Origin: Calditrichales bacterium
GTDB taxonomy: Bacteria; Calditrichota; Calditrichia; Calditrichales; J004
Direction of reading: 5' to 3'
DNA length: 64,000 nucleotides
Assembly (NCBI GenBank): GCA_965267575.1
Contig: OZ254086.1
Coordinates: 1,664,141-1,728,140 of the forward strand
Numbering within the stretch: the first letter of the stretch is position 1; each line of letters begins with the position of its first letter. The notes beneath the pieces are model-generated. The model did not search any database. It had not been told where the DNA came from and saw only the letters and a list, made by a program, of their open reading frames with translations. The position numbers and the translations under genes are program-made. This document shows, piece by piece, positions 1-64,000 of the stretch.

Positions 1-320
1 TCGTGGCAAATGCCGGATGCGTTTTCGATTGCCGGCAGCAGCCTGATTTTGTTTTCCGGGTTCTCGCCAAACCCCGCGACAACCTCGTTGTAGTTTTCAG
101 CCAGCAGCAGTAAACGATCACTTTGTGCCAGTGCAAATCCGTGAATAACCGGATCATGCGGTGTAAAAAACGCACAGACCTGGTGTGACACGTTTCCTGC
201 CTTCAGGTGGGGCAGGGCGCAGCCAATATCTTCACCGTTTTCAAAAGAGGCTCCGGTTTTCTCAAGCAGGTAAACGGTCAGGTCGCAGTGCAGATCAAAA
301 ACGGGGTACGATTGCTTCAT
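1..320 (-). CDS. membrane dipeptidase (peptidase M19-like), N-terminal part; the 3' end lies outside the window
   Basis: Not in the ORF track because it runs off the window. My reverse-strand translation from ATG 320-318 gives MKQSYPVFDLHCDLTVYLLEKTGASFENGEDIGCALPHLKAGNVSHQVCAFFTPHD... The N-terminal DLHCD motif resembles bacterial M19 dipeptidases. Confidence 0.5.
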   Translation of the reverse strand, partial: MKQSYPVFDLHCDLTVYLLEKTGASFENGEDIGCALPHLKAGNVSHQVCAFFTPHDPVIHGFALAQSDRLLLLAENYNEVVAGFGENPENKIRLLPAIENASGICH

Positions 321-430
321 AATTCCTCACAAATTTTGATGCCCGTTAAATAAATAACGGCGTAACTTCGTTTAAATATTTATATCTAATATATCTTAAT
401 CGCCTGAATAAAACACACAGGAGGAAAGCG

Positions 431-946
431 ATGAAAAACAAAGAGTTAAATGTTATTGGACTGCCTAATGAATATACCGACAAAGTTTCGGTATTGATGA
501 ACAATCTGCTGGCGGATTATACCATGTACTATCACAATTTGCGTGGTTTTCACTGGAACATTCGCGGGCATCATTTTTTCTCTTTACATGAGAAATTCGA
601 AGAGCTCTACCTGGATGCGGCCGAGGCCATTGATGAAATCGCCGAGCGCATTCTGACACTGGGCAAAACGCCCCTGCATACGTTGACCGACTACATGGAA
701 CATGCCGAGATCAATAGCGAGAAAAACGTTTCCCGCGAAGAGGATGCCGTGGAAGCGATTACCAGAAACCTGAGCATTCTGCTGATGAACGAGCGCAAAG
801 TGCTTAAAACGGCCAACGAATTTGAAGATGAAGGTACGGCCGATATGATGACGGCGCTGATCAATAAGAAAGAAAAAGTACACTGGATGATGCGCGCCTG
901 GTTGCAGGACGACAAAGTCGCCAAAAAAGAATTCGTTCAAGCCTGA
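431..946 (+). CDS. dps: Dps-family ferritin-like DNA-protection protein
   Basis: 171 aa. The sequence LLADYTMYYHNLRGFHWNIRGHHFFSLHEKFEELY...AIDEIAERI is a typical Dps ferroxidase-site region. AGGAGG Shine-Dalgarno lies 7 nt upstream. Confidence 0.9.
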   Translation: MKNKELNVIGLPNEYTDKVSVLMNNLLADYTMYYHNLRGFHWNIRGHHFFSLHEKFEELYLDAAEAIDEIAERILTLGKTPLHTLTDYMEHAEINSEKNVSREEDAVEAITRNLSILLMNERKVLKTANEFEDEGTADMMTALINKKEKVHWMMRAWLQDDKVAKKEFVQA

Positions 947-1033
947 AACTGATCGATCAAAAATAAATCCTTCAAACCCCTGGAAAATAGCCCGAATATG
1001 AGCTTACCCTTCAGGGGTGAAGGGACGTGGATA

Positions 1034-1063
1034 AAGGGCCCGGTTTTTTGCCGGGCCTTTTTA
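1034..1063. terminator. rho-independent terminator between convergent dps and the BNR gene
   Basis: GGCCCGG (1037-1043) pairs with CCGGGCC (1051-1057). A T-run follows at 1058-1062 and an A-run precedes at 1033-1035. Confidence 0.6.
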
Positions 1064-1065
1064 TT

Positions 1066-4000
1066 TTAATCCAGTTTAATGGCCGGGATCGCCTGCTCCG
1101 CGACAACAGCATTAAAAGCCGGCACATCTTCCTTAACGATAGTTCTAAACTGATTCAAAAGCGGGTCAATCTGCGCGAAAAGAGAATCACGCACGGCATA
1201 GGCCTGATCTGTAGGCGGGAAATCCCCGGCGGCCGTCATAACGCCGACCGTACTCAACTTGTTATTAAGGCGTATCGGAAAATTTAACGGGTCCTGCGGA
1301 CTTTGATTTTTGGTTTGATAAAGTGCCTTCTCAATCACTTCTGTTTTTTCCAAAAGCGCTTTGGCCTTTTCCGCGATTGTTTCATGCCCTGCATCATCAT
1401 TTTCCAGCTTTTCCCTGAGCGTGTTGACCTGGGCACGCAGCTGACGTATCTCCTTTATCGCGCTATGTATCTCGGTCAGCTTGTCGCGCACGCTGATCAG
1501 GAAATCGAACTTTTTCTGCCGTCCTTGCTGAGAAACACCGCTGCGGGGATCCGGCAGAATGGTGAACGCCACTTCACTGGAATCGCGGCCATTAACGAGG
1601 CGCGCGCGGTAGAGGCCTGTTACAGCTCTTGGGCCGCGCGTAGAGCCGAACCACATCACCAAACCCTCAAAATCTTCCGCATCGGGATAGCGCGTATCCC
1701 AGGCGAAGCGGTTCATGCCTTTTTCTGCGGGCATGCCGTTTTCCTTGTTACCCGGCTTAAATACTTTAATCACATCACCATCTTCTTCGAGGATCTTTAA
1801 TGACAAGGCGGAACTATCCACTTTTCCGTTCAGCACATAATGTATCAATACACCTTCGGGTGGATTCTTACCTTCGTCATCGCTGCCACCGCCGGCGCCG
1901 ATACGGTACGTATCGCGGGGCTTAAACAACACGGAGCTTTGATGGGCCATGGCGCTTCGCATTTGGTGCAGCGGTGTCAGGTCATCCAGCACCCAGAAAG
2001 AGCGGCCTTGTGTGGCCACGATCAGATCATTTTGTTTAATCGCTAAATCGGTGATTGGCACGACAGGCAGGTTTTGCTGTGAAGGCTTCCAGCTTGCGCC
2101 GTCATCAAAGGAGATATAAAGGCCGTTCTCTGTTCCCGCATAGAGCAGTCCCTGCCGGCCGGAGTCGGCGCGGATAACACGGGTAAAGTGCAGCGGATCG
2201 ATGCCGTCGGTTATCTTTGTCCAGCTTTTGCCATAGTCTTTTGTTTTGTAGAGATAGGGCCGGAAGTCGTCGGATTTGTACATGGTGGCGGCTACATACA
2301 GTCCGCCGGGGTTAAACGGATCGGCCTCGATGCTGTTGATCTGAATCCACTCCGGCATGATGCGTTTGGGCGGCGTAACGTTTTGCCAGTTTTTCCCGCC
2401 GTCACGGCTGATGTGTATCAGGCCGTCATCGGATCCGGCCCATAAAACGCCTGCTTCATGCGGACTTTCCAGGGCGGCAAATATGGTGCAATAATACTCT
2501 ACGCTGGTATTATCCTTGGTGATCGGTCCGCCGGACGGACCCAGTTTTGTGCTGTCATTGCGCGTCAGGTCAGGGCTGATTGGTTCCCAGCTTTGCCCCT
2601 CATTGCTGGTTTTGAACAACACGTTGCCGGCCGCATACAGCGTATTCGGATCATGCGGGGAAAAGAAAATCGGGAAGTTCCACTGAAAGCGGTAGCGCAG
2701 GTCTTTTGCGCCGTGGCCCATGGGATTGTCCGGCCAGATATCCACCAGCCGTTGCTGCTTGCTGCGGTGATCGTAGCGTTCCAGAAAGCCGCCGTATGAG
2801 CCGCCGTATACAATTTCCGGGTCATCCGGTTTAGGGGCGATGTGGCCGCTCTCACCGCCGGCCGTGGGTTCCCAGTCGCCTTCATCGATGCCATAGCCGT
2901 CGGAGCGGTGCAGGATGCGTACGGTGGAGTTATCCTGCTGTGCCCCGTAAATGCGATAGGGGAAATGGTTGTCCGTGGTGACACGGTAAAACTGTGCCGT
3001 CGGTTGATTGTGGTAGGTGCTCCAGCTTTCGCCGCCGTTAAAGGTCACCTGGGCGCCGCCGTCATCAGCAATAACCATGCGCCGGTTGTCGTTGGGGTCA
3101 ATCCACAAATCGTGGTGATCGCCATGCGGGGTACGGATGCGTTCGTAGCTTTTGCCGCCGTCGTTTGAGCGCCAGAAGCCGACGTTGAGTACGTAGACAC
3201 GGTCTTCATTCTGCGTATCGGCATAGATGCGTGTGTAGTACCATGCGCGCTGGCGCAGATTGCGTTCGTCGTTTACTTTGCTCCACGTTTCCCCACCGTC
3301 TTCACTGCGAAATACGCCGCCGTCCTGATTTTCAATTATGGCCCATACGCGCTGCGGATTTACCGGTGAAACGGCAACCCCGATAATACCCAGTGTGCCG
3401 GAGGGCAATCCTTTATTGCGCGAAATATTGGTCCAGGTATCGCCACCATCGACGGATTTCCAAAGGCCCGAGCCTTCACCGCCGCTTTCCAGACTGTAGG
3501 GCGTGCGCTTTACACGCCAGAACGTCGCATAGAGAATCCGTGGATTGGAAGGGTCCATGATAAGATCCACCGCGCCGGCATTTTCGTTTACAAAGAGAAT
3601 ATTTTCCCAGGTTTTCCCGCCATCCGTGCTGCGGAAAACGCCGCGCTGTTTGTTAGGCCCGAACAGGTGACCCAACGCAGCCACATACACGATTTCCGGG
3701 TTGCGCGGATGAATACGAATACGCGGGATATGGCGCGTATCTTCCAGGCCCATATGCGTCCAGGTCTTGCCGGCATCCACCGATTTCCAGATGCCGTCGC
3801 CATGCGACACATTACCGCGGACTGTCTTTTCGCCACCACCGACATAGATAACATTGTTATCCCAATCACTCACGGTAACGGCGCCGATTGAGCCGCCGAA
3901 GAAGCCGTCGGAAATGTTGTACCAACCCTGGCCGCCGTTTTCGCTTTTCCAGACGCCGCCGCCCGTGCCGCCGAAGTAGAAAGTCATGGGCTGCTGCGGT

Positions 4001-4158
4001 ACACCGCATACGGCTGCCGAACGTCCTCCGCGGAAGGGACCTATCTCGCGGAACTGCAACGCATTGTATAATGAGTCCGGAAAGCCGGCACTGCTTTGCC
4101 CATGGGTGAAGGCAATCATAATAAAAAGAAGAAAAAACAGACGCATATTTATTAACAT
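1066..4158 (-). CDS. secreted BNR/Asp-box repeat protein (sortilin/VPS10-like beta-propeller)
   Basis: 1030 aa with an N-terminal signal peptide. Asp-box motifs recur (WKSENGGQGW, WKSVDAGKTW, FRSTDGGKTW, WKSVDGGDTW, FRSEDGGETW, SNDGGKSY, ISRDGGKNW, TKDYGKSW, SFDDGASW). Confidence 0.75.
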   Translation of the reverse strand: MLINMRLFFLLFIMIAFTHGQSSAGFPDSLYNALQFREIGPFRGGRSAAVCGVPQQPMTFYFGGTGGGVWKSENGGQGWYNISDGFFGGSIGAVTVSDWDNNVIYVGGGEKTVRGNVSHGDGIWKSVDAGKTWTHMGLEDTRHIPRIRIHPRNPEIVYVAALGHLFGPNKQRGVFRSTDGGKTWENILFVNENAGAVDLIMDPSNPRILYATFWRVKRTPYSLESGGEGSGLWKSVDGGDTWTNISRNKGLPSGTLGIIGVAVSPVNPQRVWAIIENQDGGVFRSEDGGETWSKVNDERNLRQRAWYYTRIYADTQNEDRVYVLNVGFWRSNDGGKSYERIRTPHGDHHDLWIDPNDNRRMVIADDGGAQVTFNGGESWSTYHNQPTAQFYRVTTDNHFPYRIYGAQQDNSTVRILHRSDGYGIDEGDWEPTAGGESGHIAPKPDDPEIVYGGSYGGFLERYDHRSKQQRLVDIWPDNPMGHGAKDLRYRFQWNFPIFFSPHDPNTLYAAGNVLFKTSNEGQSWEPISPDLTRNDSTKLGPSGGPITKDNTSVEYYCTIFAALESPHEAGVLWAGSDDGLIHISRDGGKNWQNVTPPKRIMPEWIQINSIEADPFNPGGLYVAATMYKSDDFRPYLYKTKDYGKSWTKITDGIDPLHFTRVIRADSGRQGLLYAGTENGLYISFDDGASWKPSQQNLPVVPITDLAIKQNDLIVATQGRSFWVLDDLTPLHQMRSAMAHQSSVLFKPRDTYRIGAGGGSDDEGKNPPEGVLIHYVLNGKVDSSALSLKILEEDGDVIKVFKPGNKENGMPAEKGMNRFAWDTRYPDAEDFEGLVMWFGSTRGPRAVTGLYRARLVNGRDSSEVAFTILPDPRSGVSQQGRQKKFDFLISVRDKLTEIHSAIKEIRQLRAQVNTLREKLENDDAGHETIAEKAKALLEKTEVIEKALYQTKNQSPQDPLNFPIRLNNKLSTVGVMTAAGDFPPTDQAYAVRDSLFAQIDPLLNQFRTIVKEDVPAFNAVVAEQAIPAIKLD

Positions 4159-4339
4159 GGGGGTACCCTCGTGAAATTGAAAAGCTTAAGTTAATGATAA
4201 TTACGCAAGCTTTTTTTAAAGGGCAAGTTTTATTGTGAAACCGATGCTGCTTTTTGAGTGATGTGCTTAATCTTTTTGCACATCAAACCGAGTACTTGCC
4301 CTGATAAAAATCCAACTTACTATCTTTCAAGACCGGAAC

Positions 4340-5917
4340 ATGTCAACAGCACTTTACAGCGTGCCACGGCACATCATGATCATAGACGATGATTTCGATT
4401 TTGCCGAAAGCCTTTCGGATATTCTTACGGACAACGGCTACGAAACCTGCATTGCCCAAAACGTGCAGGAAGTTAAGGAGCGCAGTCCCGAATTTGATCC
4501 GCGGGTAGCGCTGATCGATGTGCGTTTTGGCGACATCAGCGGTTTGGAACTGATCGAGTATTTCAGGGAGAGCAGACCCGCTACGCTCTGTGTGATGATT
4601 ACGGCCTACGCGATAGTGGATTCCGCCGTGGAAGCCCTGAAAAGGGGCGCTTACGATTACCTGCGTAAACCGGTTAGCCCGGAAGACTTGTTGGCTACCA
4701 TCGATCGCTGTTTTCAGAAAATCGATCTTGAAGCAGAGAAGGAGGCGGCGCAGCGCGCCCTGCGCAATACGGAAGAGCAGTTGATCCAATCGCAGAAAAT
4801 GGAAGCCGTGGGCCGGCTGGCCGGTGGTGTTGCCCATGATTTTAATAATATCCTGACAATTATCCTCGGCTTCAGCGATATATTGCTTACCAAAATTGAC
4901 GGGGATCAGGCCGAGTATCTAAACGACATTCAGCAGATCCGCAGCGCTGCACTGCGTGCCAGCTCCCTAACCAAGCAGCTACTGGCCTTCAGCCGCAAGC
5001 ATGTGGTATCACCCGAAATTCTCAATGTGAACAAAATATTAAAAGAGATCGAAAAGATGCTCATGCGTCTTATCGGCGAAAATGTGGAGCTGGAGCTTAA
5101 ACTTGCAAACGGCATCGGGCAGATAAAGATGGACATGTCCTACCTGGAGCAGGCGATATTGAACCTGGTGGTAAATTCGCGCGATGCGATGCCCAAAGGC
5201 GGCAAGATTACAATCAGCACTAAACAGGTGTCCCTGAACGGTAATGAGCCCGGCCTGCTTATGCCGCGGGCAGGTTCGTTTGTTTGTGTCTGCGTGGCCG
5301 ACATCGGCATCGGGATGAGCCAGGACACGTTGCAGTTCATCTTTGAGCCCTTCTTCACCACCAAGGATGTCGGGAAGGGAACGGGATTGGGGCTTTCCAC
5401 GGTTTTCGGCATTATACAGCAGTGCGAGGGAACGCTGGAGGTAGACAGCGAACCCGGAAAGGGCACCAGGTTTTATCTCTATTTCCCGGTACATAAAGGC
5501 GAAGATGGTGAAAAAGCGCAGGTAGTTCCTGAAACGCATGTAGACGGAACAGAGACGATCCTGCTGTTGGAGGATGATACCACCCTGCGCGAGTTGGTGG
5601 CAAGCATTTTAACCCGCCACGGCTATGAAGTACACAGCTACGGCGATCCCCATCTCTGCCTGCGCGAAGTGGCTAAAAGCAAACAGCAGTTTGATCTGAT
5701 CGTCAGCGATATAGTTATGCCCGGATTTAGCGGACCTGAAATAGTAGAAAAGATTTACGGAGACAGGGAATGGCCGGCGGTTATGTACATGTCCGGTTAC
5801 ACCAATGACGCGATTTCAAGTTATGACATTGAAAAAGCCAACGTGGAGTTTATTCAGAAGCCGTTTGCGCTGGCGGAGTTTATGCAGAGGGTCCGTTCTT
5901 TCCTGGACGCACAGTAA
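4340..5917 (+). CDS. hybrid sensor histidine kinase (REC - HisKA - HATPase - REC)
   Basis: 525 aa. N-terminal receiver ([14 protein letters not shown]...[12 protein letters not shown]). H-box [15 protein letters not shown]-boxes DIGIGM and [10 protein letters not shown]-terminal receiver (ILLLEDD...[13 protein letters not shown]...QKPF). Confidence 0.85.
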
Positions 5918-5944
5918 GTTAACACTATCTATTGCCGGAGTTGT

Positions 5945-8900
5945 ATGGCGAGCAAAATATCTGGACACATTTTACCTCTTTCCGATTTTGACAGGGAATT
6001 TATCAGAGAAGCTTTTAACGCTGCTGAACTTGGCATATGGAAATGGGATATCAGTACCGATAAAGTTACCTGGTCTGAGAATGTACTGTCTATATTTGGG
6101 ATCAGTGAGGAGCAGTTTGATTTTACCTATCGCGGGTTCTTAAGCTTCGTCCCCGAAGCAGACCGCGAATATGTCCGGAATACGATCGATTCCTGCCTCA
6201 AAAACCTTTCCGACGGCTACTACATGGAACATCGCATCGTGCGCGCAGGCAACAGCATAAGATGGCTGGAAACCTACGGTAAATTACAGCTTGACGAAGA
6301 GGGACGGCCCATGACCCTGCTGGGGACCGTTTGCGACGTTACGGCGCGCAAAGCTGCGCAGGAAGAGCTGGCCGCCAGCGAAAACCGGCTGCGCACGCTG
6401 ATTGATGCCGGGAGTGACGCCATAGCCTGCTATGAGATAAAGCCGCCATTTGATCCGCAACAGCCGCCGCGCAGACAAAAAAGCACCCTGGCCGGCGCCG
6501 TGTTGTCAGAATTTAATGATCGCTTTTCTGCTTTGCTGGGCATAGACCGGGCACGGCTTTATGGCAGCCGGCTGGAAAAGCTGGTGCCCCTGTTCAAGGA
6601 TATGCACGAAGATTTTATCGGGCGCCTTGTGGAAAAGAAATATGCGCTGACGGAGCGTGAAATATATATCGCCGGAAAGAAAAAGAGCGGTTACTTTAAT
6701 GTCACCTTTGCACCCGTTTTTTCCGGGACGAAACTGCAGCGCCTGTGGATAAGCTTTCACGACACAGGGGAGCAGCACAAAATATTAAGCCGGCTGCGTG
6801 CCAAGGATGAGCTGCTGCGGCACGTTATCAGTGATGTGGACAGCGGCGTCCTGTTGCTTTCGGCGAACGCGCGGTTTATCCAATATAACGACAAGGCGCT
6901 GGAGTTGTTGGGACTCTCCCGCCAAGCGATCGCCGGGCGCAGCTATGAAGAACTGCATCCCACCCTGCGCGATGATCAGGACCATGACCTGCCGCTCTCC
7001 TGGCATGCGCCGACTAAAGCGCTCAAGACCGGAAAAGATACACGGCAGACGGTTGCCGTTATCAGTGAAGAAGAACCGCGTTGGCTGATCATCAGCGCCA
7101 AACCATGGAAGGATGCTTCGGGCAGCATCGAGCACGTGGTCTGCACGCTTACCGATATTACGGCGCTCAAAAAAACCGAGCTGGCACTTAAGGAATCGGA
7201 GCACCTGTTTTCTCAGGCCTTTATGTCCAGTCCGGATGGCATTAGCATCACTTCATTTCCGGAAGGCATTTTCTACAAAGTAAACGACAGCTTTTTGCGC
7301 ATAACGGGCTATAGCAGGGAAGAGCTGATCGGGAAAACGACACGCGAGGTAAATATCTGGTCTGATCCGGAGCGGCGCAGCGAAATGGTGGAAAAGCTGC
7401 AACGGGATGGTCATCTACACAACTTCAGGGCTTTTCTGAATACGCGGCAACAGGGCCAGGTGATGTGCGAACTTTCTATTGAAACGATCAGGCTCTCGGG
7501 CAAGCCTTATTTACTGGCCACCATCAAAGACATCACCGACCGCTATCTGGCTCAGCTTCGGCTGGAAGAGCAGCGCAATTTTAACCAGGCCATTCTCGAT
7601 ACGGCCGGGGTGCTGATTGTTGTTCTGGACCATGAAGGCCGCGTGGTTCGCTTTAACAAATACTGCCATACGATAACCGGTTTTTCCACTGAGGAGCTGC
7701 GCGGCAAAAAGTTCTGGGAGTATTTGATCCCGGAAAAAGACAGAGCAGCCATGCGCGATTCTTTCAGCCGGCTCGTTACGCAAAAACTGACATCCCATGA
7801 TACAAACGTGTGGCTGGATGCACAGGGAGCCGCGCACCATATTGCCTGGTCCAACAGCTGTATTATGGATGATGACAATCAGGTGAAATATGTGGTCAGC
7901 ATAGGGCGCGATATTTCCGATTTGATGCGCAATGCCCATGAGCAGAAGCTGATGGCGCAAATGGTGGAAGAGCTGAACAGCGCCACGGATCTGAACACAA
8001 TGGCGCGCATTATGTCCGCCAAATGCGCGGCGCTGTTCGGGTATGACGCTTTCAGTTTTGAAGTGTTTGATGAGGAACGGCGCGTGCGCTACCCCATTTT
8101 GACTTTGGATACCATGGAAGGTGAAAGCAAGCCGCGCATTGTGCCTAATGAAATCGAACTGAGCCTGCCAAAAACGCTGGAGCAGGTTTTCCGAGGCAAA
8201 GGAAAACTGGTTAACCGCAAAGCGAGTGAAGATTTAAAAAAGGCTGACTTGAATCCCTTTGGCAGCGGCCGACGCTCGCTTTCCCTGCTGTTTGCGTCGG
8301 TGCGTGATAAAGCCGATTGCCTGGGTATCCTGAGTGTGCAAAGCTACAGGGAAAATCGTTATGGTAACCGTGAACTGAATCTTCTGCAAATGATAGCCGA
8401 CCACTCCAGTACAGCCATGCGCAGGATTATTGCGCAGGAAGAACTGGAGAAAAGCCAGGAGCATTACCGCCGGCTTTCCGAGGCGACCAGCGAAGGTATC
8501 ATGTTTCACAGAAACGGTAAAATTGTAGACGCCAACAGCGCGTTGTGCCAGATGAGCGGCTTCGACCTGGAAGAGCTTATCGGAAGCAGTGCCTTTATGC
8601 TGGTGGCCAAAAAAGACCGTCCCTTTGTTTCGCAATACATTGCTGAAAACCGAGAAGGCACAATTGAAGTAACGGGCATTCATAAAAGCGGAAGAAAGAT
8701 TCCCCTGGAAATAAACGGTCGCAATACACATAAAGGCGAAAGTGGAATGCGCATTGTGGCCGTCCGCGACATTTCAGAGCGCAAGAAAGCTGAGGAGGAT
8801 CTGCGCCTGAGCGAACAAAAGTTCCGCGTAATTTTTAACCAGGCTTTTCAATATATCGGATTGCTTAGTGCAGAAGGCAGCATTATTTCGATGAACGAAA

Positions 8901-10369
8901 CGGTATTTGCGCAATCCGGTCTGGGCGCCGGAGAGATGGATGGAAAGCCTCTCTGGGAGCTTTCCTGGTGGCGCGATAAGGCTGCTGCGGGTAAAAAACT
9001 GCGTCAGGCCATAAAAGCACTCGGCGATAAGGAAAACCTGCAGCGATTTGACCTGGAAGCTGTCTCCGCCGCGGGCACGCCGCAGATAGTTGACATTTCG
9101 CTGAAGCGGGTAACGGCAGCGCCGGGACAGATCAGGTATGTTATTTTTGAGGGCCGCGATATTACCGACATCCGCAAAGCGGAAGAGAGCCTGCGCAAAC
9201 AGTCGCGAATTCTGCGCCAAACCGGCTCTCTGGCGCTGGTTGGCGGCTGGGAGGTGGATCTTCAAACCCAGGCGTTTTTCTGGACCCAGCAGACGTATGA
9301 AATTCATGATGTTGATGAGACATTCGCTCCCACATTTAAAAGCCTGAAGCCGTTTTATAAAGCCCTCAATATGGGCGCGATCGACGAAATCGTGGATGAT
9401 CTGCAACAGTTGAGCGGCTCTTTCAATTTCAGTATTCCCATGACCACGGCGAAAGGCACCAAAAAATGGGTCCGCGTGATCGGTGACCTGGAGCGCCAAA
9501 ATAACCGCGCGGTAAAAGCCTTTGGCGCAATCCAGGATATTACGCAGCAGAAAGAATATGAAGAGGAATTAACGGCCTATCGCTATAACCTGGAACGTCT
9601 CGTCGAAGAGCGTACCGGCGAGTTGAAAAAGACGCAGGAGGCGCTGATAAGCAGTGAAAAAATGGCTACACTGGGTCGCCTGACCGGCGTTGTAAGCCAT
9701 GAACTGCGCAACCCCCTGGGGACGATCCGCAGCTCGCTTTACACGATCCGTGAAAAGGCACGCAAGTCCAACGTCGATATCGAAAGACCGCTCAGCCGTG
9801 CCGAAAGAAATATCGTGCGCTGCGATCTCATTATAGAGGAGCTATTGGAATATACACGGGCCCGTGAACTGACGACAGAACGGGCGGATCTTTCCGAATG
9901 GCTGCAGTCTTTTCTGGATGAACACGCTGTGCCCGATGATATTATTTTGAACCGAAGCATCAGTGAAGGCGTCATTGTGGAATTTGACAAGGAGCGACTG
10001 CGCCGCTGTATGATAAACCTGATCGACAATGCCTGCCAGGCCATTCTTGGCGCCAGAAACGCCGGGACAAAAGATGCCCGCGTTTTGGTTGTTTTAAGGA
10101 CCACCAGGAACCACGCGGTTATCGAGGTAACCGACAACGGGCCGGGGCTAGGTGACATGGAGCCGGAAAAGCTGTTTGAACCGTTGTTCAGTACCAAAAG
10201 CTTCGGCGCCGGCCTGGGCCTGCCCATAGTCCGGCAGATCATTCAGCAGCACGGTGGCGAAATGACAATCGCTAACGTAACTAAGGATGAGGGAGCAAAA
10301 GCGGTGATGAGGCTTCCGTTGTCAAACGGGGATTCAAAACCAAACGGGGAGGGACATGACCAGGGATAA
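5945..10369 (+). CDS. multi-PAS/GAF sensor histidine kinase
   Basis: 1474 aa. PAS-like modules recur (DITARK/DITALK/DITDRY/DISERK/DITDIRKAEE linkers), with a GAF-like segment in the middle. H-box VVSHELRNPLGTI and an HATPase region (DNGPGL...GAGLGLPIV) are present. GGAG Shine-Dalgarno. Confidence 0.85.
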   Translation: MASKISGHILPLSDFDREFIREAFNAAELGIWKWDISTDKVTWSENVLSIFGISEEQFDFTYRGFLSFVPEADREYVRNTIDSCLKNLSDGYYMEHRIVRAGNSIRWLETYGKLQLDEEGRPMTLLGTVCDVTARKAAQEELAASENRLRTLIDAGSDAIACYEIKPPFDPQQPPRRQKSTLAGAVLSEFNDRFSALLGIDRARLYGSRLEKLVPLFKDMHEDFIGRLVEKKYALTEREIYIAGKKKSGYFNVTFAPVFSGTKLQRLWISFHDTGEQHKILSRLRAKDELLRHVISDVDSGVLLLSANARFIQYNDKALELLGLSRQAIAGRSYEELHPTLRDDQDHDLPLSWHAPTKALKTGKDTRQTVAVISEEEPRWLIISAKPWKDASGSIEHVVCTLTDITALKKTELALKESEHLFSQAFMSSPDGISITSFPEGIFYKVNDSFLRITGYSREELIGKTTREVNIWSDPERRSEMVEKLQRDGHLHNFRAFLNTRQQGQVMCELSIETIRLSGKPYLLATIKDITDRYLAQLRLEEQRNFNQAILDTAGVLIVVLDHEGRVVRFNKYCHTITGFSTEELRGKKFWEYLIPEKDRAAMRDSFSRLVTQKLTSHDTNVWLDAQGAAHHIAWSNSCIMDDDNQVKYVVSIGRDISDLMRNAHEQKLMAQMVEELNSATDLNTMARIMSAKCAALFGYDAFSFEVFDEERRVRYPILTLDTMEGESKPRIVPNEIELSLPKTLEQVFRGKGKLVNRKASEDLKKADLNPFGSGRRSLSLLFASVRDKADCLGILSVQSYRENRYGNRELNLLQMIADHSSTAMRRIIAQEELEKSQEHYRRLSEATSEGIMFHRNGKIVDANSALCQMSGFDLEELIGSSAFMLVAKKDRPFVSQYIAENREGTIEVTGIHKSGRKIPLEINGRNTHKGESGMRIVAVRDISERKKAEEDLRLSEQKFRVIFNQAFQYIGLLSAEGSIISMNETVFAQSGLGAGEMDGKPLWELSWWRDKAAAGKKLRQAIKALGDKENLQRFDLEAVSAAGTPQIVDISLKRVTAAPGQIRYVIFEGRDITDIRKAEESLRKQSRILRQTGSLALVGGWEVDLQTQAFFWTQQTYEIHDVDETFAPTFKSLKPFYKALNMGAIDEIVDDLQQLSGSFNFSIPMTTAKGTKKWVRVIGDLERQNNRAVKAFGAIQDITQQKEYEEELTAYRYNLERLVEERTGELKKTQEALISSEKMATLGRLTGVVSHELRNPLGTIRSSLYTIREKARKSNVDIERPLSRAERNIVRCDLIIEELLEYTRARELTTERADLSEWLQSFLDEHAVPDDIILNRSISEGVIVEFDKERLRRCMINLIDNACQAILGARNAGTKDARVLVVLRTTRNHAVIEVTDNGPGLGDMEPEKLFEPLFSTKSFGAGLGLPIVRQIIQQHGGEMTIANVTKDEGAKAVMRLPLSNGDSKPNGEGHDQG

Positions 10370-11081
10370 ACTGAGCATTTTCATCGTGGATGATGACGTT
10401 GATTTTGCCGAAAGCCTGGCCGACGTCATCGAGATGAGAGGCTACCAGGTGCAGATTGCCAACGATGGTGAGGAAGCCGTGGAGCGTTTTCGGCAAAACT
10501 CCTTCGATCTTGTTTTTATGGACGTAAAGCTGCCCGGCATCGATGGCGTAGAGGCGTTTTCAAGGATCAGGGCACAGCAGTCCGACGCCAAGGTGATTAT
10601 GATGACGGGCTTTAAAGTGGAGCAGCGCATCAAGGAAGCGTTGCAGAACGGCGCCTGGACGGTTCTTTCCAAACCACTGGACATCGATTATGTTTTGCAG
10701 GTTATTGAGCGTCTTGATATGGGCGGGGTACTTATTGCCGAGGACGATGCTGATTTCCGCGCCACGATAGAAGAGATTCTGACCGAAAAGGGCTACAGTG
10801 TCATACTGGCACAAAATGGCGAAGAGGCGCTGGCCAGGGTAAGAAAAAATGCGCCCGATATCGTTATTCTTGATTTGAGATTGCCGCTGATACACGGTAT
10901 CGAAGTGTACCTTGAAATGCGCCGCGAGAACATCACCATTCCGACAATTATTATTACCGCCTACCTGGAAGAAGAGGCTACGGCCATAAAGATATTACGG
11001 GAAAATAAGGTGGACGGGATCCTGGTAAAACCTTTTGCGCCTGAGGACCTTTTAAGCCTGGTTGAAAAAGCTAAGATATAG
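10356..11081 (+). CDS. tandem-receiver response regulator (REC-REC, no output domain)
   Basis: 241 aa with two CheY-like halves (IFIVDDDVDFAESL...LVFMDVKLPGIDG...SKPL and VLIAEDDADF...IVILDLRLPLIHG...VKPF). The start overlaps the upstream kinase by 14 nt. Confidence 0.85.
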   Translation: MTRDKLSIFIVDDDVDFAESLADVIEMRGYQVQIANDGEEAVERFRQNSFDLVFMDVKLPGIDGVEAFSRIRAQQSDAKVIMMTGFKVEQRIKEALQNGAWTVLSKPLDIDYVLQVIERLDMGGVLIAEDDADFRATIEEILTEKGYSVILAQNGEEALARVRKNAPDIVILDLRLPLIHGIEVYLEMRRENITIPTIIITAYLEEEATAIKILRENKVDGILVKPFAPEDLLSLVEKAKI

Positions 11082-11703
11082 TTTTCCTGCGCCGTTCCAG
11101 GTAGTTGTGCCATAGCAGCCGGGCAGCGGCTGCCCGGTAAGGTTTCCAACTCGCAGCTTTCGCGCGCAGGTCGTCGTATGACGGTACGTTGTCCAGTTCA
11201 AACACTTCTTTCGCCGAAACCGCCAGCGCCCGGTCACCATCGGGCCAGATATCAGGTCGGCACATGGCCATCAGCAGGTAAATGGCGGAGGTCCACTTGC
11301 CGATACCTGTTATGCTCTGCAACGCCAGGGCCGCTTCATCATCACCAAGCCGGTTCAATTTTTCAAGCGGGTTACCGTTCAAAACCGTTTGCGATAGTAT
11401 CCTTCCATAGCGCGTTTTTTGGCGGCTAAAACCAATTTTTTTCAACTCGCCGTCGGTAAGTGTAAGAAAGCTTTGCGGTGTGATTGTACCGAGGGCAGAG
11501 AGCAAACTTTGGTAAGCTGCCTGCGCCGAGGCCAGTGACACCTGCTGTTCCAGAATGATGCGCAACAGGGTTTCAAAGCCCGGTGGCCGGTCCCACAAGG
11601 GCGGGTAGCCGTAGCGGGCGATCACACTTGCAAAAGCGGGCTCCGTTTGCGCCAGGATATCGCAGGCTTTTTGCAGGCTCTCTTCGGTCAGCGGTTCAGT
11701 CAT
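11071..11703 (-). CDS. HhH-GPD DNA glycosylase (AlkA-like 3-methyladenine glycosylase II family)
   Basis: 210 aa. Contains FETLLRIILEQQVSLASAQAAY, the HhH motif ITGIGKWTSAIYLL and the catalytic-Asp region WPDGDRAL. Confidence 0.8.
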   Translation of the reverse strand: MTEPLTEESLQKACDILAQTEPAFASVIARYGYPPLWDRPPGFETLLRIILEQQVSLASAQAAYQSLLSALGTITPQSFLTLTDGELKKIGFSRQKTRYGRILSQTVLNGNPLEKLNRLGDDEAALALQSITGIGKWTSAIYLLMAMCRPDIWPDGDRALAVSAKEVFELDNVPSYDDLRAKAASWKPYRAAAARLLWHNYLERRRKTIS

Positions 11704-12136
11704 TTTCCTGCCGCGACCGTTTTTTTAGGCGTTTCCAGTAGGTGTGGTAACGGGCCATGCGCTCCTTGTCCCTGTCGCCAAAGTCGTTCACCCGGCGCAT
11801 ATCCATATTGTCTTCCAGGTCGGCCAGCTTGAGACGCCTTGCTCCAGCGTCATGCTCCAGCCGGGCGATGTACTCGGCGTAGCTTTCATCTTCGCGCCGC
11901 GACAGCAAGTCCACCAGTTCCACGACGCGCTCAGGGAAGCCTTCTTCACGTAAGTCATCCAGCGTGGTCGGACTGTCTTCCACCACATCGTGTAGAAGCG
12001 CCGCGCATTGCTCGGTCTCATTTTCCACACGCTGCATCACACGGATGGGATGCAAAAGATAGGGCATGCCGTATTTGTCTTTTTGACCCTTGTGGACTCG
12101 ATAGGCAACGTCGAGGGCTTTTTCCAATAGATTCAT
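11696..12136 (-). CDS. small HD-domain protein of the RelA/SpoT-hydrolase type (small alarmone hydrolase-like)
   Basis: 146 aa. Contains AYRVHKGQKDKYGMPYLLHPIRV...AALLHDVVEDS...KLADLEDNM, i.e. the H..HD..ED..N motif order of (p)ppGpp hydrolase domains. Overlaps the downstream glycosylase start by 8 nt. Confidence 0.7.
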   Translation of the reverse strand: MNLLEKALDVAYRVHKGQKDKYGMPYLLHPIRVMQRVENETEQCAALLHDVVEDSPTTLDDLREEGFPERVVELVDLLSRREDESYAEYIARLEHDAGARRLKLADLEDNMDMRRVNDFGDRDKERMARYHTYWKRLKKRSRQEND

Positions 12137-12288
12137 AAGCGTGTTGATTTGTGTCAGTGTGTTATGGTGCTAATGTGTTAAGGTTCTTGATCGTGATCGT
12201 GATCGTACTCTTGATCCTGATCTACTTTGTTTTGTGTCAATGGATACCGGTGTGTCCTGACGGACAACCGGGATGACAGAGTTAGATT
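12137..12288 (-). promoter_or_regulatory. conserved upstream element, copy A (hairpin + phased GATC cluster + TTAACAC-like octamers abutting the ATG)
   Basis: Directly alignable with 50487-50620 and, in reverse complement, with 54547-54641. Five GATC sites at 12189, 12195, 12201, 12213 and 12219, all in one 6-nt register. Confidence 0.8.
12243..12279 (-). repeat. REP-like bulged hairpin repeat, copy 1
   Basis: Plus strand reads ATACCGGTGTGTCC-tgac-GGACAACCGGGATGACAG. Same family as 21743, 50581, 58010 and 59462. Confidence 0.8.
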
Positions 12289-12651
12289 TCACTTCTTATT
12301 CCAAAAGTTAAAATATAAGGATAAAGCGAATGCTGCCAAAAACAGGCTAAGTGTCAGCATGTCCACTGTCTGCGCCGCAAAATCAAAAGGAGTAACCTTT
12401 TCCAGCAGCCACTCGATGTAAGATGCCGGCATGTCGCGGAAACCCAGCTCCCGGCGTACCTGCCACTGCCAGTCGGTGATGGGGCAATAACCCCAGCCGT
12501 ACCAGGCGCCCAGCCCAAACCAGGAGGCAAATACAACCAATACCGATACCAGGTGCAGACGCCTTGTTTTTGGCCAAATCCAGCCCAGCAGGTTAAAAGC
12601 AATCAACGCCAGGTGCGCAAAATGTAAAAGAATATTAAAAAGGTGCAGCAT
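12289..12651 (-). CDS. small polytopic membrane protein (DUF2784-like)
   Basis: 120 aa with 3-4 hydrophobic helices. The motif GWGYCPITDWQW resembles what I recall for DUF2784. Confidence 0.55.
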   Translation of the reverse strand: MLHLFNILLHFAHLALIAFNLLGWIWPKTRRLHLVSVLVVFASWFGLGAWYGWGYCPITDWQWQVRRELGFRDMPASYIEWLLEKVTPFDFAAQTVDMLTLSLFLAAFALSLYFNFWNKK

Positions 12652-12695
12652 AATCCCGCCTTGCCGGGCAGCAGTTTAAAGGCTATTTTTGCGCC

Positions 12696-13373
12696 ATGCA
12701 AATAATCAAACTCCAGGTAACACAAACCTTTCAGCAGCCTTTTGAGCTTCTGCTGCCCGACACAGGTAGCAAAATCCGCGCGGTGGTCATTGCGCTGCAT
12801 GGTTACGGTCAACAGCCTGATGATATAAAATCGATTTTGCTGAATGGACTGGAAGATGACATCGCGCTGGCGCTGCTCCAGGGGCCATTTCCACATCACC
12901 GCCGCCGTCCCGAGGCCGGTAAAAAGACCGATTTCGGCTTTGGCTGGATCACCTCTTACGAACCGCAGGAAGCGGTAGCGCTGCATCATAATGCGATCCT
13001 GCGCATCCTTGATGAACTGGCGCGCCGTACTATAAATGCCCCGCGACTGCTGTTTGGCTTCTCGCAATCGGTCGCGCTCAATTTCCGTTTTTTGTTTACA
13101 CACCCGCAAAAATGTGACGGCGTGATTGCAATGTGTGGAGGTATTCCCGGCGACTGGAACAGCAACCCCGTTTACACAAAAGCTGAGAAGCGCGTTCTTT
13201 ACATCGGTGTCGAAGATGATGAGATATATCCGCCCGAGGTTATCCGGCGCAACAGTGACAAATTAAAAGAACACGGCGCTCGTGTGGAAACCGCCTTTTT
13301 TCCCGGCAAACACCGTATCCCTCAAGATGCTTTTAAACGGCTTAACCGATTCATCCGGCAGTTAGCTCCCTGA
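12696..13373 (+). CDS. alpha/beta-hydrolase (phospholipase/carboxylesterase-type esterase)
   Basis: 225 aa. VVIALHGYGQQPDD oxyanion-type region, nucleophile elbow GFSQS, and a late conserved His (GKHRIPQD). Confidence 0.6.
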   Translation: MQIIKLQVTQTFQQPFELLLPDTGSKIRAVVIALHGYGQQPDDIKSILLNGLEDDIALALLQGPFPHHRRRPEAGKKTDFGFGWITSYEPQEAVALHHNAILRILDELARRTINAPRLLFGFSQSVALNFRFLFTHPQKCDGVIAMCGGIPGDWNSNPVYTKAEKRVLYIGVEDDEIYPPEVIRRNSDKLKEHGARVETAFFPGKHRIPQDAFKRLNRFIRQLAP

Positions 13374-13471
13374 TATATACAGATCAGTAAATAAGTGTAA
13401 CCACAGCTGGCTCGAACCGTATCATTTGGCTGTCCTTTCTTTTTTATCCACTTACCAATTTGGGAGGTTTT

Positions 13472-14551
13472 ATGATTAGCCACCGTCTTATTTTGTCCGC
13501 TGTCGTTTTTACTTTATGTGCAGCCGGCGCTCTATTTGCCCAGCAGGGTCTGCCGTTTCAGCGCGTCAGTCCGCAGGCAGAGGTGCGGCAAAACATCGGC
13601 AACTTTGTAACGGTCACCATCAACTACAGCAGTCCCGCCGTAAATGGCCGCGAGGTGTACGGGCAGCTGGTGCCATACGGACTGGCGTCAAACAACTTTG
13701 GCAACGGCAAACCGATGCCCTGGCGCGCCGGGGCCAACGAGAATACGGTCATCACCTTCAGCCACGATGTGATGATTGAAGGCGAGAACCTGCCCGCCGG
13801 CACCTACGGCCTGCACATGATCCCGGGTGAAAAGGAGTGGGTGGTTATCTTTAACAAAAACCACGATGCCTGGGGAAGCTTTTTTTACGAAGAAGACCAG
13901 GACGTGCTGCGCGTGAACGTAAAGCCGCAGAGCGCGCCACACATGGAAAATCTGGCTTATTATTTTGACGAACTCTCCTTTTCCGGCGCCACCGCTTTCC
14001 TGCATTGGGAGAAAAAACGCGTGCCCTTTAAGATTTCCATAGACGATAAAAAGATCACCGTGGAGGAGTACCGCAAGCTGCTTACTAATTTACAAGGTTT
14101 TAACCCGGCGGCTTATGCGGCAGCCGCGCAATACTGCCTGCAAAACAGCTACAACCTGGAAGAGGCCATGGCCTGGGCCGACCGCGCTCTCAACATGCCC
14201 AACGGCGCCACGTTTGGCAATAAATCGGTTAAGGCCGGATTGCTGACCGCCACGGGCCAAAAAGAAAAAGCAGATCAAATGATGGAGAGTGCCATCGCCG
14301 GGGCCAGCGAAGCCGAGCTGAACACCTACGGCTACCAGCTGATGAACACGAACCGTCTGGATGAAGCCATCCGCATTTTTAAACTCAACGTGGAGCGGCA
14401 CCCCGATTCCTGGAATGTCTACGACAGCCTGGGTGAAGCGCTCAACAATAAAGGCGATCGTGACGGGGCGCTGGCCAATTACAAAAAAGCCCTGGAGATG
14501 GCGCCGGCCGGACAGCACAGCCGCATCAATACCATTCTGCAGGGAATTTAG
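13472..14551 (+). CDS. secreted DUF2911-like domain protein with C-terminal TPR repeats
   Basis: The ORF track starts at TTG 13460. I prefer ATG 13472, which follows a GGGAGG Shine-Dalgarno. Signal peptide present. VTINYSSPAVNGREVYG...WRAGANENTVITFSHDV...LPAGTYGL resembles DUF2911. The C-terminus has TPR-like AxxxYxxAL repeats. Confidence 0.65.
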   Translation: MISHRLILSAVVFTLCAAGALFAQQGLPFQRVSPQAEVRQNIGNFVTVTINYSSPAVNGREVYGQLVPYGLASNNFGNGKPMPWRAGANENTVITFSHDVMIEGENLPAGTYGLHMIPGEKEWVVIFNKNHDAWGSFFYEEDQDVLRVNVKPQSAPHMENLAYYFDELSFSGATAFLHWEKKRVPFKISIDDKKITVEEYRKLLTNLQGFNPAAYAAAAQYCLQNSYNLEEAMAWADRALNMPNGATFGNKSVKAGLLTATGQKEKADQMMESAIAGASEAELNTYGYQLMNTNRLDEAIRIFKLNVERHPDSWNVYDSLGEALNNKGDRDGALANYKKALEMAPAGQHSRINTILQGI

Positions 14552-14615
14552 TGCACCCCTAAGGCGTCTTATTCTTTTTTTAAATGACCGTCTTCCGGGC
14601 CGGTCAGCGCAATTC

Positions 14616-14650
14616 GGGCCGGGTTTTTTGTCCCGGCTCTTTTGTTTCTT
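14616..14650 (+). terminator. putative rho-independent terminator
   Basis: GCCGGG (14618-14623) pairs with CCCGGC (14632-14637), followed by the T-rich tract TCTTTTGTTTCTT. Confidence 0.5.
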
Positions 14651-14712
14651 AACGTCTTCTTGCTATTTTTCGGGCTTATTAATCGCCACTACCAAACGCC
14701 TTTGGAGAGTTC

Positions 14713-17187
14713 ATGCATAAAATCTGTGCTTTTTTGTTTCTTGTTTCGATTGTATTCACCGCTGATTTTGCTTATTCGCAGCCGGTTACCTCCTACAGCC
14801 ATGATGCGATCCAACGGGACCTGCAGCGGCTCAAAGTGCTGGGCTCTGTTCTGTATGTGGCTGCCCACCCCGATGATGAGAACCAGGCTGTGCTGGCTTA
14901 CATGAACAAAGGGCGTCTGTTGCGCTCGGCCTATCTTTCGCTTACCCGCGGCGACGGCGGACAAAACCTGCTTGGCAGTGAGCAGGGCGCATTATTGGGC
15001 GTTATGCGCACGGGCGAACTTCTTGCCGCCCGTTCCGTGGATGGCGCCGGACAGTTTTTTTCGCGTGCCGTCGATTTTGGTTACTCCAAATCCACCGATG
15101 AAACACTACGCTTCTGGGGCCACGAGGCGATTCTTTCCGACGTGGTGCGTGTTATCCGCACCTTCCGGCCGGATGTCATTGTAACCCGTTTTTCCGAAGA
15201 GCAGGGCCGTCACGGGCACCACCTGGCTTCGGCTGTTTTAGCAAAAGAAGCATTTGACGCCGCCGGCGACCCTTACCGCTTCAATGAACATTTTGCCGAC
15301 GGGCTGAGGCCCTGGAGCCCAAAGCGACTTGTCTGGAACAGCTGGCAGCCGGACCAGGCCACGGCAAGTGTCACCTCGCTGGATTTGGGCGCATACGATC
15401 AGCTGCTTGGCCGTTCCTACATGGAGCTGGCTGCTTTTGCCCGCACTATGCACAAAAGTCAGGGCTTTGGCGCCACGCCATTTAGGGGTAGCTACGAAAA
15501 CTTTTTTGAACATACCACTGGTACAGCCGCCGAGAAAGATCTGCTGGAAGGCATCGACCTGACCTGGCAACGCGCCGCTTTGCCCCAAATGGAGGCTATG
15601 GCCGATAAAGCAATCGCCGCATTTGAAAAAGACGGACCACGGGCAGCGATAGCGCCGTTGCTGGAGATGTATGAAGCGCTGCAGGAACACGAGGACAACT
15701 GGTGGGCCCAGGTGAAATCGATAGAGATTCGCGATCTGCTGCTGCGTTGCAGCGGCTTGTGGCTGGAAGCACTCAGCAGCGACAAGGAGTCCGTCGCCGG
15801 TGCGGAGGTTAAGTTGGAACTACGGGCCGTCAACCGTTCGGATGCAGATGTTGAGCTGCAGAACGCCTCAGTCAACGGCGTGGCCAAATGGGATTCGTCC
15901 TTTTCGGCAAAGCTGCAAGATAACCAACCCTGGGAAACCAAAACGAGCGTGACGGTTGCTGAAGATGCCGCTTACAGCCAACCCTTTTGGCTGAAGAATC
16001 CGGCAGCCGGCGCACTCTACGATGTGCCCGAAGGACAAATGGCCATTATGCCCCAGGCTCCGCCCGCTTTACAGGCTGTTTTTTCTGTGCGCTTTGGTGA
16101 TGTTGAAATTAATTACACGCAGGATGTTTTGTATCACCGCAACGACGCCACGCGAGGCGCGGTTTATGCGCCTTTTGCTGTCGTGCCCGAAATTGATTTG
16201 GCCGTGGCTGACCCCGTTTACCTGTTTGCCTCAGAAAACGAAAAGGAAATCCACGTGCGGGTGCATTCCGCTCTACAAGAGTCGGCGGCAACAATAAAGC
16301 TGCAAACGCCGCAAGGCTGGCAGGTAACACCGGCGCAAATGGAGCTGCAGTTTAACGGCGCGGGCGAGCATACCGTGATCTTTACACTCAAACCCGGTCC
16401 GCAGGCCCAAAACGGCAGGTTGCTGGCCATCGCCGAAAGCAACGGTAAGCGCTTTGACCAGAGCCTGACCCGCATCGACTACGAACACATCAGCGAGCGG
16501 GTGGTGCTGCAACCGGCGGAGGCGCGGCTGGTAAAGATAAACGCCACCATTCCTCCTAAAAAGATCGGTTACATCATGGGCTCCGGAGATGAGATTCCCG
16601 CGGTGTTGCAGCAAATCGGCATGGAGGTGACGCTGCTGCAAAACGGAGATATCAACGCCGAAAATCTGGCCGCTTACGACGCGGTGATCTGCGGGGTGCG
16701 CGCTTTTAACGTCAATGAGGGTCTGGCCGAAAAGCAGGACGAATTGCTCAGCTATGTGCGCGACAGCGGCACCTGGATCGTGCAGCACAACACCCGTTTT
16801 GGCCGCAGCGTGCCGCAGATTGGTCCTTACCCCTTTGAAGCTACCGGCCGCTACCGCGTCTCCGATGAAACGGCCGCCATCGAAATGCTTGACCCGCAAC
16901 ACCCGCTGCTGAACTACCCCAATAAAATTTCACAAGCCGATTTTGAAGGCTGGGTGCAGGAACGCGGCCTCTATTTTGCCACCGAGTGGGACAGCAGTTA
17001 CAGCACGCTGCTGGCGTCTGCCGACCCCGGTGAACCGCCGCGGCTTGGCGGACTTCTGTACGCGCCTGTGGGTAAGGGTGTTTTCATTTTTACCGCCTAC
17101 TCCTGGTTCCGGCAGTTGCCGGCCGGTGTGCCCGGCGCTATCCGCCTGTTTACCAACCTGGTTGCCGCGGGAGACGCTCATGAGTGA
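14713..17187 (+). CDS. large PIG-L/LmbE-family deacetylase
   Basis: 824 aa with a signal peptide. LYVAAHPDDENQAVLAYM is the PIG-L zinc-site motif, and HGHH follows later. Confidence 0.8.
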   Translation: MHKICAFLFLVSIVFTADFAYSQPVTSYSHDAIQRDLQRLKVLGSVLYVAAHPDDENQAVLAYMNKGRLLRSAYLSLTRGDGGQNLLGSEQGALLGVMRTGELLAARSVDGAGQFFSRAVDFGYSKSTDETLRFWGHEAILSDVVRVIRTFRPDVIVTRFSEEQGRHGHHLASAVLAKEAFDAAGDPYRFNEHFADGLRPWSPKRLVWNSWQPDQATASVTSLDLGAYDQLLGRSYMELAAFARTMHKSQGFGATPFRGSYENFFEHTTGTAAEKDLLEGIDLTWQRAALPQMEAMADKAIAAFEKDGPRAAIAPLLEMYEALQEHEDNWWAQVKSIEIRDLLLRCSGLWLEALSSDKESVAGAEVKLELRAVNRSDADVELQNASVNGVAKWDSSFSAKLQDNQPWETKTSVTVAEDAAYSQPFWLKNPAAGALYDVPEGQMAIMPQAPPALQAVFSVRFGDVEINYTQDVLYHRNDATRGAVYAPFAVVPEIDLAVADPVYLFASENEKEIHVRVHSALQESAATIKLQTPQGWQVTPAQMELQFNGAGEHTVIFTLKPGPQAQNGRLLAIAESNGKRFDQSLTRIDYEHISERVVLQPAEARLVKINATIPPKKIGYIMGSGDEIPAVLQQIGMEVTLLQNGDINAENLAAYDAVICGVRAFNVNEGLAEKQDELLSYVRDSGTWIVQHNTRFGRSVPQIGPYPFEATGRYRVSDETAAIEMLDPQHPLLNYPNKISQADFEGWVQERGLYFATEWDSSYSTLLASADPGEPPRLGGLLYAPVGKGVFIFTAYSWFRQLPAGVPGAIRLFTNLVAAGDAHE

Positions 17188-17302
17188 CAAACCCGAAAAG
17201 AAAATTCCGCTCGGTTCATGGAAGCGCATGTACGCCCTCGTGCTGGGCAACCTGGTTTTCCTGATCTTCCTGTTCTACCTCTTCCGGAGCCTGTTTGAAT
17301 GA
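17180..17302 (+). CDS. 40-aa single-pass membrane micro-protein (putative symporter accessory subunit)
   Basis: MSDKPEKKIPLGSWKRMYALVLGNLVFLIFLFYLFRSLFE. Its ATG overlaps the PIG-L stop region and its stop overlaps the symporter ATG (ATGA). Below the ORF-track length cut as an ATG ORF. Confidence 0.45.
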   Translation: MSDKPEKKIPLGSWKRMYALVLGNLVFLIFLFYLFRSLFE

Positions 17303-18996
17303 CGACACTTGACTGGCTGGTAATGGGCGGCTTCCTGGCGTTTATCGTGGCATTTGGCACGTGGCGCAGCCGCCGCAGCGAAAACCTGCAGGACTTTATG
17401 CTGGCCGGGCGCAAAACCGCCTGGTTCACGGTCACCCTTTCGATCATGGCCACACAGGCCAGCGCTATCACTTTTCTTTCTACCCCGGGCCAGGCTTTTG
17501 TGGACGGCATGCGCTTTGTGCAATTCTACATCGGGCTGCCCGTGGCGATGGTTATTCTAAGCATCACCGCCGTGCCCATTTTTCACAAGCTGAGCGTCAT
17601 CACCGCTTACGAGTACCTGGAAAGCCGCTTTGATCTCAAGAACCGTGCTTTGGCCGCTTTACTTTTTTTGACACAACGCGGACTGGCGGCCGGCTTCACC
17701 ATCCTCGCCCCGTCGCTTATTCTCTCCGTGATCCTGGGCTGGGATATTGATTACACCATCATCGCTATCGGTATCCTGGTGATTATTTACACAGCCAGCG
17801 GCGGCAGCGACGCGGTGAACAAAACCCACCTGCTGCAGATGACGGTCATTTTTTTCGGGATGATGGCGGCCTTTCTTACGATTTACCTGAAGCTGCCCGC
17901 GGATATTTCGCCGCTGGATGCCGCGCACGTGGCGGGTAAACTGGGTCGTCTCAACGCCATCGATTTTTCATTTAATTTAAGCGATCGCTACACCTTCTGG
18001 TCGGGGCTTATTGGCGGCACCTTCCTGGCCCTCAGCTACTTCGGCACGGACCAGTCGCAGGTGCAGCGCTATCTTTCCGGCTCTTCTGTACGCGAAAGCC
18101 GCATGGGCCTGCTGATGAACGGCATGGTCAAGATCCCGATGCAGTTTATCATCCTGTTCATCGGGGCGATGGTGTTTGTGTTTTACCAGTTCAGTGCGCC
18201 GCCGCTTTACTTCAACCCGGTGGAAGAAGAGCAGGTTTACCAGTCCGATTACGCCGGGCAATACAGCAATCTGCGCGATGAATATGACGCCCTGCACGAA
18301 ACCCGCCAGGACGAATTGCGGGCCATGTTGAACGCGAAGGAACAGGGCAATGAAGCCGGGATGCGCACACACCAGCAAAAGGCGCTGGCACTGCAGGATC
18401 AGGCGCAGGGTCTAAAAAACGAAGCGGTGGAAATCATCAAAAAAGCCAACCCCGATTCCGACGGCAATGACACCAACTACATTTTCCTCACTTTTGTGAT
18501 CGGTTTTTTACCCGTCGGACTGATCGGTCTTGTACTGGCGGCGATTCTCTCAGCCTCCATGTCATCCACCTCCGCGGAGCTGAACGCGCTGGCCTCTACC
18601 ACCGTGGTGGATATCTACAAACGGATGATCCGCAAGGACGCGCCGGATAAGCATTATGTTATCATTTCCAAAACGGCCACTATTTTCTGGGGCTTTTACG
18701 GCATCGGTTTTGCCCTGTTTGCCAACAGCCTGGGCACGCTGATCGAGGCGGTTAATATTCTTGGCTCGCTGTTTTACGGAACAATACTGGGTATCTTTCT
18801 CGTTGCCTTCTATGTGAAACGCGTGGGTGGCATGGCCACATTCTGGGCGGCGGTTATCGCGGAAACAGCGGTGTTGCTGCTGTTCTTTTTCAGCGACCTG
18901 CCATACCTGTGGTTTAATTTTGTGGGCTGTTTATTAGTAGTAGTTATGGCGTTGCTGCTTCAACCTTTTGTTTCCCGGAATTCTTCAAGCCACTAA
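17299..18996 (+). CDS. sodium:solute symporter family (SSS) transporter
   Basis: 565 aa with about 13 TM segments. The N-terminal pattern FMLAGRKTAWFTVTLSIMATQASAITFLSTPG is typical of the SSF family. Confidence 0.85.
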   Translation: MTTLDWLVMGGFLAFIVAFGTWRSRRSENLQDFMLAGRKTAWFTVTLSIMATQASAITFLSTPGQAFVDGMRFVQFYIGLPVAMVILSITAVPIFHKLSVITAYEYLESRFDLKNRALAALLFLTQRGLAAGFTILAPSLILSVILGWDIDYTIIAIGILVIIYTASGGSDAVNKTHLLQMTVIFFGMMAAFLTIYLKLPADISPLDAAHVAGKLGRLNAIDFSFNLSDRYTFWSGLIGGTFLALSYFGTDQSQVQRYLSGSSVRESRMGLLMNGMVKIPMQFIILFIGAMVFVFYQFSAPPLYFNPVEEEQVYQSDYAGQYSNLRDEYDALHETRQDELRAMLNAKEQGNEAGMRTHQQKALALQDQAQGLKNEAVEIIKKANPDSDGNDTNYIFLTFVIGFLPVGLIGLVLAAILSASMSSTSAELNALASTTVVDIYKRMIRKDAPDKHYVIISKTATIFWGFYGIGFALFANSLGTLIEAVNILGSLFYGTILGIFLVAFYVKRVGGMATFWAAVIAETAVLLLFFFSDLPYLWFNFVGCLLVVVMALLLQPFVSRNSSSH

Positions 18997-19037
18997 GAAG
19001 CACTCGTTTCGGCAACTGTAACAGGCAAAAATTATTC

Positions 19038-20501
19038 ATGACTTCATTATTGTCGAGGGTAAAAAACGCCCTTTCATTTTGCTCTTTTTTTATGGCATTC
19101 TTGCTCGTGGTGCCAGTCTTTGGAAGCGAAAAGCTGCACCATTACAACGTGCAACTCTCAGAAGACAGGCAGACCCTGACGGTTGAAGCACATTTTGCCG
19201 GCAGCTTTCCGCGCGTTTTGCATGCCGCTGAAGATGAAGCTTCCGATTACCTGCTTTACATGCGTGTAATAACGCAACATGATACCATCTATTTTGAACC
19301 CGAGGGTGACAGGGTGTTTTTCCGGCGGATAGCAGCCGGCGTGCGGCTGGAATACGCCGTTGATATAGCCCGGGCTTTGCGGCATGGTGGCAGGGGCGGC
19401 GCGCGGAAGGTGGGTAACGATTTTCTGCTTCCACCCAAGCTTTGGCTGTGGCGTCCTGCTGGTCTGCGCGAAAACGAAGATATTGAGATCCGTTTTAATC
19501 TGCCCCGCGGAACCAAGGCCTCTGTGCCGTGGCGCGCCGTTGGCACCAACCGTTACCGCGTGGGACAGAGCCCCTACTACTGGCCGGCGCAGGTCGCCTT
19601 TGGCTCTTTTCACAGCGATACGCTGGATATCCCCGGTTCCCGTCTTTACATGGCTGTACTCGATGGCGACCCCGACCCCGATCCGCAGGATATGCGCAAA
19701 TGGATACAAAACGCGGCGGAATCTGTCTGTGCTATTTATGACAGTTATCCTTATCCACAGGTGCAGATTTTGATCATTCCCGGGCGGCGCAGCAGGGAGG
19801 CGGTGCCTTTTGCCATGGTCGTTCGCGGTGGCGGCCTGGCCGTGCATTTTTACATCGATCCGTCACGGCCGCTGAGCGAATTTATCAACGACTGGACGGC
19901 CACCCACGAATTGTGCCACGGTGTGCTTCCTTATGTTTACCGTGATGATGCCTGGCTTTCCGAGGGTATGGCCACCTATTACCAGTACATTCTGATGGGG
20001 CGTGACCGGCGCCTGAGCGAACAGCGCACCTGGCAGAAAATTTATGACGGCTTCCGTCGCGGTATCCGCAACGCCACCGGTGAAACGTTGCACAAAAGCG
20101 CCGATGACATGTACCGCTTACGCGCCTTCCGCTATGTTTACTGGAGCGGTGCCGCCATTTTGTTAAGGGCGGATGTGGAGCTACGTTCACAAACCAACGG
20201 AAAGTGGAGCCTTGACAAGGTCCTGGAAAAGGCTGGCAAAGAGGCCCTATCCGAAAAGCGCGCCTGGCATGCCCGTGAGCTTGTGCAAATCATGGATCGC
20301 GTCAGTGGCACGGACGTGTTTGGCGATCTTTATAGCCGTTACCTGTTTTCGAAGATATTTCCTGTAGACGAGGAGTGGCTGGCGCTGTTGGGCGTAAATG
20401 TGATTGACGGCCGTGTTTACCTGGACGACAAAGCGCCGCTGGCCGACATACGCCGGCAGATAACACGCCGGGCAGCGACTTTCCCCGCCGCCACCGATTG
20501 A
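19038..20501 (+). CDS. secreted zinc metallopeptidase (gluzincin, M1/M61-like HExxH...E)
   Basis: 487 aa with a signal peptide. The motif TATHELCHGVLPYVYRDDAWLSEGMATYYQ resembles the M1 HExxH-(x)n-WLxEGxAxY arrangement. Confidence 0.55.
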   Translation: MTSLLSRVKNALSFCSFFMAFLLVVPVFGSEKLHHYNVQLSEDRQTLTVEAHFAGSFPRVLHAAEDEASDYLLYMRVITQHDTIYFEPEGDRVFFRRIAAGVRLEYAVDIARALRHGGRGGARKVGNDFLLPPKLWLWRPAGLRENEDIEIRFNLPRGTKASVPWRAVGTNRYRVGQSPYYWPAQVAFGSFHSDTLDIPGSRLYMAVLDGDPDPDPQDMRKWIQNAAESVCAIYDSYPYPQVQILIIPGRRSREAVPFAMVVRGGGLAVHFYIDPSRPLSEFINDWTATHELCHGVLPYVYRDDAWLSEGMATYYQYILMGRDRRLSEQRTWQKIYDGFRRGIRNATGETLHKSADDMYRLRAFRYVYWSGAAILLRADVELRSQTNGKWSLDKVLEKAGKEALSEKRAWHARELVQIMDRVSGTDVFGDLYSRYLFSKIFPVDEEWLALLGVNVIDGRVYLDDKAPLADIRRQITRRAATFPAATD

Positions 20502-20563
20502 TCCCGTGGTTTCATTTTGGCAAATGCACAGGACAAGCCTTATATTACGCGGCTCAAAATGAA

Positions 20564-20612
20564 CGTGTAAATGTGTTTTGGTGTTAAGGTGTTAAAGTAC
20601 TAAACGTGTGTG
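20564..20612. repeat. isolated block of GTGTTAA-type octamer repeats (orphan, copy D)
   Basis: GTGTAAATGTGTTTTGGTGTTAAGGTGTTAAAG...GTGTGTG resembles the start-proximal module of copies A, B and C. It has no GATC cluster and is inverted relative to the downstream gene. Confidence 0.5.
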
Positions 20613-20675
20613 ATTTTCAATAACGATACCCTAAATCATTATTTCACCAATTTAAAAATCCAAGCCATAAAGAAA

Positions 20676-21608
20676 ATGATTGAAAACAACCCAAATTTCG
20701 TCGTACTGGCCATTTACAAATTTGCAAAGCTGGATGACCCGCGCGCCTTGCGTGACGCGTGGCGTCCGTTTTTTGTAAAGCACGGCATACTTGGCACGAT
20801 GATCCTGGCCGGTGAAGGCATCAACGGCACTATCTCCGGCAGCCGCGAGGCTATTGACGCATTTTACCGGGTGCTGCGTGAGGACGGACGTTTTGACGCC
20901 GCGGAAATGAAAGAGTCTTATGCCGCCGAAAATCCCTTTTATCGTTTGAAAGTGCCGGTGAAAAAGGAGATTGTTAATTTGCAGAGCGGGGAGGCTGACC
21001 CCACCGAGGTCGTTGGTACTTATGTGGAGCCTGAGAAGTGGAACGATTTGATCAGCGCGCCGGATGTGAAGGTGATTGACACGCGCAATGATTTTGAGTT
21101 TGACGTCGGCACCTTTGAAGGGGCAATCAATCCCCGGACGGAATCATTTTCGGATTTTCCGGAATACGTTTCACAGCACCTTGATCCAAAACGCGACAAG
21201 CGCATTGCCATGTTTTGCACTGGCGGAATCCGCTGCGAAAAGGCCACCTCCTACCTTAAAAAACGGGGCTTTGAGGACGTTTACCATCTGCGTGGTGGTA
21301 TTTTGAAATACCTGGAAAAAGTACCGGCAGAGCAGAGTAAATGGCAAGGTGAATGCTTCGTCTTCGATAACCGCGTGGCGCTGACGCATGGCTTGCAAAA
21401 GGGCGATTATGAATTGTGCCACGGTTGCGGAAACCCGGTAAGTGCGCAGGACAGGCTCTCCCCGGATTATGAAGAGGGCGTAAGCTGTCCTAAATGCCGC
21501 AAAGACCTCAGCGTTGAAAAGCTGCAATCCAACCGGGAAAGACAACGCCAGGTTAAACTGGCCCGCGAGCGCGGCGAGCAACACATCGGCCATAAGGTGC
21601 CGGAGTGA
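20676..21608 (+). CDS. trhO: rhodanese-domain tRNA uridine(34) hydroxylase (TrhO/YceA, UPF0176)
   Basis: The ORF track starts at GTG 20610; I prefer the in-frame ATG 20676 (MIENNPNFVVLAIYKF...). EGINGTISG, the rhodanese loop CTGGIRCEKA, and a C-terminal Cys cluster CHGCG...CPKC are present. Confidence 0.8.
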   Translation: MIENNPNFVVLAIYKFAKLDDPRALRDAWRPFFVKHGILGTMILAGEGINGTISGSREAIDAFYRVLREDGRFDAAEMKESYAAENPFYRLKVPVKKEIVNLQSGEADPTEVVGTYVEPEKWNDLISAPDVKVIDTRNDFEFDVGTFEGAINPRTESFSDFPEYVSQHLDPKRDKRIAMFCTGGIRCEKATSYLKKRGFEDVYHLRGGILKYLEKVPAEQSKWQGECFVFDNRVALTHGLQKGDYELCHGCGNPVSAQDRLSPDYEEGVSCPKCRKDLSVEKLQSNRERQRQVKLARERGEQHIGHKVPE

Positions 21609-21742
21609 TGAGGTTTTTCGTCGAACTATTGAACTGCTGATTTCAATGTCATTTCGGTTAACCATTTTTTGCCGTGAGCTATCCACGCAATATGAGCATC
21701 AGACCCCGGCGCGGGGGCCGGGGTGACATTCATCGCTTAATT

Positions 21743-21782
21743 CTGTCATCCCGATTGGCATCTTTTTGCCACACCGGGATTC
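21743..21782 (+). repeat. REP-like bulged hairpin repeat, copy 2
   Basis: CTGTCATCCCGATTGGC-atcttttt-GCCACACCGGGATTCC. Confidence 0.8.
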
Positions 21783-21914
21783 CGTGCCTGACCCGGGTCA
21801 TGGTGGCGGCAGCAAAAAGTCCACCCCACCACCCGGACACATATTGACGCTTGCCCTTTTAAAGTTTGGATAATTTGTTTATTATTCTTTTTTGTTTATC
21901 CAACCACAGCGCGT

Positions 21915-23609
21915 ATGTCCGAAAACTATCCGCTAACCGGGAACGAAGAGAAGAAGATACTGGGTTTTTACAAAAACCTTTTTCAGTATCCTAATGTCTA
22001 TCTTTTTCCGCTTGTAAACGGTCGCAGCATGGAGCCGGAACTGGCCCTTGGCGATGACCCGCTTCCGCCGTTTTTCCCCGACAGTCCCATTGATTGGATT
22101 AACTATTACCAGAAAGTGTTGCTGCCTTCAAACAGCGAAGAACAAGGCGCTATCGGTGCCTTTTTTGAACACTTCGATCTGGATATGTTGTGTCCCATCC
22201 GCATGAACGGTACCTGTTTCGGTTTTCTGGGTATCAACGCGCGTGGCAAGCCGCTCAATCACCTGGAACAGCAAATCGCCGGCTTGATCGTTCGCTACCT
22301 TGGCACGTTATGGACCAACCGCCGCCTGGTAGAAGATATCCGCACGAACGCCTCCAAAACGGAAACCCTGCTGATGGAGATCAGCACGCTGCTCGAGGTA
22401 AACCAGGCCATCGAGAGCGGCGGCGAAATCCAGAGCGTTCTGGAAACGATCATGGAAAAGTGCATGGATGTGCTGAAAGTGGAAGCCGTATCTTTGCTGT
22501 TACTTACCGAAAATAAAAAGGAATTGGAGTTCCGCGTGGCTCTGGGTCCGCGTGGCAAAGAGGTGCAGCGCTACCGCGTCAAGGTCGGCCAGGGCATTGC
22601 CGGCACGGTGGCCAAAACAGGCAAGCCACTTCTGATTCCCGATGCCTACTCGGACAAGCGTTTTGACCGCAGCTTCGACCTGAAAAGCGGCTTCCGCACG
22701 CGCAGCATTTTGTGCATGCCGCTGACTTATCGTGGTACGCGACTGGGCGTTGTGCAGGCCCTGAACCGTTTTGACGGCAAGCCCTTCGGCGATGAAGATC
22801 TGCGCTCGTTCAACCTGTTTACGCGCCAGGCCGCACTGGCAATCGTTAACGCGCGATTGCTCTACCAGGCCATGCGCAAAAAAGAGCTGGAAAACCAGTT
22901 AACCGTAGCTTCGGAAATACAGCGGCTGATCGTGCCCAAACAGCTGCCCAAATTCGACGATCTCGATGTGAGCGGCTATTACCGTCCCAGCCAGCAGATT
23001 GGCGGCGACTTCTACAGCGTGATCCGGCTTAATGACAATCAAACCGTTTTTTGCGTTGCCGATGTGGCCGGCAAAAGCGTACCGGGAGCCCTGCTGGTTT
23101 CTACTTTGCATTCCACCCTTAACGCCTACCTGGAATTCAGTAATGACCTGGAAGAGATTGTCAACCGGCTCAACACACGCATCATGAAGATGTCGACAAG
23201 TGACCGCTTTATTACGCTGTTTCTGGCCCTGTACGATCGAAAAGAAGAAGCACTCAGCTACATCAGCGCCGGTCACAATCCGCAATTCCTGATGCACCGG
23301 CCTTTTGAAATCCGCCGTCTGACGTCCACGGGCATCTGTATAGGCATAACCCCTTTTGCCTATAAAGCAAAAACGGTCTCCTTAAATGAGGATGATATTC
23401 TTGTTATGTACACCGATGGTTTTGTCGAGGGGCGCAACAACGACGGCGACGCATTCGGTGAAAAACGGCTGGAAAAAATTCTTTACGAAAACGCCGATCG
23501 ACCGGCCGGCTATATCATCGATCAGATCGTCAGCACCTTCAACGATTTCTGCCGCACTCCATCCGACGACCTCACCTTACTGGTTGTAAAAAAAATTAAA
23601 TCCCAATAA
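21915..23609 (+). CDS. GAF-domain PP2C/SpoIIE-type serine phosphatase
   Basis: 564 aa. Central GAF region (EAVSLLLLTENKKELEFRVALG...GIAGTVAKTGKPLLIPDAYSD.RF). C-terminal PPM region (GGDFY...ADVAGKSVPGALL...ISAGHNP...YTDG...DDLTLLVV). Confidence 0.85.
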   Translation: MSENYPLTGNEEKKILGFYKNLFQYPNVYLFPLVNGRSMEPELALGDDPLPPFFPDSPIDWINYYQKVLLPSNSEEQGAIGAFFEHFDLDMLCPIRMNGTCFGFLGINARGKPLNHLEQQIAGLIVRYLGTLWTNRRLVEDIRTNASKTETLLMEISTLLEVNQAIESGGEIQSVLETIMEKCMDVLKVEAVSLLLLTENKKELEFRVALGPRGKEVQRYRVKVGQGIAGTVAKTGKPLLIPDAYSDKRFDRSFDLKSGFRTRSILCMPLTYRGTRLGVVQALNRFDGKPFGDEDLRSFNLFTRQAALAIVNARLLYQAMRKKELENQLTVASEIQRLIVPKQLPKFDDLDVSGYYRPSQQIGGDFYSVIRLNDNQTVFCVADVAGKSVPGALLVSTLHSTLNAYLEFSNDLEEIVNRLNTRIMKMSTSDRFITLFLALYDRKEEALSYISAGHNPQFLMHRPFEIRRLTSTGICIGITPFAYKAKTVSLNEDDILVMYTDGFVEGRNNDGDAFGEKRLEKILYENADRPAGYIIDQIVSTFNDFCRTPSDDLTLLVVKKIKSQ

Positions 23610-23662
23610 ACCTTTTTGCCGCATTTACTGTCCTATAATTAAAAACAGAAACCGGTTTTCTT

Positions 23663-24214
23663 TTGATTACACCTTTGTCGCGATCCGTGCAAAACGGGGC
23701 CGTTGACCGCCGGCAGGAAGAGCGTATCCTGCGTGGTTGTCGCTCCGGTAAACGCGAGGCTTTTAAAGAGCTGTACTATTGTTACAGTCCCATGCTCTAC
23801 AACATAGCCTTGCGTTTGCTCGGTCGCCGCGATGACGCGGAAGATGCGCTGCATAATTGCTTTATCCGGCTGTATCGTTACATCGGGAAGTTTGAGGGGC
23901 GCTCTTCACTGCGCAGTTACATCACGCGGATATTGATCCACTGCTGCTACGATATCGCGGCAAAACGAAAGGAAAACAGCGGAGATGCCCTGCCTGAAGT
24001 GCTATCGCTTCCGGCGGAGAGGCCGCTTTGGGAACTTGAAAAAGCGCTGACGCAATTGCCCGAAAAAATGCGTGAATGTTTTGTGCTTTTTGCGCTGGAG
24101 GGCTTTGCGCAGCAGGAGATCGCGGACATGCTTGAAATAAGCGTCGGTACAGTGAAGGCGCACATCCATCAGGCCCGGGCGCGCCTGAAAGATTTACTGG
24201 AATTGCAGGAGTAG
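23663..24214 (+). CDS. ECF-type RNA polymerase sigma-70 factor
   Basis: 183 aa. Region 2 (FKELYYCYSPMLYNIALRLLGRRDDAEDALHNCFIRLYR) and region 4 HTH (QQEIADMLEISVGTVKAHIHQARARLK). The track start is TTG, so the exact start is uncertain. Confidence 0.85.
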   Translation: MITPLSRSVQNGAVDRRQEERILRGCRSGKREAFKELYYCYSPMLYNIALRLLGRRDDAEDALHNCFIRLYRYIGKFEGRSSLRSYITRILIHCCYDIAAKRKENSGDALPEVLSLPAERPLWELEKALTQLPEKMRECFVLFALEGFAQQEIADMLEISVGTVKAHIHQARARLKDLLELQE

Positions 24215-24216
24215 CC

Positions 24217-24813
24217 ATGCTATGTGAACATTGCCGCAACGGTACTTTGCACACGATGAGTAACAGCGATCGCGAGCAGCATATTGCCCGCTGTGCCTGG
24301 TGTGCCGACAGCACCGCGGACGCAAAGCTGGACGAGTTGTTGCGTAAACTAGAACGCCCTTTGCCCGCCCCGGATATCTGGGCGCGCATAGAAAAGGAGC
24401 TGCCGCAAAAGCGGTCTTCCGGGCCTCTCTTTGTTGTATTAAAAGCCGCGGCGGTGATTCTGGTTGTTGCCCTGGCGGCTCTGCTGCTTTTACCGCAGGA
24501 TGATGCCGACGGCCGGCTGTTTACCTGGAGCAGCTCACAGCGCGCACAATGGTATGAACAGCAATACAGCAAAGCGATCGCGGAAATGGAAAAAGAGATC
24601 GGTCCGCAGATAGCGGAGATGCCGCTGGAGTTGTCCTTGTTGTACCGCGACAGGCTGGCCGTGATCGATATGCAGATCGAAGCCTGCCGCCGAACGCTGG
24701 AATTGGAACCGGGCAATGTGACCGCGCATCGCTATTTGCTGGCCGCCATGAAAGAGAAAAAAGAGACACTAAAAGAGATAGAAAAGACACTGAGAAATTC
24801 GGAGGATGTATGA
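24217..24813 (+). CDS. zinc-binding (ZAS, HxxxCxxC) single-pass anti-sigma factor
   Basis: 198 aa. The N-terminus has CEHC...HIARCAWC, followed by a TM segment (LFVVLKAAAVILVVALAALLLL). It starts 2 nt after the sigma stop, and its end overlaps the next gene (ATGA). Confidence 0.7.
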   Translation: MLCEHCRNGTLHTMSNSDREQHIARCAWCADSTADAKLDELLRKLERPLPAPDIWARIEKELPQKRSSGPLFVVLKAAAVILVVALAALLLLPQDDADGRLFTWSSSQRAQWYEQQYSKAIAEMEKEIGPQIAEMPLELSLLYRDRLAVIDMQIEACRRTLELEPGNVTAHRYLLAAMKEKKETLKEIEKTLRNSEDV

Positions 24814-26432
24814 AAAAGATCATTTTTGCATTGCTGTGCGCCGGGCTTATCGGCGCGTTTGCCGCGGAACCACGGCCGGATGTTATAAAGCGCGACTTCA
24901 CTGCGCGCGCGGAAGCCAAGCCGGGCCAGAAGCTGGTCATAAACGATCTGAACGCGGACGTGGAAATCACGGGTGGCAGCTCCAATGCCATTGAAGCGAA
25001 GCTGACCTATCGTTTTGCAGGCGCCAACCCGGAGCGTGTTGAGAGCTATTTTAAAGAGGTCTCGTTTGAGCTTATCGAAAAGGCCGGCGGGTATGAGCTC
25101 GTGCTTGACGCACCGGACACCGATTGGCTTGAAGGCAACGGCGGTTTTTTCCAGAAGCTGTTCAGCGTCTTTGACGAGATCAGCTACTCCGTGCACCGCG
25201 AGTTGACGGTTACCGTGCCCGCGCAAAGTGATATTGAACTGGACAATGGCTATGGCATGGTTTATCTGCGCAACATCAACGGAAAGCTGGATGTGAGCAA
25301 CACATCGGGCGACATGGTGGTTGAAAATTGCGCCGGTCAGGGTCTTCTCAACAACCGCTACGCGGAAATACGCGTCTCCGGATTTGACGGTGACCTGAAT
25401 GTTTTGGGAACGAGCGCCGACGCGCGGATAGAAAACGTTTCGGGCAATCTCAATGTGGAGTCTTCCTACAAACCGTTGTGCATCCGCAAGATTGGCGGAA
25501 AACTGACCGTCAAAGCGCAAAGCGCGGATATCACTGTTTTTGGAGTCGGCGACGAGGCGATTGTTGAGAACAACTATAAAGCCGTAAAAGTGGACAGCGT
25601 GAGGGGCAATCTGTTCATCCGCGGCTCCAGCTGTGACCTGGAGATAAATGCTGTGGCCGGCGATTTGTCCGTTGAAGGCGCCTACAAGCCGATGCGTATC
25701 ACGCGGGTAGAAGGCAATCTGGACATTAACGCTACCTCTGCCGATTGCTTTGTCCGCGATGTGAAGGGTAATGCCTACATCTATAATGAGTACAAAGACA
25801 TCGAACTGCGACGGGTGGCCGGCGATGCCATTATCGAATCAAAGTCCAGCGCCGTTACCGTGGACGATGTGAGCGGACAAACGGTCATCGATGCTTCATA
25901 CAAACCGTTGTATCTCTCCAACCTGCAGGGCCCGCTGGAAATCCGCGCCAATTCCGCGGATATCAACATGAACCGCATTAACGGCAATGTGAACATCCGC
26001 AACTCCTACAAGCCGATCAAGGGCGAGCAGATAAAGGGCTGGGCCAAAATTGACGGGGAATCGTGCGACGTAATCCTAAGCGATGTGGACGGTGATGTCA
26101 ATGTGCGCAATAACTACAAATATGTTATCTTAAAAGGCACCGCGGGATCGATTTATGTGGAAGGGAACAGCAGTCCGGTTGAGATCAGCAATATCAGGCG
26201 GTTGCCGGAAAACGGAGAGATAATTATTTCCACGCAATACAAGCCCGTAACGCTGCAGCTCCCCGCGGACAGCCGCGTGCACGTGACCGCCAACAGCCGC
26301 CATGGTAAAATACGCTCGGAGTTTCCTGTTTACCTGGCCGATGAAGAGGTTGCCGCGCCCCGGGCCAAAAGCGGTGAAACCAAAATAGAAATCGAGACTA
26401 CGGCCGATATCAGCATTACCAAAGCGCCGTAA
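24810..26432 (+). CDS. secreted beta-helix repeat protein (DUF4097 / putative-adhesin-like)
   Basis: 540 aa with a signal peptide. About 17-18 consecutive 18-residue units follow the pattern h-x-G-x-h-x-h-x-x-x-(YKP or SAD)-h-x-h. Confidence 0.6.
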   Translation: MKKIIFALLCAGLIGAFAAEPRPDVIKRDFTARAEAKPGQKLVINDLNADVEITGGSSNAIEAKLTYRFAGANPERVESYFKEVSFELIEKAGGYELVLDAPDTDWLEGNGGFFQKLFSVFDEISYSVHRELTVTVPAQSDIELDNGYGMVYLRNINGKLDVSNTSGDMVVENCAGQGLLNNRYAEIRVSGFDGDLNVLGTSADARIENVSGNLNVESSYKPLCIRKIGGKLTVKAQSADITVFGVGDEAIVENNYKAVKVDSVRGNLFIRGSSCDLEINAVAGDLSVEGAYKPMRITRVEGNLDINATSADCFVRDVKGNAYIYNEYKDIELRRVAGDAIIESKSSAVTVDDVSGQTVIDASYKPLYLSNLQGPLEIRANSADINMNRINGNVNIRNSYKPIKGEQIKGWAKIDGESCDVILSDVDGDVNVRNNYKYVILKGTAGSIYVEGNSSPVEISNIRRLPENGEIIISTQYKPVTLQLPADSRVHVTANSRHGKIRSEFPVYLADEEVAAPRAKSGETKIEIETTADISITKAP

Positions 26433-26438
26433 AAAAAA

Positions 26439-26464
26439 AGCACGGTCAATGAGGCCGTGCTTTT
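26439..26464. terminator. bidirectional rho-independent terminator
   Basis: GCACGGTC (26440-26447) pairs with GGCCGTGC (26453-26460). A9 lies on the left and T4 on the right, between convergent genes. Confidence 0.6.
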
Positions 26465-26477
26465 GCATATTTTCCTG

Positions 26478-28958
26478 TTATTTCAATAAAAGCATTTTTT
26501 TGCTGATTGTTTTGGCTGCCGTGGTCAGGCGGTATATATAGAGTCCGCTGGCAAGGTGATCTCCGCGAAAGGTGACGGCGTGTTGCCCGGCTTTTACACT
26601 TTGATTAAGCAGCTGAGCCACTTCCCGACCGAGCATGTCATAAACAGCCAGATCGACGCGCGTGCTCTTGTTTATGCTGAATTCAATGGTCGTTTGCGGA
26701 TTAAAGGGATTCGGATAATTGTCAAAAAGGGTTATCTGCTGCGGAACAAAGGATGGCACATCATCCAGGCCAACCGGATAGGTGTCGATATGTGTTAATC
26801 TTGAGGTTCCTGTAAGCCCGGCACTATTGTAATCACCGGCAATAATAATTCCCTGGTCAGAAACAATCAGCTCGCGCACCACCGCATTTGCCTGTTCATT
26901 ATTCAGGCTGATTGTTGTGGGGCGCGGGTTTCCTCCAACGGAATCGATCACAGCAAATCCGTTGCGCACGCTCTCGCCAAGACGATTAAACGATCCACCC
27001 ACATGAATTTCTTCACCACGCTGGAAAATAGCGTAGACCGTTCCGCGGGAGCTGTTGCCGTTAAATTCCAGCAGAAACTGTGGTGCAACATCACCCTTCA
27101 GGCTATAGTCAGACAGCGAAAAGGCCGCAAAGCTGGCCTGATCCTTTCCGGCCACTTCGGAAAAATTTCCCCCGATATAGAGCGTATTGCCATAAGCCAT
27201 AAGCGTGTTGGGCGAACTGTTAGGTTCGGGATTCAGGGCATTGGCGTTTCCGCTGACTATATCGACGCCGGCGACATATTTACGGCTTTGCCCGCCAATG
27301 TTGTTAAACCAGCCGGCAACGTAAAGCGTGTTGTCGTGCAAGGACATGGAGCGCACGCTGGATTGCGGCTGAGGGTCCCAGCTTTCCAGGTTTCCTGACG
27401 CGTCAAAGGAAACGAGATAGCCGCGTTCCTGCCCACCGATTTCGTTAAAGCCCCCGCCAACAAAAAGACGATTGTTGCCGTAGGCCAGGGCCTCCACCGT
27501 TGAGTTGGGCTCAGGTGCCCAGTCGGTCAGGCTGCCGTCGGACAGGTTAATGGAGGCCAGGTTTCTGCGTTCCTCACCGTTGATGTTCCAGAAGCTGCCG
27601 CCGATGTAAAGAGTTTGGTCCACCACAATCACGTCGTTTATACGACCGCTCAGCTCTATGGAAATATCCAGCAGTTTGCTATCGGCTATGTTAAACGCTG
27701 CCAAACCTTCCCGCGAAGCACCATTCATTAGCCGGAAGCGGCCGCCGGCAAAAAGCGTCTCTTCATCATGCGCCAGAACGGTGCCGCGATATCCGGCAAC
27801 AGGGTTCCAGTCGGTAACACTGCCATCTGTCATTGAAACGGCGCCAAGATAGTTGCGGTCCATACCGCCCAGTTGCTTAAAGTCACCCGCTACAAACATG
27901 GTGTTGTCATAAACGCTGAAACTTTCGATTAGGGTTTCAAAACCGCCGACCTGCGGAGCCCAATCGAGAAAACTGTTATTGTTTATGTCCCATGCAGCCA
28001 GACAGGTGCGGCTCGTTTCATTTACGCTGCTATAGCCGCCGGCCATGTACAAGACATTGTTTATGATTTCAATGTCGTAAAGTCCCGCCGGTCCCTCTTC
28101 CTGGTAAAAATCGAATTTCAGCGCAGTCACTTTTTCGCTTTCCATATCTATTTGCGCGAAATATTCACGGCTGGAGTCGGCGATTCCGACAAAACTGCCC
28201 GCAAGAAAAAGCCGGCCATCATGGACAATACCGTCGAAAATAATCTGATCGCCGAAGTTGGTTTGCCCGTTTTGCGGGTCCCAGTCTGTGGCCATGCCCG
28301 AAACGGTATCAAGCTCTGCCATGCTAAAGCGGTCCTGGCCGCCGATGTTGGTAAAAATACCGAGAACCAGCAAAGTCGATTCCCGCGGCAAGATCTTATG
28401 CACAGTACCGTTAAAGCTGTAGCGCACCGCCTGCGGGTCCCAATCCGTAAGCTCAAGACTGTCCAGGCTGAAGCAGGCCAGCCCCATGCGATCAATGCTG
28501 TCCACCATTGTAAAATCGCCGCCGATGTAAAGCCGGTTATCCCATAACAACATGCTGCGGACTTCACCCCCCTCAATACGCGGCGTCCAGTCATCCAGGG
28601 TGCCATCTCCGGTTACATGAACGAGACCGAACTTCTGCTGCTCAGCGGCGCTGATAAAGTCTCCGGCAACGTACCAACCTCCATTGCCGTCGCTGATGGC
28701 CGCGGTGACATTTCCGTTTATTTTAGGATAATTGTCCAGCCAGTTTCCAATATTAAGATCAAAGAAAGCAGCCCCGCCGCTATAGGGACCAACGACATCA
28801 AAACCGCCGGCCATGTAAAGCGTGTTATCGACCAGCTCAATATCATTGGGAGTGGTGTTTGGGATATACAGCTCCTTGTTCACCTGGGCGTTTGCGGCTT
28901 GTACAAAAAGCAGCGTAATACAAAAAATCAAAGTGTTACAAAACATACAATCCTCCAA
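26478..28958 (-). CDS. secreted multi-blade beta-propeller repeat protein with T9SS C-terminal sorting domain
   Basis: 826 aa. About a dozen 50-55-aa repeats follow the pattern ...LY(I/V)GG.F..(I/V)(G/N)G..R..LA..(D/N)...G.(L/V)(T/L)DW.P.... The CTD is NYPNPFNPQTTIEF...SGLYIYRL...KKMLLLK. Confidence 0.7.
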   Translation of the reverse strand: MEDCMFCNTLIFCITLLFVQAANAQVNKELYIPNTTPNDIELVDNTLYMAGGFDVVGPYSGGAAFFDLNIGNWLDNYPKINGNVTAAISDGNGGWYVAGDFISAAEQQKFGLVHVTGDGTLDDWTPRIEGGEVRSMLLWDNRLYIGGDFTMVDSIDRMGLACFSLDSLELTDWDPQAVRYSFNGTVHKILPRESTLLVLGIFTNIGGQDRFSMAELDTVSGMATDWDPQNGQTNFGDQIIFDGIVHDGRLFLAGSFVGIADSSREYFAQIDMESEKVTALKFDFYQEEGPAGLYDIEIINNVLYMAGGYSSVNETSRTCLAAWDINNNSFLDWAPQVGGFETLIESFSVYDNTMFVAGDFKQLGGMDRNYLGAVSMTDGSVTDWNPVAGYRGTVLAHDEETLFAGGRFRLMNGASREGLAAFNIADSKLLDISIELSGRINDVIVVDQTLYIGGSFWNINGEERRNLASINLSDGSLTDWAPEPNSTVEALAYGNNRLFVGGGFNEIGGQERGYLVSFDASGNLESWDPQPQSSVRSMSLHDNTLYVAGWFNNIGGQSRKYVAGVDIVSGNANALNPEPNSSPNTLMAYGNTLYIGGNFSEVAGKDQASFAAFSLSDYSLKGDVAPQFLLEFNGNSSRGTVYAIFQRGEEIHVGGSFNRLGESVRNGFAVIDSVGGNPRPTTISLNNEQANAVVRELIVSDQGIIIAGDYNSAGLTGTSRLTHIDTYPVGLDDVPSFVPQQITLFDNYPNPFNPQTTIEFSINKSTRVDLAVYDMLGREVAQLLNQSVKAGQHAVTFRGDHLASGLYIYRLTTAAKTISKKMLLLK

Positions 28959-29190
28959 TCCTGATTGCTTCGAATGGAAGACAAAATTTTAGCGGGGCGG
29001 GCTGAACGAGTTGACGAAACCCGAAATCATACCTCTTCCATGTTATGGCTATATGCTCAAAGTTTGTGCCAGCGCTATGCCCGGATGTGTAAGTTATTGT
29101 TTTTTAACAGATAACTCCATCATAGTTTTTTTTAATGTTGTACATTTGCAACATCCGAATGAGCAAAAAGTGTCGGCCTTTCACGACACA

Positions 29191-31905
29191 TCAGCGCAGC
29201 GTAATCAGCAGCGTTTCAATTGACGCCGGGCCGGCAGTGAATGCAAAAAGGTGTTTGTGCTCCAGTGCCAGCTTCCCGGTTTCATTTTCCAGCAGATCCG
29301 CTTTAGAAACTTTGCTCAGCGCACGCCGCGTACGGGCGCTCACCAAAAGGTTTTTGGAACTGCGGTTGTAAACGCGCACAACAAACTGTTTGCGCTTTTT
29401 GCCGCTCTTTAGTGCGCTTATTTGTATCTCCGGCCGGTCAAAAGCGATTACCGGCGTGGCGGGCAATTGCCTTCCAGGCGCGCCTGTGAGGGTCTGGCTG
29501 TAAAGGGGAACAGCATACTCATACGCCACACGATGGGCCTGCTCCGGCTGCATGTTTTTGGCGAAAGGGACCAGGCTGTATTCAAACGTATGGCTGCCGG
29601 GGCATTGCGCTTCCGGTGTAGCCAGTTGTGGACCGGCCTGGGCCACGCGCGTTATGTAATCATTGCGTGAGAGAATACCCACACAGCGCAGCAGCGTAAG
29701 GGCAATCGCCGAATTTTCTTTTTGATGAATTATCTCATATTCAGGGAGGCCGCGGTTAGCCAGCAGCAATCCCTTTTCTTTCTTGTTAATGTAGACATAA
29801 GCGTTGTTGTGCCGCGTGCCGTAATATTCAAAACGGTTCTTAGCGTCGGGACGTTTATCGAAATGTGCCGGGCGTTCGATTGTGCCAAAGTGGCCGTCAG
29901 CGTAGGCCTTGCTAGCTTTAAATCCCGCAGGAAACAGAACCCTGAGCCTGTGATCTTCGGCTTTGTTGTCAAAGTGTGTCTTAAAATCTATACGCGGCTG
30001 ATTGTGATACAGCGTGATTTCAGTTTGCAGCCGGCAACCAACATTCGCCTGTGAACGACGCGCTCTTTTAGTGTGCAGCTTTTGGGGCAAAAGCCACGCA
30101 TATGTCAGCCGCATGGTTACGGCCAGCGGTCCGACCACCGGAAAATCAATTTTATCCGGCTTTTGGCGCAGCAGCAGGCGCTTGCCCTTTTCCACCCAGG
30201 AGTAGGTATATTCGTCGCCGGCATCCTCGCAATCTTCAAATAAATTACAATCTTCGTAAACCTGGCCGTTGCGCTTATCGGTAATCGTCAGCGTACCGTC
30301 TTTTGCGAGCTGAACTTTAAAGAAAGCGTTTTCGATTCTATCCTCGCCATGGCGCAACGTAGAGTGAGGCAATCCCGCCTTTTCTTTGAGGGGTGCGACA
30401 GACAGCATACGCCAGCCACAGGATGGAACCGAGCGGGCGGCAAGAAGCACTTTAACCCTGCGGTAACGGGCTTCGCTTAATACCTCCATGCGGTAAAGCG
30501 CCTCATCGGAAATGACCTGGTGCGGCAGCACATCGCCATTTTCATCCATGATGTGCCATTTTGAAATATCGGCCTGCGACAATGAAGACGGCAACAGCAG
30601 TTCGCATTCGGCCAGATCGGTATTGTCCCAGTTAAGCGGGTTAAACAGAAAAAGCGTGCGCGCTTCCGGATCACCGTTCATATCACTTCGGAATGCATCG
30701 AGCACGGCCTGCTCGCAGACATAGCGCCCAATTTGCTGTACTTTCTCAAAAAGTGTCACATTCTCGCGGTGTACTTCATCCACGCTGCAGCCACAAATGT
30801 CATCATGCGGATGGTTTTTGAGCAGCGTTTTCCAGGCGTTTTGAATAAACGCAGAATAATCCGCCCCGTTGTAAAGACGGCATAAAAGTGCCAGCGGCTC
30901 GGCATAACGCTCCAGCAGATTCTGGCAGGCATAATTGGCCTGCTTCAGATAGATCCGGGCAGAATAAACGCTCAGCAAAATAGGGTGGTGATAATTGCCG
31001 ATCAGTTCTCCGCTGTGGGTTTTAAGGTTACCCGAATGCTTTTCAACTTCGTCAATAAAATCGGCAAAAGTGCCGTGGCGCAGTTCAATGTCACTTTGCA
31101 CTTTGTTGCAGGCTTTTATCAGTTTGGGTGTTTGCGGCTGCGGTGGCAAATGATCAATGCCGTTGTTTAGCAGGATAGCCGGTGTTTGCGCCAGCGGTTT
31201 TAAATTATTCAGCGTTTTTTGCAGGTTCTGCAAAGCAACCTCTTCATCCGGTTCGCTGAAGCGGTAATCGCCAAAGTCATATTCAAAGCCCCAGCAGGCC
31301 AGGTTGCCGTAAATGTCGCGTTGGTTAATTGAAAGGATGCGGCTGCCGTCCGGGCCTTCCCAGAAAAAATCTGTGCCCAGCTTTTCGATTTCTTTGCCCA
31401 TGCCTCGGGAAAAGATAAAGGAGCGCAGTCCGCTTTTTTTCAGTATTTGCGGCAACTGGGCAATATGTCCAAAAGGATCGGGTACATAGCCTTCCCGCAT
31501 TGTAGCTCCAAATTCTTCGGCGATGGCCATACCCATTTGCAGGTTGCGAACAAGGGCTTCACCGCTCACCAGAAATTCATCGGGCAGAATATACCATGGC
31601 CCTACGTGCAGCCTGCCGGACTTTACCAGTTTTTTTAATCTCTCTTTATTTTCCGGCTTTACTTCCAGGTAATCCTCAAGAACAACGGTTTGGCCGTCCA
31701 GCACAAAGGCTTGGTAGTCAGAATCGTTTTCCAGGATTTCCAGCAACTGGTCGATGGTTTGCACAAGCCGCACGCGAAACCACTCAAACGGCCAGTACCA
31801 GGCCCGGTCCCAGTGCGTGTGTGAAACAACAAATCCTGTAAGCTTTTTCTCAGACATTACACTTTCCCGGTTATGCGATTTTTGATTAAACATCAATTGG
31901 GTCAA
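29191..31905 (-). CDS. GH38 alpha-mannosidase
   Basis: 904 aa with the N-terminal GH38 signature VVSHTHWDRAWYWPFE. The real start may be ATG 31857 (MSEKKLTGFVV...). Confidence 0.85.
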   Translation of the reverse strand: MTQLMFNQKSHNRESVMSEKKLTGFVVSHTHWDRAWYWPFEWFRVRLVQTIDQLLEILENDSDYQAFVLDGQTVVLEDYLEVKPENKERLKKLVKSGRLHVGPWYILPDEFLVSGEALVRNLQMGMAIAEEFGATMREGYVPDPFGHIAQLPQILKKSGLRSFIFSRGMGKEIEKLGTDFFWEGPDGSRILSINQRDIYGNLACWGFEYDFGDYRFSEPDEEVALQNLQKTLNNLKPLAQTPAILLNNGIDHLPPQPQTPKLIKACNKVQSDIELRHGTFADFIDEVEKHSGNLKTHSGELIGNYHHPILLSVYSARIYLKQANYACQNLLERYAEPLALLCRLYNGADYSAFIQNAWKTLLKNHPHDDICGCSVDEVHRENVTLFEKVQQIGRYVCEQAVLDAFRSDMNGDPEARTLFLFNPLNWDNTDLAECELLLPSSLSQADISKWHIMDENGDVLPHQVISDEALYRMEVLSEARYRRVKVLLAARSVPSCGWRMLSVAPLKEKAGLPHSTLRHGEDRIENAFFKVQLAKDGTLTITDKRNGQVYEDCNLFEDCEDAGDEYTYSWVEKGKRLLLRQKPDKIDFPVVGPLAVTMRLTYAWLLPQKLHTKRARRSQANVGCRLQTEITLYHNQPRIDFKTHFDNKAEDHRLRVLFPAGFKASKAYADGHFGTIERPAHFDKRPDAKNRFEYYGTRHNNAYVYINKKEKGLLLANRGLPEYEIIHQKENSAIALTLLRCVGILSRNDYITRVAQAGPQLATPEAQCPGSHTFEYSLVPFAKNMQPEQAHRVAYEYAVPLYSQTLTGAPGRQLPATPVIAFDRPEIQISALKSGKKRKQFVVRVYNRSSKNLLVSARTRRALSKVSKADLLENETGKLALEHKHLFAFTAGPASIETLLITLR

Positions 31906-32018
31906 TCTCTGCCAAGATTACACATTTTTCTTATACGGATAAACGCTTGTCGATTATAAATATTTGCCAGACTGGCAAATCAAAAAAACAATCAAAGTAT
32001 AAACAGGAGTTGCTATTC

Positions 32019-33242
32019 ATGAGTCGTATTTTTCCAGTATTTATCATATTAATCTTATTATTATCAAGTGCTTCAGCACAGGAACCTATACAGGTATTTG
32101 GATTTTTTCAAACCCGCTTAATGCAGGTAAACGGAACAAGTGATGTGATTGCACGGGATGTTCCCGTAGCCATTAATCCTCAAACAGGCATGCCCGTTTT
32201 TCAGGATGTAACAGTCAGTGAGGTCGAGGAAGACCGCCTTACCGCTGATATTCAGCAATTAAACCTGTTTTTCAGAAAAGAGATTGATCCGCGCTTTACA
32301 GCCTGGGTAAACCTTGAACTTACAAATACCTACTCTTCCGAGCGCGGATGGGGAACAATCAATCTTGAAGAAGCATGGCTGCGCTACACCCGCACTGATG
32401 CCTTTGTTGTAAAAGCCGGCTTGCTGATCCCCAAATTCAACAGTATGAATGAAATCAAAAACCGTATGCCCCTGCTGCCTTATATCATCCGCCCGCTGGT
32501 GTATGAGGCATCGCTTTCGGCGATTTTTAACCAGGGCGACTTCATTCCCGGACGTGCTTTTGTCCAGGTTTATGGCAGCATTCCCGTGGGCAAAGCCATT
32601 TTTAACTATGCCGTTCATGCCGGTCACGCTGAAAAAGAATACTTTGTTTCCGGAGATGCAGTAGGCGCCCAGGTGGCCGGAACCGACACAACCACGTTCA
32701 AGGCATTCGGCGGTCGCGCCGGTGTTGAGTATGGCAACGTGAAAGCCGGTGTATCTTTCACCTATGACTATGACAATCAATATATACCGCTGGCCATGGG
32801 CGTACCCGCGCTTAACCAGGATGTACCGCGTACACGTTTGGGTGCAGACCTGGCCTTTACATTGGGTGATGCCTATTTCGAGGGCGAATTTATCCAGGTA
32901 ACCGAAGATCCTGATACGGACCCGGTTCTTGGCGACGTGGACCTCGACAAGATGTTTTATTATGGAACAGCCGGCTACAATTTTACTGATCAGTGGTTTG
33001 GTTATGGCAGCTACAGCTATATCGAAGACAACGCAGTGGACTTTCTTGGTGACGGCATGCAGAGCTATCTCGTGGGTTTTGGTTTCCGTCCGGCCTACTC
33101 GGTTGTACTGAAAGCCCAGTATGCCCATTACGTTGTCGATAACGGCACAACAAGCATCCCGATTCCTGAAGTGGGTGTTGTGCCCGGAACGGTAGATATC
33201 AAATATGATGCGTTTGGCGTGGCCCTTAGTATCATTCTGTAG
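32019..33242 (+). CDS. putative outer-membrane porin (beta-barrel)
   Basis: The ORF track starts at 31947; I prefer ATG 32019, which follows AGGAG (MSRIFPVFIILILLLSSASAQEP...). The sequence shows alternating amphipathic beta-strand character with many aromatic girdle residues. Family assignment is uncertain. Confidence 0.5.
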   Translation: MSRIFPVFIILILLLSSASAQEPIQVFGFFQTRLMQVNGTSDVIARDVPVAINPQTGMPVFQDVTVSEVEEDRLTADIQQLNLFFRKEIDPRFTAWVNLELTNTYSSERGWGTINLEEAWLRYTRTDAFVVKAGLLIPKFNSMNEIKNRMPLLPYIIRPLVYEASLSAIFNQGDFIPGRAFVQVYGSIPVGKAIFNYAVHAGHAEKEYFVSGDAVGAQVAGTDTTTFKAFGGRAGVEYGNVKAGVSFTYDYDNQYIPLAMGVPALNQDVPRTRLGADLAFTLGDAYFEGEFIQVTEDPDTDPVLGDVDLDKMFYYGTAGYNFTDQWFGYGSYSYIEDNAVDFLGDGMQSYLVGFGFRPAYSVVLKAQYAHYVVDNGTTSIPIPEVGVVPGTVDIKYDAFGVALSIIL

Positions 33243-33272
33243 TAACCATAAATACGAGTAGCGGAGATTATA

Positions 33273-33686
33273 ATGAAAAAGATTTTGATTTTAATACTGG
33301 CAATGTGCGCTATGACAATTGCGTCGGCAAACGCGCAGGTAGCAGTAATCGTAAATAATTCTGTCGGAGAAGACGCACTTGATCAGACAAAACTGGCGCA
33401 AATCTATACACTGAAGGTTAAAAGCTGGGATGATGGCAGTAAGATCGTTGTCTTTGATTCAAAGGATGATATATCCGATCAGTTTTACAGCTATATCGGG
33501 AAGTCAGCAGCGGATTTGCGCAAGGAGTGGATGCGCGCACAGCTTACCGGTGAAGGTAAGGCGCCAAAGGCCCTCAAAAACGACGCGGAAGTCATCGAAA
33601 GTGTTGCCGCAACGCCCGGAGCTATCGGCTATGTCAGTGAGGCATCTGTCACCGACAAGGTAAAAGTGGTGGCAACCATTAAGTAA
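33273..33686 (+). CDS. small periplasmic PstS-like (PBP-like) substrate-binding domain protein
   Basis: 137 aa with a signal peptide. VAVIVNNSV...L...IYT...W.DGSKIVV and PGAIGYVS are PstS/PBP_like motifs. The protein is only about half the length of a complete two-lobe PBP. Confidence 0.6.
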
Positions 33687-33699
33687 CCATGGAGAAGAC

Positions 33700-36114
33700 A
33701 TGGAAGTATTAACATTCCTGAAAAAATCGGTTAAGTGGAAGCTGGTTGCGGCCTGCAGCGCAATCTTAATTGTGCTGATCGTATTCACCTCCATCTACTT
33801 TCCATCGAAACAAAAATCACTGGCCCTGGATTACGCGCAGACGCAGGTGCACACGCTGAGCGAAATGATCGCCTTTACAGCTGGCGCCGGTCTTTATGAC
33901 GGTAACATCGAGCTTGTTTCCGCGGCTATGGATTGGGCGAAAAAGGATCCTAATGCCGTCTATATCCGCATTGTGGATAACGACGGTAATCAGATCATAG
34001 AGTACAACCCTTCGAATCTGTCGTTGCAAGGTGTAGCATCCATGGCTGCCGGCGAAACGAAGGTAGACGGCGAGTACATTCTGGCACTTGCCAAAATGGA
34101 TTATCAGGAGACAGAGTTTGGCCAGATACATATTGGCTATTCGCTGGAAGCGGTGAATGACAAGATCGGCGGCACAGTGGTTGTCTCGGTGCTGATCAAT
34201 CTGCTGCTTTTTGCCATCGGCATCGGGCTGATCCTGTTTATCAGCAATTACCTTACGCGGCAGATTGTAAACATCCGCAATGCCGCGCGTCAGGTGGGTG
34301 AAGGCGATCTTGATGTGGAACTTTACGTAACCAGCGAAGACGAAATCGGTGAGTTGAGCCAGTCCATCAACAGCATGGTACAATCGCTGCGCTTAAACCG
34401 CGAGCAGACGCTGGAGCAGGCCCGTACCGCCGATAACATCGTGCGTGAAGTAGATGGTGTGGCCGACCGCCTGCGCGAGGGTGATATTGACGCCCGCGCC
34501 AATGTGGACAGCGTAAATGAAGATCACTACAAGCGTATGCTTTTAGGCTTTAACCAGGCTCTGGACGCGGTTATCCACCCCACGCTGGAAGCTATGGAGA
34601 TCATCAGCGAATATGCCGCCGGTAACCTGGAGCGCGAAATGCGTACGCTTCCCGGTAAGCAGATTGCGCTTACAAATGCCATAAATACAATCCGAAATAA
34701 CCTGAAAACATTGATTGGCGAGTTGCTGATGCTGGTGAAGGCGGCCGAAGAGGGCAATCTTTCCGTACGCGGCGATCTGGATAAATTTGACGGCAGCTAT
34801 GAGGAGATCATCCGTGGCGTCAACAATATCATTGCCCGGATAATAGAACCGGTCCGTGATGCCATCGGCGTGCTGCAGGATATCGCCACAGGCAACCTTG
34901 CCGTGGAGGTCCGCGGCGACTACAAGGGCGATCATGCCAATATGAAAATCGCCATGAACAAAACGCTGAGCGCCCTTAACAACGCTTTGGGCAAGGTTTC
35001 CCGTTCCGTAGATATGGTGCGCTCAAGCGCCGGACAGATTTCCGATAATAACCATTCGCTGTCGCAGGGTGCGTCCGAGCAGGCCAGCTCTTTGGAGCAG
35101 ATAACAGCCTCGATGAAGGAAATTCAATCACAGACGAATAACAACTCCGCCAGCGCCGTACAGGCCAGCAAGCTTACCGGGGAGGCTTCCAGCTTCGCGC
35201 ACAAAGGAAACAGCAAAATGCAGAGTATGCTTGAGGCCATGAATGAGATCAACGGTTCATCTGAAGAGATCTCCAAGATCATTAAGGCCATAGACGAGAT
35301 CGCGTTTCAAACCAACCTGCTGGCGCTGAACGCGGCCGTGGAAGCGGCACGCGCCGGTGTACACGGCAAAGGCTTCGCCGTTGTTGCCGAGGAGGTGCGC
35401 AGTCTGGCGCAACGCAGCGCCAAGGCGGCCAATGAGACAACAGAGCTGATCGAGAATTCCGTCTCGAAAGTGAAGAACGGCATGCAGATTGCCAATGAGA
35501 CGGCCGAGGCCCTGGAGTCGATTGTAAGCCAGGTGACCAAAGCATCGGATCTGGTGAACGAAATCGCCGTAGCCAGCAAGGAACAGGCGGAGGGCATTTC
35601 ACAGGTAAACAGCGGCTTGGAACAGATTGACAAGGTAACCCAGCAGAATACGGCCAATGCCGAAGAAAGCGCTTCAACCGCCCATGAACTGTTCAACCAG
35701 TCCAGCGAGTTGCAGCAGCTTATCGGTAAGTTTAAGCTGCGCCGTGCCCGGCAGGATCTGCATCAGGCACCAAAAGTGAGCAATGGTTTTCAAAAGCCGC
35801 AAGAACAGGCTGCCACCCGGCCGGCAAAACCGCTCCCAAAGCCCGTGGCAAAAACAACGGCAAAGCCTGCGGCCAAAGAAGCGGAGAAACCCGCCGCTAA
35901 CAATAGTGATTCAACTGATAAAAACAGCAGGCGAAGAGTGGATAATGTTTCCGCAAAACCTGTTGTCAAAAATGGCAAAAAAGAAAAAGCCGACGCACCC
36001 GCGCCGGCTTCTAAAAAGAAAGCTCCCGATAACGATCACCATTTTGGCATGGAACATTCCGACGATGATGATATCATTATCAATCTTGATGATGACGATT
36101 TCGGAGATTTTTAG
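33700..36114 (+). CDS. methyl-accepting chemotaxis protein with poly-HAMP array and long C-terminal tail
   Basis: 804 aa with two TM segments and at least four HAMP-like G(D/N)L... units. The canonical signalling hairpin is present ([44 protein letters not shown]). Confidence 0.9.
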
Positions 36115-36118
36115 CGGA

Positions 36119-37975
36119 TTACTTGATAAGAACCAGCTTCTGGCTTAAAGCCCGGCCGGTCGCTACAAGACGAACGAAATAAATCCCGGATGCAAGCTCT
36201 TCGCCCGAATAGCGCTGAGAATGCAGGCCGGGATTTTTTTTGCCTTCAACCAGGGTCGCCACAACGCGCCCGTTGATGTCATAAATTTTTAGGGCAACTG
36301 TTTCGGTCCTGTCAAGCTTGTAGCGAATGTTTATCTGGCTGTTAAAGGGATTGGGATATGCCGGAAGCAGTTCAAATGTTGTGGGACTGTTTGATTGCAG
36401 CCGCTCATCCTGCAGTGACGTCAGGATCAGGTCTTCAGGGCGGTTGCTGTTAACCAGCATAACCGCGTCGCTGAACAGGATATCACCATCGGGCAAGTTG
36501 TGATTATCCAGGCGCAGGAACGTTTGTTCACCCTCCTGCAAATAAACATCGCCCACCTTATGCCAGCGGCGGTGCCCGGGCTTGCGCTGATTGACATACA
36601 CCGTGTCAGCGGGTCCATTGCTGTGCAGAAGCTGGTAAGGTGCCTGCTGATGTGCCGCAAATTGATATATAATCCAGGCGTATACTTCGTACCAGCCTTC
36701 ACGCGGCACCTGCGCGCTGTAAGTGATGGCGGCGGCGTCATTATCGGTAGCGTAAATACAATCGGTATCTTCAAAACCCGGCAAAGTTGTGTAGGTCGTC
36801 CACGACCCGCTTTGCTGCACGGCGCTGCTGTCTTCGTTAATTATGATGGCCGGCAGGCGCCAGTCAGCCGGACGGTAGGGTACGTTTACTTTTTCGCTGT
36901 AAGGTCCGTTTTTCAACGTTTCATAATAAGCGCCCAGCCGCGCGTGATACCAGATCACGTGACCGGTCAGCCCCTCGTTGCGCGTTGTCTCAATCATTTT
37001 TACCAGCTCGGAAGGCGGCGTCTCATTGCTGTTTGCGATTGTCGAGATGCCGGGATAGACCAATGTGTCGTTGTTTGTTTTTTTCAGTTCTTCGTTGAGA
37101 CGGAAAGAATAGCTGCTGTTGCTGCTGTAGTAGACCTGCGGTGTCACCGTATCCAGCCAGCCATTGTTGATCCATGCCGGCCAGTCCTGGCAGAATTGTT
37201 CATAGCCGTACCACAGAGGCGCGTTGCTCACGTGCATTTCGGGATTAACCGCTTTTATGGAATCATACATTTCAGCCATGAACAGGTTAAGCTTGTCCGC
37301 CCGCCAGCGAATCCAGGCGGAGTTGCCGATGCTTGTGGGCGGCTCCTGCCCGTTGTGTTCGGACTTATATAGTTCCACCGTGGCCGAATCATAACCGCAA
37401 TCCAGATCGGGGTAACGGACGCGGTCGAATTCTACGCCATCCAGATCATAGCGGCGAACGGCATCCAGTACGAATTGTATCAGAAATTCCTGGGCATCGC
37501 GGTTTACGTGGCTTAGCCATTTGTACTGCACGCCGCCGTTCGCTTCGAAGGTGGTATTGCCGTTACGCTTTTCGGCAAACCATTCCGGGTGTTCATTAAA
37601 CAGGGCAAGATTGTTTCCCGCACAGGCCTGGAAGCCGGCCTCGAACCAGGCATCCACATTCAGACCATAGCGGTGGCCTTCGGCGATCATATCGGCCATG
37701 ACATCGCGGCCTTCTTCCAGCAGCGGGTCCGTGTAATGGCCCGTTTCTTCATGAAACACATTGCTGCGGAAGTAGGGCCAGCCAAAGCGCCATACATCCA
37801 CGTATACAGTGTTAAAATTATTTTCTGAAAGCAGGCGCATCGCTTCGCTGATTTCTTCCTTGGACGGTATATCGTTACCGGCCCAGGCCAGCCAGGCTCC
37901 GCGTACTTCTCCTGCGTTAAGACCAAAGGCCATCAACAATGTAATTACGATGGAAATAAACAATCTTTTTATCAC
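36119..37975 (-). CDS. GHL10 (DUF187) glycoside-hydrolase-like enzyme + beta-sandwich domain + T9SS CTD
   Basis: 618 aa. GTG start preceded by an AGGGGA Shine-Dalgarno, then a signal peptide. EVRGAWLAW...NFNTVYVDVW...EAGF resembles DUF187. The CTD is AYPNPFNSQINIRY...SGIYFVRL...QKLVLIK. Confidence 0.7.
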   Translation of the reverse strand: MIKRLFISIVITLLMAFGLNAGEVRGAWLAWAGNDIPSKEEISEAMRLLSENNFNTVYVDVWRFGWPYFRSNVFHEETGHYTDPLLEEGRDVMADMIAEGHRYGLNVDAWFEAGFQACAGNNLALFNEHPEWFAEKRNGNTTFEANGGVQYKWLSHVNRDAQEFLIQFVLDAVRRYDLDGVEFDRVRYPDLDCGYDSATVELYKSEHNGQEPPTSIGNSAWIRWRADKLNLFMAEMYDSIKAVNPEMHVSNAPLWYGYEQFCQDWPAWINNGWLDTVTPQVYYSSNSSYSFRLNEELKKTNNDTLVYPGISTIANSNETPPSELVKMIETTRNEGLTGHVIWYHARLGAYYETLKNGPYSEKVNVPYRPADWRLPAIIINEDSSAVQQSGSWTTYTTLPGFEDTDCIYATDNDAAAITYSAQVPREGWYEVYAWIIYQFAAHQQAPYQLLHSNGPADTVYVNQRKPGHRRWHKVGDVYLQEGEQTFLRLDNHNLPDGDILFSDAVMLVNSNRPEDLILTSLQDERLQSNSPTTFELLPAYPNPFNSQINIRYKLDRTETVALKIYDINGRVVATLVEGKKNPGLHSQRYSGEELASGIYFVRLVATGRALSQKLVLIK

Positions 37976-37990
37976 GGTTTTCCCCTATAC

Positions 37991-38012
37991 AAAAAAGGGG
38001 GCCGCAGCCCCC
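37991..38012 (-). terminator. rho-independent terminator between two co-directional genes
   Basis: On the minus strand GGGGGC-tgcg-GCCCCC is followed by TTTTTT. It lies 8 nt after the stop at 38021 and 16 nt before the GTG at 37975. Confidence 0.7.
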
Positions 38013-38020
38013 ATATAAAA

Positions 38021-39967
38021 CTACTTTATTAAAACCATCTTTCTGGTGGATATAATCCTGTCGTTGGCAACCAGCCTGTAGAAGTAGACACCGCTGGTCA
38101 GGCTGCCGGCATTGAATGTGACCGAATGTGTGCCGCTGTTTTTGTTGCCCTGGTCTACTTTGGCAACCTGGCGTCCGGCTATATCAAAAATCTCGATACG
38201 CACGTCTGCTTTGCGCGGCAGACTATAGGTAATTTCGGTTGTCGGGTTGAAAGGGTTGGGATAGTTCTGCTCCAGCGTAAAGCGGCGCGGCTGCTCAATG
38301 GGCTTGTCGCCGATAGCCGTCAGCGTGCTGCGCACCACGTTCACATAATTGGTATCCGTCGGAAAGTAGCCCTCGCCAAGCTGGTCGACATAGTAATAAT
38401 GGGTAAATTTGGCATTGGCGCCCAGCGGGTTTTTATCCGGGAAGGAAGCTTCCACGCCCTGACCGTTGCTGGCCATGTAGGCCATAACCGCCACTTCGCC
38501 GGTCAAAGCGCCCACACCCGCGTCGTTACGGATTGCGGAGACTTCGGTAACCTTGTCCTCGCCCTCATCGGCAAAAGCCAAAGCACCCTGCGCGGCCACG
38601 TTGCCGTCAAAAAGGTTTTCTTCCCAGCTGCTGCCGTTCCATTTCCAGATGGTGCCCAGAAGGAAATCGGCCTCATCCCAGGGCTCCACTTCATAAACGA
38701 TGTCCGCCTTGAAAGGCAGAGCGTTTATGCCGCCGCGGGCCACCGGTGGTGTCTGTGTGCCGTTGGGACCTTCGGGATCCAAATCAAAGGCGATATAGAG
38801 AAATCTTTCTTCCGTCGGGTCCACCAGGCCGTCACCGCTGAGGCCAAAGAAAACTTTGCCCACGGACCAGGTGAAGAACATATCACGGCCATTGCTAGTG
38901 CCAACGTGATCGGTCGGGAAATAGTCATTGATACCGTCAATGCTCACCACCAGGTTGCTGTCGCGCGGAGCAGAAGCTTTCAGCAGATTATCCATGCTCA
39001 GCGAACCGATGCTGTTAAAGCCCATCAGCGTGATCAGCGAATGCCGCCGGGAATCATAATCCACAACCGCCGTGGCGTTGGGGTTGCTGTTAAGGCCGGA
39101 GCTGTAGAACAGCGCCGATGAGTCGGAGTTTTCCCCAAAATAGTCGTAGGTGACTGTGCCCAGTTCATCCTCAAAATAGCGCACGGTTCTCACCGTTGCG
39201 GCGTAGGCATTGGAGACGGTTAACAGCTTGTATTGGCCAAGTTTTAGTGCTTTCACATGAGACGTGCCGCCGGGTGACGCAAAGCTGTCCGGTACGCTGG
39301 AAATAAGGGTGCCGCCGGATGAAAGCAATGTAGGCGGGTGCTCGGGGTTGGCCGAATTGATCCATAAGTTGCCGTTTGCCAGCGGTGAAATGCCGTGGCG
39401 GGCATTTCCGGGTACCGGTAATACCGGCTGACTGTCCAGGGTTGCCGTAGCGCCGCCGGTGTCACGGATAACAACAACATCGACCGTCTCAAAACCGGAC
39501 GAGTAAAGCAGCTTATCGGAGCCGAATGTTCTTACCGCGAAAGAATCGCCGTAGCGTTTATCATCCAGCGCGTCATCAAATATGGTTTCAGGTGCGGCCG
39601 ATTCATCGGCGTAGCGGTATATTTTGAATGTGGCGCCCGGTGTAAATTGCGGCGCTGAAAGATTGCACACATAGATCGTACCATCTTCGGCCACGTCAAT
39701 CAGGTTGATCGGGTACGTGCCTCCACTCAGCCCTTCGGTATTCATCATGCCAAGGGAGTCGCCGGTGGCCGCATCCAGAATGATAATACGCACGCCGCCC
39801 TTACGCGTAGCCACCAGCACATGGTCGGTTGTGGCGTTATAGGCTACGCCCCGGGTATTGTCGCCGCCGATGTCAATAAATTCGTGGCTGACCCAGTTTA
39901 GCGGGTAGGTGCTTTGGGCAAGCGACATGCCCAGAAACAACCCAAGAAAAAGTAACATTCGCTTCAT
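38021..39967 (-). CDS. secreted protein of unknown function with T9SS CTD
   Basis: 648 aa. AAGGAG Shine-Dalgarno and a signal peptide. The CTD is NYPNPFNPTTEITY...SGVYFYRL...RKMVLIK. The N-terminal region looks beta-propeller-like, but I did not recognise a family. Confidence 0.6.
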   Translation of the reverse strand: MKRMLLFLGLFLGMSLAQSTYPLNWVSHEFIDIGGDNTRGVAYNATTDHVLVATRKGGVRIIILDAATGDSLGMMNTEGLSGGTYPINLIDVAEDGTIYVCNLSAPQFTPGATFKIYRYADESAAPETIFDDALDDKRYGDSFAVRTFGSDKLLYSSGFETVDVVVIRDTGGATATLDSQPVLPVPGNARHGISPLANGNLWINSANPEHPPTLLSSGGTLISSVPDSFASPGGTSHVKALKLGQYKLLTVSNAYAATVRTVRYFEDELGTVTYDYFGENSDSSALFYSSGLNSNPNATAVVDYDSRRHSLITLMGFNSIGSLSMDNLLKASAPRDSNLVVSIDGINDYFPTDHVGTSNGRDMFFTWSVGKVFFGLSGDGLVDPTEERFLYIAFDLDPEGPNGTQTPPVARGGINALPFKADIVYEVEPWDEADFLLGTIWKWNGSSWEENLFDGNVAAQGALAFADEGEDKVTEVSAIRNDAGVGALTGEVAVMAYMASNGQGVEASFPDKNPLGANAKFTHYYYVDQLGEGYFPTDTNYVNVVRSTLTAIGDKPIEQPRRFTLEQNYPNPFNPTTEITYSLPRKADVRIEIFDIAGRQVAKVDQGNKNSGTHSVTFNAGSLTSGVYFYRLVANDRIISTRKMVLIK

Positions 39968-40006
39968 ACATATTCTCCTTTGTCAGGATTTTCGTTTGTC
40001 TTATGG

Positions 40007-40642
40007 CTAAAAATTATACCGGATACCCAGGCCAAGATTGAGCGTCTGCAAACCGGAGACATTTTCCAGTTCGATGCCGGGTTGCAGCGTCGGCCACAAT
40101 TCGCCGATCACCACACGGTAATAGACAACGGGTTCCAGCTCCAGCCTGTTCCAGCTGTAGTTAAAAGACAGGCCGCCTTTAAAGCCCCAGTTCCACTCCT
40201 CCAGCCTTCGCTCGGCGATGAGCGGTATGGGCGGGTTGGCGTCCGGCTCGGCTTCAACGCGCCCGCGGATGCCCTTCCAGTAGTAGAGCCCTCCGCCCAC
40301 ATTGAGGCGCATGGTTATTCCGGAAAATTGTGTAAGCGGATAGAGTCCGTTCAGTGTGAAGGAGCCGTGCTCCAGAAAAAGATCCACGCGCCGCTTGCGC
40401 TCGGCATCCAGGTTCTCGTCATCAAATCGCGCGTAGGAAGCGCCATATTCCAGGTACCATTGGTTGTCTGCCTGCTTGCCGAACTTAACGGCAATGGCCG
40501 GCGCCGGGTTAAACCAGTTGGCCAGTTCTCCGATCGGTACACTGTACTCCGGCTGCACCGAAACAGACCAGCCGCCTTGCTGCGCCTGCAGCGGTAAAAG
40601 CAATCCGCCGCATAAAAAAATGAATGCAATCTTTTTAAGCAT
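40007..40642 (-). CDS. small outer-membrane beta-barrel protein
   Basis: 211 aa with a signal peptide (LLLPLQAQQ), alternating beta-strand pattern and an OMP-type C-terminus ...GIRYNF. Confidence 0.5.
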   Translation of the reverse strand: MLKKIAFIFLCGGLLLPLQAQQGGWSVSVQPEYSVPIGELANWFNPAPAIAVKFGKQADNQWYLEYGASYARFDDENLDAERKRRVDLFLEHGSFTLNGLYPLTQFSGITMRLNVGGGLYYWKGIRGRVEAEPDANPPIPLIAERRLEEWNWGFKGGLSFNYSWNRLELEPVVYYRVVIGELWPTLQPGIELENVSGLQTLNLGLGIRYNF

Positions 40643-40650
40643 TTTTAAAC

Positions 40651-41514
40651 CTAATATTTGATGACCAGGCCAAACTGCAGCATCATTTTGTAGTAGACAG
40701 GAAAATCACGCTGATCGCCGGCCGGTATGTTGAATAATTTCTCCAGTGGTTCGACGAGATCACGATCGATATAGCCCACCATACGCCCATCAAGCTCCAG
40801 GTCAAATCCGGGACTGAGCGTATAGGTGACACCCAGCGCCGGAGCAATAAAAAAGCGTGTGCCGTCTTTGGGCGGTGCGAAGTGGGTCAGGTCAAAGTCG
40901 TAATTATAATCGTACTCTTCGGTCGAAGTGGAATCCAGTTTGAAACGTTTGATCCAGTGCTCGTCCATGCGCAGTTCGCGTGTGTAGAGGCTGGCGCCCA
41001 CACTCAGTTCGGCGTTGACCTGCCACTTTTCCAAAAGGCGTTCACTCCAGGAAGCGCCAATGCTCAGGCGCAGCTCTTTCAGCGATTGTATCGGTTCAAA
41101 CACGGCGGAGTAGATGCCATCGTTACTTTCATAGCGCAGTGTGCGGTTCACTTCCGCCAGGTCATTGCCGCGGGCACCAATGAATTCCAGGTAAGTGTCT
41201 TCCCAGTAGGGCCAGTTCCATTCGGTCAAAACATCATCCTGGTAGAGACGTTGGTTGTCGTAGCTGACGCGGAAGATCCCTTTGAGCTTTTCGGTAAACT
41301 TGTAGCGGAATTCCCCGGAGAAGTTAAAGCCACCGTCAATGCTGTCAGGCAGGCCCAGGTAATGGGCGCCGATGCCGGTGTTTTCCGCGCTGCGCGTTCT
41401 GTCCAGAATGTTGATGTGCCCGGCGCTGAATTTTACTTCCAGCGGCAGGTTTTGAGCTGCGCTTGATGTCAGCAGAAGAAACAGGGTTATCGGAATAATC
41501 AGGAAATAACGCAT
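40651..41514 (-). CDS. outer-membrane beta-barrel protein, unknown family
   Basis: 287 aa with a signal peptide (LLLTSSAAQ) and an OMP-type C-terminus ...GLVIKY. Its start abuts the upstream stop (41514/41515). Confidence 0.5.
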   Translation of the reverse strand: MRYFLIIPITLFLLLTSSAAQNLPLEVKFSAGHINILDRTRSAENTGIGAHYLGLPDSIDGGFNFSGEFRYKFTEKLKGIFRVSYDNQRLYQDDVLTEWNWPYWEDTYLEFIGARGNDLAEVNRTLRYESNDGIYSAVFEPIQSLKELRLSIGASWSERLLEKWQVNAELSVGASLYTRELRMDEHWIKRFKLDSTSTEEYDYNYDFDLTHFAPPKDGTRFFIAPALGVTYTLSPGFDLELDGRMVGYIDRDLVEPLEKLFNIPAGDQRDFPVYYKMMLQFGLVIKY

Positions 41515-42459
41515 CTACAACTCCATCATCAGGGTATAGCGCATGGTGCTGTCCAGGTAATCATGCTGCATCCAGCCAAAATCAAAGCGCACGTTGCGGC
41601 CCTTAAAATCAAAGCGCAGACCACCGCCCAAACTGAGGTTTTCATCTTCCAGGCCGAATTTATAGCCGGCGCGGGCCACAAAGCGTTTCCACAAAACCTG
41701 CTCCAGGCCAAGCTGCACATACTCGCTGATATCATTGGGATGGGCCGCCTCGGCGATCAGGGTTAAATAGGTGTCTTCGCCACGCTCGCCCCACACCTCC
41801 GCGGAAGCGCCCAGCTTAAGCATCTGCGGCATTTTGAATTTCTCTTCCAGGTATTTGGCCTCCAGCCCGAAGTGCTGCAGGTAAGCGCCGATGCGCAGGC
41901 TGTGAAAACGGGTAAAGTAGAGAAAGCCGATATCCACTACCACGTTGTCCGCGCTGTATGTGTCGATCGTTTCATTGACATATTTGACCGTGCCGCCAAA
42001 ACTGAACAGGTCGGTCAGACGCCGCGAGTAGGTTAAGCCGATCGAATAGGCCGACGCGCTGTACGTGCCCAGGTCAACAAAGGAGCCGCCTTCCGTCGGG
42101 AAGGGGTTGCGTGTTTTGGCCATCTCGCCAAAATCGAAATAGATCACCTGCAGGCCGATGGTGCCTAGTCCGGGCCGGTTAAAGGTAATGCCCGCCGCCT
42201 GGTGTGTTGTCTCCACGTACCAGCTGGCATAAGTAAGCTGGGCGCTAAGCGTCTTATCAGACAAACTGGCCAGGGCCGGGTTCATGCTCAGGCCCTCAAC
42301 ACCGGCATCGGGCAGGGTTATACCCGTTTCGCCCAGGCCGACATAGCGCGCGGAAACCGGGATATTTAAAAAGACAAATCCCGTGGTGCCTACTTTGGAA
42401 AAATCCTGCGCCGGCAAAACGGTTGCAAGGATCAGTAAAATGATAATGTGACGTTTCAT
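41515..42459 (-). CDS. PorV/PorQ-family (FadL-like, UPF0164-type) outer-membrane protein
   Basis: The track start is TTG 42492; I prefer ATG 42459 (MKRHIIILLILATVLPAQ). GTTGFVFLNIPVSARYVGLGETGITLPDAGVEGLSMNPALASL matches the N-terminal PorV/PorQ signature as I remember it (G..FL.I...AR..GMG.A......D......NPA.LA). Confidence 0.6.
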   Translation of the reverse strand: MKRHIIILLILATVLPAQDFSKVGTTGFVFLNIPVSARYVGLGETGITLPDAGVEGLSMNPALASLSDKTLSAQLTYASWYVETTHQAAGITFNRPGLGTIGLQVIYFDFGEMAKTRNPFPTEGGSFVDLGTYSASAYSIGLTYSRRLTDLFSFGGTVKYVNETIDTYSADNVVVDIGFLYFTRFHSLRIGAYLQHFGLEAKYLEEKFKMPQMLKLGASAEVWGERGEDTYLTLIAEAAHPNDISEYVQLGLEQVLWKRFVARAGYKFGLEDENLSLGGGLRFDFKGRNVRFDFGWMQHDYLDSTMRYTLMMEL

Positions 42460-42527
42460 CGCTTTGGCTTTGGTTTGTCCGCTCTTCCGCAACGGACGTG
42501 TATGAATTTTCGCTACAGAATCTCCGG

Positions 42528-44534
42528 TTATTTCACGATGGCGAATTTACCTTTTCGGACATCGCCCTGTTCATTCTCAATGTGATAGAAGTAGAGCCCG
42601 CTTTTTACAAGCTGCCCGAACTGGCTAACCTGGTTCCAGGCAATCACGCCGGATTCGGGGTTGTCGTGTTCGATTTTTCTCACCAGGTCACCACGTACGG
42701 TAAAGATGCGCAGGGTGCATTTACGCGGCACGTTTACGAATTGTATGATGTTGCCGTCGCCCAGACCCGGCAGACCGGAATTTCGGTAAAACGGGTTGGG
42801 CGAAACAGCGATGTCTTCCAGGCTTCTTTCCGTAGGACGCAGGGTGCTGCGCACCGGGAATGATGTTTTATTGGCAAACAGCGATGACTCCAGCGGCGGC
42901 ACTTCCACGGTGGGGTCAACCGCCCAGGAACCGTGCCCGTTGTCGTAGCTGGTAACCGCGTAGTAGTATGAATAGCCCAACGCCACATCATTGTCGATAA
43001 AGCGGTAAGTGCCACTGGCTGCGTCGTAAAAATCCTCGTCCCCGATAGAAATATCGGCAATTTCCTCCCATGGACCTATCGGCAGCCGGAAGCTGCGGTA
43101 GATACGATATCCGGCAACATCAACAACGCCCTGGTGCGGATCGGGGATTGTTTCAACTGTATCCCCGAACGTGACCACATTGGCGATAACACCACCTTCA
43201 TCAAGCGAGTTGACGCTGAATTCCGGTCCGGGCGGCGGCATCGGTACAATATAATTATTGGCGTAGGTCTGGCTTACGCGGTTGCTGAGATAAGTCACTG
43301 CGGAATCACCGGCTGCGCGGATGGTCTCTTTAGTTGAGGAAGGATCTATGGCTGTTTTATAGTCGGCGCCGCCCACAAACTGCGCGATAACAATTTTGAC
43401 CGAATCACGACCACGGGCCTGCAGCGTGTAGGGGCCCAGCGAAAAATTAGCAAGCGTGCGGCTGCGGCCCATCGCGGGATCATCCGCAGAGCTGAAAGCA
43501 TCGGAAAGTTTGCTTACATCTTCCATGGCCTCGTATTTGGCATCCAGGCCCGTAACACCTAAAAACGGTGCGGTGGAGCTGCCCGAAGGAGGCGCCGTGG
43601 ACCAGGTAAAGCCGTTGATGCGATTGGCCACGCCAAATGTATCCGGCGAGATATATAAAAATTTGATGCCCGCGTGTCCGTGAGCGATAAACTCCGGTTC
43701 GGTATCAAAATTGTCTTCAACGGGATCATAAACCTGGTTCTCAAAATAGTCGTAGCTGTCATCAACGCCGGGGCTGTCCTTGAAATCACCCGCCCAGAAG
43801 GTCAGCAGCCGTTCGTTCGGGTCCCAGTAGCTTTCCACGTTACGCGCGCCCGACGTCAGGTTGGGATAAGTTAGATTCCAGCCGCGGTTATTTGGCGATA
43901 AGGCGTATGTAAATAAAAGATAAACACCTTCCAGATCGTTGCGGCGGTTGACGTTGGTTAAAATGTATTCGCTAATAATGTAGTCCTGGTCTACTTCGGA
44001 GCCGGACCATTGCCGCACAACGCGGCTAACGCTCACCGGTATATTCTGGTTGTCTGTAGGCTGGAACCAGGCCCCGTTAAATTCCCAGTTGGTTTCAACG
44101 ACTTCTTCGGCGTCGAATGGATTCTGGGCCAGGTGCCAGTTGGCGCCATCCTTATAGCGCGAACGGTGGCGCGAAACGAGATAGCGGTTGGCGTCGCCGC
44201 TTATGCCGACCGATGCTACACTGTTAACGGCAAAGTCATCCCAGCCGTAGACCGTTCCGGAATCGGTTTTGGCCGTAATAAAAAAACCGCCGGTAACAAG
44301 GTAGCTGTTATAGCCGCCAATGTTCACGGACAAACTGTCCTGATTGTATCCCGGCCAGTCAAGACCGTAGCCGTTGCGCTGCCAGGCCGTCATCGGCGCG
44401 ACATCCTGAGAGAAATGAAGCGAATGCCAGAGCCTGCCCCTGTCAAGGATTATAAAATTACCCTCTGTAAGCTGAGCAAACGCCGAAGTCGAAGTCAGTA
44501 TCAGAAGTACGAATATGATATTTTTCAATCGCAT
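42528..44534 (-). CDS. secreted protein of unknown function with divergent T9SS/FlgD-Ig-like C-terminal domain
   Basis: 668 aa with a signal peptide (STSAFAQ). The C-terminus is VSPNPFYRNSG...CTLRIFTVRGDLV...SGLYFYHIENEQGDVRKGKFAIVK. Its ATG abuts the TBDR stop (44534/44535). Confidence 0.6.
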   Translation of the reverse strand: MRLKNIIFVLLILTSTSAFAQLTEGNFIILDRGRLWHSLHFSQDVAPMTAWQRNGYGLDWPGYNQDSLSVNIGGYNSYLVTGGFFITAKTDSGTVYGWDDFAVNSVASVGISGDANRYLVSRHRSRYKDGANWHLAQNPFDAEEVVETNWEFNGAWFQPTDNQNIPVSVSRVVRQWSGSEVDQDYIISEYILTNVNRRNDLEGVYLLFTYALSPNNRGWNLTYPNLTSGARNVESYWDPNERLLTFWAGDFKDSPGVDDSYDYFENQVYDPVEDNFDTEPEFIAHGHAGIKFLYISPDTFGVANRINGFTWSTAPPSGSSTAPFLGVTGLDAKYEAMEDVSKLSDAFSSADDPAMGRSRTLANFSLGPYTLQARGRDSVKIVIAQFVGGADYKTAIDPSSTKETIRAAGDSAVTYLSNRVSQTYANNYIVPMPPPGPEFSVNSLDEGGVIANVVTFGDTVETIPDPHQGVVDVAGYRIYRSFRLPIGPWEEIADISIGDEDFYDAASGTYRFIDNDVALGYSYYYAVTSYDNGHGSWAVDPTVEVPPLESSLFANKTSFPVRSTLRPTERSLEDIAVSPNPFYRNSGLPGLGDGNIIQFVNVPRKCTLRIFTVRGDLVRKIEHDNPESGVIAWNQVSQFGQLVKSGLYFYHIENEQGDVRKGKFAIVK

Positions 44535-47438
44535 TTAAAAGGTGATCTCCGCTGTAAAAAAGATTTGCCGCGGTATATTGCGGAAAGTCTGGAAATAGTT
44601 GTAGATCTCAACGTCTCTTTGGATTCTTTCACCATTTATGTCATAGTCTCTGCTGTTATATGTCACGCCTCGCAGAACCCATCTTTGAAGTTCTTCGCTT
44701 CCACTGATCGGCGTCAGGTGCTGGTTGTCAAAAAGATTGAGAATACGCATGCCCAGCTTCAATTTGTAGTCGCCAAAGCCAATGCTTTTTTGCAGTTTCA
44801 AATCGGTCGATGATTCCAGCGGATAGCGGCGGTTGGATTCCACTTCAAAATTGGTCTGGAACGTTGGTGAATAAAAATAGGGCGCGCCGCTGGCCAAACG
44901 GTAAACGACATTGGCCGTAAAATTTTCCAGCGGATAGAATCCGAATATTTGAGGACCCTCATTATCAAACCAGTTATAGGTAAGCGAGCCGTTAAAACGA
45001 TGGGTCCGGTCTTCAGGTGCTATCAAATCCGTGGCATCATAAATAAAACGATCTTCAAGCAGAGCGCTTGCCTGGGCCACTTCTTTAATATCGCCGTAAT
45101 AGCCAAAGGTTGTCTGGCTCAACGAGTAGCTGAAGCTGTAAAGCAGGTTACGGTCCTGGCGGTTGCGGAACTGAATCTCCACGCCGCGTGAGTTGCCGTA
45201 GCCGTTGTTTCTGTATGAAAGATAGGTCCCGGTTAGGTTGCGGTCGCTGGTGGAGCTTGCGGTGGGCGATTCAATGTAAACAACGGAAATCTGATCCTGC
45301 AGGTCGTTGTAGTAAGTCACGACGTCCAGTTGGTGCGTGTCCCATAGATTTTGTTGTACGCCCACTTCATAATTAACACTCAGCTTTGGCTTCAAATTAG
45401 GGTTACCATAATGATTCCAGCCATTGAAAGTTTGCTGGTCAAGCGCCTGATTAAAGGTGGGCATGGAACGGAAATGACCATACTGAACGCGGAAGGCGGT
45501 TCTTTCCCCAATCGGGAAGGAGATACCAAGCCGCGGGGAGAAGAAGGAGTAAGTTTTGGAATCCTCCCACTCGGGCAAGCCTCGATTGGTGTTGCCATCG
45601 GCCTGATAAAAAATATTGTGTTCATCAACAGGAACATCGGCGCCAAAATTGTAAGCATCAAAGCGCACACCGGCATTGGCAATCATACCCGAAAATTCCA
45701 GCTTGTCCTGAACGTAGGCGGCCGTGTACCAGGATTTTGCCTTGTAGTTACTGGCAAACCCGGTGCGCCAGATATAAGCAGAAACCGTCTGCGATGAAGA
45801 GGCATTATAGTTCTGATCAAGAATCCAGCCTTCAAATCCTGCTTTAAAAAGATTGCCTTTATCCAACTGGCTGCTAAAATGGCTTTTCAATTCGTAAAAA
45901 TCAGAAAGCGAAGCCTGGTTGTAGAGGCTGGACCAGGTAAAGTAAGGACGATAATCAAGTGTGGTTATGCTTTCAAGAACACGGTCTTCTATTTCAGGAT
46001 TTAATTGCCGGTCGCGATCGGTTCCCGGTGTGGGCGTTTGCAAAGCATAAAGCCGTTCACTCTGATGCGTGAACGTTGTTTCCAGAAAAGATCGCGGCGA
46101 GAAAATGAGCTTGTAGTTTACGCTTTGCGCAAAAACGGTTTCTTCGCGCGGCGAGTCGTAGATCAGTGTGTATTTACGCTTGGCGCCGTACGTGCCCCAC
46201 AGGCCGGCCCAGCGTATATCGCGTGAACCTGAGCCGATACCACTGTAAAAATACTGGTACAGGCCGGTAAACTTCAGGTGGTGCTTCTCGTTTGGTTTAT
46301 AGGCCACCACCAGCGAATAGTTTTGCAGACGCTGGATTTTTTCGCGGGTGGGCAGGCGTGTCGGATTGTTTTTAAGTTCGCCGGAAAGGAAAAATGTCAT
46401 GTTGGTGTTGGCGCCGCCCAACGGGCCGCCCAGACTGAACAGGTAGCGCGTGTACGGATCGTTGCGGTAATCGTAAACACCCAAAGGATTGTCCGGCCCC
46501 GGTGTGTGATTGCGTATCCATTTTTCGTAATTAAGCTGCGCCAGGTTGCTATCTACCATACCGGTATTTTGGTCGCGGTAAAGATTGTACCAGGTTTCAT
46601 CCAGTTCGCCGTAGAGCTGCCATTCCGGTTGATCTTTGGAGTAGAGATATTCGCCCCAATGGTATTTACCGGCCGGGCGGTATTCCATCATAAATCCGCC
46701 GGAAAACTGCGGTCCGCCATCTTTTGTGACGACTTTGACCACACCGGCCTGGGCGTTGCCGTATTCGGCGTTAAAGCCCCCTGTGATCAGCTCCATCTGC
46801 TCCACAGCCAGCGGGTTTATGTCATATTTCCAGTCGTTGTCCGACTTCTGGCCTGTCCCGTAAGCCGGCTGCCCGGAGTTGGTGGTAATACTTTTTATAC
46901 CGTTGATTGTGTAGTTGATCTCGTCGGAGCCGCTGCCGCGGATGGAGAGCGTACCATCGGCGTTGCGGTTGATGGCTGCGTTCAGTTCCAGCACGTCGGT
47001 CAAAGCTTCGGCGGCCACGGCACGTATTTCCTGCGCTTCAAAGTGGCGCGAGCTGAATGTTTTGTCTGTTTCCACGATCGGGCGGTCGGCTGTTACCACA
47101 ACGGCTTCGCTCATCTCCACGGCCTCTTCCCTCAGCTGCTGGTCGATGCGCGTGGTGCGGTCGATCTTTACGGATACATCTTCCACAACCACGGTCTGGT
47201 AACCGATGTAGGAAAATTCCAGGGTGTGGCTGCCGGGCGGCACGTTGAGGATAACGTAGTTGCCGTCTATATCGGTAGAGGCGCCAAGCTGCTGATTCTT
47301 AACGACGACGTTAACGCCGATGAGCGCTTCGCCGGTGCCGGCATCACTGACATAACCGGCTATTTTGCCGCTCTGGCCGAAAGCAATCGAAGAAAAAACA
47401 AAGCAAAACAAAATGGAGTAATAATTGAATCGATTCAC
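44535..47438 (-). CDS. TonB-dependent receptor with CarboxypepD_reg-like N-terminal domain (SusC-like architecture)
   Basis: 967 aa with a GTG start. GKIAGYVSDAGTGEALIGVNVVV...TDIDGNYVILNVPPGSHTLEFSYIGYQ is followed by a plug region (...LSIRGSG.DEINYTINGI) and a long barrel ending ...FTAEITF. Confidence 0.85.
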   Translation of the reverse strand: MNRFNYYSILFCFVFSSIAFGQSGKIAGYVSDAGTGEALIGVNVVVKNQQLGASTDIDGNYVILNVPPGSHTLEFSYIGYQTVVVEDVSVKIDRTTRIDQQLREEAVEMSEAVVVTADRPIVETDKTFSSRHFEAQEIRAVAAEALTDVLELNAAINRNADGTLSIRGSGSDEINYTINGIKSITTNSGQPAYGTGQKSDNDWKYDINPLAVEQMELITGGFNAEYGNAQAGVVKVVTKDGGPQFSGGFMMEYRPAGKYHWGEYLYSKDQPEWQLYGELDETWYNLYRDQNTGMVDSNLAQLNYEKWIRNHTPGPDNPLGVYDYRNDPYTRYLFSLGGPLGGANTNMTFFLSGELKNNPTRLPTREKIQRLQNYSLVVAYKPNEKHHLKFTGLYQYFYSGIGSGSRDIRWAGLWGTYGAKRKYTLIYDSPREETVFAQSVNYKLIFSPRSFLETTFTHQSERLYALQTPTPGTDRDRQLNPEIEDRVLESITTLDYRPYFTWSSLYNQASLSDFYELKSHFSSQLDKGNLFKAGFEGWILDQNYNASSSQTVSAYIWRTGFASNYKAKSWYTAAYVQDKLEFSGMIANAGVRFDAYNFGADVPVDEHNIFYQADGNTNRGLPEWEDSKTYSFFSPRLGISFPIGERTAFRVQYGHFRSMPTFNQALDQQTFNGWNHYGNPNLKPKLSVNYEVGVQQNLWDTHQLDVVTYYNDLQDQISVVYIESPTASSTSDRNLTGTYLSYRNNGYGNSRGVEIQFRNRQDRNLLYSFSYSLSQTTFGYYGDIKEVAQASALLEDRFIYDATDLIAPEDRTHRFNGSLTYNWFDNEGPQIFGFYPLENFTANVVYRLASGAPYFYSPTFQTNFEVESNRRYPLESSTDLKLQKSIGFGDYKLKLGMRILNLFDNQHLTPISGSEELQRWVLRGVTYNSRDYDINGERIQRDVEIYNYFQTFRNIPRQIFFTAEITF

Positions 47439-47523
47439 GGTAAACCGGGGGTTGGTTTATAAACTAAACAATCTTAATACCTTTCATCGATTATTGCAAA
47501 AGCATTTTGCTTTTTTCGGCTGC

Positions 47524-48690
47524 TTATCGGCGAAGAAAAGCCGGATTATGAGGCAGGCGGGCTTTAGTTTTGTAAGGGCCATTTAACAGCGTTTTTGCCA
47601 ACAAATTGTTTTTTTTGCGCAGGCCCTCGTAAAAGAAGAAAACCTCTCCGTTAAGCCCAAAGCTTCGATTTAAGCGCACTTTCTCCAGCAGCATATCCTC
47701 CTCAATCACATATTCGCCCACATTCATCAATATGCCGGGATATATAATTTGCAGATCGTCTTCATTCAGGCCGACCGAATCGCTGCGAAAGGCCTGCAAA
47801 GTCTCCTCATAGCCATCCAGCGTGTAGCGATAGCATTGCGGATTAATCACGTCGGCGTACCCGCCGTGGAGCCAATCGGGCCAGACCTGTAAATACTCCT
47901 GGTAGGACCAGGGGTAAATGCTGGGCGACCACGACACCCATACCGGCGACTTGATTGCCTTTACGCCTTCATACAGCCGGCGCCCGAAATCATTCAGCTT
48001 GGCGGCACGCCAGCGCAGCCACTCAGGGTCGTGATGGTCGCGCGGCGGTTCCTCGCCCGTTTCGCTCTCGTAAAGTGCGCGCGTGTACGGGCTATAACCC
48101 CCTTCCGATGGAATTGCCGGCAAACGGTCATCGCCCTGAACCCCGTCCACGTCATAATTGCGCACCACCTCCTGTACAAGACTCAAAAGCAAACTCTGCA
48201 CATCAGGGTGGAAAGCATTCATCCACTCAAAGCCGTTCTTTGTAAGCAGGTTGCCTTCCGCATCCAACGCGGCCCATTCCGGAAAGGCGCGCAAAATGTG
48301 ACCGCCGCCCTTTTCATGGGAGGCGGCAAAACCGTACTCAAACCAGGCGATGACAGCGATGCCACGCTTGTGCGCCTCTTCCACGACTTCGGCTAAAGGG
48401 TCCCTTCCGGCGTAGGCGCTGTCAATGGGCAGATCAAACAGTGAATCCATCACCGCGCTGGGATAGAGCGTGCGCGCGTCGTTCCAGACGACGGGGTAAA
48501 CCACGTTAAAATTATGTTGCGCCAGAAAGTCCATGGCCTCGGCGATGTTTTCACGGCTGTCAAGCACATCGCTGTCCACGTTTGTAAGCCAGACGCCGCG
48601 CCATTCATAAAAATTATCAGGCTGCGGTTCTTCGGCGCTGCAGGAGGAAAGCAGGGATAAAAGCATAAGCAGTATCGCGATTGTTTTCAT
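47524..48690 (-). CDS. GHL10 (DUF187) glycoside-hydrolase-like lipoprotein
   Basis: 388 aa with the lipobox LLSSC. WRGVWLTNVDSDVL...HNFNVVYPVVW...GRDPLAEVVEEAHKRGIAVIAWFEYGF. Its ATG overlaps the upstream stop (ATGA at 48687-48690). Confidence 0.75.
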   Translation of the reverse strand: MKTIAILLMLLSLLSSCSAEEPQPDNFYEWRGVWLTNVDSDVLDSRENIAEAMDFLAQHNFNVVYPVVWNDARTLYPSAVMDSLFDLPIDSAYAGRDPLAEVVEEAHKRGIAVIAWFEYGFAASHEKGGGHILRAFPEWAALDAEGNLLTKNGFEWMNAFHPDVQSLLLSLVQEVVRNYDVDGVQGDDRLPAIPSEGGYSPYTRALYESETGEEPPRDHHDPEWLRWRAAKLNDFGRRLYEGVKAIKSPVWVSWSPSIYPWSYQEYLQVWPDWLHGGYADVINPQCYRYTLDGYEETLQAFRSDSVGLNEDDLQIIYPGILMNVGEYVIEEDMLLEKVRLNRSFGLNGEVFFFYEGLRKKNNLLAKTLLNGPYKTKARLPHNPAFLRR

Positions 48691-50486
48691 GGTAGTTCCG
48701 CTGTAAGGGTTGAAAAGGGCTCAAAAATACTGTCCACAAGAAAAGCGAATTCGGCGCGGGTGATCGGTTTGTGCATTTTGCCGTTAGTGCCCTCCAAAAA
48801 ATGCAGCGGACGTTTGCCGGATTTGTCCGTCTCCTGGCGGGATTTTATCTGGGCGCTCAGCAACAACGTCAGAGCATCAACGCGCGTTACCGGTGTCGAT
48901 TTCGGTTTAAGGTCAAAAGAGGCGATGATATGCTTTTCCGCGAGCTTATCCAGAATGCGCTGCATCTCTTCCAGCGTTAGTTCAGCCTGAGGGTAGAAGT
49001 TGTAATGGTTGGCCCAGTTTTCGGTTTTGGCCTCGCCGCCCATAATGCCGCATACTGCCAGGCGCTGCACGGCGTAGAAAAACCAGTCATTGGCCTTCAG
49101 GTCCGTAAAAGGCATCAGCCAGCAGCCCGCTTCCAGCAGCGATTGCTGTACGGCGCGGACATCCGTTTTAGGCACGGGGAGGTTTTTTTTCGCGCAGAGT
49201 GCCGCTGCGGCTCCTGCTGCCTGCCCGATGCCCATCACCACCGGCTGCAACCTTGTGGCGCCGTTGGCCAGGTGGCTCACCGATATTGCTTTTTCGGCCA
49301 CCAGCAATCCGCCGATTTCCTTAGGCAGCAGAGCGCCAAAAGGCACATAAAAAGCTTTAATATCCGGCAAGTCTTCTTTCTCCTTCAAAGGCCCGCGATC
49401 GTGATGGTGGTCCAGCGGGTAGTTGCCCACGGCGATGGCATGATCCAGCAAGTGTCTCGATTCTGCAGCGTATGGTTCGGCCAGGTCGTTGGCTGTCAGG
49501 GTTGCCCGTCCCTGAAGGCGTCGTCCTTCGCGATGGTAGGGGATCATGGCCAGACCGTCCGCGGTGGGAAATTCATCGCCGGCAATGCCCCAGTTTTTAA
49601 AACCAAGCTCATGCTGGATAAAATAGACAAACTGCAGTGTCCGGACTTTGGCTTGCTCAAATGCGTCTTTGCGGGCATGCTCGTCGGCCTCCGCTACATT
49701 CACATAATAATCGTTGCCGCGGATGGGCCAGTTGATCATGGTTTTGTTGTTTGGCAGGCGGCCGTAGCTCAGCATTTTTTCAGCCGCAGGCGGATTGTTT
49801 TTGTCACCGGATGAAGCAAACTCGGCGCAGCAGCCGCGGAACAGCTCCGGGTCGTAACCTGCGGGGCGGGCAATGGTCTTATCCGCGTCTTTGCCGTAAT
49901 CCTTCAGGATGGCCACCCAGGTCAAATCCTGAATGATGTCGTCGGCGGTTTTAGGCGCGCCTTTTTCGTTAAACGTTTCCCGGGCGTCCCGTCCCACGTT
50001 GTAGGCGCAACCGGCTGCAGCCAGCACATCGCCCAGCTCCGTCGCATCAATCGTTATTTTTGCTTCTACATCCAGCTCACCATCGGCTGAAACAAAACGC
50101 GCCCCGCGAACAACACCGTCATTTTTGAGTACGGCATCAAAACGCAGTGGCCAACGGAACTTCAGATTTTTTTCAGCGGCGATTATATCCAGCAAAATCG
50201 TTCGCGCCACCGACGGTTCAAAGCAGGTGTGGCTCACCCAGCCCGTGGCCAGTTTGTCCGCGCCGCCGTAATGCTGTTCAAGGCGCCGGCGCAGCTCGCC
50301 AAAAATACCGGAAGGCAGGTCATGGTTGCCATCGATGCAACTTACGCCGGCAGCGGTCAGCATTCCGCCCGGCCAGTCATGCTCTTCGGTTAAAACGACC
50401 TTTGCTCCCAGCCGCGCCGCCTGGATAGCCGCGCTAACTCCGGAAGCCCCGGCCCCGATTACCAATACATCACAGGATAGATTCAT
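48687..50486 (-). CDS. FAD-dependent oxidoreductase (FAD_oxidored-type, cytoplasmic)
   Basis: 599 aa. The N-terminal Rossmann motif is DVLVIGAGASGVSAAIQAARLGAKVVLTEE..WPGGM. There is no signal peptide and no Shine-Dalgarno. Confidence 0.8.
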   Translation of the reverse strand: MNLSCDVLVIGAGASGVSAAIQAARLGAKVVLTEEHDWPGGMLTAAGVSCIDGNHDLPSGIFGELRRRLEQHYGGADKLATGWVSHTCFEPSVARTILLDIIAAEKNLKFRWPLRFDAVLKNDGVVRGARFVSADGELDVEAKITIDATELGDVLAAAGCAYNVGRDARETFNEKGAPKTADDIIQDLTWVAILKDYGKDADKTIARPAGYDPELFRGCCAEFASSGDKNNPPAAEKMLSYGRLPNNKTMINWPIRGNDYYVNVAEADEHARKDAFEQAKVRTLQFVYFIQHELGFKNWGIAGDEFPTADGLAMIPYHREGRRLQGRATLTANDLAEPYAAESRHLLDHAIAVGNYPLDHHHDRGPLKEKEDLPDIKAFYVPFGALLPKEIGGLLVAEKAISVSHLANGATRLQPVVMGIGQAAGAAAALCAKKNLPVPKTDVRAVQQSLLEAGCWLMPFTDLKANDWFFYAVQRLAVCGIMGGEAKTENWANHYNFYPQAELTLEEMQRILDKLAEKHIIASFDLKPKSTPVTRVDALTLLLSAQIKSRQETDKSGKRPLHFLEGTNGKMHKPITRAEFAFLVDSIFEPFSTLTAELP

Positions 50487-50793
50487 GTGCTAATGTGGTT
50501 TTGTGTTATGGTGTTAATGTGCTCCATCCATCTTGATCATGATCGTGATCATACTCCTGATCTACTTTTGCGATCGGGAGATCCCGGTGTGGCAAAAGGA
50601 CGCCAACCGGGACGACAGTCTGAAAAGCTGATTGTCCTGAAACACCGCGCGCCATGATTTAATAAATAAAAAATAGCCAAGCGCAAAATCATAGTCCATC
50701 CTAAAATCAAATTAATCAAATTCCAGACTTTTTTGTGCAATAAAGTTGTGCCTTGTTTATTTTGTTCACTAATCAAACTTACCTCCTAAAAAT
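50487..50793 (-). promoter_or_regulatory. conserved upstream element, copy B (most complete: distal block + hairpin + GATC cluster + octamers)
   Basis: Alignable with copy A (12137-12282) and, as an inverted copy, with C (54454-54641). GATC sites at 50535, 50541, 50547, 50559, 50572 and 50580. It sits in a divergent intergenic region, so it also contains the upstream region of the gene starting at 50794. Confidence 0.8.
50581..50618 (-). repeat. REP-like bulged hairpin repeat, copy 3
   Basis: Plus strand reads ATCCCGGTGTGGC-aaaaggac-GCCAACCGGGACGACAG. Confidence 0.8.
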
Positions 50794-52257
50794 ATGCAAA
50801 ACCTGCAACTGATCTTATTCCTGCTGATTTTCCTGGTGATGGCCGGCAGCATGTTTCTGCGCAAAATACCGGCTTTGCTGGCCCTGCCGCTAATGGCTTT
50901 CCTGATCCCGCTTGCCGGCGGTGTCGATCTGGACAGTACCATCCAGCTTGTTATCGGGGAAGGCGCGCTTAAACTGCACAACGCCTATACTGTAGCCATT
51001 TTCGGAAGCATGCTCAGCATTTTGCTGCAAAAAACCGGCGTGGCCGAAAGCTTTATCAAAAAAGGCGCGGAGCTGGCCGGCGACAATCCCTGGACCATCG
51101 GCGTGTTGATGATGATTTTGATTACCCTGCTGTTTACCACGCTGGGCGGTCTGGGCGCCATCATTATGGTGGCCACCATCGTCCTGCCGATTATGTCATC
51201 CATTGGTATCGGGCCTATGACGGTGGTAGGCATTTTCCTGATCGGCCTTAGTATGGGCGGTATCCTTAACGCCGGCAATTGGGCGGTGTACGTCGACGTC
51301 ATGGGACTTACCGTGGAAGAAATCCGCCCGTTTGCGTTGACCATGTTTGCCATAACCTTTGTGGCCGCGCTGCTCTACATCACCATTCAGTTGTACCGTG
51401 ACGGCCACGACCTGCAGTGGAAACGAATAGGCTGGGGTGCCGCCATTTTTTTAGCGCTGATTGTCGTGGCTGCCACCTTATACCTTAACGCCGGTGATGC
51501 CACCCGTGCCCAACTGGCGCGGTTTGGCGATATTCTCTCCAACGGCCTGAGCTGGCTGGTGGGGATCGGCCTGGCCTTGCTGGCGCTGTTGGTGATCATC
51601 CGTTTTGTGCGCTCGCTGCGTTCGCACTCCCGCGAAATTTACTGGGCGGCCTATTTCACACCGCTGGTGCCGCTGCTGTTGATCCTTGTTTTTGCCATGA
51701 ATTTTATTGCCGCCTTTATCTGCGGGTTGATTTACGGATTTATGGCCACGTACCGCAAAGGCAGTCTTAATACCCTGGTGCAATCGGTGCTGGAAGGCGG
51801 CGCCGTGGTTATGCCCGCCGTAGCCCTGATGCTAGGCATCGGCATGCTGTTGAACGCCATTATCGGACCGGGGCCATCCTGGAGCGGTGAGTGGCCCGTG
51901 TTAACATTGTTGCGTCCCTTGCTTTTGGAGATTGTGCCCGAACAAAGCTGGAGTTATGTGTTGCTTTTTGGCCTTGCCGCACCCCTGGCGCTCTACCGCG
52001 GACCGCTTAACGTCTGGGGTATGGGTTATGGACTGGCCGCCGTGTTTCTGGCCAGCGGTATGCAGCCCGGCGCGGTGATGGGCGTGCTGCTGGCAGTGGG
52101 CCAGGTGCAGGGTATCAGCGATCCGACAAACACGCACAACGTCTGGCTGGCCAATGAAATGCAGCAGGACGTGCAAAAAGTATTGTGGAACACCATCCCT
52201 TACACATGGGCGGTGGCGGTGGTGGGCTTGATAGCCGCTGCAATCATATTCTATTAA
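50794..52257 (+). CDS. polytopic permease (ion-transporter-superfamily-like; GntP/CitMHS-like by appearance)
   Basis: 487 aa, hydrophobic almost throughout (at least 12 TM segments). The family was not identified with certainty. Confidence 0.6.
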   Translation: MQNLQLILFLLIFLVMAGSMFLRKIPALLALPLMAFLIPLAGGVDLDSTIQLVIGEGALKLHNAYTVAIFGSMLSILLQKTGVAESFIKKGAELAGDNPWTIGVLMMILITLLFTTLGGLGAIIMVATIVLPIMSSIGIGPMTVVGIFLIGLSMGGILNAGNWAVYVDVMGLTVEEIRPFALTMFAITFVAALLYITIQLYRDGHDLQWKRIGWGAAIFLALIVVAATLYLNAGDATRAQLARFGDILSNGLSWLVGIGLALLALLVIIRFVRSLRSHSREIYWAAYFTPLVPLLLILVFAMNFIAAFICGLIYGFMATYRKGSLNTLVQSVLEGGAVVMPAVALMLGIGMLLNAIIGPGPSWSGEWPVLTLLRPLLLEIVPEQSWSYVLLFGLAAPLALYRGPLNVWGMGYGLAAVFLASGMQPGAVMGVLLAVGQVQGISDPTNTHNVWLANEMQQDVQKVLWNTIPYTWAVAVVGLIAAAIIFY

Positions 52258-52277
52258 TTTGATAAAGATAAAGAATA

Positions 52278-60870: not shown

Positions 60871-61812
60871 TCAGGAGGAACGTAAACGTGAGTATCTGTT
60901 CCAAACCCTTCTGAACTGCCTTACACTGCCAAAGCCGCACGCTTCTGCGACTTCCGTGATGTTGAGATTGGGGTCATCCATCAGCTCACGGGCCCGCTCC
61001 ATGCGCATACGCTGGGTAAATTCGCGGATTGTAATGCCGGTGCTTTGCTTAAACTGGCGCGTCAGGTGGCGCGGACTAACGTGCGCTAACTCGGCCAGGT
61101 CATCATTGCTGTGCTCGCGGTCCAGGTTCTGAACGATCCAGTCTTGCACGCGGTGTACGTTCAGGTTGATATGGTTACGAAAGTTCAGCAAAGGGCTGTG
61201 CTGGCTGCTGCCGGAATCACGACGAATATAAAGCACCATTTCGCGTGCCACCTTCAGCGTTATCCGCGGGCCGTAATCCTCTTCCAGGATCGAAAGGGCC
61301 AGGTCAATGCCCGAGGCAATCCCCGCGCTGCTGTAGATGTTCTCATCCTTTACAAAAAGTACATCCCGCACAACTTCGATCGCTGGAAACATTTGCTGTA
61401 ATTGATCAAAGCGTTCCCAGTGGGTGGTGCATTTTTTACCATCCAGCAAACCGGCATAAGCCGGAATGAGCGCGGCATTGCAAATGCTGCAAATCGACGC
61501 TTTTTTTGCAGCCTGGCACAGCCACTCAAAAAAGGGTTCGCCCAGGCTCTGCAGATAATGCATCGAAAAGTTCTGCGACGCTACGCCGGGAAGAAAAATG
61601 TAGTCGCCCTTTTGCGGCCGTATGGTATCAAACAGTGTGAGCTTGCTGCTTGTTAAGCCTTGTCCGGACGTGACTTCTTGTTCCAGCCCGGTAAAGTGTA
61701 TGCTGTATTGGGCGCCAAAGCGATTGGAACAATCAAACACTTGCAGCGGTCCGTTCAGGTCCAGCGCCTGGTAGCCGGGGAGCAGGACGAAATAGAGACT
61801 TTTCATAGGCAA
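60871..61812 (-). CDS. GlxA-type transcriptional regulator (DJ-1/PfpI-like domain + AraC HTH)
   Basis: 313 aa. The N-terminal GATase1-like region is (YFVLLPGYQALDLNGPLQVF...SICNAALIPA). The C-terminal AraC HTH is (LAELAHVSPRHLTRQFKQSTGITIREF...AEACGFGSVRQFRRVW). Confidence 0.85.
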   Translation of the reverse strand: MPMKSLYFVLLPGYQALDLNGPLQVFDCSNRFGAQYSIHFTGLEQEVTSGQGLTSSKLTLFDTIRPQKGDYIFLPGVASQNFSMHYLQSLGEPFFEWLCQAAKKASICSICNAALIPAYAGLLDGKKCTTHWERFDQLQQMFPAIEVVRDVLFVKDENIYSSAGIASGIDLALSILEEDYGPRITLKVAREMVLYIRRDSGSSQHSPLLNFRNHINLNVHRVQDWIVQNLDREHSNDDLAELAHVSPRHLTRQFKQSTGITIREFTQRMRMERARELMDDPNLNITEVAEACGFGSVRQFRRVWNRYSRLRSS

Positions 61813-61869
61813 TTAAGACAATCGACAAAACAGCCTTTATAACGCAGCGATGCGCGCGATGTTGCGCCG

Positions 61870-63609
61870 CTACTTAAGAAGCAGGCATTTGCGCGTTAGC
61901 GATGTACCTGTCGCCTCCAGCCGGTAATAGTAAACCCCGGAAGCGAGATCGCCTCCGTCGATTTTGAGAAAGTGTCTTCCGGCTTGCTGCGTTCCACGGA
62001 AAAGCGTTTTAATCTTTTGGCCGATCGTATTATACAGTGCGATTTCAATGTAACCGGGCCGGGGCAGATGGTAGCTGAACTGTGCTTTTCCGTTGAACGG
62101 ATTCGGCCGGGGCTGCTCCAGTTCGTAGCTTGCGGCAACGGCTAATTCGGTCGGACCATACATTGTGCGCTTGCCGCTGAAATCCACCTGCTCCAGCCAG
62201 TAAGTCAACTTTTCGGCAGGCGGCAGGTCCGGGTCCACAAACGCATAGTCAGCGCCGATACTGCTGTTTCCTTGCCCTTCTATCAGCCCTGATATAAGCT
62301 GCATGTTGGCGCCGCCGCCTGACCGGTATAAATAAAAGCCAAGATTGTCCTGCTCGGAGTGTGTGCGCCATTCTATCACGGCCCGCTCCCCGGCGGGATC
62401 ATATCGCGCCAAAAACGAAGCGGCGTCAAAAGAAACAGGCAGCGAAGCGTCATCCTGATTCCACTGGTAAGTAAGAAAACGCGGACGGTAGGTGTCGGCA
62501 TTGTCGTACAGTTCAAACACATCCGACGTGTTGACGTTGTAGCTGATGAGCATGTTGCCGTTATCGCTCAGATGGGGATGGGCCTTGGCGTTGTAGACGA
62601 ATCCGCCGGTGTACAACGTGTCCTCCGGGCATTCATACAAATAATGGACCGGATCAAAAGGACCGGTTACGTCGTCTGCGAAGCGCACGCAAACCCATGT
62701 ATCAAATTCAAACGTCGCCATAAAGCGCCCGTTGCTCAGCGGCGTCATGCTGAATTCCTGCGAGATGCTGTCGGTAATCACAGCGCAGTTTTCAATGCTG
62801 CTTTGCCAGCCGCCGCCATCCCAGAAGCGGTAGCTGGAGAAATTTTCGATGCTGTCCGCCGGTACGCGTGCCACCACCATCTGCTTTACCTGCAGCGGCC
62901 GGTTGCGTGGCCCGTAAATATAAATATAACCATCCGGATTGGGATTCCCGGATGCCGCAGTCATCGGCATAACAGCCTGGCCGATGACAATCTCATTATC
63001 CGAAGCATCTTTATAGTAAAGAGGCGCATCCACATGGGTGTAGTTAATAATATTGTTGCTAGCATCCAGCTCAAAGGAAATCAGCGTTACACCATTTGGT
63101 TCAAAGCCAAGAAAGCCGGGCGGGTCGAACAGCTTCAACCCATAAATATAAAAACGCCCGTTGATGTTGATGCCATCCATCGGCCAGATCCATTCGCCCG
63201 CGGCGGATTCCGGGGTGTCTGCTTCAAACAAAGCCTTCGGATCACCACTGCCATCGCTATCCCAGTAAAATGTCATCTCGTTAAACAGGGGCGACTTTGT
63301 GCTCAATATTCCGATCGTATTACGGATAAGAACGCTGTTTTGGCGGGCCTTGGTTTCGTCCACCTCGCCGATGAAGGTATCTCCAAACAAAAACATGGTG
63401 CTGTCATCGGCGGCACTTCCCGGCGCATCATAGCCGGAAAAGGGGATGGAATAAACCGCGTCACTGCCTGTCCAGCCGGAGTCGCGTTCAAACAGGGCGG
63501 TCCATTGCGGTTCAAGAGAAACATACGGACTGTTGCTTTGCGCGGTGACCGGCCCGCAAAAAATAAACAGGCAAAGCATAGCGGATAGCAGGGATTTAGG
63601 GAATGCCAT
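61870..63609 (-). CDS. secreted DUF4185/DUF5005-like putative glycoside hydrolase with T9SS CTD
   Basis: 579 aa. SGWTGSDAVYSIPF...TMFLFGDTFIG resembles the N-terminal DUF4185-type signature. The CTD is RPNPFNGKAQFSY...SGVYYYRL...RKCLLLK. Confidence 0.55.
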   Translation of the reverse strand: MAFPKSLLSAMLCLFIFCGPVTAQSNSPYVSLEPQWTALFERDSGWTGSDAVYSIPFSGYDAPGSAADDSTMFLFGDTFIGEVDETKARQNSVLIRNTIGILSTKSPLFNEMTFYWDSDGSGDPKALFEADTPESAAGEWIWPMDGININGRFYIYGLKLFDPPGFLGFEPNGVTLISFELDASNNIINYTHVDAPLYYKDASDNEIVIGQAVMPMTAASGNPNPDGYIYIYGPRNRPLQVKQMVVARVPADSIENFSSYRFWDGGGWQSSIENCAVITDSISQEFSMTPLSNGRFMATFEFDTWVCVRFADDVTGPFDPVHYLYECPEDTLYTGGFVYNAKAHPHLSDNGNMLISYNVNTSDVFELYDNADTYRPRFLTYQWNQDDASLPVSFDAASFLARYDPAGERAVIEWRTHSEQDNLGFYLYRSGGGANMQLISGLIEGQGNSSIGADYAFVDPDLPPAEKLTYWLEQVDFSGKRTMYGPTELAVAASYELEQPRPNPFNGKAQFSYHLPRPGYIEIALYNTIGQKIKTLFRGTQQAGRHFLKIDGGDLASGVYYYRLEATGTSLTRKCLLLK

Positions 63610-63612
63610 TTT

Positions 63613-64000
63613 TCACTTCATTGCTTTTACAAAGCGTTCGGTTATCAGCCAGGGACGCGTGATGGCCGAGCCAACAACCACCGCGTGAGCGCCGAGGTCC
63701 AGCGCCTGGCGCGCCTGCTCCGGCGTCCAGATGCGGCCTTCGGCAATGACCGGTATGTGCGGGGCGAATTCTTTTACACATTGCTGTAGTAATTCAAAAT
63801 CAGGCAGATTGTCTTTTGCACGTGCTTTGGTTTCTTCGGTGTAGCCCGACAAAGTGGTCCCGATCAGGTCAAACCCGAGTTTGGTTGCATGGCGGGCATC
63901 GTCAAGCGTGGCAATATCGGCCATGAGCAGGGCGGGTGTGCTGGCGCGCAGTTTGGCTATCATCGCAGACAGATCGGCATTTTCGGGTCGCACGCGCCTC
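63613..64000 (-). CDS. nanE: N-acetylmannosamine-6-phosphate 2-epimerase, C-terminal part (5' end outside the window)
   Basis: ADIATLDDARHATKLGFDLIGTTLSGYTEET...PVIAEGRIWTPEQARQALDLGAHAVVVGSAITRP is the NanE C-terminal half. Its stop lies 3 nt before the next gene start. Confidence 0.8.
   Translation of the reverse strand, partial: RRVRPENADLSAMIAKLRASTPALLMADIATLDDARHATKLGFDLIGTTLSGYTEETKARAKDNLPDFELLQQCVKEFAPHIPVIAEGRIWTPEQARQALDLGAHAVVVGSAITRPWLITERFVKAMK

Follow-up and report, generated by a model that had tools for sequence, protein, structure and literature searches.

What might a bacterium do with half of a phosphate-binding protein encoded between a porin and a chemoreceptor? For most bacterial sensors, to our knowledge, it has yet to be worked out how a signal gets past the outer membrane to a receptor in the inner one. 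In the window (the whole 64-kb stretch of DNA analyzed here), plus-strand genes for a putative porin, a small PstS-like protein (mini-PBP), and a methyl-accepting chemotaxis protein (MCP) are separated by 30 and 13 nt (Table 1), as a preliminary description of this DNA had reported and the open reading frame coordinates confirm. Because both flanking genes lie on the minus strand, the three genes stand alone as a unit. The length of the porin is counted from an ATG behind an AGGAG site, and the longest version of its reading frame begins upstream, with a TTG at 31947. The intergenic region preceding it presumably holds the operon promoter; a sigma-70 promoter scan of this region scored no better than shuffled sequences. 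The porin and mini-PBP genes, which had looked AT-rich by eye, are indeed so, if modestly, with GC contents of 48.2% and 46.6% as compared to 53.4 ± 2.0% in 30 other long open reading frames (minimum 49.3%) and GC3 values of 0.49 and 0.51 as compared to 0.56-0.65 in their neighbors. The earlier remark that the window contains no che genes also holds: phmmer searches of all six frames with E. coli CheA/W/R/B/Y/Z, MotA/B, and FlhA/B matched only receiver domains and this MCP. ABC transporter genes are absent from the three-gene operon and its immediate flanks.

Table 1. Positions of the features at the porin/mini-PBP/MCP locus, numbered along the window.
Feature	Position	Strand	Content or basis
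GH38 gene, upstream neighbor	29191..31905	-	
AT-rich divergent intergenic region	31906..32018	.	GC ~0.38; AGGAG ribosome-binding site before ATG at 32019
Putative outer-membrane beta-barrel porin, 407 aa	32019..33242	+	signal peptide MSRIFPVFIILILLLSSASA, cleaved before QE; family alignments
Mini-PBP, 137 aa, secreted	33273..33686	+	signal peptide ending ASANA, cleaved before QV; single alpha/beta lobe, mapped to lobe II of PstS
Methyl-accepting chemotaxis protein, 804 aa	33700..36114	+	TM1, periplasmic domain, TM2, poly-HAMP array, signaling domain, long tail
MCP periplasmic sensor domain (residues 34-159)	33799..34176	+	CHASE8/sCache-like, weakly
Poly-HAMP array	34237..34983	+	HAMP, HAMP_N3, two HAMP_2 matches
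MCP signaling domain	35170..35640	+	PF00015 (MCPsignal), 174 bits
Low-complexity tail, 124 aa	35740..36111	+	rich in A, K, D, P; ends DFGDF
GHL10 gene with T9SS tail, downstream neighbor	36119..37975	-	

The first protein had been called a putative porin, and its apparent links to known porins come from its relatives. Porin_4 is matched by 12 of 44 relatives and Porin_O_P by 10 of 44, and the family profile finds OprO (4rjw, E 5e-5) and OprP (2o4v, E 2e-4) in the PDB, whereas the window protein itself has no Pfam match at E<=1 and no NCBIfam match. By these sequence comparisons, it appears to belong to a family distantly tied to Porin_4 and OprO/OprP. This family is unannotated, and its alignments contain a conserved motif, FNxxNEIKNRxPLLPYIxRPxVYE.

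The mini-PBP matches Pfam PBP_like_2 (PF12849) at 31.1 bits, against a gathering cut-off of 27, and covers only positions 94-188 of the 267-position profile. It had been described as half-size and too short for a complete two-lobe binding protein, and this proved correct: the hinged, two-lobe architecture of about 250-320 aa is absent, and one lobe is present. An hhalign comparison with E. coli PstS gave 93% probability. The protein covers PstS residues ~79-190 only, and by the profile and hhalign mappings the half that is present appears to be lobe II. When an AlphaFold2 model of the protein (pLDDT 91.7) was searched with Foldseek, the 36 best matches were without exception phosphate-binding proteins, namely PstS, PhoX, and their close relatives, each aligned over about half of its chain, for example 4gd5 (TMq 0.68, rmsd 2.0 Å, TMt 0.39). 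The preliminary description had left the choice between PBP_like_2 and the YfiR/DUF4154 families to an HMM search, which came out for the former. While PBP_like_2 is matched by 30 of 37 family members at E<=1 (some below the gathering score), DUF4154 (PF13689) is matched by none of the 37 at that threshold, hhalign against E. coli YfiR gave 1% probability, and YfiR is absent from the top 50 Foldseek PDB matches.

All 91 homologues from the first search are 128-172 aa long, and the family comprises 11,781, 7,358, and 539 clusters (50% identity) at E<=1e-3, 1e-10, and 1e-30, respectively, nearly all of them single-domain; its members are secreted proteins of about 135-150 aa. Half the length of PstS and a Pfam score barely above threshold might instead point to a truncated pstS pseudogene that is adjacent to the other genes by chance. 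We give this a negligible probability and ruled the candidate out, as thousands of homologues share the same length, a signal peptide, and conserved ends, the model is confident and compact, and gene linkage is far over background (binomial p about 4e-42, for loci that are not independent). The mini-PBP is a genuine conserved single-lobe derivative of PstS.

Can such a lobe still capture a solute? The preliminary description envisaged indirect sensing: the dedicated porin would admit a solute, the mini-PBP would capture it, and the complex would dock on the MCP. Pi-loaded PstS docks on CtpL in this way, and maltose-binding protein on Tar; a homodimer of the mini-PBP might recreate the two-lobe cleft. 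In favor of this scheme are a documented precedent, PstS-CtpL (PMC4926252, PMC8050422), and the PstS ancestry of the mini-PBP together with the apparent OprO/OprP-like ancestry of the porin; barrel and lobe appear derived from the same ancestor pair, although the window module has no Pho-regulon or pstCAB context. In addition, a K, R, or H at family column 68, at a helix N-terminus beside the old phosphate site, is kept in 27 of 37 members, which leaves room for small-anion binding, and the mini-PBP co-diverges with the sensor domain, as detailed below. However, besides the missing lobe, all five lobe-II ligand positions of PstS (R135, D137, S139, G140, and T141) are lost, with PstS VRRADGSGTS aligned by hhalign to mini-PBP FDSK--DDIS. 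These columns are acidic in the window protein and variable across the family, and the fold-determining residues (F71, W86, G93, P98, and TPGAIGY) are kept. The existence of natural tandem two-domain relatives speaks for the scheme, but the model of one of them, with a pTM of 0.50 and a linker pLDDT below 50, shows two domains independent of each other and no closure into a PBP-like clamp. Only one of the two superposes on PstS (TMq 0.36 in Foldseek, with whole-length alignments at an rmsd of about 16 Å). Nor did the gene orders and tables of called genes that were examined show ABC transporter genes beside the module; neighbors at related loci were classified there by porin, mini-PBP, and signaling-domain models only. 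What survives of the original scheme is a real, conserved three-gene unit with a single-lobe PstS derivative at its center; the solute-binding step is the part that suffers, and we consider the scheme as a whole unlikely.

The PstS-dependent CtpL of Pseudomonas aeruginosa, Tar-MBP, LuxP-LuxQ, and NspS-MbaA share the idea, proposed here for a PBP_like_2-family protein, of a periplasmic protein acting on the periplasmic domain of a receptor (PMC4926252, PMC8050422). SBPs of the CtpL type are full-length, two-lobed, and ligand-binding, whereas the mini-PBP is one lobe without the phosphate ligands. The SBP-dependent chemoreceptors of E. coli and P. aeruginosa rely on SBPs whose genes are neighbors of transporter genes and not of chemoreceptor genes (PMC8050422), unlike the mini-PBP gene, which shares an operon with sensor and porin and has no transporter nearby.

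The conservation survey that had been suggested for the triad revealed strong linkage across phyla. The porin gene is contiguous with the mini-PBP gene in 78 of 84 genome loci, and in a reverse, porin-seeded search of metagenomes the mini-PBP gene lies immediately downstream in 69 of the 71 loci with room for it. Porin and mini-PBP are thus an almost obligate gene pair in many phyla, found in Ignavibacteria-like organisms, KSB1, Fibrobacteres, Acidobacteriota, Desulfobacterota, nitrifiers, Xanthomonas, Marinobacter, and Shewanella; in Nitrosomonadaceae, the module lies beside exosortase A-associated genes. In 57 of 84 loci, the pair has a signaling gene as its immediate same-strand neighbor, as compared to 4.1% of background open reading frames, and a HAMP sensor is present in 28 of 30 porin-seeded loci with at least 2.5 kb of room, these being loci of the window's clade. 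While sensor linkage is conserved, the MCP of the originally described triad is only one version of the third partner. By Pfam, the linked sensors include MCPs, HAMP histidine kinases, dCache_3-GGDEF-EAL proteins, and an RR-HD-GYP/kinase set, and their periplasmic domains differ (the window's type, 4HB_MCP_1, or dCache_3).

In about a third of loci (e.g., L004, L005, and L001) the pair has no adjacent sensor, so it may have a function of its own, and tandem duplicates of the pair occur at L004 and L086. Porin and mini-PBP could form an outer-membrane uptake or retention device, with the sensor binding the solute directly and never contacting the mini-PBP, and with genes linked because the ligand must cross the outer membrane. 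The sensor-free loci (about 30%) and the duplicates fit this idea, as do linked sensors whose ordinary ligand-binding domains (4HB_MCP_1 and dCache_3) are able to bind small molecules themselves. It is nevertheless quite improbable in our judgment: sensors are adjacent in nearly all loci of the window's clade (28/30), no linked inner-membrane transporter was noted in the loci examined, the mini-PBP co-diverges more with the periplasmic domain of the sensor than with its signaling domain, and its fusions to YfiR and to a BlaR1-type transducer place it in signaling contexts.

The co-divergence was measured by mirror-tree (Mantel) comparison in 11 related loci of the window's clade. The mini-PBP correlated with the sensor periplasmic domain (r 0.80, p 2e-4) and with the porin (r 0.65, p 2e-4), while porin and sensor domain did not correlate significantly (r 0.27); controlling for the signaling domain, the partial coefficients were 0.68, 0.70, and 0.24, respectively. 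A bridging partner would be expected to show such a pattern, although the shared history of the loci and the quality of porin-loop alignment confound these correlations, and the co-divergence of the mini-PBP with the MCP periplasmic domain is compatible with physical coupling. Nearest neighbors among mini-PBPs share a sensor type in 42 of 46 cases. Those linked to 4HB histidine kinases in KSB1, Melioribacteraceae, and unclassified MAGs are nearest neighbors of one another, and the one linked to an NT-MCP in Melioribacteraceae (L011) pairs with another NT-MCP-linked protein.

On the sensor side, the third protein has the MCPsignal and HAMP domains and two-TM topology of an MCP, with hydrophobic segments at residues 15-33 and 160-182 enclosing about 126 periplasmic residues. 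The loop had been described as ~130 aa long without a recognized sensor domain, in agreement with our searches, in which all matches were sub-threshold. CHASE8 (PF17152) aligned to residues 44-120 (E 0.044, 14.5 bits, below the cut-off of 27), and the window domain also has a weak match to NCBIfam 'HK_near_YfiR_like'; among 13 homologues, sCache_4 was matched by 3 and, far below cut-off, NCBIfam NF053592 'HK_near_YfiR_like' by 12 and the DgcN/YfiN N-terminus by 7. An hhalign comparison with a true CHASE8 protein (L090) gave 1% probability, and the domain had no PDB sequence match. The sequence pattern in its alignment suggests a helix with beta strands after it, and the domain is kept only in the closest (Ignavibacteria-like) clade.

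A different use for half a binding protein is known from YfiR. In structure, YfiR corresponds to a single sub-domain of such a protein from the periplasm; it binds YfiB, and a prediction backed by mutations has it use the same conserved surface for YfiN (PMC4655355). We favor, with about even confidence, a role for the mini-PBP as an adaptor in the periplasm that links porin and sensor, by analogy with YfiB-YfiR-YfiN. The operon would then encode a three-tier, envelope-spanning input module in which the mini-PBP touches the porin from the periplasmic side and also the sensor at its periplasmic domain. A cue, either the outer-membrane state or occupancy by a small solute that may be an anion, would arrive at or through the porin and be relayed by partner switching, following the logic of YfiB in the outer membrane, YfiR, and the inner-membrane sensor YfiN. 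In this organism, the output would be chemotaxis-type signaling via che genes elsewhere in the genome.

The likeness to YfiBNR, AwsXRO, and HmsCDE lies in the tiers: a protein in the outer membrane, a small one in the periplasm made of just one PBP sub-domain, and a sensor in the inner membrane whose periplasmic domain is small and which carries a HAMP. The mini-PBP shares with YfiR the single sub-domain, secretion, and a gene placed with those of an outer-membrane protein and a membrane sensor, which makes for analogy and not homology. YfiR resembles a type I binding protein, whereas the mini-PBP derives from a PstS lobe of type II and is not related to DUF4154 by sequence. The outer-membrane partner of YfiR is the OmpA-like lipoprotein YfiB, and here it is a beta-barrel porin of roughly 400 aa. 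The YfiBNR sensor is a CHASE8-HAMP-GGDEF protein, and here it is an MCP scoring 14.5 of the required 27 bits for CHASE8, or elsewhere a kinase or GGDEF-EAL protein. Weighing against an adaptor are the absence of sequence relationship between mini-PBP and YfiR (hhalign 1%), the sub-threshold likeness of the MCP periplasmic domain to CHASE8/YfiN, and the differing periplasmic domains of the linked sensors, which are awkward for one conserved docking surface. The loci without an adjacent sensor and the K, R, or H kept beside the old phosphate site count against it as well.

A domain fusion brings the two families together. This protein (P0182) joins a mini-PBP to a YfiR/HmsC-like DUF4154 domain (E 6.5e-32), and its gene sits between a porin gene of the same family (hhalign 99.96%) and genes for CHASE8 and HAMP-GGDEF-EAL proteins. 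Because this fusion exists, the YfiR analogy is the more informative lead, despite the lack of DUF4154 membership. A second protein (P0093) is a BlaR1-type M56 membrane signal transducer with two mini-PBP domains C-terminal to its membrane (M56) region, where they presumably form the outward-facing part.

YfiB responds to envelope stress (PMC4655355), and by the same analogy the module could survey the envelope itself, with porin assembly or conformation reporting outer-membrane integrity and the mini-PBP passing that state to the sensor with no solute involved. The porin motif NEIKNRxPLLPYIxRPxVYE is unusually conserved and might serve to bind another protein, and the exosortase-associated location in Nitrosomonadaceae would fit as well. 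Because this proposal is purely by analogy, and because an MCP is a better output for chemical gradients than for stress, we think it very unlikely.

Returning to the adaptor, a broader proposal can be made, somewhat more tentatively: the OprO/P-like porin and PstS-lobe protein may be a portable trans-envelope input module found across many phyla, with the porin as outer-membrane receptor and the half-PBP as partner-switching adaptor, and with chemoreceptors, histidine kinases, or c-di-GMP enzymes as exchangeable outputs. The logic of YfiBNR would then have been invented twice, the second time independently and from phosphate-uptake parts. We found no published description of a porin/mini-PBP/sensor module in the literature, and we regard it as a widespread, previously undescribed envelope-sensing kit whose mode of sensing we infer. 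One pair of unannotated families accompanies four sensor output classes. If the proposal is true, it would give a role to thousands of proteins now labeled 'phosphate ABC transporter substrate-binding protein' or hypothetical and provide a second example, after YfiR, of a half-PBP as a protein-protein regulator, with the Xanthomonas MCP triads and gammaproteobacterial GGDEF-EAL triads as tractable systems. Mini-PBP and porin genes should not be read as phosphate transport components.

The poly-HAMP array of the MCP is of the type found in Aer2-like receptors and in module-linked Xanthomonas MCPs, with the same HAMP, HAMP_N3, and HAMP_2 order followed by MCPsignal. Among NCBIfam models, the receptor scores best with Vibrio Aer2 (309 bits, residues 344-720), well short of that model's cut-off of 1200. 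Aer2 is soluble and carries a PAS-haem domain, whereas the window receptor is membrane-bound with a periplasmic domain. The tail of the window MCP is absent from homologous MCPs, and its DFGDF end resembles what we take to be a C-terminal CheR/CheB-tethering pentapeptide (x-aromatic-x-x-aromatic).

The porin, mini-PBP (a single PstS-like lobe) and MCP genes lie on the strand and at the positions assigned to them in the preliminary description, with 30 and then 13 nt between them and with Shine-Dalgarno-like sequences. Both flanking genes are on the opposite strand, and the three genes therefore form a self-contained unit; a promoter and terminator scan gave scores not above those of shuffled sequences. 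Homologues of CheA, CheW, CheR, CheB, CheZ and Mot are all absent from the 64-kb window, as had been remarked for che genes, and no link was found between the operon and the window's other signalling genes, which encode a hybrid histidine kinase carrying two receiver domains (4340-5917), a 241-aa receiver-domain protein presumed to be a response regulator (10356-11081), and a GAF-SpoIIE (PP2C) phosphatase (21915-23609). The lower GC content of the porin and mini-PBP genes, previously judged by eye, is correct but modest: at 48.2% and 46.6%, respectively, compared to a mean of 53.4 ± 2.0% for the 30 other long ORFs of the window, this stretch (32019-33686) falls below every other long ORF in both GC and GC3, and the HAMP and signalling part of the MCP gene is at the window average. 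The low values may reflect the amino-acid composition of secreted proteins or a separate origin. T9SS C-terminal sorting domains (Por_Secre_tail) occur in three nearby minus-strand genes (26478-28958, 36119-37975 and 38021-39967), which, with the GH38 gene, points to an organism of the FCB group that secretes enzymes for glycan degradation.

Coordinates of the operon, its neighbours and a natural mini-PBP fusion locus
Feature	Position	Strand	Description
Porin-family gene	32019-33242	+	ORF, 407 aa
Mini-PBP gene	33273-33686	+	ORF, 137 aa
MCP gene	33700-36114	+	ORF, 804 aa
GH38 alpha-mannosidase	29191-31905	-	upstream neighbour of operon
GHL10/Golvesin_C glycosidase-like protein, T9SS sorting tail	36119-37975	-	downstream neighbour of operon
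P0182 fusion and neighbours	L090 4757-8982 (JGI 3300075761)		natural fusion

The mini-PBP scores narrowly above the PBP_like_2 cut-off and covers only positions 94-188 of the 267 in that profile. Its AlphaFold model is a compact alpha/beta domain (pLDDT 91.7) whose top 36 matches in the PDB are without exception phosphate-binding proteins (PstS, PhoX and close relatives), with about half of each chain matched (4gd5: TMq 0.68, rmsd 2.0 Å), in agreement with the earlier view of a PstS-like protein below full two-lobe size. The matched half maps by sequence to lobe II of PstS. Membership of the YfiR/DUF4154 family, which had been raised as the alternative to PBP_like_2, was ruled out by Pfam and hhalign. 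A truncated pstS pseudogene was likewise excluded by the 91 homologues from the first search, every one of 128-172 aa, and by the 7,358 50%-identity clusters (E ≤ 1e-10) from an exhaustive profile search, nearly all of 131-170 aa. NCBIfam lacks a model for the mini-PBP and for the porin, and look-ups by exact sequence yielded no names for the window proteins. The 407-aa porin-family protein itself has no match in Pfam or NCBIfam. It carries a signal peptide, and the C-terminal residue of its family is almost always aromatic. Among 44 family members from related loci, 12 match Porin_4 and 10 match Porin_O_P, and among PDB sequences the family profile matches OprO (E 5e-5) and OprP (E 2e-4); from these family-level matches, the putative porin is accepted as a predicted porin-family beta-barrel.

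The preliminary description had a solute entering through the porin and binding the mini-PBP, with the loaded complex docking on the MCP. The PstS ancestry of the mini-PBP and the OprP ancestry of the porin fit this account, as do the basic residue that 27 of 37 mini-PBP family members have at the N-terminus of the helix and the precedent of PstS-CtpL (PMC4926252), but the phosphate site does not. An hhalign comparison with E. coli PstS (93% probability) places PstS 'VRRADGSGTS' over 'FDSK--DDIS' of the window protein, so that R135, D137, S139, G140 and T141 are all lost, and the acidic nature of the old anion site argues against phosphate as the cue. The conserved residues of the mini-PBP (F71, W86, G93, P98 and TPGAIGY), which are common to PstS, appear structural. 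Also against a ligand-loaded protein, a natural tandem relative was not modelled as a closed two-lobe form: the individual domains were predicted with confidence but their relative placement was not (pTM 0.50), and only one of them was matched by Foldseek. A Venus-flytrap of two mini-PBP lobes gains no support from this model, which is not decisive because its alignment (A5) has only nine sequences. Overall, docking of a solute-loaded mini-PBP seems rather unlikely.

In the MCP, two TM segments enclose ~126 periplasmic residues, and TM2 is followed by HAMP, HAMP_N3, two HAMP_2 matches and MCPsignal. The alignment pattern of the periplasmic domain suggests a helix and, after it, beta strands. 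The earlier impression that this loop contains no recognised sensor domain is borne out by the profile comparisons, which gave sub-threshold matches alone: CHASE8 reached 14.5 bits against a cut-off of 27, and the other likenesses were to sCache_4, the NCBIfam model 'sensor histidine kinase, YfiR-like protein-associated' and the N-termini of BarA and DgcN. A sensor-domain alignment was assembled from the sequences of related loci, and the sensor-domain profile gave no significant match to the PDB, E. coli DgcN or true CHASE8 proteins.

Gene linkage, the subject of the main result, was surveyed by scanning one genome per species, which yielded at least 315 mini-PBP relatives; neighbour genes were classified with HMMs built for this analysis. 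The best 80 loci include Ignavibacteria/Melioribacteraceae, KSB1, Fibrobacteres, Acidobacteriota, Desulfococcaceae, Nitrosomonas/Nitrosospira, Xanthomonas, Luteimonas, Shewanella, Marinobacter, Methylotuvimicrobium and others; Ignavibacteria and 'Bacteroidetes' MAGs are the sources of the closest mini-PBP relatives. In 78 of 84 loci, the mini-PBP gene adjoins a porin-family gene, and in 57 of 84 the immediate same-strand neighbour of the pair is a signalling gene, compared to 4.1% of other ORFs. Several of the six porin-less loci lie at contig ends (e.g. L051, L063, L064), and L020 and L021 appear to be genuine exceptions; at L020 (7001-12143), an MCP with a window-type sensor domain lies ~3 kb off on the opposite strand. 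A porin-seeded metagenome search found the mini-PBP gene immediately downstream in 69 of 71 loci with room; where the room was at least 2.5 kb (30 loci), a HAMP sensor was present in 28. The linkage on which the earlier sensing account depended is strong, and both the porin and mini-PBP families are real and widespread. At about a third of loci, the pair stands alone or is duplicated in tandem. Tandem duplications within one operon occur at L004/L037 (4759-8159), L086 (5721-9168), L047 (5116-8655) and L015, and L043 has two successive mini-PBP genes between the porin and MCP genes.

By Pfam, the sensors linked to this module comprise MCPs that share the N-terminal domain of the window's MCP, MCPs or kinases that have 4HB_MCP_1, Xanthomonas poly-HAMP MCPs, beta- and gammaproteobacterial dCache_3-(PAS)-GGDEF-EAL proteins, and RR-HD-GYP plus a kinase in Burkholderiales. 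The Nitrosomonadaceae order is mini-PBP, porin, then dCache_3-PAS-GGDEF-EAL (L033 2832-11723 of Nitrosomonas sp. Nm84; L053, L056, L061, L062, L073 and others). At L033, the module is directly downstream of exosortase A-associated genes (TIGR03098 acyl-CoA ligase, TIGR03099 PLP decarboxylase, TIGR03694 acyltransferase), which suggests a tie to PEP-CTERM/EPS control.

For 42 of 46 mini-PBPs, the nearest neighbour is linked to the same type of sensor. In the window's clade (11 triads compared), mini-PBP distances correlated with those of the sensor periplasmic domain (r 0.80, p 2e-4) and of the porin (r 0.65, p 2e-4), and porin and sensor distances did not correlate significantly (r 0.27); controlled for the signalling domain, the respective values were 0.68, 0.70 and 0.24. 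This pattern weakly favours a bridging partner, the loci being few, their history shared and the porin loops poorly aligned. The porin and mini-PBP might instead serve passive uptake next to a sensor that detects the solute directly, which we consider improbable, and there is a very small chance that the porin and mini-PBP carry out envelope surveillance.

Natural fusions bear on the same question. In P0182, the mini-PBP is fused to a DUF4154 (YfiR/HmsC-like) domain (E 6.5e-32), and its gene lies between a same-family porin gene (hhalign 99.96%) and CHASE8 and HAMP-GGDEF-EAL genes, whose overlapping ORFs are possibly one frameshifted gene. P0093 (744 aa), a BlaR1-type M56 transducer, carries two mini-PBP domains on the C-terminal side of its M56 membrane region, after a long linker of acidic repeats. 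Both fusions place the mini-PBP domain at the extracytoplasmic input of signalling. In P0111 (689 aa), at least two mini-PBP domains are present, which contain basic insertions, and the C-terminal region is uncharacterised.

In YfiBNR (outer-membrane lipoprotein YfiB, periplasmic YfiR, inner-membrane sensor YfiN), the YfiR structure is one sub-domain of a periplasmic binding protein and binds YfiB directly, and the surface that it uses, which is conserved, is also predicted to bind YfiN, a prediction that mutations support (PMC4655355). There is thus a precedent for a half-PBP that regulates other proteins by direct contact. Our preferred reading, to which we give about an even chance, is that the mini-PBP is an adaptor or relay linking the outer-membrane porin to the periplasmic domain of the inner-membrane sensor; a cue at the porin, or one passing through it, would make it swap partners. 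The nearest known systems are YfiBNR and SBP-dependent receptors in logic, and OprO/P and PstS in ancestry. Unlike these, the module has neither YfiB nor DUF4154, neither the second lobe nor the phosphate ligands of PstS and, in the window operon and its immediate flanks, no transporter. No description of the pair or triad was found in the open-access literature, in which the analogues YfiBNR and CtpL-PstS are described, and we propose that the module represents a form of accessory-protein-coupled envelope sensing previously undescribed there, with relay as its candidate mechanism.

The window's MCP ends in a low-complexity tail of 124 aa (35740-36111), rich in A, K, D and P, which the homologous module-linked MCPs all lack. 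The tail finishes in DFGDF, a match to the x-aromatic-x-x-aromatic pattern of CheR/CheB-tethering pentapeptides.

Follow-up and report, generated by a model that had tools for sequence, protein, structure and literature searches.

How can a TonB-dependent receptor be equipped with a surface partner when no SusD-like lipoprotein is encoded beside it? This question is raised by five genes in a 64,000-nucleotide stretch of DNA from a Calditrichales bacterium (contig OZ254086.1), which is referred to here as the window. The genes lie on the minus strand at 40007-47438, and the ORF list reproduced the coordinates given for them in an earlier note on this DNA. In the order of transcription they encode a 967-aa TonB-dependent receptor (44535-47438, GTG start), a 668-aa protein referred to as X (42528-44534), a PorV/PorQ-family barrel (41515-42492 as a TTG-started ORF of 325 aa), and two small outer-membrane barrels of 287 aa (40651-41514) and 211 aa (40007-40642). 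Inspection of the translations found Sec-type signal peptides on all five proteins. Intergenic gaps within the array are 0-68 nt. No nucleotide separates stop from start at 44535/44534 or at 41515/41514, and the two small-barrel genes are 8 nt apart (40643-40650), as had been described. The 68-nt gap reported at 42460-42527 is correct with an ATG start at 42459, which gives a PorV-like protein of 314 aa, but not with the length of 325 aa quoted alongside it, as the TTG-started ORF leaves only 35 nt to the X gene. The N-terminal consensus of the homologues (MK...) favours the ATG, and the 314-aa form is the more likely one. The five ORFs can be taken as real genes rather than chance frames because homologues of each recur, with the order kept, in dozens of further genomes.

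The array is part of a co-directional run from 50486 down to 36119, which proved to be real, and Pfam recovered both the GHL10 enzymes and the FAD oxidoreductase previously placed within it. The first gene of the run encodes the FAD-dependent oxidoreductase (48687..50486, minus strand; PF12831), and the second a GHL10 enzyme (47524..48690, minus strand; PF02638, E=5e-63) with a lipoprotein-type signal (LLSSC, from the translation). [quoted passage not shown] The only strong terminator-like hairpins on the minus strand are found at 38012-37997 and 36012-35985, both outside the five genes. The first of these (37997..38012), a GC hairpin GGGGGCTGCGGCCCCC followed by TTTTTT, is located directly downstream of the 648-aa gene, which is probably a sixth member of the transcription unit. 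The conserved locus continues with a divergently transcribed part (50794..57904, plus strand). The 487-aa protein encoded there has several hydrophobic stretches and may be a membrane protein; the other products are an ASKHA protein of hydantoinase/oxoprolinase type, a protein resembling DUF5009/NagX, and a third GHL10-Golvesin-CTD enzyme. In many loci, the pair of 487-aa and hydantoinase genes adjoins the module. The window encodes at least six ordinary CTD proteins, which suggests that core T9SS genes and a housekeeping porV are present in the host genome.

The receptor consists of a CarboxypepD_reg-like N-terminal extension (NTE, 26-114), a plug (128-233), and a beta-barrel. Its Pfam scores (PF07715 38.3 bits against a cutoff of 23.9, PF00593 66.7 against 27, PF13715 76.4 against 32.2) identify it as a TonB-dependent receptor in the general sense, and its PDB sequence matches are confined to the NTE. 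The earlier description of this protein as SusC-like could not be maintained: it reaches 95.3 bits on the SusC/RagA model TIGR04056, for which the cutoff is 368.25, and aligns to model positions 2-207 only. Membership in the SusC/RagA family was rejected on this score and on the lack of an adjacent susD-like gene. The absence of SusD itself was borne out, as no SusD-like protein is encoded among the nine genes of the run or some 30 further ORFs of the window.

Protein X was also considered as a SusD/RagB protein. This was rejected, as its AF2 model is beta rather than TPR alpha-helical and there is no lipobox Cys; any relation to SusD would be one of functional analogy only. X is composed of a Sec signal peptide (MRLKNIIFVLLILTSTSAFAQ, ending in ...SAFAQ, without Cys), a novel beta-rich N-terminal domain, an Fn3-like domain, and a divergent type-A-like T9SS CTD. 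The AF2 model (pLDDT 88.8, pTM 0.87) is nearly all beta, and a Pfam scan of the 668 residues found no family for the protein. About 63 full-length homologues are available, along with 448 clusters at 50% identity (E<1e-30). The gene call in a close relative (P0249) is likewise 668 aa, while the NCBI/ENA call is 621 aa and lacks the signal peptide. The Fn3-like domain (residues 438-560; 42855..43223, minus strand) was delimited from the AF2 strand pattern, with tandem FN3 matches at probability 1.0 in Foldseek and a weak profile match to an Fn3-like PDB chain (E=0.078).

The N-terminal domain of X (residues 22-430; 43245..44471, minus strand) is family-specific and variable across the superfamily, and is presumed to be the substrate-binding or active part. 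Foldseek found only weak likeness, to GH94 and GH116 enzymes in their beta-sandwich regions (TM about 0.27, rmsd about 10 Å). Since there is no recognisable binding site or known fold, the domain could be an enzyme. This bears on an alternative in which the genes are held together by co-regulation only, with X and its PorV-like carrier forming a T9SS-displayed surface enzyme or adhesin of the same utilisation locus, and the receptor working alone, neither contacted nor gated by X. Many non-Bacteroidota TonB-dependent transporters do work alone. In the N-terminal domain, Trp, Arg, Asp, and His are invariant at many positions, which would also suit an enzyme, as would the weak likeness to glycan phosphorylases and GH116 in their sandwich domains, and further secreted CTD enzymes are encoded in the same loci. 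The gene arrangements described below speak against it.

That X ends in a CTD, as the earlier note had proposed, is supported by both its profile and its predicted fold. The domain (residues 576-668; 42531..42809, minus strand) carries the motifs PNPF, SGxYFY, and terminal GKFAIVK, with P579, N580, P581, F582, G646, Y648, and K663 invariant, and is modelled by AF2 as a beta-sandwich of seven strands at 576-666. It is divergent, reaching 19.1 bits on TIGR04183 (under the curated cutoff of 23), and Pfam gave no PF18962 match to the C-terminus at E<=0.1; the type-B models CHU_C (PF13585) and TIGR04131 did not match it either. Yet hhalign aligned it to the bona fide, ordinary CTDs of the locus with a probability of 97.3-97.6% (E 2e-11 to 4e-12), compared to E=3.5e-50 for those CTDs against one another. 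The median score of X-type CTD genes was 145 bits on an X-type HMM and 0 on the ordinary model; ordinary CTD genes scored 21 and 100, respectively. By these profile scores, which separate it cleanly from ordinary CTDs, the X CTD is a distinct subclass of type-A-like CTD. Its homology to CTDs suggests that X is exported by the T9SS.

The CTD is also the best-conserved part of X, with 60% identity compared to 49% in the N-terminal domain, whereas the CTDs of neighbouring cargo proteins are conserved no better or worse than their passengers (46 versus 49% and 35 versus 55%). Distant relatives of X can be aligned only from residue ~355 or ~425 on, and this C-terminal region holding the CTD is the sole region of X common to distant phyla. 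The best NCBIfam matches to the tail of X, although weak, are PorZ and PorU, and Foldseek also matches X to PorZ (5m11) and PorU (6za2). PorZ and PorU are the two proteins of the T9SS whose CTD is known to be retained.

The next gene encodes the candidate carrier. On the NCBIfam PorV/PorQ family model NF033709, the 325-aa protein scores 162.2 bits (cutoff 90) and covers positions 1-325 of 326. It stays under the equivalog cutoffs for PorQ (NF033711, 114 against 220 bits), PorV (NF033710, 68.8 against 250), and PorV2 (21 against 325), with a higher score on PorQ than on PorV. These scores indicate a separate paralogue rather than an orthologue of the housekeeping PorV or PorQ. The family profile matches the solved PorV structure 6h3i_F at E=8.3e-34 and TodX/TbuX at 1.3e-3. 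Thus, the assignment to PorV/PorQ rather than to generic FadL/OmpP1 transporters was upheld by the family cutoff and by E-values of 8e-34 for PorV versus 1e-3 for FadL-type proteins. It is very improbable that the protein instead lets a hydrophobic or amphipathic substrate diffuse through a FadL-type channel and is unrelated to the X CTD. PorV and FadL have a common fold, the family profile does weakly match TodX/TbuX (E ~1e-3), and Rhodothermales loci hold extra FadL-like (PF03349) barrels; however, the PorV match is better by some 30 orders of magnitude, the PorV/PorQ family cutoff is passed, and the gene tracks the X-type CTD (77 of 79 cases) whatever the chemistry of the locus. We propose that the PorV-like barrel is a dedicated T9SS carrier and anchor of X.

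The arrangement of these genes was compared in 84 loci, which were gathered by homology to X, so that the counts describe X-containing loci only. They represent about nine FCB-type phyla: Calditrichota, KSB1, Zhuqueibacterota, Marinimicrobia, Kryptonia, Ignavibacteria, Rhodothermales, Latescibacterota, and Gemmatimonadota. The gene order is kept, with all five genes in about 41-45 loci and the core of receptor, X, and PorV-like barrel in about 80. A receptor homologue directly precedes the X gene in all 75 informative loci. A PorV-like gene directly follows the X-type gene in 77 of 79 cases and is missing from two loci, L039 and L069; after the 111 genes for ordinary type-A CTD proteins in these loci, it is found in no case. 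The median gap from one gene to the next is 3-20 nt. As in a cognate carrier-cargo arrangement, the carrier gene adjoins the cargo gene, and the CTD of the cargo is of a class distinct from that of general cargo. Several MAGs contain two triads (L024/L042, L044/L046, L058/L065, L071/L083), and the flanking genes vary, being GHL10 enzymes here, S15 and M20 peptidases in one locus (L056), and heparinase-like and beta-helix CTD enzymes in another (L075). On gene order, the receptor, X, and the PorV-like barrel are shown to be a three-gene core inherited together across many FCB-type phyla. With its multiple copies and changing flanks, the triad behaves as a generic module.

These observations make co-regulation alone an unlikely explanation. 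The adjacency of receptor and X (75/75, with gaps often of 0-20 nt) persists across phyla while all other neighbours change, and the ordinary secreted enzymes of the loci have no such fixed position. Far less probable is a reading in which the receptor is an exporter that moves X outward to the PorV-like barrel, the triad being a self-contained device for surface display. The model for this is Oar, a TonB-dependent transporter of Myxococcus xanthus required for secretion of PopC (PMC6434023). The receptor gene is always directly upstream of X, and the receptor has a CarboxypepD_reg extension as in the Oar subclass, followed like Oar by plug and barrel (PMC6434023). But the NTE occurs on SusC importers too, PorV-family barrels are T9SS carriers, and X has a complete T9SS-type CTD (PNPF, GxY, terminal Lys). 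X has an export signal of its own, unlike PopC, which has neither a CTD nor a PorV-like partner. In addition, the hydrolases, possible membrane protein, and cytoplasmic catabolic enzymes of these loci are typical of import pathways.

We therefore favour, at a probability of roughly 55%, the reading that the five genes form an outer-membrane uptake module of a GHL10-centred glycan-utilisation locus, with X as the carrier-anchored partner of the receptor. Of four findings that had been named beforehand as fatal to this idea, three were looked for, namely a FadL-type rather than PorV-type barrel, the lack of a CTD on X, and a gene order not kept in relatives, and the idea survived each. X would cross the inner membrane by Sec and be recognised through its CTD by the type IX translocon, from which the cognate carrier encoded directly downstream would extract it in place of the housekeeping PorV. 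With its CTD uncleaved, X would stay on the extracellular loops of the PorV-like barrel, by analogy with PorZ/PorQ, PorU/PorV, and type-B CTD/PorP-SprF pairs. Anchored beside or over the receptor, it could capture oligosaccharides freed by the T9SS-secreted GHL10 enzymes and pass them to the receptor for TonB-powered import. X would thus do the job of a SusD or SGBP lipoprotein without lipidation. Overall, the T9SS probably exports X, which would then remain on its cognate PorV-like carrier and act as the surface partner of the receptor.

Compared to known systems, the module combines features of several. First, as in the SusC/SusD (RagA/RagB) pairs of Bacteroidota PULs, an NTE-bearing (CarboxypepD_reg-type) receptor gene lies directly upstream of the gene for a surface protein of about 70 kDa, and the pair occurs in several copies per genome, within loci of secreted and periplasmic hydrolases, with neighbours that vary with the substrate. 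Unlike in those pairs, the receptor here fails the SusC/RagA model, X is beta-rich rather than TPR helical and has a Sec signal without lipobox plus a T9SS CTD, and a third gene, that of the PorV-like barrel, is obligatory. Second, in the PorZ-PorQ/PorU-PorV attachment complex of Porphyromonas gingivalis, the surface proteins keep their CTDs and are anchored by them (PMC10202324). The pairing of a type-A-like CTD surface protein with a PorV/PorQ-family barrel is the same, but the barrel here is under both equivalog cutoffs, X lacks the PorZ and PorU passenger domains, and the pair occurs in several copies and is linked to a receptor gene instead of being a single housekeeping T9SS component. 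Third, type-B CTD cargo such as SprB has a dedicated PorP/SprF-family carrier barrel (SprF for SprB), encoded by the adjacent gene, which also serves as surface anchor (PMC10202324, PMC10994853). The same logic of adjacency applies here (77/79 versus 0/111), whereas the X CTD is a type-A derivative, the carrier is of the PorV/PorQ family, and X goes with a TonB-dependent receptor rather than with gliding. Finally, stable surface lids are also used by TonB-dependent transporters outside PULs, as in BtuB-BtuG and other Bacteroides receptor-lipoprotein complexes (PMC10404256), and in BamG-BamH of the Bacteroidota BAM, the loops of a 14-strand FadL-like barrel hold an extracellular protein (PMC12578637). 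The partners in these cases are lipoproteins that take the lipoprotein route and have no T9SS CTD.

No earlier description of a receptor-X-PorV-like module was found in the literature. The novelty claimed for the arrangement holds in part: it is an established principle of the T9SS that a surface protein can be held by a PorV-like barrel of its own (PMC10202324, PMC10994853), while it is new that such a pair is coupled in a fixed manner to a TonB-dependent receptor and that the CTD forms a distinct subclass. The conserved core suggests an undescribed way to fix the surface partner of a receptor without a SusD lipoprotein. More tentatively, alongside type A/PorV and type B/PorP-SprF, the triad may form a third class of CTD-carrier pairing in the T9SS, whose role would be to fix a lid or binding protein, exported by the T9SS and not lipidated, permanently to a TonB-dependent transporter. 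It could then be a counterpart of SusCD, possibly its forerunner, across FCB lineages, with hundreds to thousands of variants differing in the N-terminal specificity domain.

The two small proteins had been described as unassigned beta-barrels. They can now be assigned: they are paralogues of each other (96.4% probability, E=1.3e-9 by hhalign of the two families), and the smaller one is modelled as an OmpX/OmpA-type barrel. The AF2 model of the 211-aa protein has 8 strands (pLDDT 74.8), and Foldseek matched it to OmpA, NspA, OmpX, Ail, and OmpW, with E-values down to 4e-8 and a TM of 0.77 to NspA. The 287-aa protein, which carries a large Trp/Tyr-rich insertion relative to its paralogue and gave no Pfam, NCBIfam, or PDB sequence match, is tied to the 8-stranded class solely through the hhalign comparison with the 211-aa family (96%). 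PF13505 does not match either protein of the window and is carried by their relatives. The two paralogues may be accessory parts of the complex, with number and position varying by lineage. The 287-aa family is present in 45 loci of the closer group, and in Latescibacterota and Gemmatimonadota a member of the 211-aa family is encoded directly upstream of the receptor gene.

Five minus-strand genes occupy positions 40007-47438, and the ORF table returned the same set that the earlier note had claimed: a TonB-dependent receptor (44535-47438, 967 aa, GTG start), a secreted protein with a type IX secretion (T9SS) C-terminal domain (CTD), here called X (42528-44534, 668 aa, ATG start), a PorV-like barrel (41515-42492, 325 aa, TTG start), and two small barrels (40651-41514, 287 aa, and 40007-40642, 211 aa, both with ATG starts). 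Stop and start codons touch at 44535/44534 and 41515/41514, and the 287-aa and 211-aa genes lie 8 nt apart, as had been described. The reported 68-nt gap also holds for the ATG at 42459 of the PorV-like gene, a start favoured by the homologue consensus (MK...) and yielding 314 aa; the length of 325 aa reported alongside it is that of the TTG ORF. All five products carry Sec-type signal peptides at their N-termini, the last residue is aromatic in three of the four barrels, and X terminates in ...FAIVK. The NCBI/ENA call for X (P0001, 621 aa) begins 47 codons late and lacks the signal peptide; the longer form is supported by the homologue alignment and by a JGI/Logan contig whose protein, in the same 90%-identity cluster, is also 668 aa long. 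Because the only strong terminator-like hairpins on the minus strand lie at 38012-37997 and 36012-35985, the transcription unit probably extends into the downstream gene for a 648-aa protein (38021-39967). An Rfam search of 35000-58500 found no RNA elements, and a sigma-70 promoter scan gave no more matches than expected from shuffled sequence.

The arrangement of the first three genes, here called the triad, is conserved far beyond this organism. The synteny set, chosen by homology to X, comprised 80 genomic loci and 4 more from contig look-ups; their MAG labels place them in Calditrichota, KSB1, Zhuqueibacterota, Marinimicrobia, Kryptonia, Ignavibacteria, Rhodothermales, Latescibacterota, and Gemmatimonadota. 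Among these, a receptor gene lies directly 5′ of the X-type gene in 75 of 75 informative cases and a PorV-like gene directly 3′ of it in 77 of 79, bearing out the expected conservation of gene order, while a PorV-like gene followed an ordinary type-A CTD gene in none of 111 cases at the same loci. At two loci, L039 and L069, receptor and X-type genes are present and a PorV-like gene is absent directly downstream. From locus to locus, receptor, X, and barrel diverge together from their window counterparts (~62/56/57% identity, 52/47/49%, 41/38/40%, and 28/29/28%), and four MAGs carry two triads each; on these grounds, the triad is inherited and duplicated as one unit. The intergenic medians along the five genes are 19.5, 14, 3, and 12 nt. 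Co-regulation of X and the receptor with no contact between the two proteins is an alternative to the binding role proposed for X below, and one that we consider unlikely.

In the receptor, a plug and a TonB-dependent barrel follow a CarboxypepD_reg-like N-terminal extension. The SusC-like architecture attributed to it in the earlier note is therefore present, and is also Oar-like, but the protein does not belong to the SusC/RagA family: it scored 95 bits against a cutoff of 368 on the SusC/RagA model, with a match confined to its N-terminal part, and among PDB sequences only the N-terminal extension found a match. The Oar-like architecture would suit a receptor that serves in export, as described for Oar (PMC6434023), a role that we regard as improbable here.

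For the PorV-like protein, the assignment to the PorV/PorQ family was upheld. It scored 162 bits on the NCBIfam PorV/PorQ family model NF033709 (cutoff 90), although it fell below both equivalog cutoffs (114 of 220 bits for PorQ and 69 of 250 for PorV). A profile of 35 family members matched the solved Flavobacterium PorV at E=8e-34 and the FadL-type proteins TodX and TbuX at only ~1e-3. The protein therefore does not score as a generic FadL, an outcome that according to the earlier note would have refuted its idea, and we consider it very improbable that the barrel is a FadL-type channel.

The two small barrels are distantly paralogous (hhalign probability 96%, E=1.3e-9), and hhalign found no kinship between them and the PorV-like barrel (probability 11-22%). 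The 287-aa protein had no matches in Pfam, NCBIfam, or PDB sequences. The 211-aa protein, for which a single-sequence search returned only two homologues so that a profile search was required, was modelled as an 8-stranded barrel resembling OmpA-TM, NspA, OmpX, Ail, and OmpW (E down to 4e-8; TM 0.77 for NspA), and PF13505 is present in its more distant relatives. Within the closer group, both genes lie downstream at 41-45 loci. A gene of the 211-aa family lies directly upstream of the receptor gene instead, and not after the PorV-like gene, in Latescibacterota and Gemmatimonadota (L056, L058, L064, L065, L071, L073, L076, L079-L081, L083, and L084, at ~4.2-5.5 kb in each), which may mean that the small barrel goes with the receptor and not with X. 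L083 also holds a second small-barrel/receptor pair on the opposite strand. Rhodothermales and some other loci have additional barrels of ~470-530 aa after the PorV-like gene (L066, L075, L077, and L082 at ~11.5-13.1 kb; L068 at 8162-9718; L075 also at 2916-4517), with weak FadL/Toluene_X similarity and faint similarity to the PorV-like family.

X belongs to no Pfam family, and neither Pfam nor NCBIfam holds a model for its relatives. It has ~63 full-length homologues at 36-59% identity, and its profile, searched against 1.84 billion cluster representatives, found at least 448 clusters (50% identity) at E<1e-30 and 4053 at E<1e-10, the majority aligning solely over the C-terminal 250-300 residues. 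Judged by these alignments, the X superfamily is large, and in it the C-terminal module stays constant and the N-domains vary. A confident AlphaFold2 model built with 40 homologues (pLDDT 88.8, pTM 0.87) predicted a beta-rich N-domain (~residues 25-430) ending in a long helix (402-425), an Fn3-like sandwich (438-560), and a C-terminal 7-strand sandwich (576-666). In Foldseek searches of the PDB, the C-terminal part matched Fn3 tandems, PorZ (5m11), and PorU (6za2), and the N-domain showed a weak likeness to sandwich regions of GH94 and GH116 (TM ~0.27, rmsd ~10 Å).

The tail of X is related to that of ordinary cargo and distinct from it. It scored 19.1 bits on TIGR04183, under the cutoff of 23, with PorZ and PorU as its best matches, and it retains the PNPF, SGxYFY, and terminal Lys motifs, has 9 extra residues inserted after PNPF, and bears motifs specific to its family. 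In profile-profile comparison, it matched the CTDs of two ordinary cargo proteins of the same locus, the 648-aa protein and a GHL10-Golvesin enzyme (36119-37975), with a probability of 97% and E ~1e-11, compared to E=3.5e-50 for those two CTDs with each other. Two CTD-class HMMs separated the tails cleanly: on the X-type and ordinary models, respectively, the median scores were 145 and 21 bits for X-type tails and 0 and 100 bits for ordinary tails. At 17 loci having all three proteins, with the window proteins as reference, identity in the CTD and the N-domain of X was 60% and 49%; the corresponding values for CTD and passenger were 46% and 49% in the 648-aa cargo, and for CTD and GHL10 domain 35% and 55% in the GHL10-Golvesin cargo. 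Thus, the CTD is the best-conserved part of X, and the neighbouring cargo CTDs differ in this respect.

Precedents for a dedicated carrier exist within T9SS. Within the SprA translocon, cargo with a type-A CTD binds to extracellular loops of its carrier, PorV, whereas type-B cargo uses PorP/SprF carriers that are encoded beside the cargo gene and to which it stays anchored; PorZ is held by PorQ and PorU by PorV, both with the CTD retained (PMC10994853, PMC10202324). From synteny, CTD class specificity, and these precedents, we infer that X would be exported through T9SS using its own PorV-family carrier, would stay attached via an uncleaved CTD, and would serve the neighbouring receptor as a binding protein or lid at the cell surface, in place of a lipidated SusD. 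Compared to known systems, the triad is likened to SusCD in its working but fails the SusC tests (HMM score, no susD), and X differs from SusD in fold and in lacking a lipobox. The triad shares a cognate-carrier logic with PorZ-PorQ and with type-B CTDs and PorP/SprF but differs from them in CTD subclass and in the branch of the PorV/PorQ family, and it is fixed to a TonB-dependent receptor. A search of full texts available without subscription turned up no account of the triad, and in a term search of a 2026 glycoside-transporter review, T9SS, Gemmatimonadota, and Ignavibacteria were all absent.

Nutrient uptake in Bacteroidota is defined by SusC/SusD pairs, which rely on the Bacteroidota route for surface lipoprotein export. 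Related phyla, Calditrichota, KSB1, Marinimicrobia, Ignavibacteria, Latescibacterota, and Gemmatimonadota among them, are dominant in sediments, soils, and the dark ocean, and to our knowledge it is not known by what means the surface partners of their TonB-dependent transporters are supplied. The fixed triad offers a concrete, testable answer for these phyla. If correct, it would give T9SS a new class of CTD and carrier, connect type IX secretion with TonB-dependent uptake, both hallmark machines of the FCB group, and allow PUL-like loci to be recognised by a simple genomic marker where SusD-based PUL prediction returns nothing.

The triad is embedded in a locus of ~22 kb (36119-50486 on the minus strand and 50794-57904 on the plus strand) with three GHL10 enzymes, two of them with Golvesin_C and a CTD, and the entire gene set is found again in other MAGs, among them Marinimicrobia. 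Genes that recur at triad loci here and in many relatives encode an FAD oxidoreductase (PF12831), a lipoprotein GHL10 enzyme, ordinary CTD proteins (one or two), and a secreted GHL10-Golvesin_C-CTD enzyme. At these loci, the other strand encodes an unassigned protein of 487 aa, which has several hydrophobic stretches and may be a membrane protein, paired with a hydantoinase-like ASKHA protein, together with a DUF5009/NagX-like protein and the third GHL10 enzyme, of the GHL10-Golvesin-CTD type (55901-57904). As listed, the latter ORF shares 109 nt with that at 54642-56009 (plus strand), and its true start probably lies further downstream. One GHL10 protein has been characterised as a peptidoglycan lytic transglycosylase (PMC6016235) and another as a starch-active hydrolase (PMC9967864); these activities and the NagX-like protein hint at an amino-sugar glycan as the substrate. 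At L056, the neighbours are instead GFO/IDH/MocA oxidoreductases together with S15 and M20 peptidases, and at L075 they are CTD enzymes of heparinase-like and beta-helix type. Like SusC/D pairs, the triad behaves as a general uptake core with neighbours that vary by substrate.

At least six ordinary CTD cargo genes are present in the window, which implies, as far as gene content can tell, a working T9SS in the source organism. Ordinary type-A CTDs are also found on a beta-propeller/DUF5122 protein (26478-28958, minus strand), a DUF4185 protein (61870-63609, minus strand), and the third GHL10 enzyme. Genes for an 824-aa PIG-L-type deacetylase, a sodium:solute symporter, another unassigned 487-aa protein, and a GH38 alpha-mannosidase (14713-20501, plus strand, and 29191-31905, minus strand) may form a second sugar-utilisation cluster; kinship between the two 487-aa ORFs of the window was rejected, as the two are unrelated. 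Finally, at 4340-10369 on the plus strand, the gene for a hybrid response-regulator/histidine kinase precedes one for a multi-PAS histidine kinase of 1474 aa.

Follow-up and report, generated by a model that had tools for sequence, protein, structure and literature searches.

Three genes in the analysed window (the whole stretch of 64,000 nucleotides) lack a Shine-Dalgarno (SD) sequence and are each preceded by a copy of the same element, which is a lineage-specific mosaic of separable repeat modules. The last module is a G-poor, CA/ACA-rich octamer track that extends up to the start codon. With a probability of about one half, this track serves, independently of an SD sequence, as a landing, standby or enhancer site, placed in a mosaic leader in which the GATC block would be a slippage repeat and the hairpin an insulator. 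The first 20 nt of the track were almost unchanged in a close relative, and of the comparable octamer arrays in other organisms, those within 60 nt upstream of a start codon were all in sense orientation.

Results

Modular architecture of the element

Four separable modules were resolved in the window by alignment and an nhmmer profile: a TTTGATT block, a hairpin, a (GATCAN)n array and the octamer track (Table 1). The sequence-only reading had described a dispersed modular element in three copies, and the positions and strands of all three were confirmed. The profile built from the copies, a check proposed in that reading and run here within the window, widened the description by two hairpins standing alone and a lone CA block in inverted orientation. 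The hairpin in copies A and B, the TTTGATT block in copies B and C and the inverted partial CA copy at 20565-20596 had been missed before. Modules were present or absent independently of each other, among the copies as well as between the window and its close relative.

The TTTGATT-repeat block has a length of approximately 45 nt and occurs in copies B and C. The hairpin module was represented by four copies in the window, those in A and B and the two stand-alone copies D and E. All four were predicted to fold, at -12 to -18 kcal/mol. A compensatory change was seen in the inner stem, GGC/GCC vs. GUCC/GGAC. Three of the four hairpins sit after a co-directional gene, a placement expected of a REP- or terminator-like element.

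An Rfam scan, also suggested by the sequence-only reading, matched no family at the gathering threshold over the whole window; the element regions yielded one chance-level snoRNA at E ≤ 5. Neither a canonical sigma-70 promoter nor an intrinsic terminator was called inside elements A, B and C. Bacteroidetes-type -33/-7, sigma-54 and ECF promoter patterns were checked by eye in the elements and were unconvincing. No earlier description of the hexamer or the octamer array was found in a literature search.

A leader peptide or uORF in an Asp-His or Ile frame was rejected, with start, frame and stop all unconserved. Copy C had no start codon, the frame relative to the hairpin differed between copies A and B, the stops lay at differing positions and the array length varied. 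Near the start, copies A and B share ATGAATCTAT and copy C carries TTTAATCTTC, with 10 nt in common.

Table 1. Positions of the element modules and related features in the window.
Feature	Position	Strand	Remarks
Copy A, CA/ACA-rich octamer track	12137..12177	-	Core 12158-12177 CACATTAGCACCATAACACA; runs to ATG 12136 (HD-domain gene); core identical in relative at 20/20 positions
Copy A, (GATCAN)6 array	12187..12222	-	GATCAG GATCAA GAGTAC GATCAC GATCAC GATCAA; followed by 9-nt spacer 12178-12186
Copy A, hairpin module	12241..12279	-	Stem-loop 12247-12271; directly after DUF2784 stop codon; predicted -17.9 kcal/mol, z -3.2; 3/66 nt differ in relative
Copy B, CA/ACA-rich octamer track	50487..50521	-	Core 50502-50521; runs to FAD oxidoreductase ATG 50486
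Copy B, (GATCAN)5 array	50533..50562	-	GATCAG GAGTAT GATCAC GATCAT GATCAA; followed by G-rich spacer 50522-50532
Copy B, hairpin module	50582..50612	-	Missing at B locus of relative
Copy B, TTTGATT-repeat block	50685..50730	-	AAGTCTGGAATTTGATTAATTTGATTTTAGGATGGACTATGATTTT; three copies at B locus of relative
Copy C, TTTGATT-repeat block	54452..54496	+	Found by alignment/profile
Copy C, (GATCAN)5 array	54553..54582	+	GATCAG GCGTAT GATCAC GATCAT GATCAA; followed by spacer 54583-54592
Copy C, CA/ACA-rich octamer track	54593..54641	+	Core 54593-54612; runs to DUF5009 ATG 54642
Stand-alone hairpin (copy D)	21738..21788	+	~130 nt 3' of UPF0176 gene
Stand-alone hairpin (copy E)	58006..58048	+	~105 nt 3' of GHL10/T9SS gene
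Sigma-70-like promoter and GU-rich segment	20517..20601	+	TTGGCA-N18-TATATT at 20517-20546; inverted CA block 20565-20596; ~80 nt 5' of UPF0176/TrhO-like ATG 20676

Genes downstream of the element and use of SD sequences

Among the proteins encoded in the window, several contain T9SS sorting domains; an MCP chemoreceptor and a SpoIIE/GAF phosphatase were also present. The closest named homologues of the window proteins came from KSB1, Calditrichota and Zhuqueibacterota, with approximately 45-60% identity. The start codons of genes A, B and C are correct. Their Pfam domains start between residues 2 and 7, and their N-termini are as long as those of homologues in other lineages. The equal length of these N-termini also ruled out that the element supplies the start codon as a fusion.

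Genes A, B and C are all without SD sequence, and the last 60 nt before their starts contain 8-15% G. Approximately half of the remaining genes of the window are preceded by an SD-like motif, e.g., those starting at 431, 24810, 33273 and 39967. The contrast drawn in the sequence-only reading between three SD-less genes and SD-using genes elsewhere in the window was thus confirmed. Its description of all three as the first genes of operons was correct only in part. Gene B, coding for the FAD oxidoreductase, is clearly the head of a PUL-like operon, whereas the HD-domain gene A trails a co-directional DUF2784 gene by 152 nt and the DUF5009 gene C trails a hydantoinase gene by 210 nt.

The CA/ACA-rich octamer track

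The track is composed of three to five (N)TTAACAC units and has a length of 35-49 nt. It is poor in G and contains multiple ACA triplets. In copies A, B and C, the CA block reaches to within 0-14 nt of the ATG, in line with the earlier description of octamers running into the start codon, and all three full copies finish at the start of an SD-less gene. GATCACGATCAYGATCAAGA had three exact matches in the window, with 0 expected. The first 20 nt of the CA block, CACATTARCACMATAACACA, also had three exact matches, with 0.05 expected. The CA track was unpaired in MFE folds. Accessibility predictions placed the three start regions only modestly above the median, at ranks 4, 7 and 12 of 30. Neither the CA core nor the GATC array was complementary to 16S rRNA beyond the level of shuffled sequences, and such pairing was rejected: shares of 0.57, 0.89, 0.32 and 0.13 of the shuffles scored at or above the observed value, with the 16S rRNA of E. 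coli in place of that of the host.

Conservation of the modules in a close relative

The element was compared with that of one close relative (JGI 3300023199; identical sequence in SRR23862440), whose proteins are 89-98% identical to those of the window. It was present at all three orthologous loci. Selection on elements A, B and C was assessed over these three loci in two genomes. The 4-fold-degenerate sites served as the neutral yardstick, with 292 of 1029 sites (28.4%) differing between the window and the relative, giving a neutral rate of 0.284. The first 20 nt of the CA block showed 2 differences in 60 positions vs. the neutral 28.4% (p = 6e-7). The 3' part of the block was near neutral, with 13 of 59 positions (22%) changed, and still contained at most one or two G. 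The spacer between array and CA block was neutral (7/30). The upstream region including the hairpin held 27 differences in 184 positions (p = 9e-6). On these counts, the core is apparently conserved for its exact sequence and the 3' part for composition only. Conservation of the exact sequence over 20 nt would imply a specific partner as well.

The B locus of the relative comprised three TTTGATT blocks and no hairpin, indicating that modules come and go. None of the modules was found upstream in distant KSB1-type relatives, though the operon of FAD oxidoreductase, GHL10 and TonB receptor is kept there. The element was therefore regarded as a recent lineage-specific addition and not as an ancestral operator of this operon.

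The GATC hexamer array

The GATC counts and registers given in the sequence-only reading were exact. Copy A holds five GATC in 34 nt in one 6-nt register, copy B six in 49 nt with the first four in register, and copy C four in 28 nt, all in register. Clustering beyond chance was likewise borne out: three clusters of at least four GATC in 34 nt were observed vs. a mean of 0.03 and a maximum of 1 in 200 block shuffles of the window. Copies B and C are identical over 23 nt, as had been noted, with CTTGATCATGATCGTGATCATAC at 50532 on the plus strand and its reverse complement at 54561. The total number of GATC in the window was not unusual (291 observed vs. 249 expected). In every copy, the array is located 8-11 nt 5' of the CA block and closes with the unit GATCAA, after which GA or AA follows. 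Since GAUC is self-complementary, the array was able to form small hairpins in predicted folds.

Locus A held six units in the window vs. two in the relative (GATCAG GATCAA), a clean indel of 24 nt (four units) between almost identical flanks. Loci B and C had five units in both genomes. Their intact GATCA cores showed 0 changes in 40 positions and the sixth base differed in 7 of 10 units. The array at the B locus of the relative reads GATCAT GATCAT GATCAG GATCAA GATCAA. Identical units are adjacent in the arrays, and the order of units differs between the relatives at loci B and C. The change from six to two units, the scrambled sixth base and unit order and the near-unchanged flanks indicate slippage-type turnover and not a fixed operator. 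GATCA may have been kept by selection or by repeated copying of units. Perfect cores next to a variable sixth base hint at selection, for which the leader explanation does not account. Most likely, the array has a tuning role or is a passenger.

Two roles offered for the array in the sequence-only reading were not supported. A GATC-methylation switch is at odds with six vs. two units at locus A and a different unit order at loci B and C. GATC at fixed positions, as in Dam switches of the pap/agn43 type, was not found between the close relatives, and a methylation role is unlikely. An operator for a hexamer-reading protein is contradicted by the varying array length, by the turnover of sixth base and unit order and by the lack of an orientation preference of the Opitutales arrays described below.

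Similar arrays in other organisms

A genome collection was scanned for GATCAYGATCAYGATCAAG, and the figures apply to the matches listed. About half of the matches listed were GATCAY arrays in MAGs of the Opitutales, and the others were ordinary coding sequence. The Opitutales arrays among them were intergenic, had variable copy numbers and were located among other short tandem-repeat modules. With respect to their flanking genes, 11 of the arrays listed were same/same, 11 opposite/opposite and 17 mixed (9/8), which represents no orientation preference. The CA block was present in none of the Opitutales arrays among the matches listed. Homology of the window and Opitutales arrays was rejected on the basis of unrelated hosts, the window carrying T9SS, MCP and KSB1-like proteins, and of the missing CA block and orientation bias in Opitutales. 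The Opitutales arrays were treated as a parallel phenomenon.

A metagenome scan with the CA core identified TAACAC-type octamer arrays at 41 loci. The contigs had 31-63% GC and mostly showed almost no use of SD sequences. A GATC array was found at none of the 41 loci. The TAACAC arrays were often bordered by other octamer arrays. Over all loci examined, the octamer arrays within 60 nt upstream of a start were oriented in sense 12 times and in antisense 0 times (binomial p = 5e-4). The genes behind the arrays were unrelated and included those for an RND adaptor, a DEAD-box helicase, a polyprenyl synthase, an epimerase, an aminotransferase and others. Oriented, start-proximal arrays in front of unrelated genes suggest that the CA track is a general strand-specific leader feature and not the operator of a regulon.

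A conserved GU-rich segment upstream of the UPF0176 gene

The inverted CA block is located between a promoter and a UPF0176/TrhO-like gene, whose ATG agrees with the database gene call. The promoter is sigma-70-like, with 10 of 12 matches. Its hexamers TTGGCA and TATATT were invariant in three genomes, and all five substitutions fell into the spacer. From the -10 hexamer through the end of the inverted CA block, 0 substitutions in 52 positions were present in the three genomes (p = 3e-8). The rest of the UPF0176 5' UTR past the block was neutral (25/67). The GU-rich segment is predicted to be unstructured (fold z about 0) and is complementary, as RNA, to the CA cores of A, B and C. Its duplexes with leaders A (-40.4 kcal/mol), C (-37.0 kcal/mol) and B (-35.6 kcal/mol) were the best three of 29 leaders, with -21.5 +/- 4.4 kcal/mol for the rest. 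This top rank follows from the inverted repeat itself; pairing is feasible nonetheless. No terminator was found between the promoter and the UPF0176 ATG, so that the GU segment would belong to the UPF0176 mRNA as its 5' UTR rather than form an sRNA of its own. By analogy, the conserved GU-rich inverted copy suggests a GcvB-like antisense partner.

Discussion

A proposed leader for genes without SD sequence

The G-poor CA/ACA octamer track abuts the start and would act on the mRNA. We infer that it may recruit ribosomes as a landing, standby or enhancer site for SD-less genes in an otherwise SD-using organism. Composition would suffice in the 3' part of the track. In the 20-nt core, the exact sequence would matter, which would also imply a specific partner. 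The (GATCAN)n block would be a self-complementary repeat, changing by whole units through slippage and at most tuning 5' structure or spacing; it may also be a tolerated passenger. The hairpin would be an insulator of the REP or terminator type.

In Salmonella and E. coli, translation initiation is enhanced by CA-rich elements and by ACA motifs, and ACAA repeats are active without SD sequence (PMC3879156). Single-stranded 5' tails of CA repeats provide standby sites for the ribosome and are most effective at 16-18 nt (PMC5934652). Ribosome binding sites that are C-rich and of the non-SD type were efficient in a purified in vitro system and poor in vivo in E. coli (PMC3310771). Among the three roles that the sequence-only reading had put forward, the CA-rich SD-independent leader is favoured on account of the purifying selection on the core, the 12:0 sense bias close to start codons and the published activity of CA/ACA enhancers and standby sites (PMC3879156, PMC5934652). 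The explanation has two weaknesses. A generic standby function does not account for the exact conservation of 20 nt, and the predicted accessibility of the start regions is modest.

Comparison with known systems

The CA/ACA enhancers and standby tails (gltI, yifK, dppA; synthetic (CA)n) are the closest match, being single-stranded, G-poor and CA/ACA-rich just 5' of the start. The track shares their composition and their start-proximal placement on the sense strand. The position of these enhancers is flexible, their effect depends on composition, and ACAA repeats can replace the SD sequence (PMC3879156, PMC5934652). The effective standby length of approximately 16-18 nt (PMC5934652) matches the conserved 20-nt core. 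Unlike the known enhancers, the track is built from tandem units of 8 nt (TAACAC plus two free bases) over 35-49 nt without SD sequence. It also differs in lying within a dispersed mosaic repeat and in the conservation of 20 nt for exact sequence. The CA leader is best read as a new natural form of the CA/ACA enhancer or standby class already known.

GcvB provides a second parallel, a conserved unstructured GU-rich segment complementary to CA-rich elements of several mRNAs (PMC3879156), with the pairing predicted in the present case. Unlike GcvB, the GU segment of the window had no Rfam homology at the gathering threshold or at E ≤ 5, and a terminator was not found. The omega leader of tobacco mosaic virus is also G-poor and CAA-rich, contains 8-nt direct repeats (ACAAUUAC) and runs into the AUG; it reportedly substitutes for the SD sequence in bacteria. 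However, it is viral and adapted to eukaryotes and shares no sequence with the window element.

Enterobacterial REP/BIME elements are likewise dispersed intergenic mosaics of imperfect palindromic hairpins and short motifs, with hairpins mostly after co-directional genes. They differ from the window element in their unrelated sequence (no Rfam match) and their phylum, and the window element has hexamer and octamer arrays in 5' leaders that extend up to the start. Simple-sequence contingency loci share a short tandem repeat 5' of a gene and the change in unit number between close relatives, here six vs. two. Unlike at these loci, the window array lies outside a -35/-10 interval and outside reading frames, and the same array occurs at three loci. 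The ON/OFF effect of contingency loci was not evident for it.

Alternative explanations

An antisense circuit would extend the leader explanation and is not exclusive to it. The CA core would dock a GU-rich RNA transcribed from the 20517-20546 promoter, and leaders A, B and C would be blocked in the manner of GcvB, which represses CA-rich targets through pairing of its GU-rich R1 segment (PMC3879156). Such a circuit is possible, though the odds are against it. It is supported by an inverted CA block that is GU-rich on the plus strand, by invariant promoter hexamers and a segment without substitutions that gives way to neutral sequence, by the absence of structure, by the predicted duplex energies and by the GcvB precedent. 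It is weakened by the missing terminator, which points to a 5' UTR of UPF0176 rather than a discrete sRNA, and by a duplex ranking that is automatic from the inverted repeat. Both partners are invariant, so that covariation is uninformative, and Rfam gave no match. A still broader proposal would take the TAACAC arrays as undescribed, widespread SD-independent leaders of SD-poor and uncultured bacteria. In the present KSB1/Calditrichota-like lineage, the GU RNA (20547-20601) would pair with at least three cores to silence them, and (GATCAN)n slippage would make the tuning heritable. This combination is rather doubtful. That the TTAACAC repeats are instead a double-stranded DNA operator of a transcription factor at four promoters, those of A, B, C and, inverted, UPF0176, is unlikely. 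A sequence of 20-32 nt is kept in both orientations 3' of promoter-like regions, and sequence-specific rather than composition-only conservation would fit a protein site. However, a duplex site does not need the strong strand and start orientation of the arrays across organisms (12:0), the genes downstream are unrelated and belong to unrelated lineages, and the block of copies A, B and C adjoins an ATG, with no recognisable promoter beside it. The period of 8 bp is also too short for the tandem binding of typical direct-repeat regulators.

The remaining explanations shift the function to other modules or deny it. The GATC array could be the functional heart of the element, as a Dam-type methylation switch or the operator of a hexamer-reading protein. 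The clustering far above chance, the perfect GATCA in intact units of both genomes beside a free sixth base and the constant last unit, GATCAA before GA or AA, speak for this. The proposal is nevertheless improbable in view of six vs. two units between near-identical flanks at one locus, the scrambled unit order, the copy-variable Opitutales arrays without orientation bias (11/11/9/8 among the matches listed) and an ordinary overall number of GATC in the window. The element could also be a simple dispersed mosaic of the BIME/MITE type that plays no part in expression and lies next to start codons by an accident of insertion. The modular architecture, the local amplification of TTTGATT, the gain and loss of the hairpin between relatives, the absence of the element from distant relatives and the richness of Opitutales genomes in such mosaics agree with a plain repeat. 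Against it, the rate of change in the CA core, hairpin and GU block is 5-10 times below that of 4-fold sites, and identity between two genomes would not result from concerted evolution within one. The full copies all finish at SD-less start codons and the octamer arrays are biased in orientation, which makes an accidental position highly improbable. The least probable explanation was that the C-rich, G-poor track loads Rho as a rut site and so couples transcription to efficient initiation. Its C/A-rich sequence with 8-15% G, its weak predicted structure and the sense-strand bias would fit, as they would fit an enhancer. Typical rut sites are, however, longer than the 35-49 nt of the track, and conservation of an exact-sequence core would be unexpected.

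Significance

How SD-less start codons are found is poorly understood beyond a few model species, and even in E. coli, CA/ACA-rich enhancers have been described as 'puzzling' (PMC5934652). Genuinely new are the TAACAC-octamer arrays, which are widespread and oriented, and the conserved GU-rich counterpart. Interpreted as an SD-independent CA/ACA-rich leader, the element would be a natural, repeated CA-rich leader under strong selection that replaces the SD sequence in an SD-using organism, with similar arrays across many uncultured lineages. It would offer an internal comparison of a core constrained in sequence with a 3' part constrained in composition only, and its hexamer array a clean variation in unit number inside an otherwise frozen leader. 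With the candidate antisense partner, the logic of GcvB may become testable in a distant phylum.

Conserved segments around the UPF0176 gene

Within 20517-20601, the GU-rich segment that follows a sigma-70-like promoter was complementary, in inverted orientation, to the CA leaders, the octamer tracks ending at the start codons of the HD-domain gene (A), the FAD oxidoreductase gene (B) and the DUF5009 gene (C). With 0 substitutions in 52 positions, as compared with 28% for neutral sites, it was invariant, and conservation ended abruptly just past the GU-rich block. The segment is a candidate for an antisense partner or else an inverted operator. For the preceding gene, the 90%-identity cluster of the 487-aa protein comprised that protein alone, and the relative, JGI 3300023199, had a 482-aa gene at the corresponding place; this gene is thus evolving faster than its neighbours.

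On the other side of the UPF0176 gene, the GC-rich hairpin is probably its terminator. Copy D, the stand-alone hairpin, was located directly 3' of it. The following ~110 nt showed ~96% identity with the relative, well over the neutral expectation, and possibly represent a regulatory RNA or a promoter region.

Features of the window and of the comparison loci
Feature	Position	Strand	Remarks
First 10 nt of genes A and B, ATGAATCTAT	12127-12136 and 50477-50486	-	Identical between A and B
487-aa gene	19038-20501	+	Product without Pfam match
Sigma-70-like promoter and GU-rich segment	20517-20601	+	Conserved promoter, then invariant segment
GC-rich hairpin CCCCGGCGCGGGGGCCGGGG	21703-21722	+	3' of UPF0176 gene; kept in relative
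Conserved stretch CCGTGCCTGACCCGGGTCATGGTGGCGGCAGCAAAAAGTCCACCCCACCACCCGGACACATATTGAC...	21790-21900	+	5' of SpoIIE/GAF gene (ATG 21915)
B-locus intergenic region of relative	L161 9606-10000		Three TTTGATT-block copies; no hairpin, unlike the window
16S rRNA 3' end, E. coli	L165 1594-1613		Compared with GATC arrays of the window
Three-array leaders	L123, L133, L145, L146, L159		Metagenome contigs JAEEG..., Ga0247611
Opitutales modules among the matches listed			GATCAY, CATCCTGT, CTCTTCA, TTCCTAA, CAGCATCT, GGCGCC palindromes

Composition of the leaders

The GAUCAC unit of the GATC arrays exactly matched the 3' tail of E. coli 16S rRNA immediately 5' of the anti-SD (GGAUCACCUCCUUA) and could pair with this tail, since GAUC is self-complementary. 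The scan of the arrays against this E. coli 16S rRNA gave no significant complementarity. Repeat similarity may reach into the first codons of the genes. The sequence ATGAATCTAT was common to A and B in the relative as well; the aligned position in gene C held TTTAATCTTC in the window and was deleted in the relative. Even so, the N-termini of the proteins were of native length. At the B locus of the relative, the third TTTGATT copy resembled the C-locus leader of that genome across ~200 nt, which suggests a full ancestral unit of this size.

Repeat leaders in other genomes

Intergenic regions of Opitutales/Opitutia MAGs (L001-L119; e.g. L007, L035, L073 and L117) were mosaics of many distinct short tandem-repeat modules. 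Among the matches listed, copy number was variable, no orientation bias relative to genes was seen, and one long-read MAG held dozens of them. The octamer arrays in the three-array metagenome leaders were ordered CGTTAATT, CACATTAA/TAACAC and CTCAATTC and extended up to the ATG. All three arrays were G-poor with an 8-nt period, and leaders composed of several arrays may therefore represent a general design.
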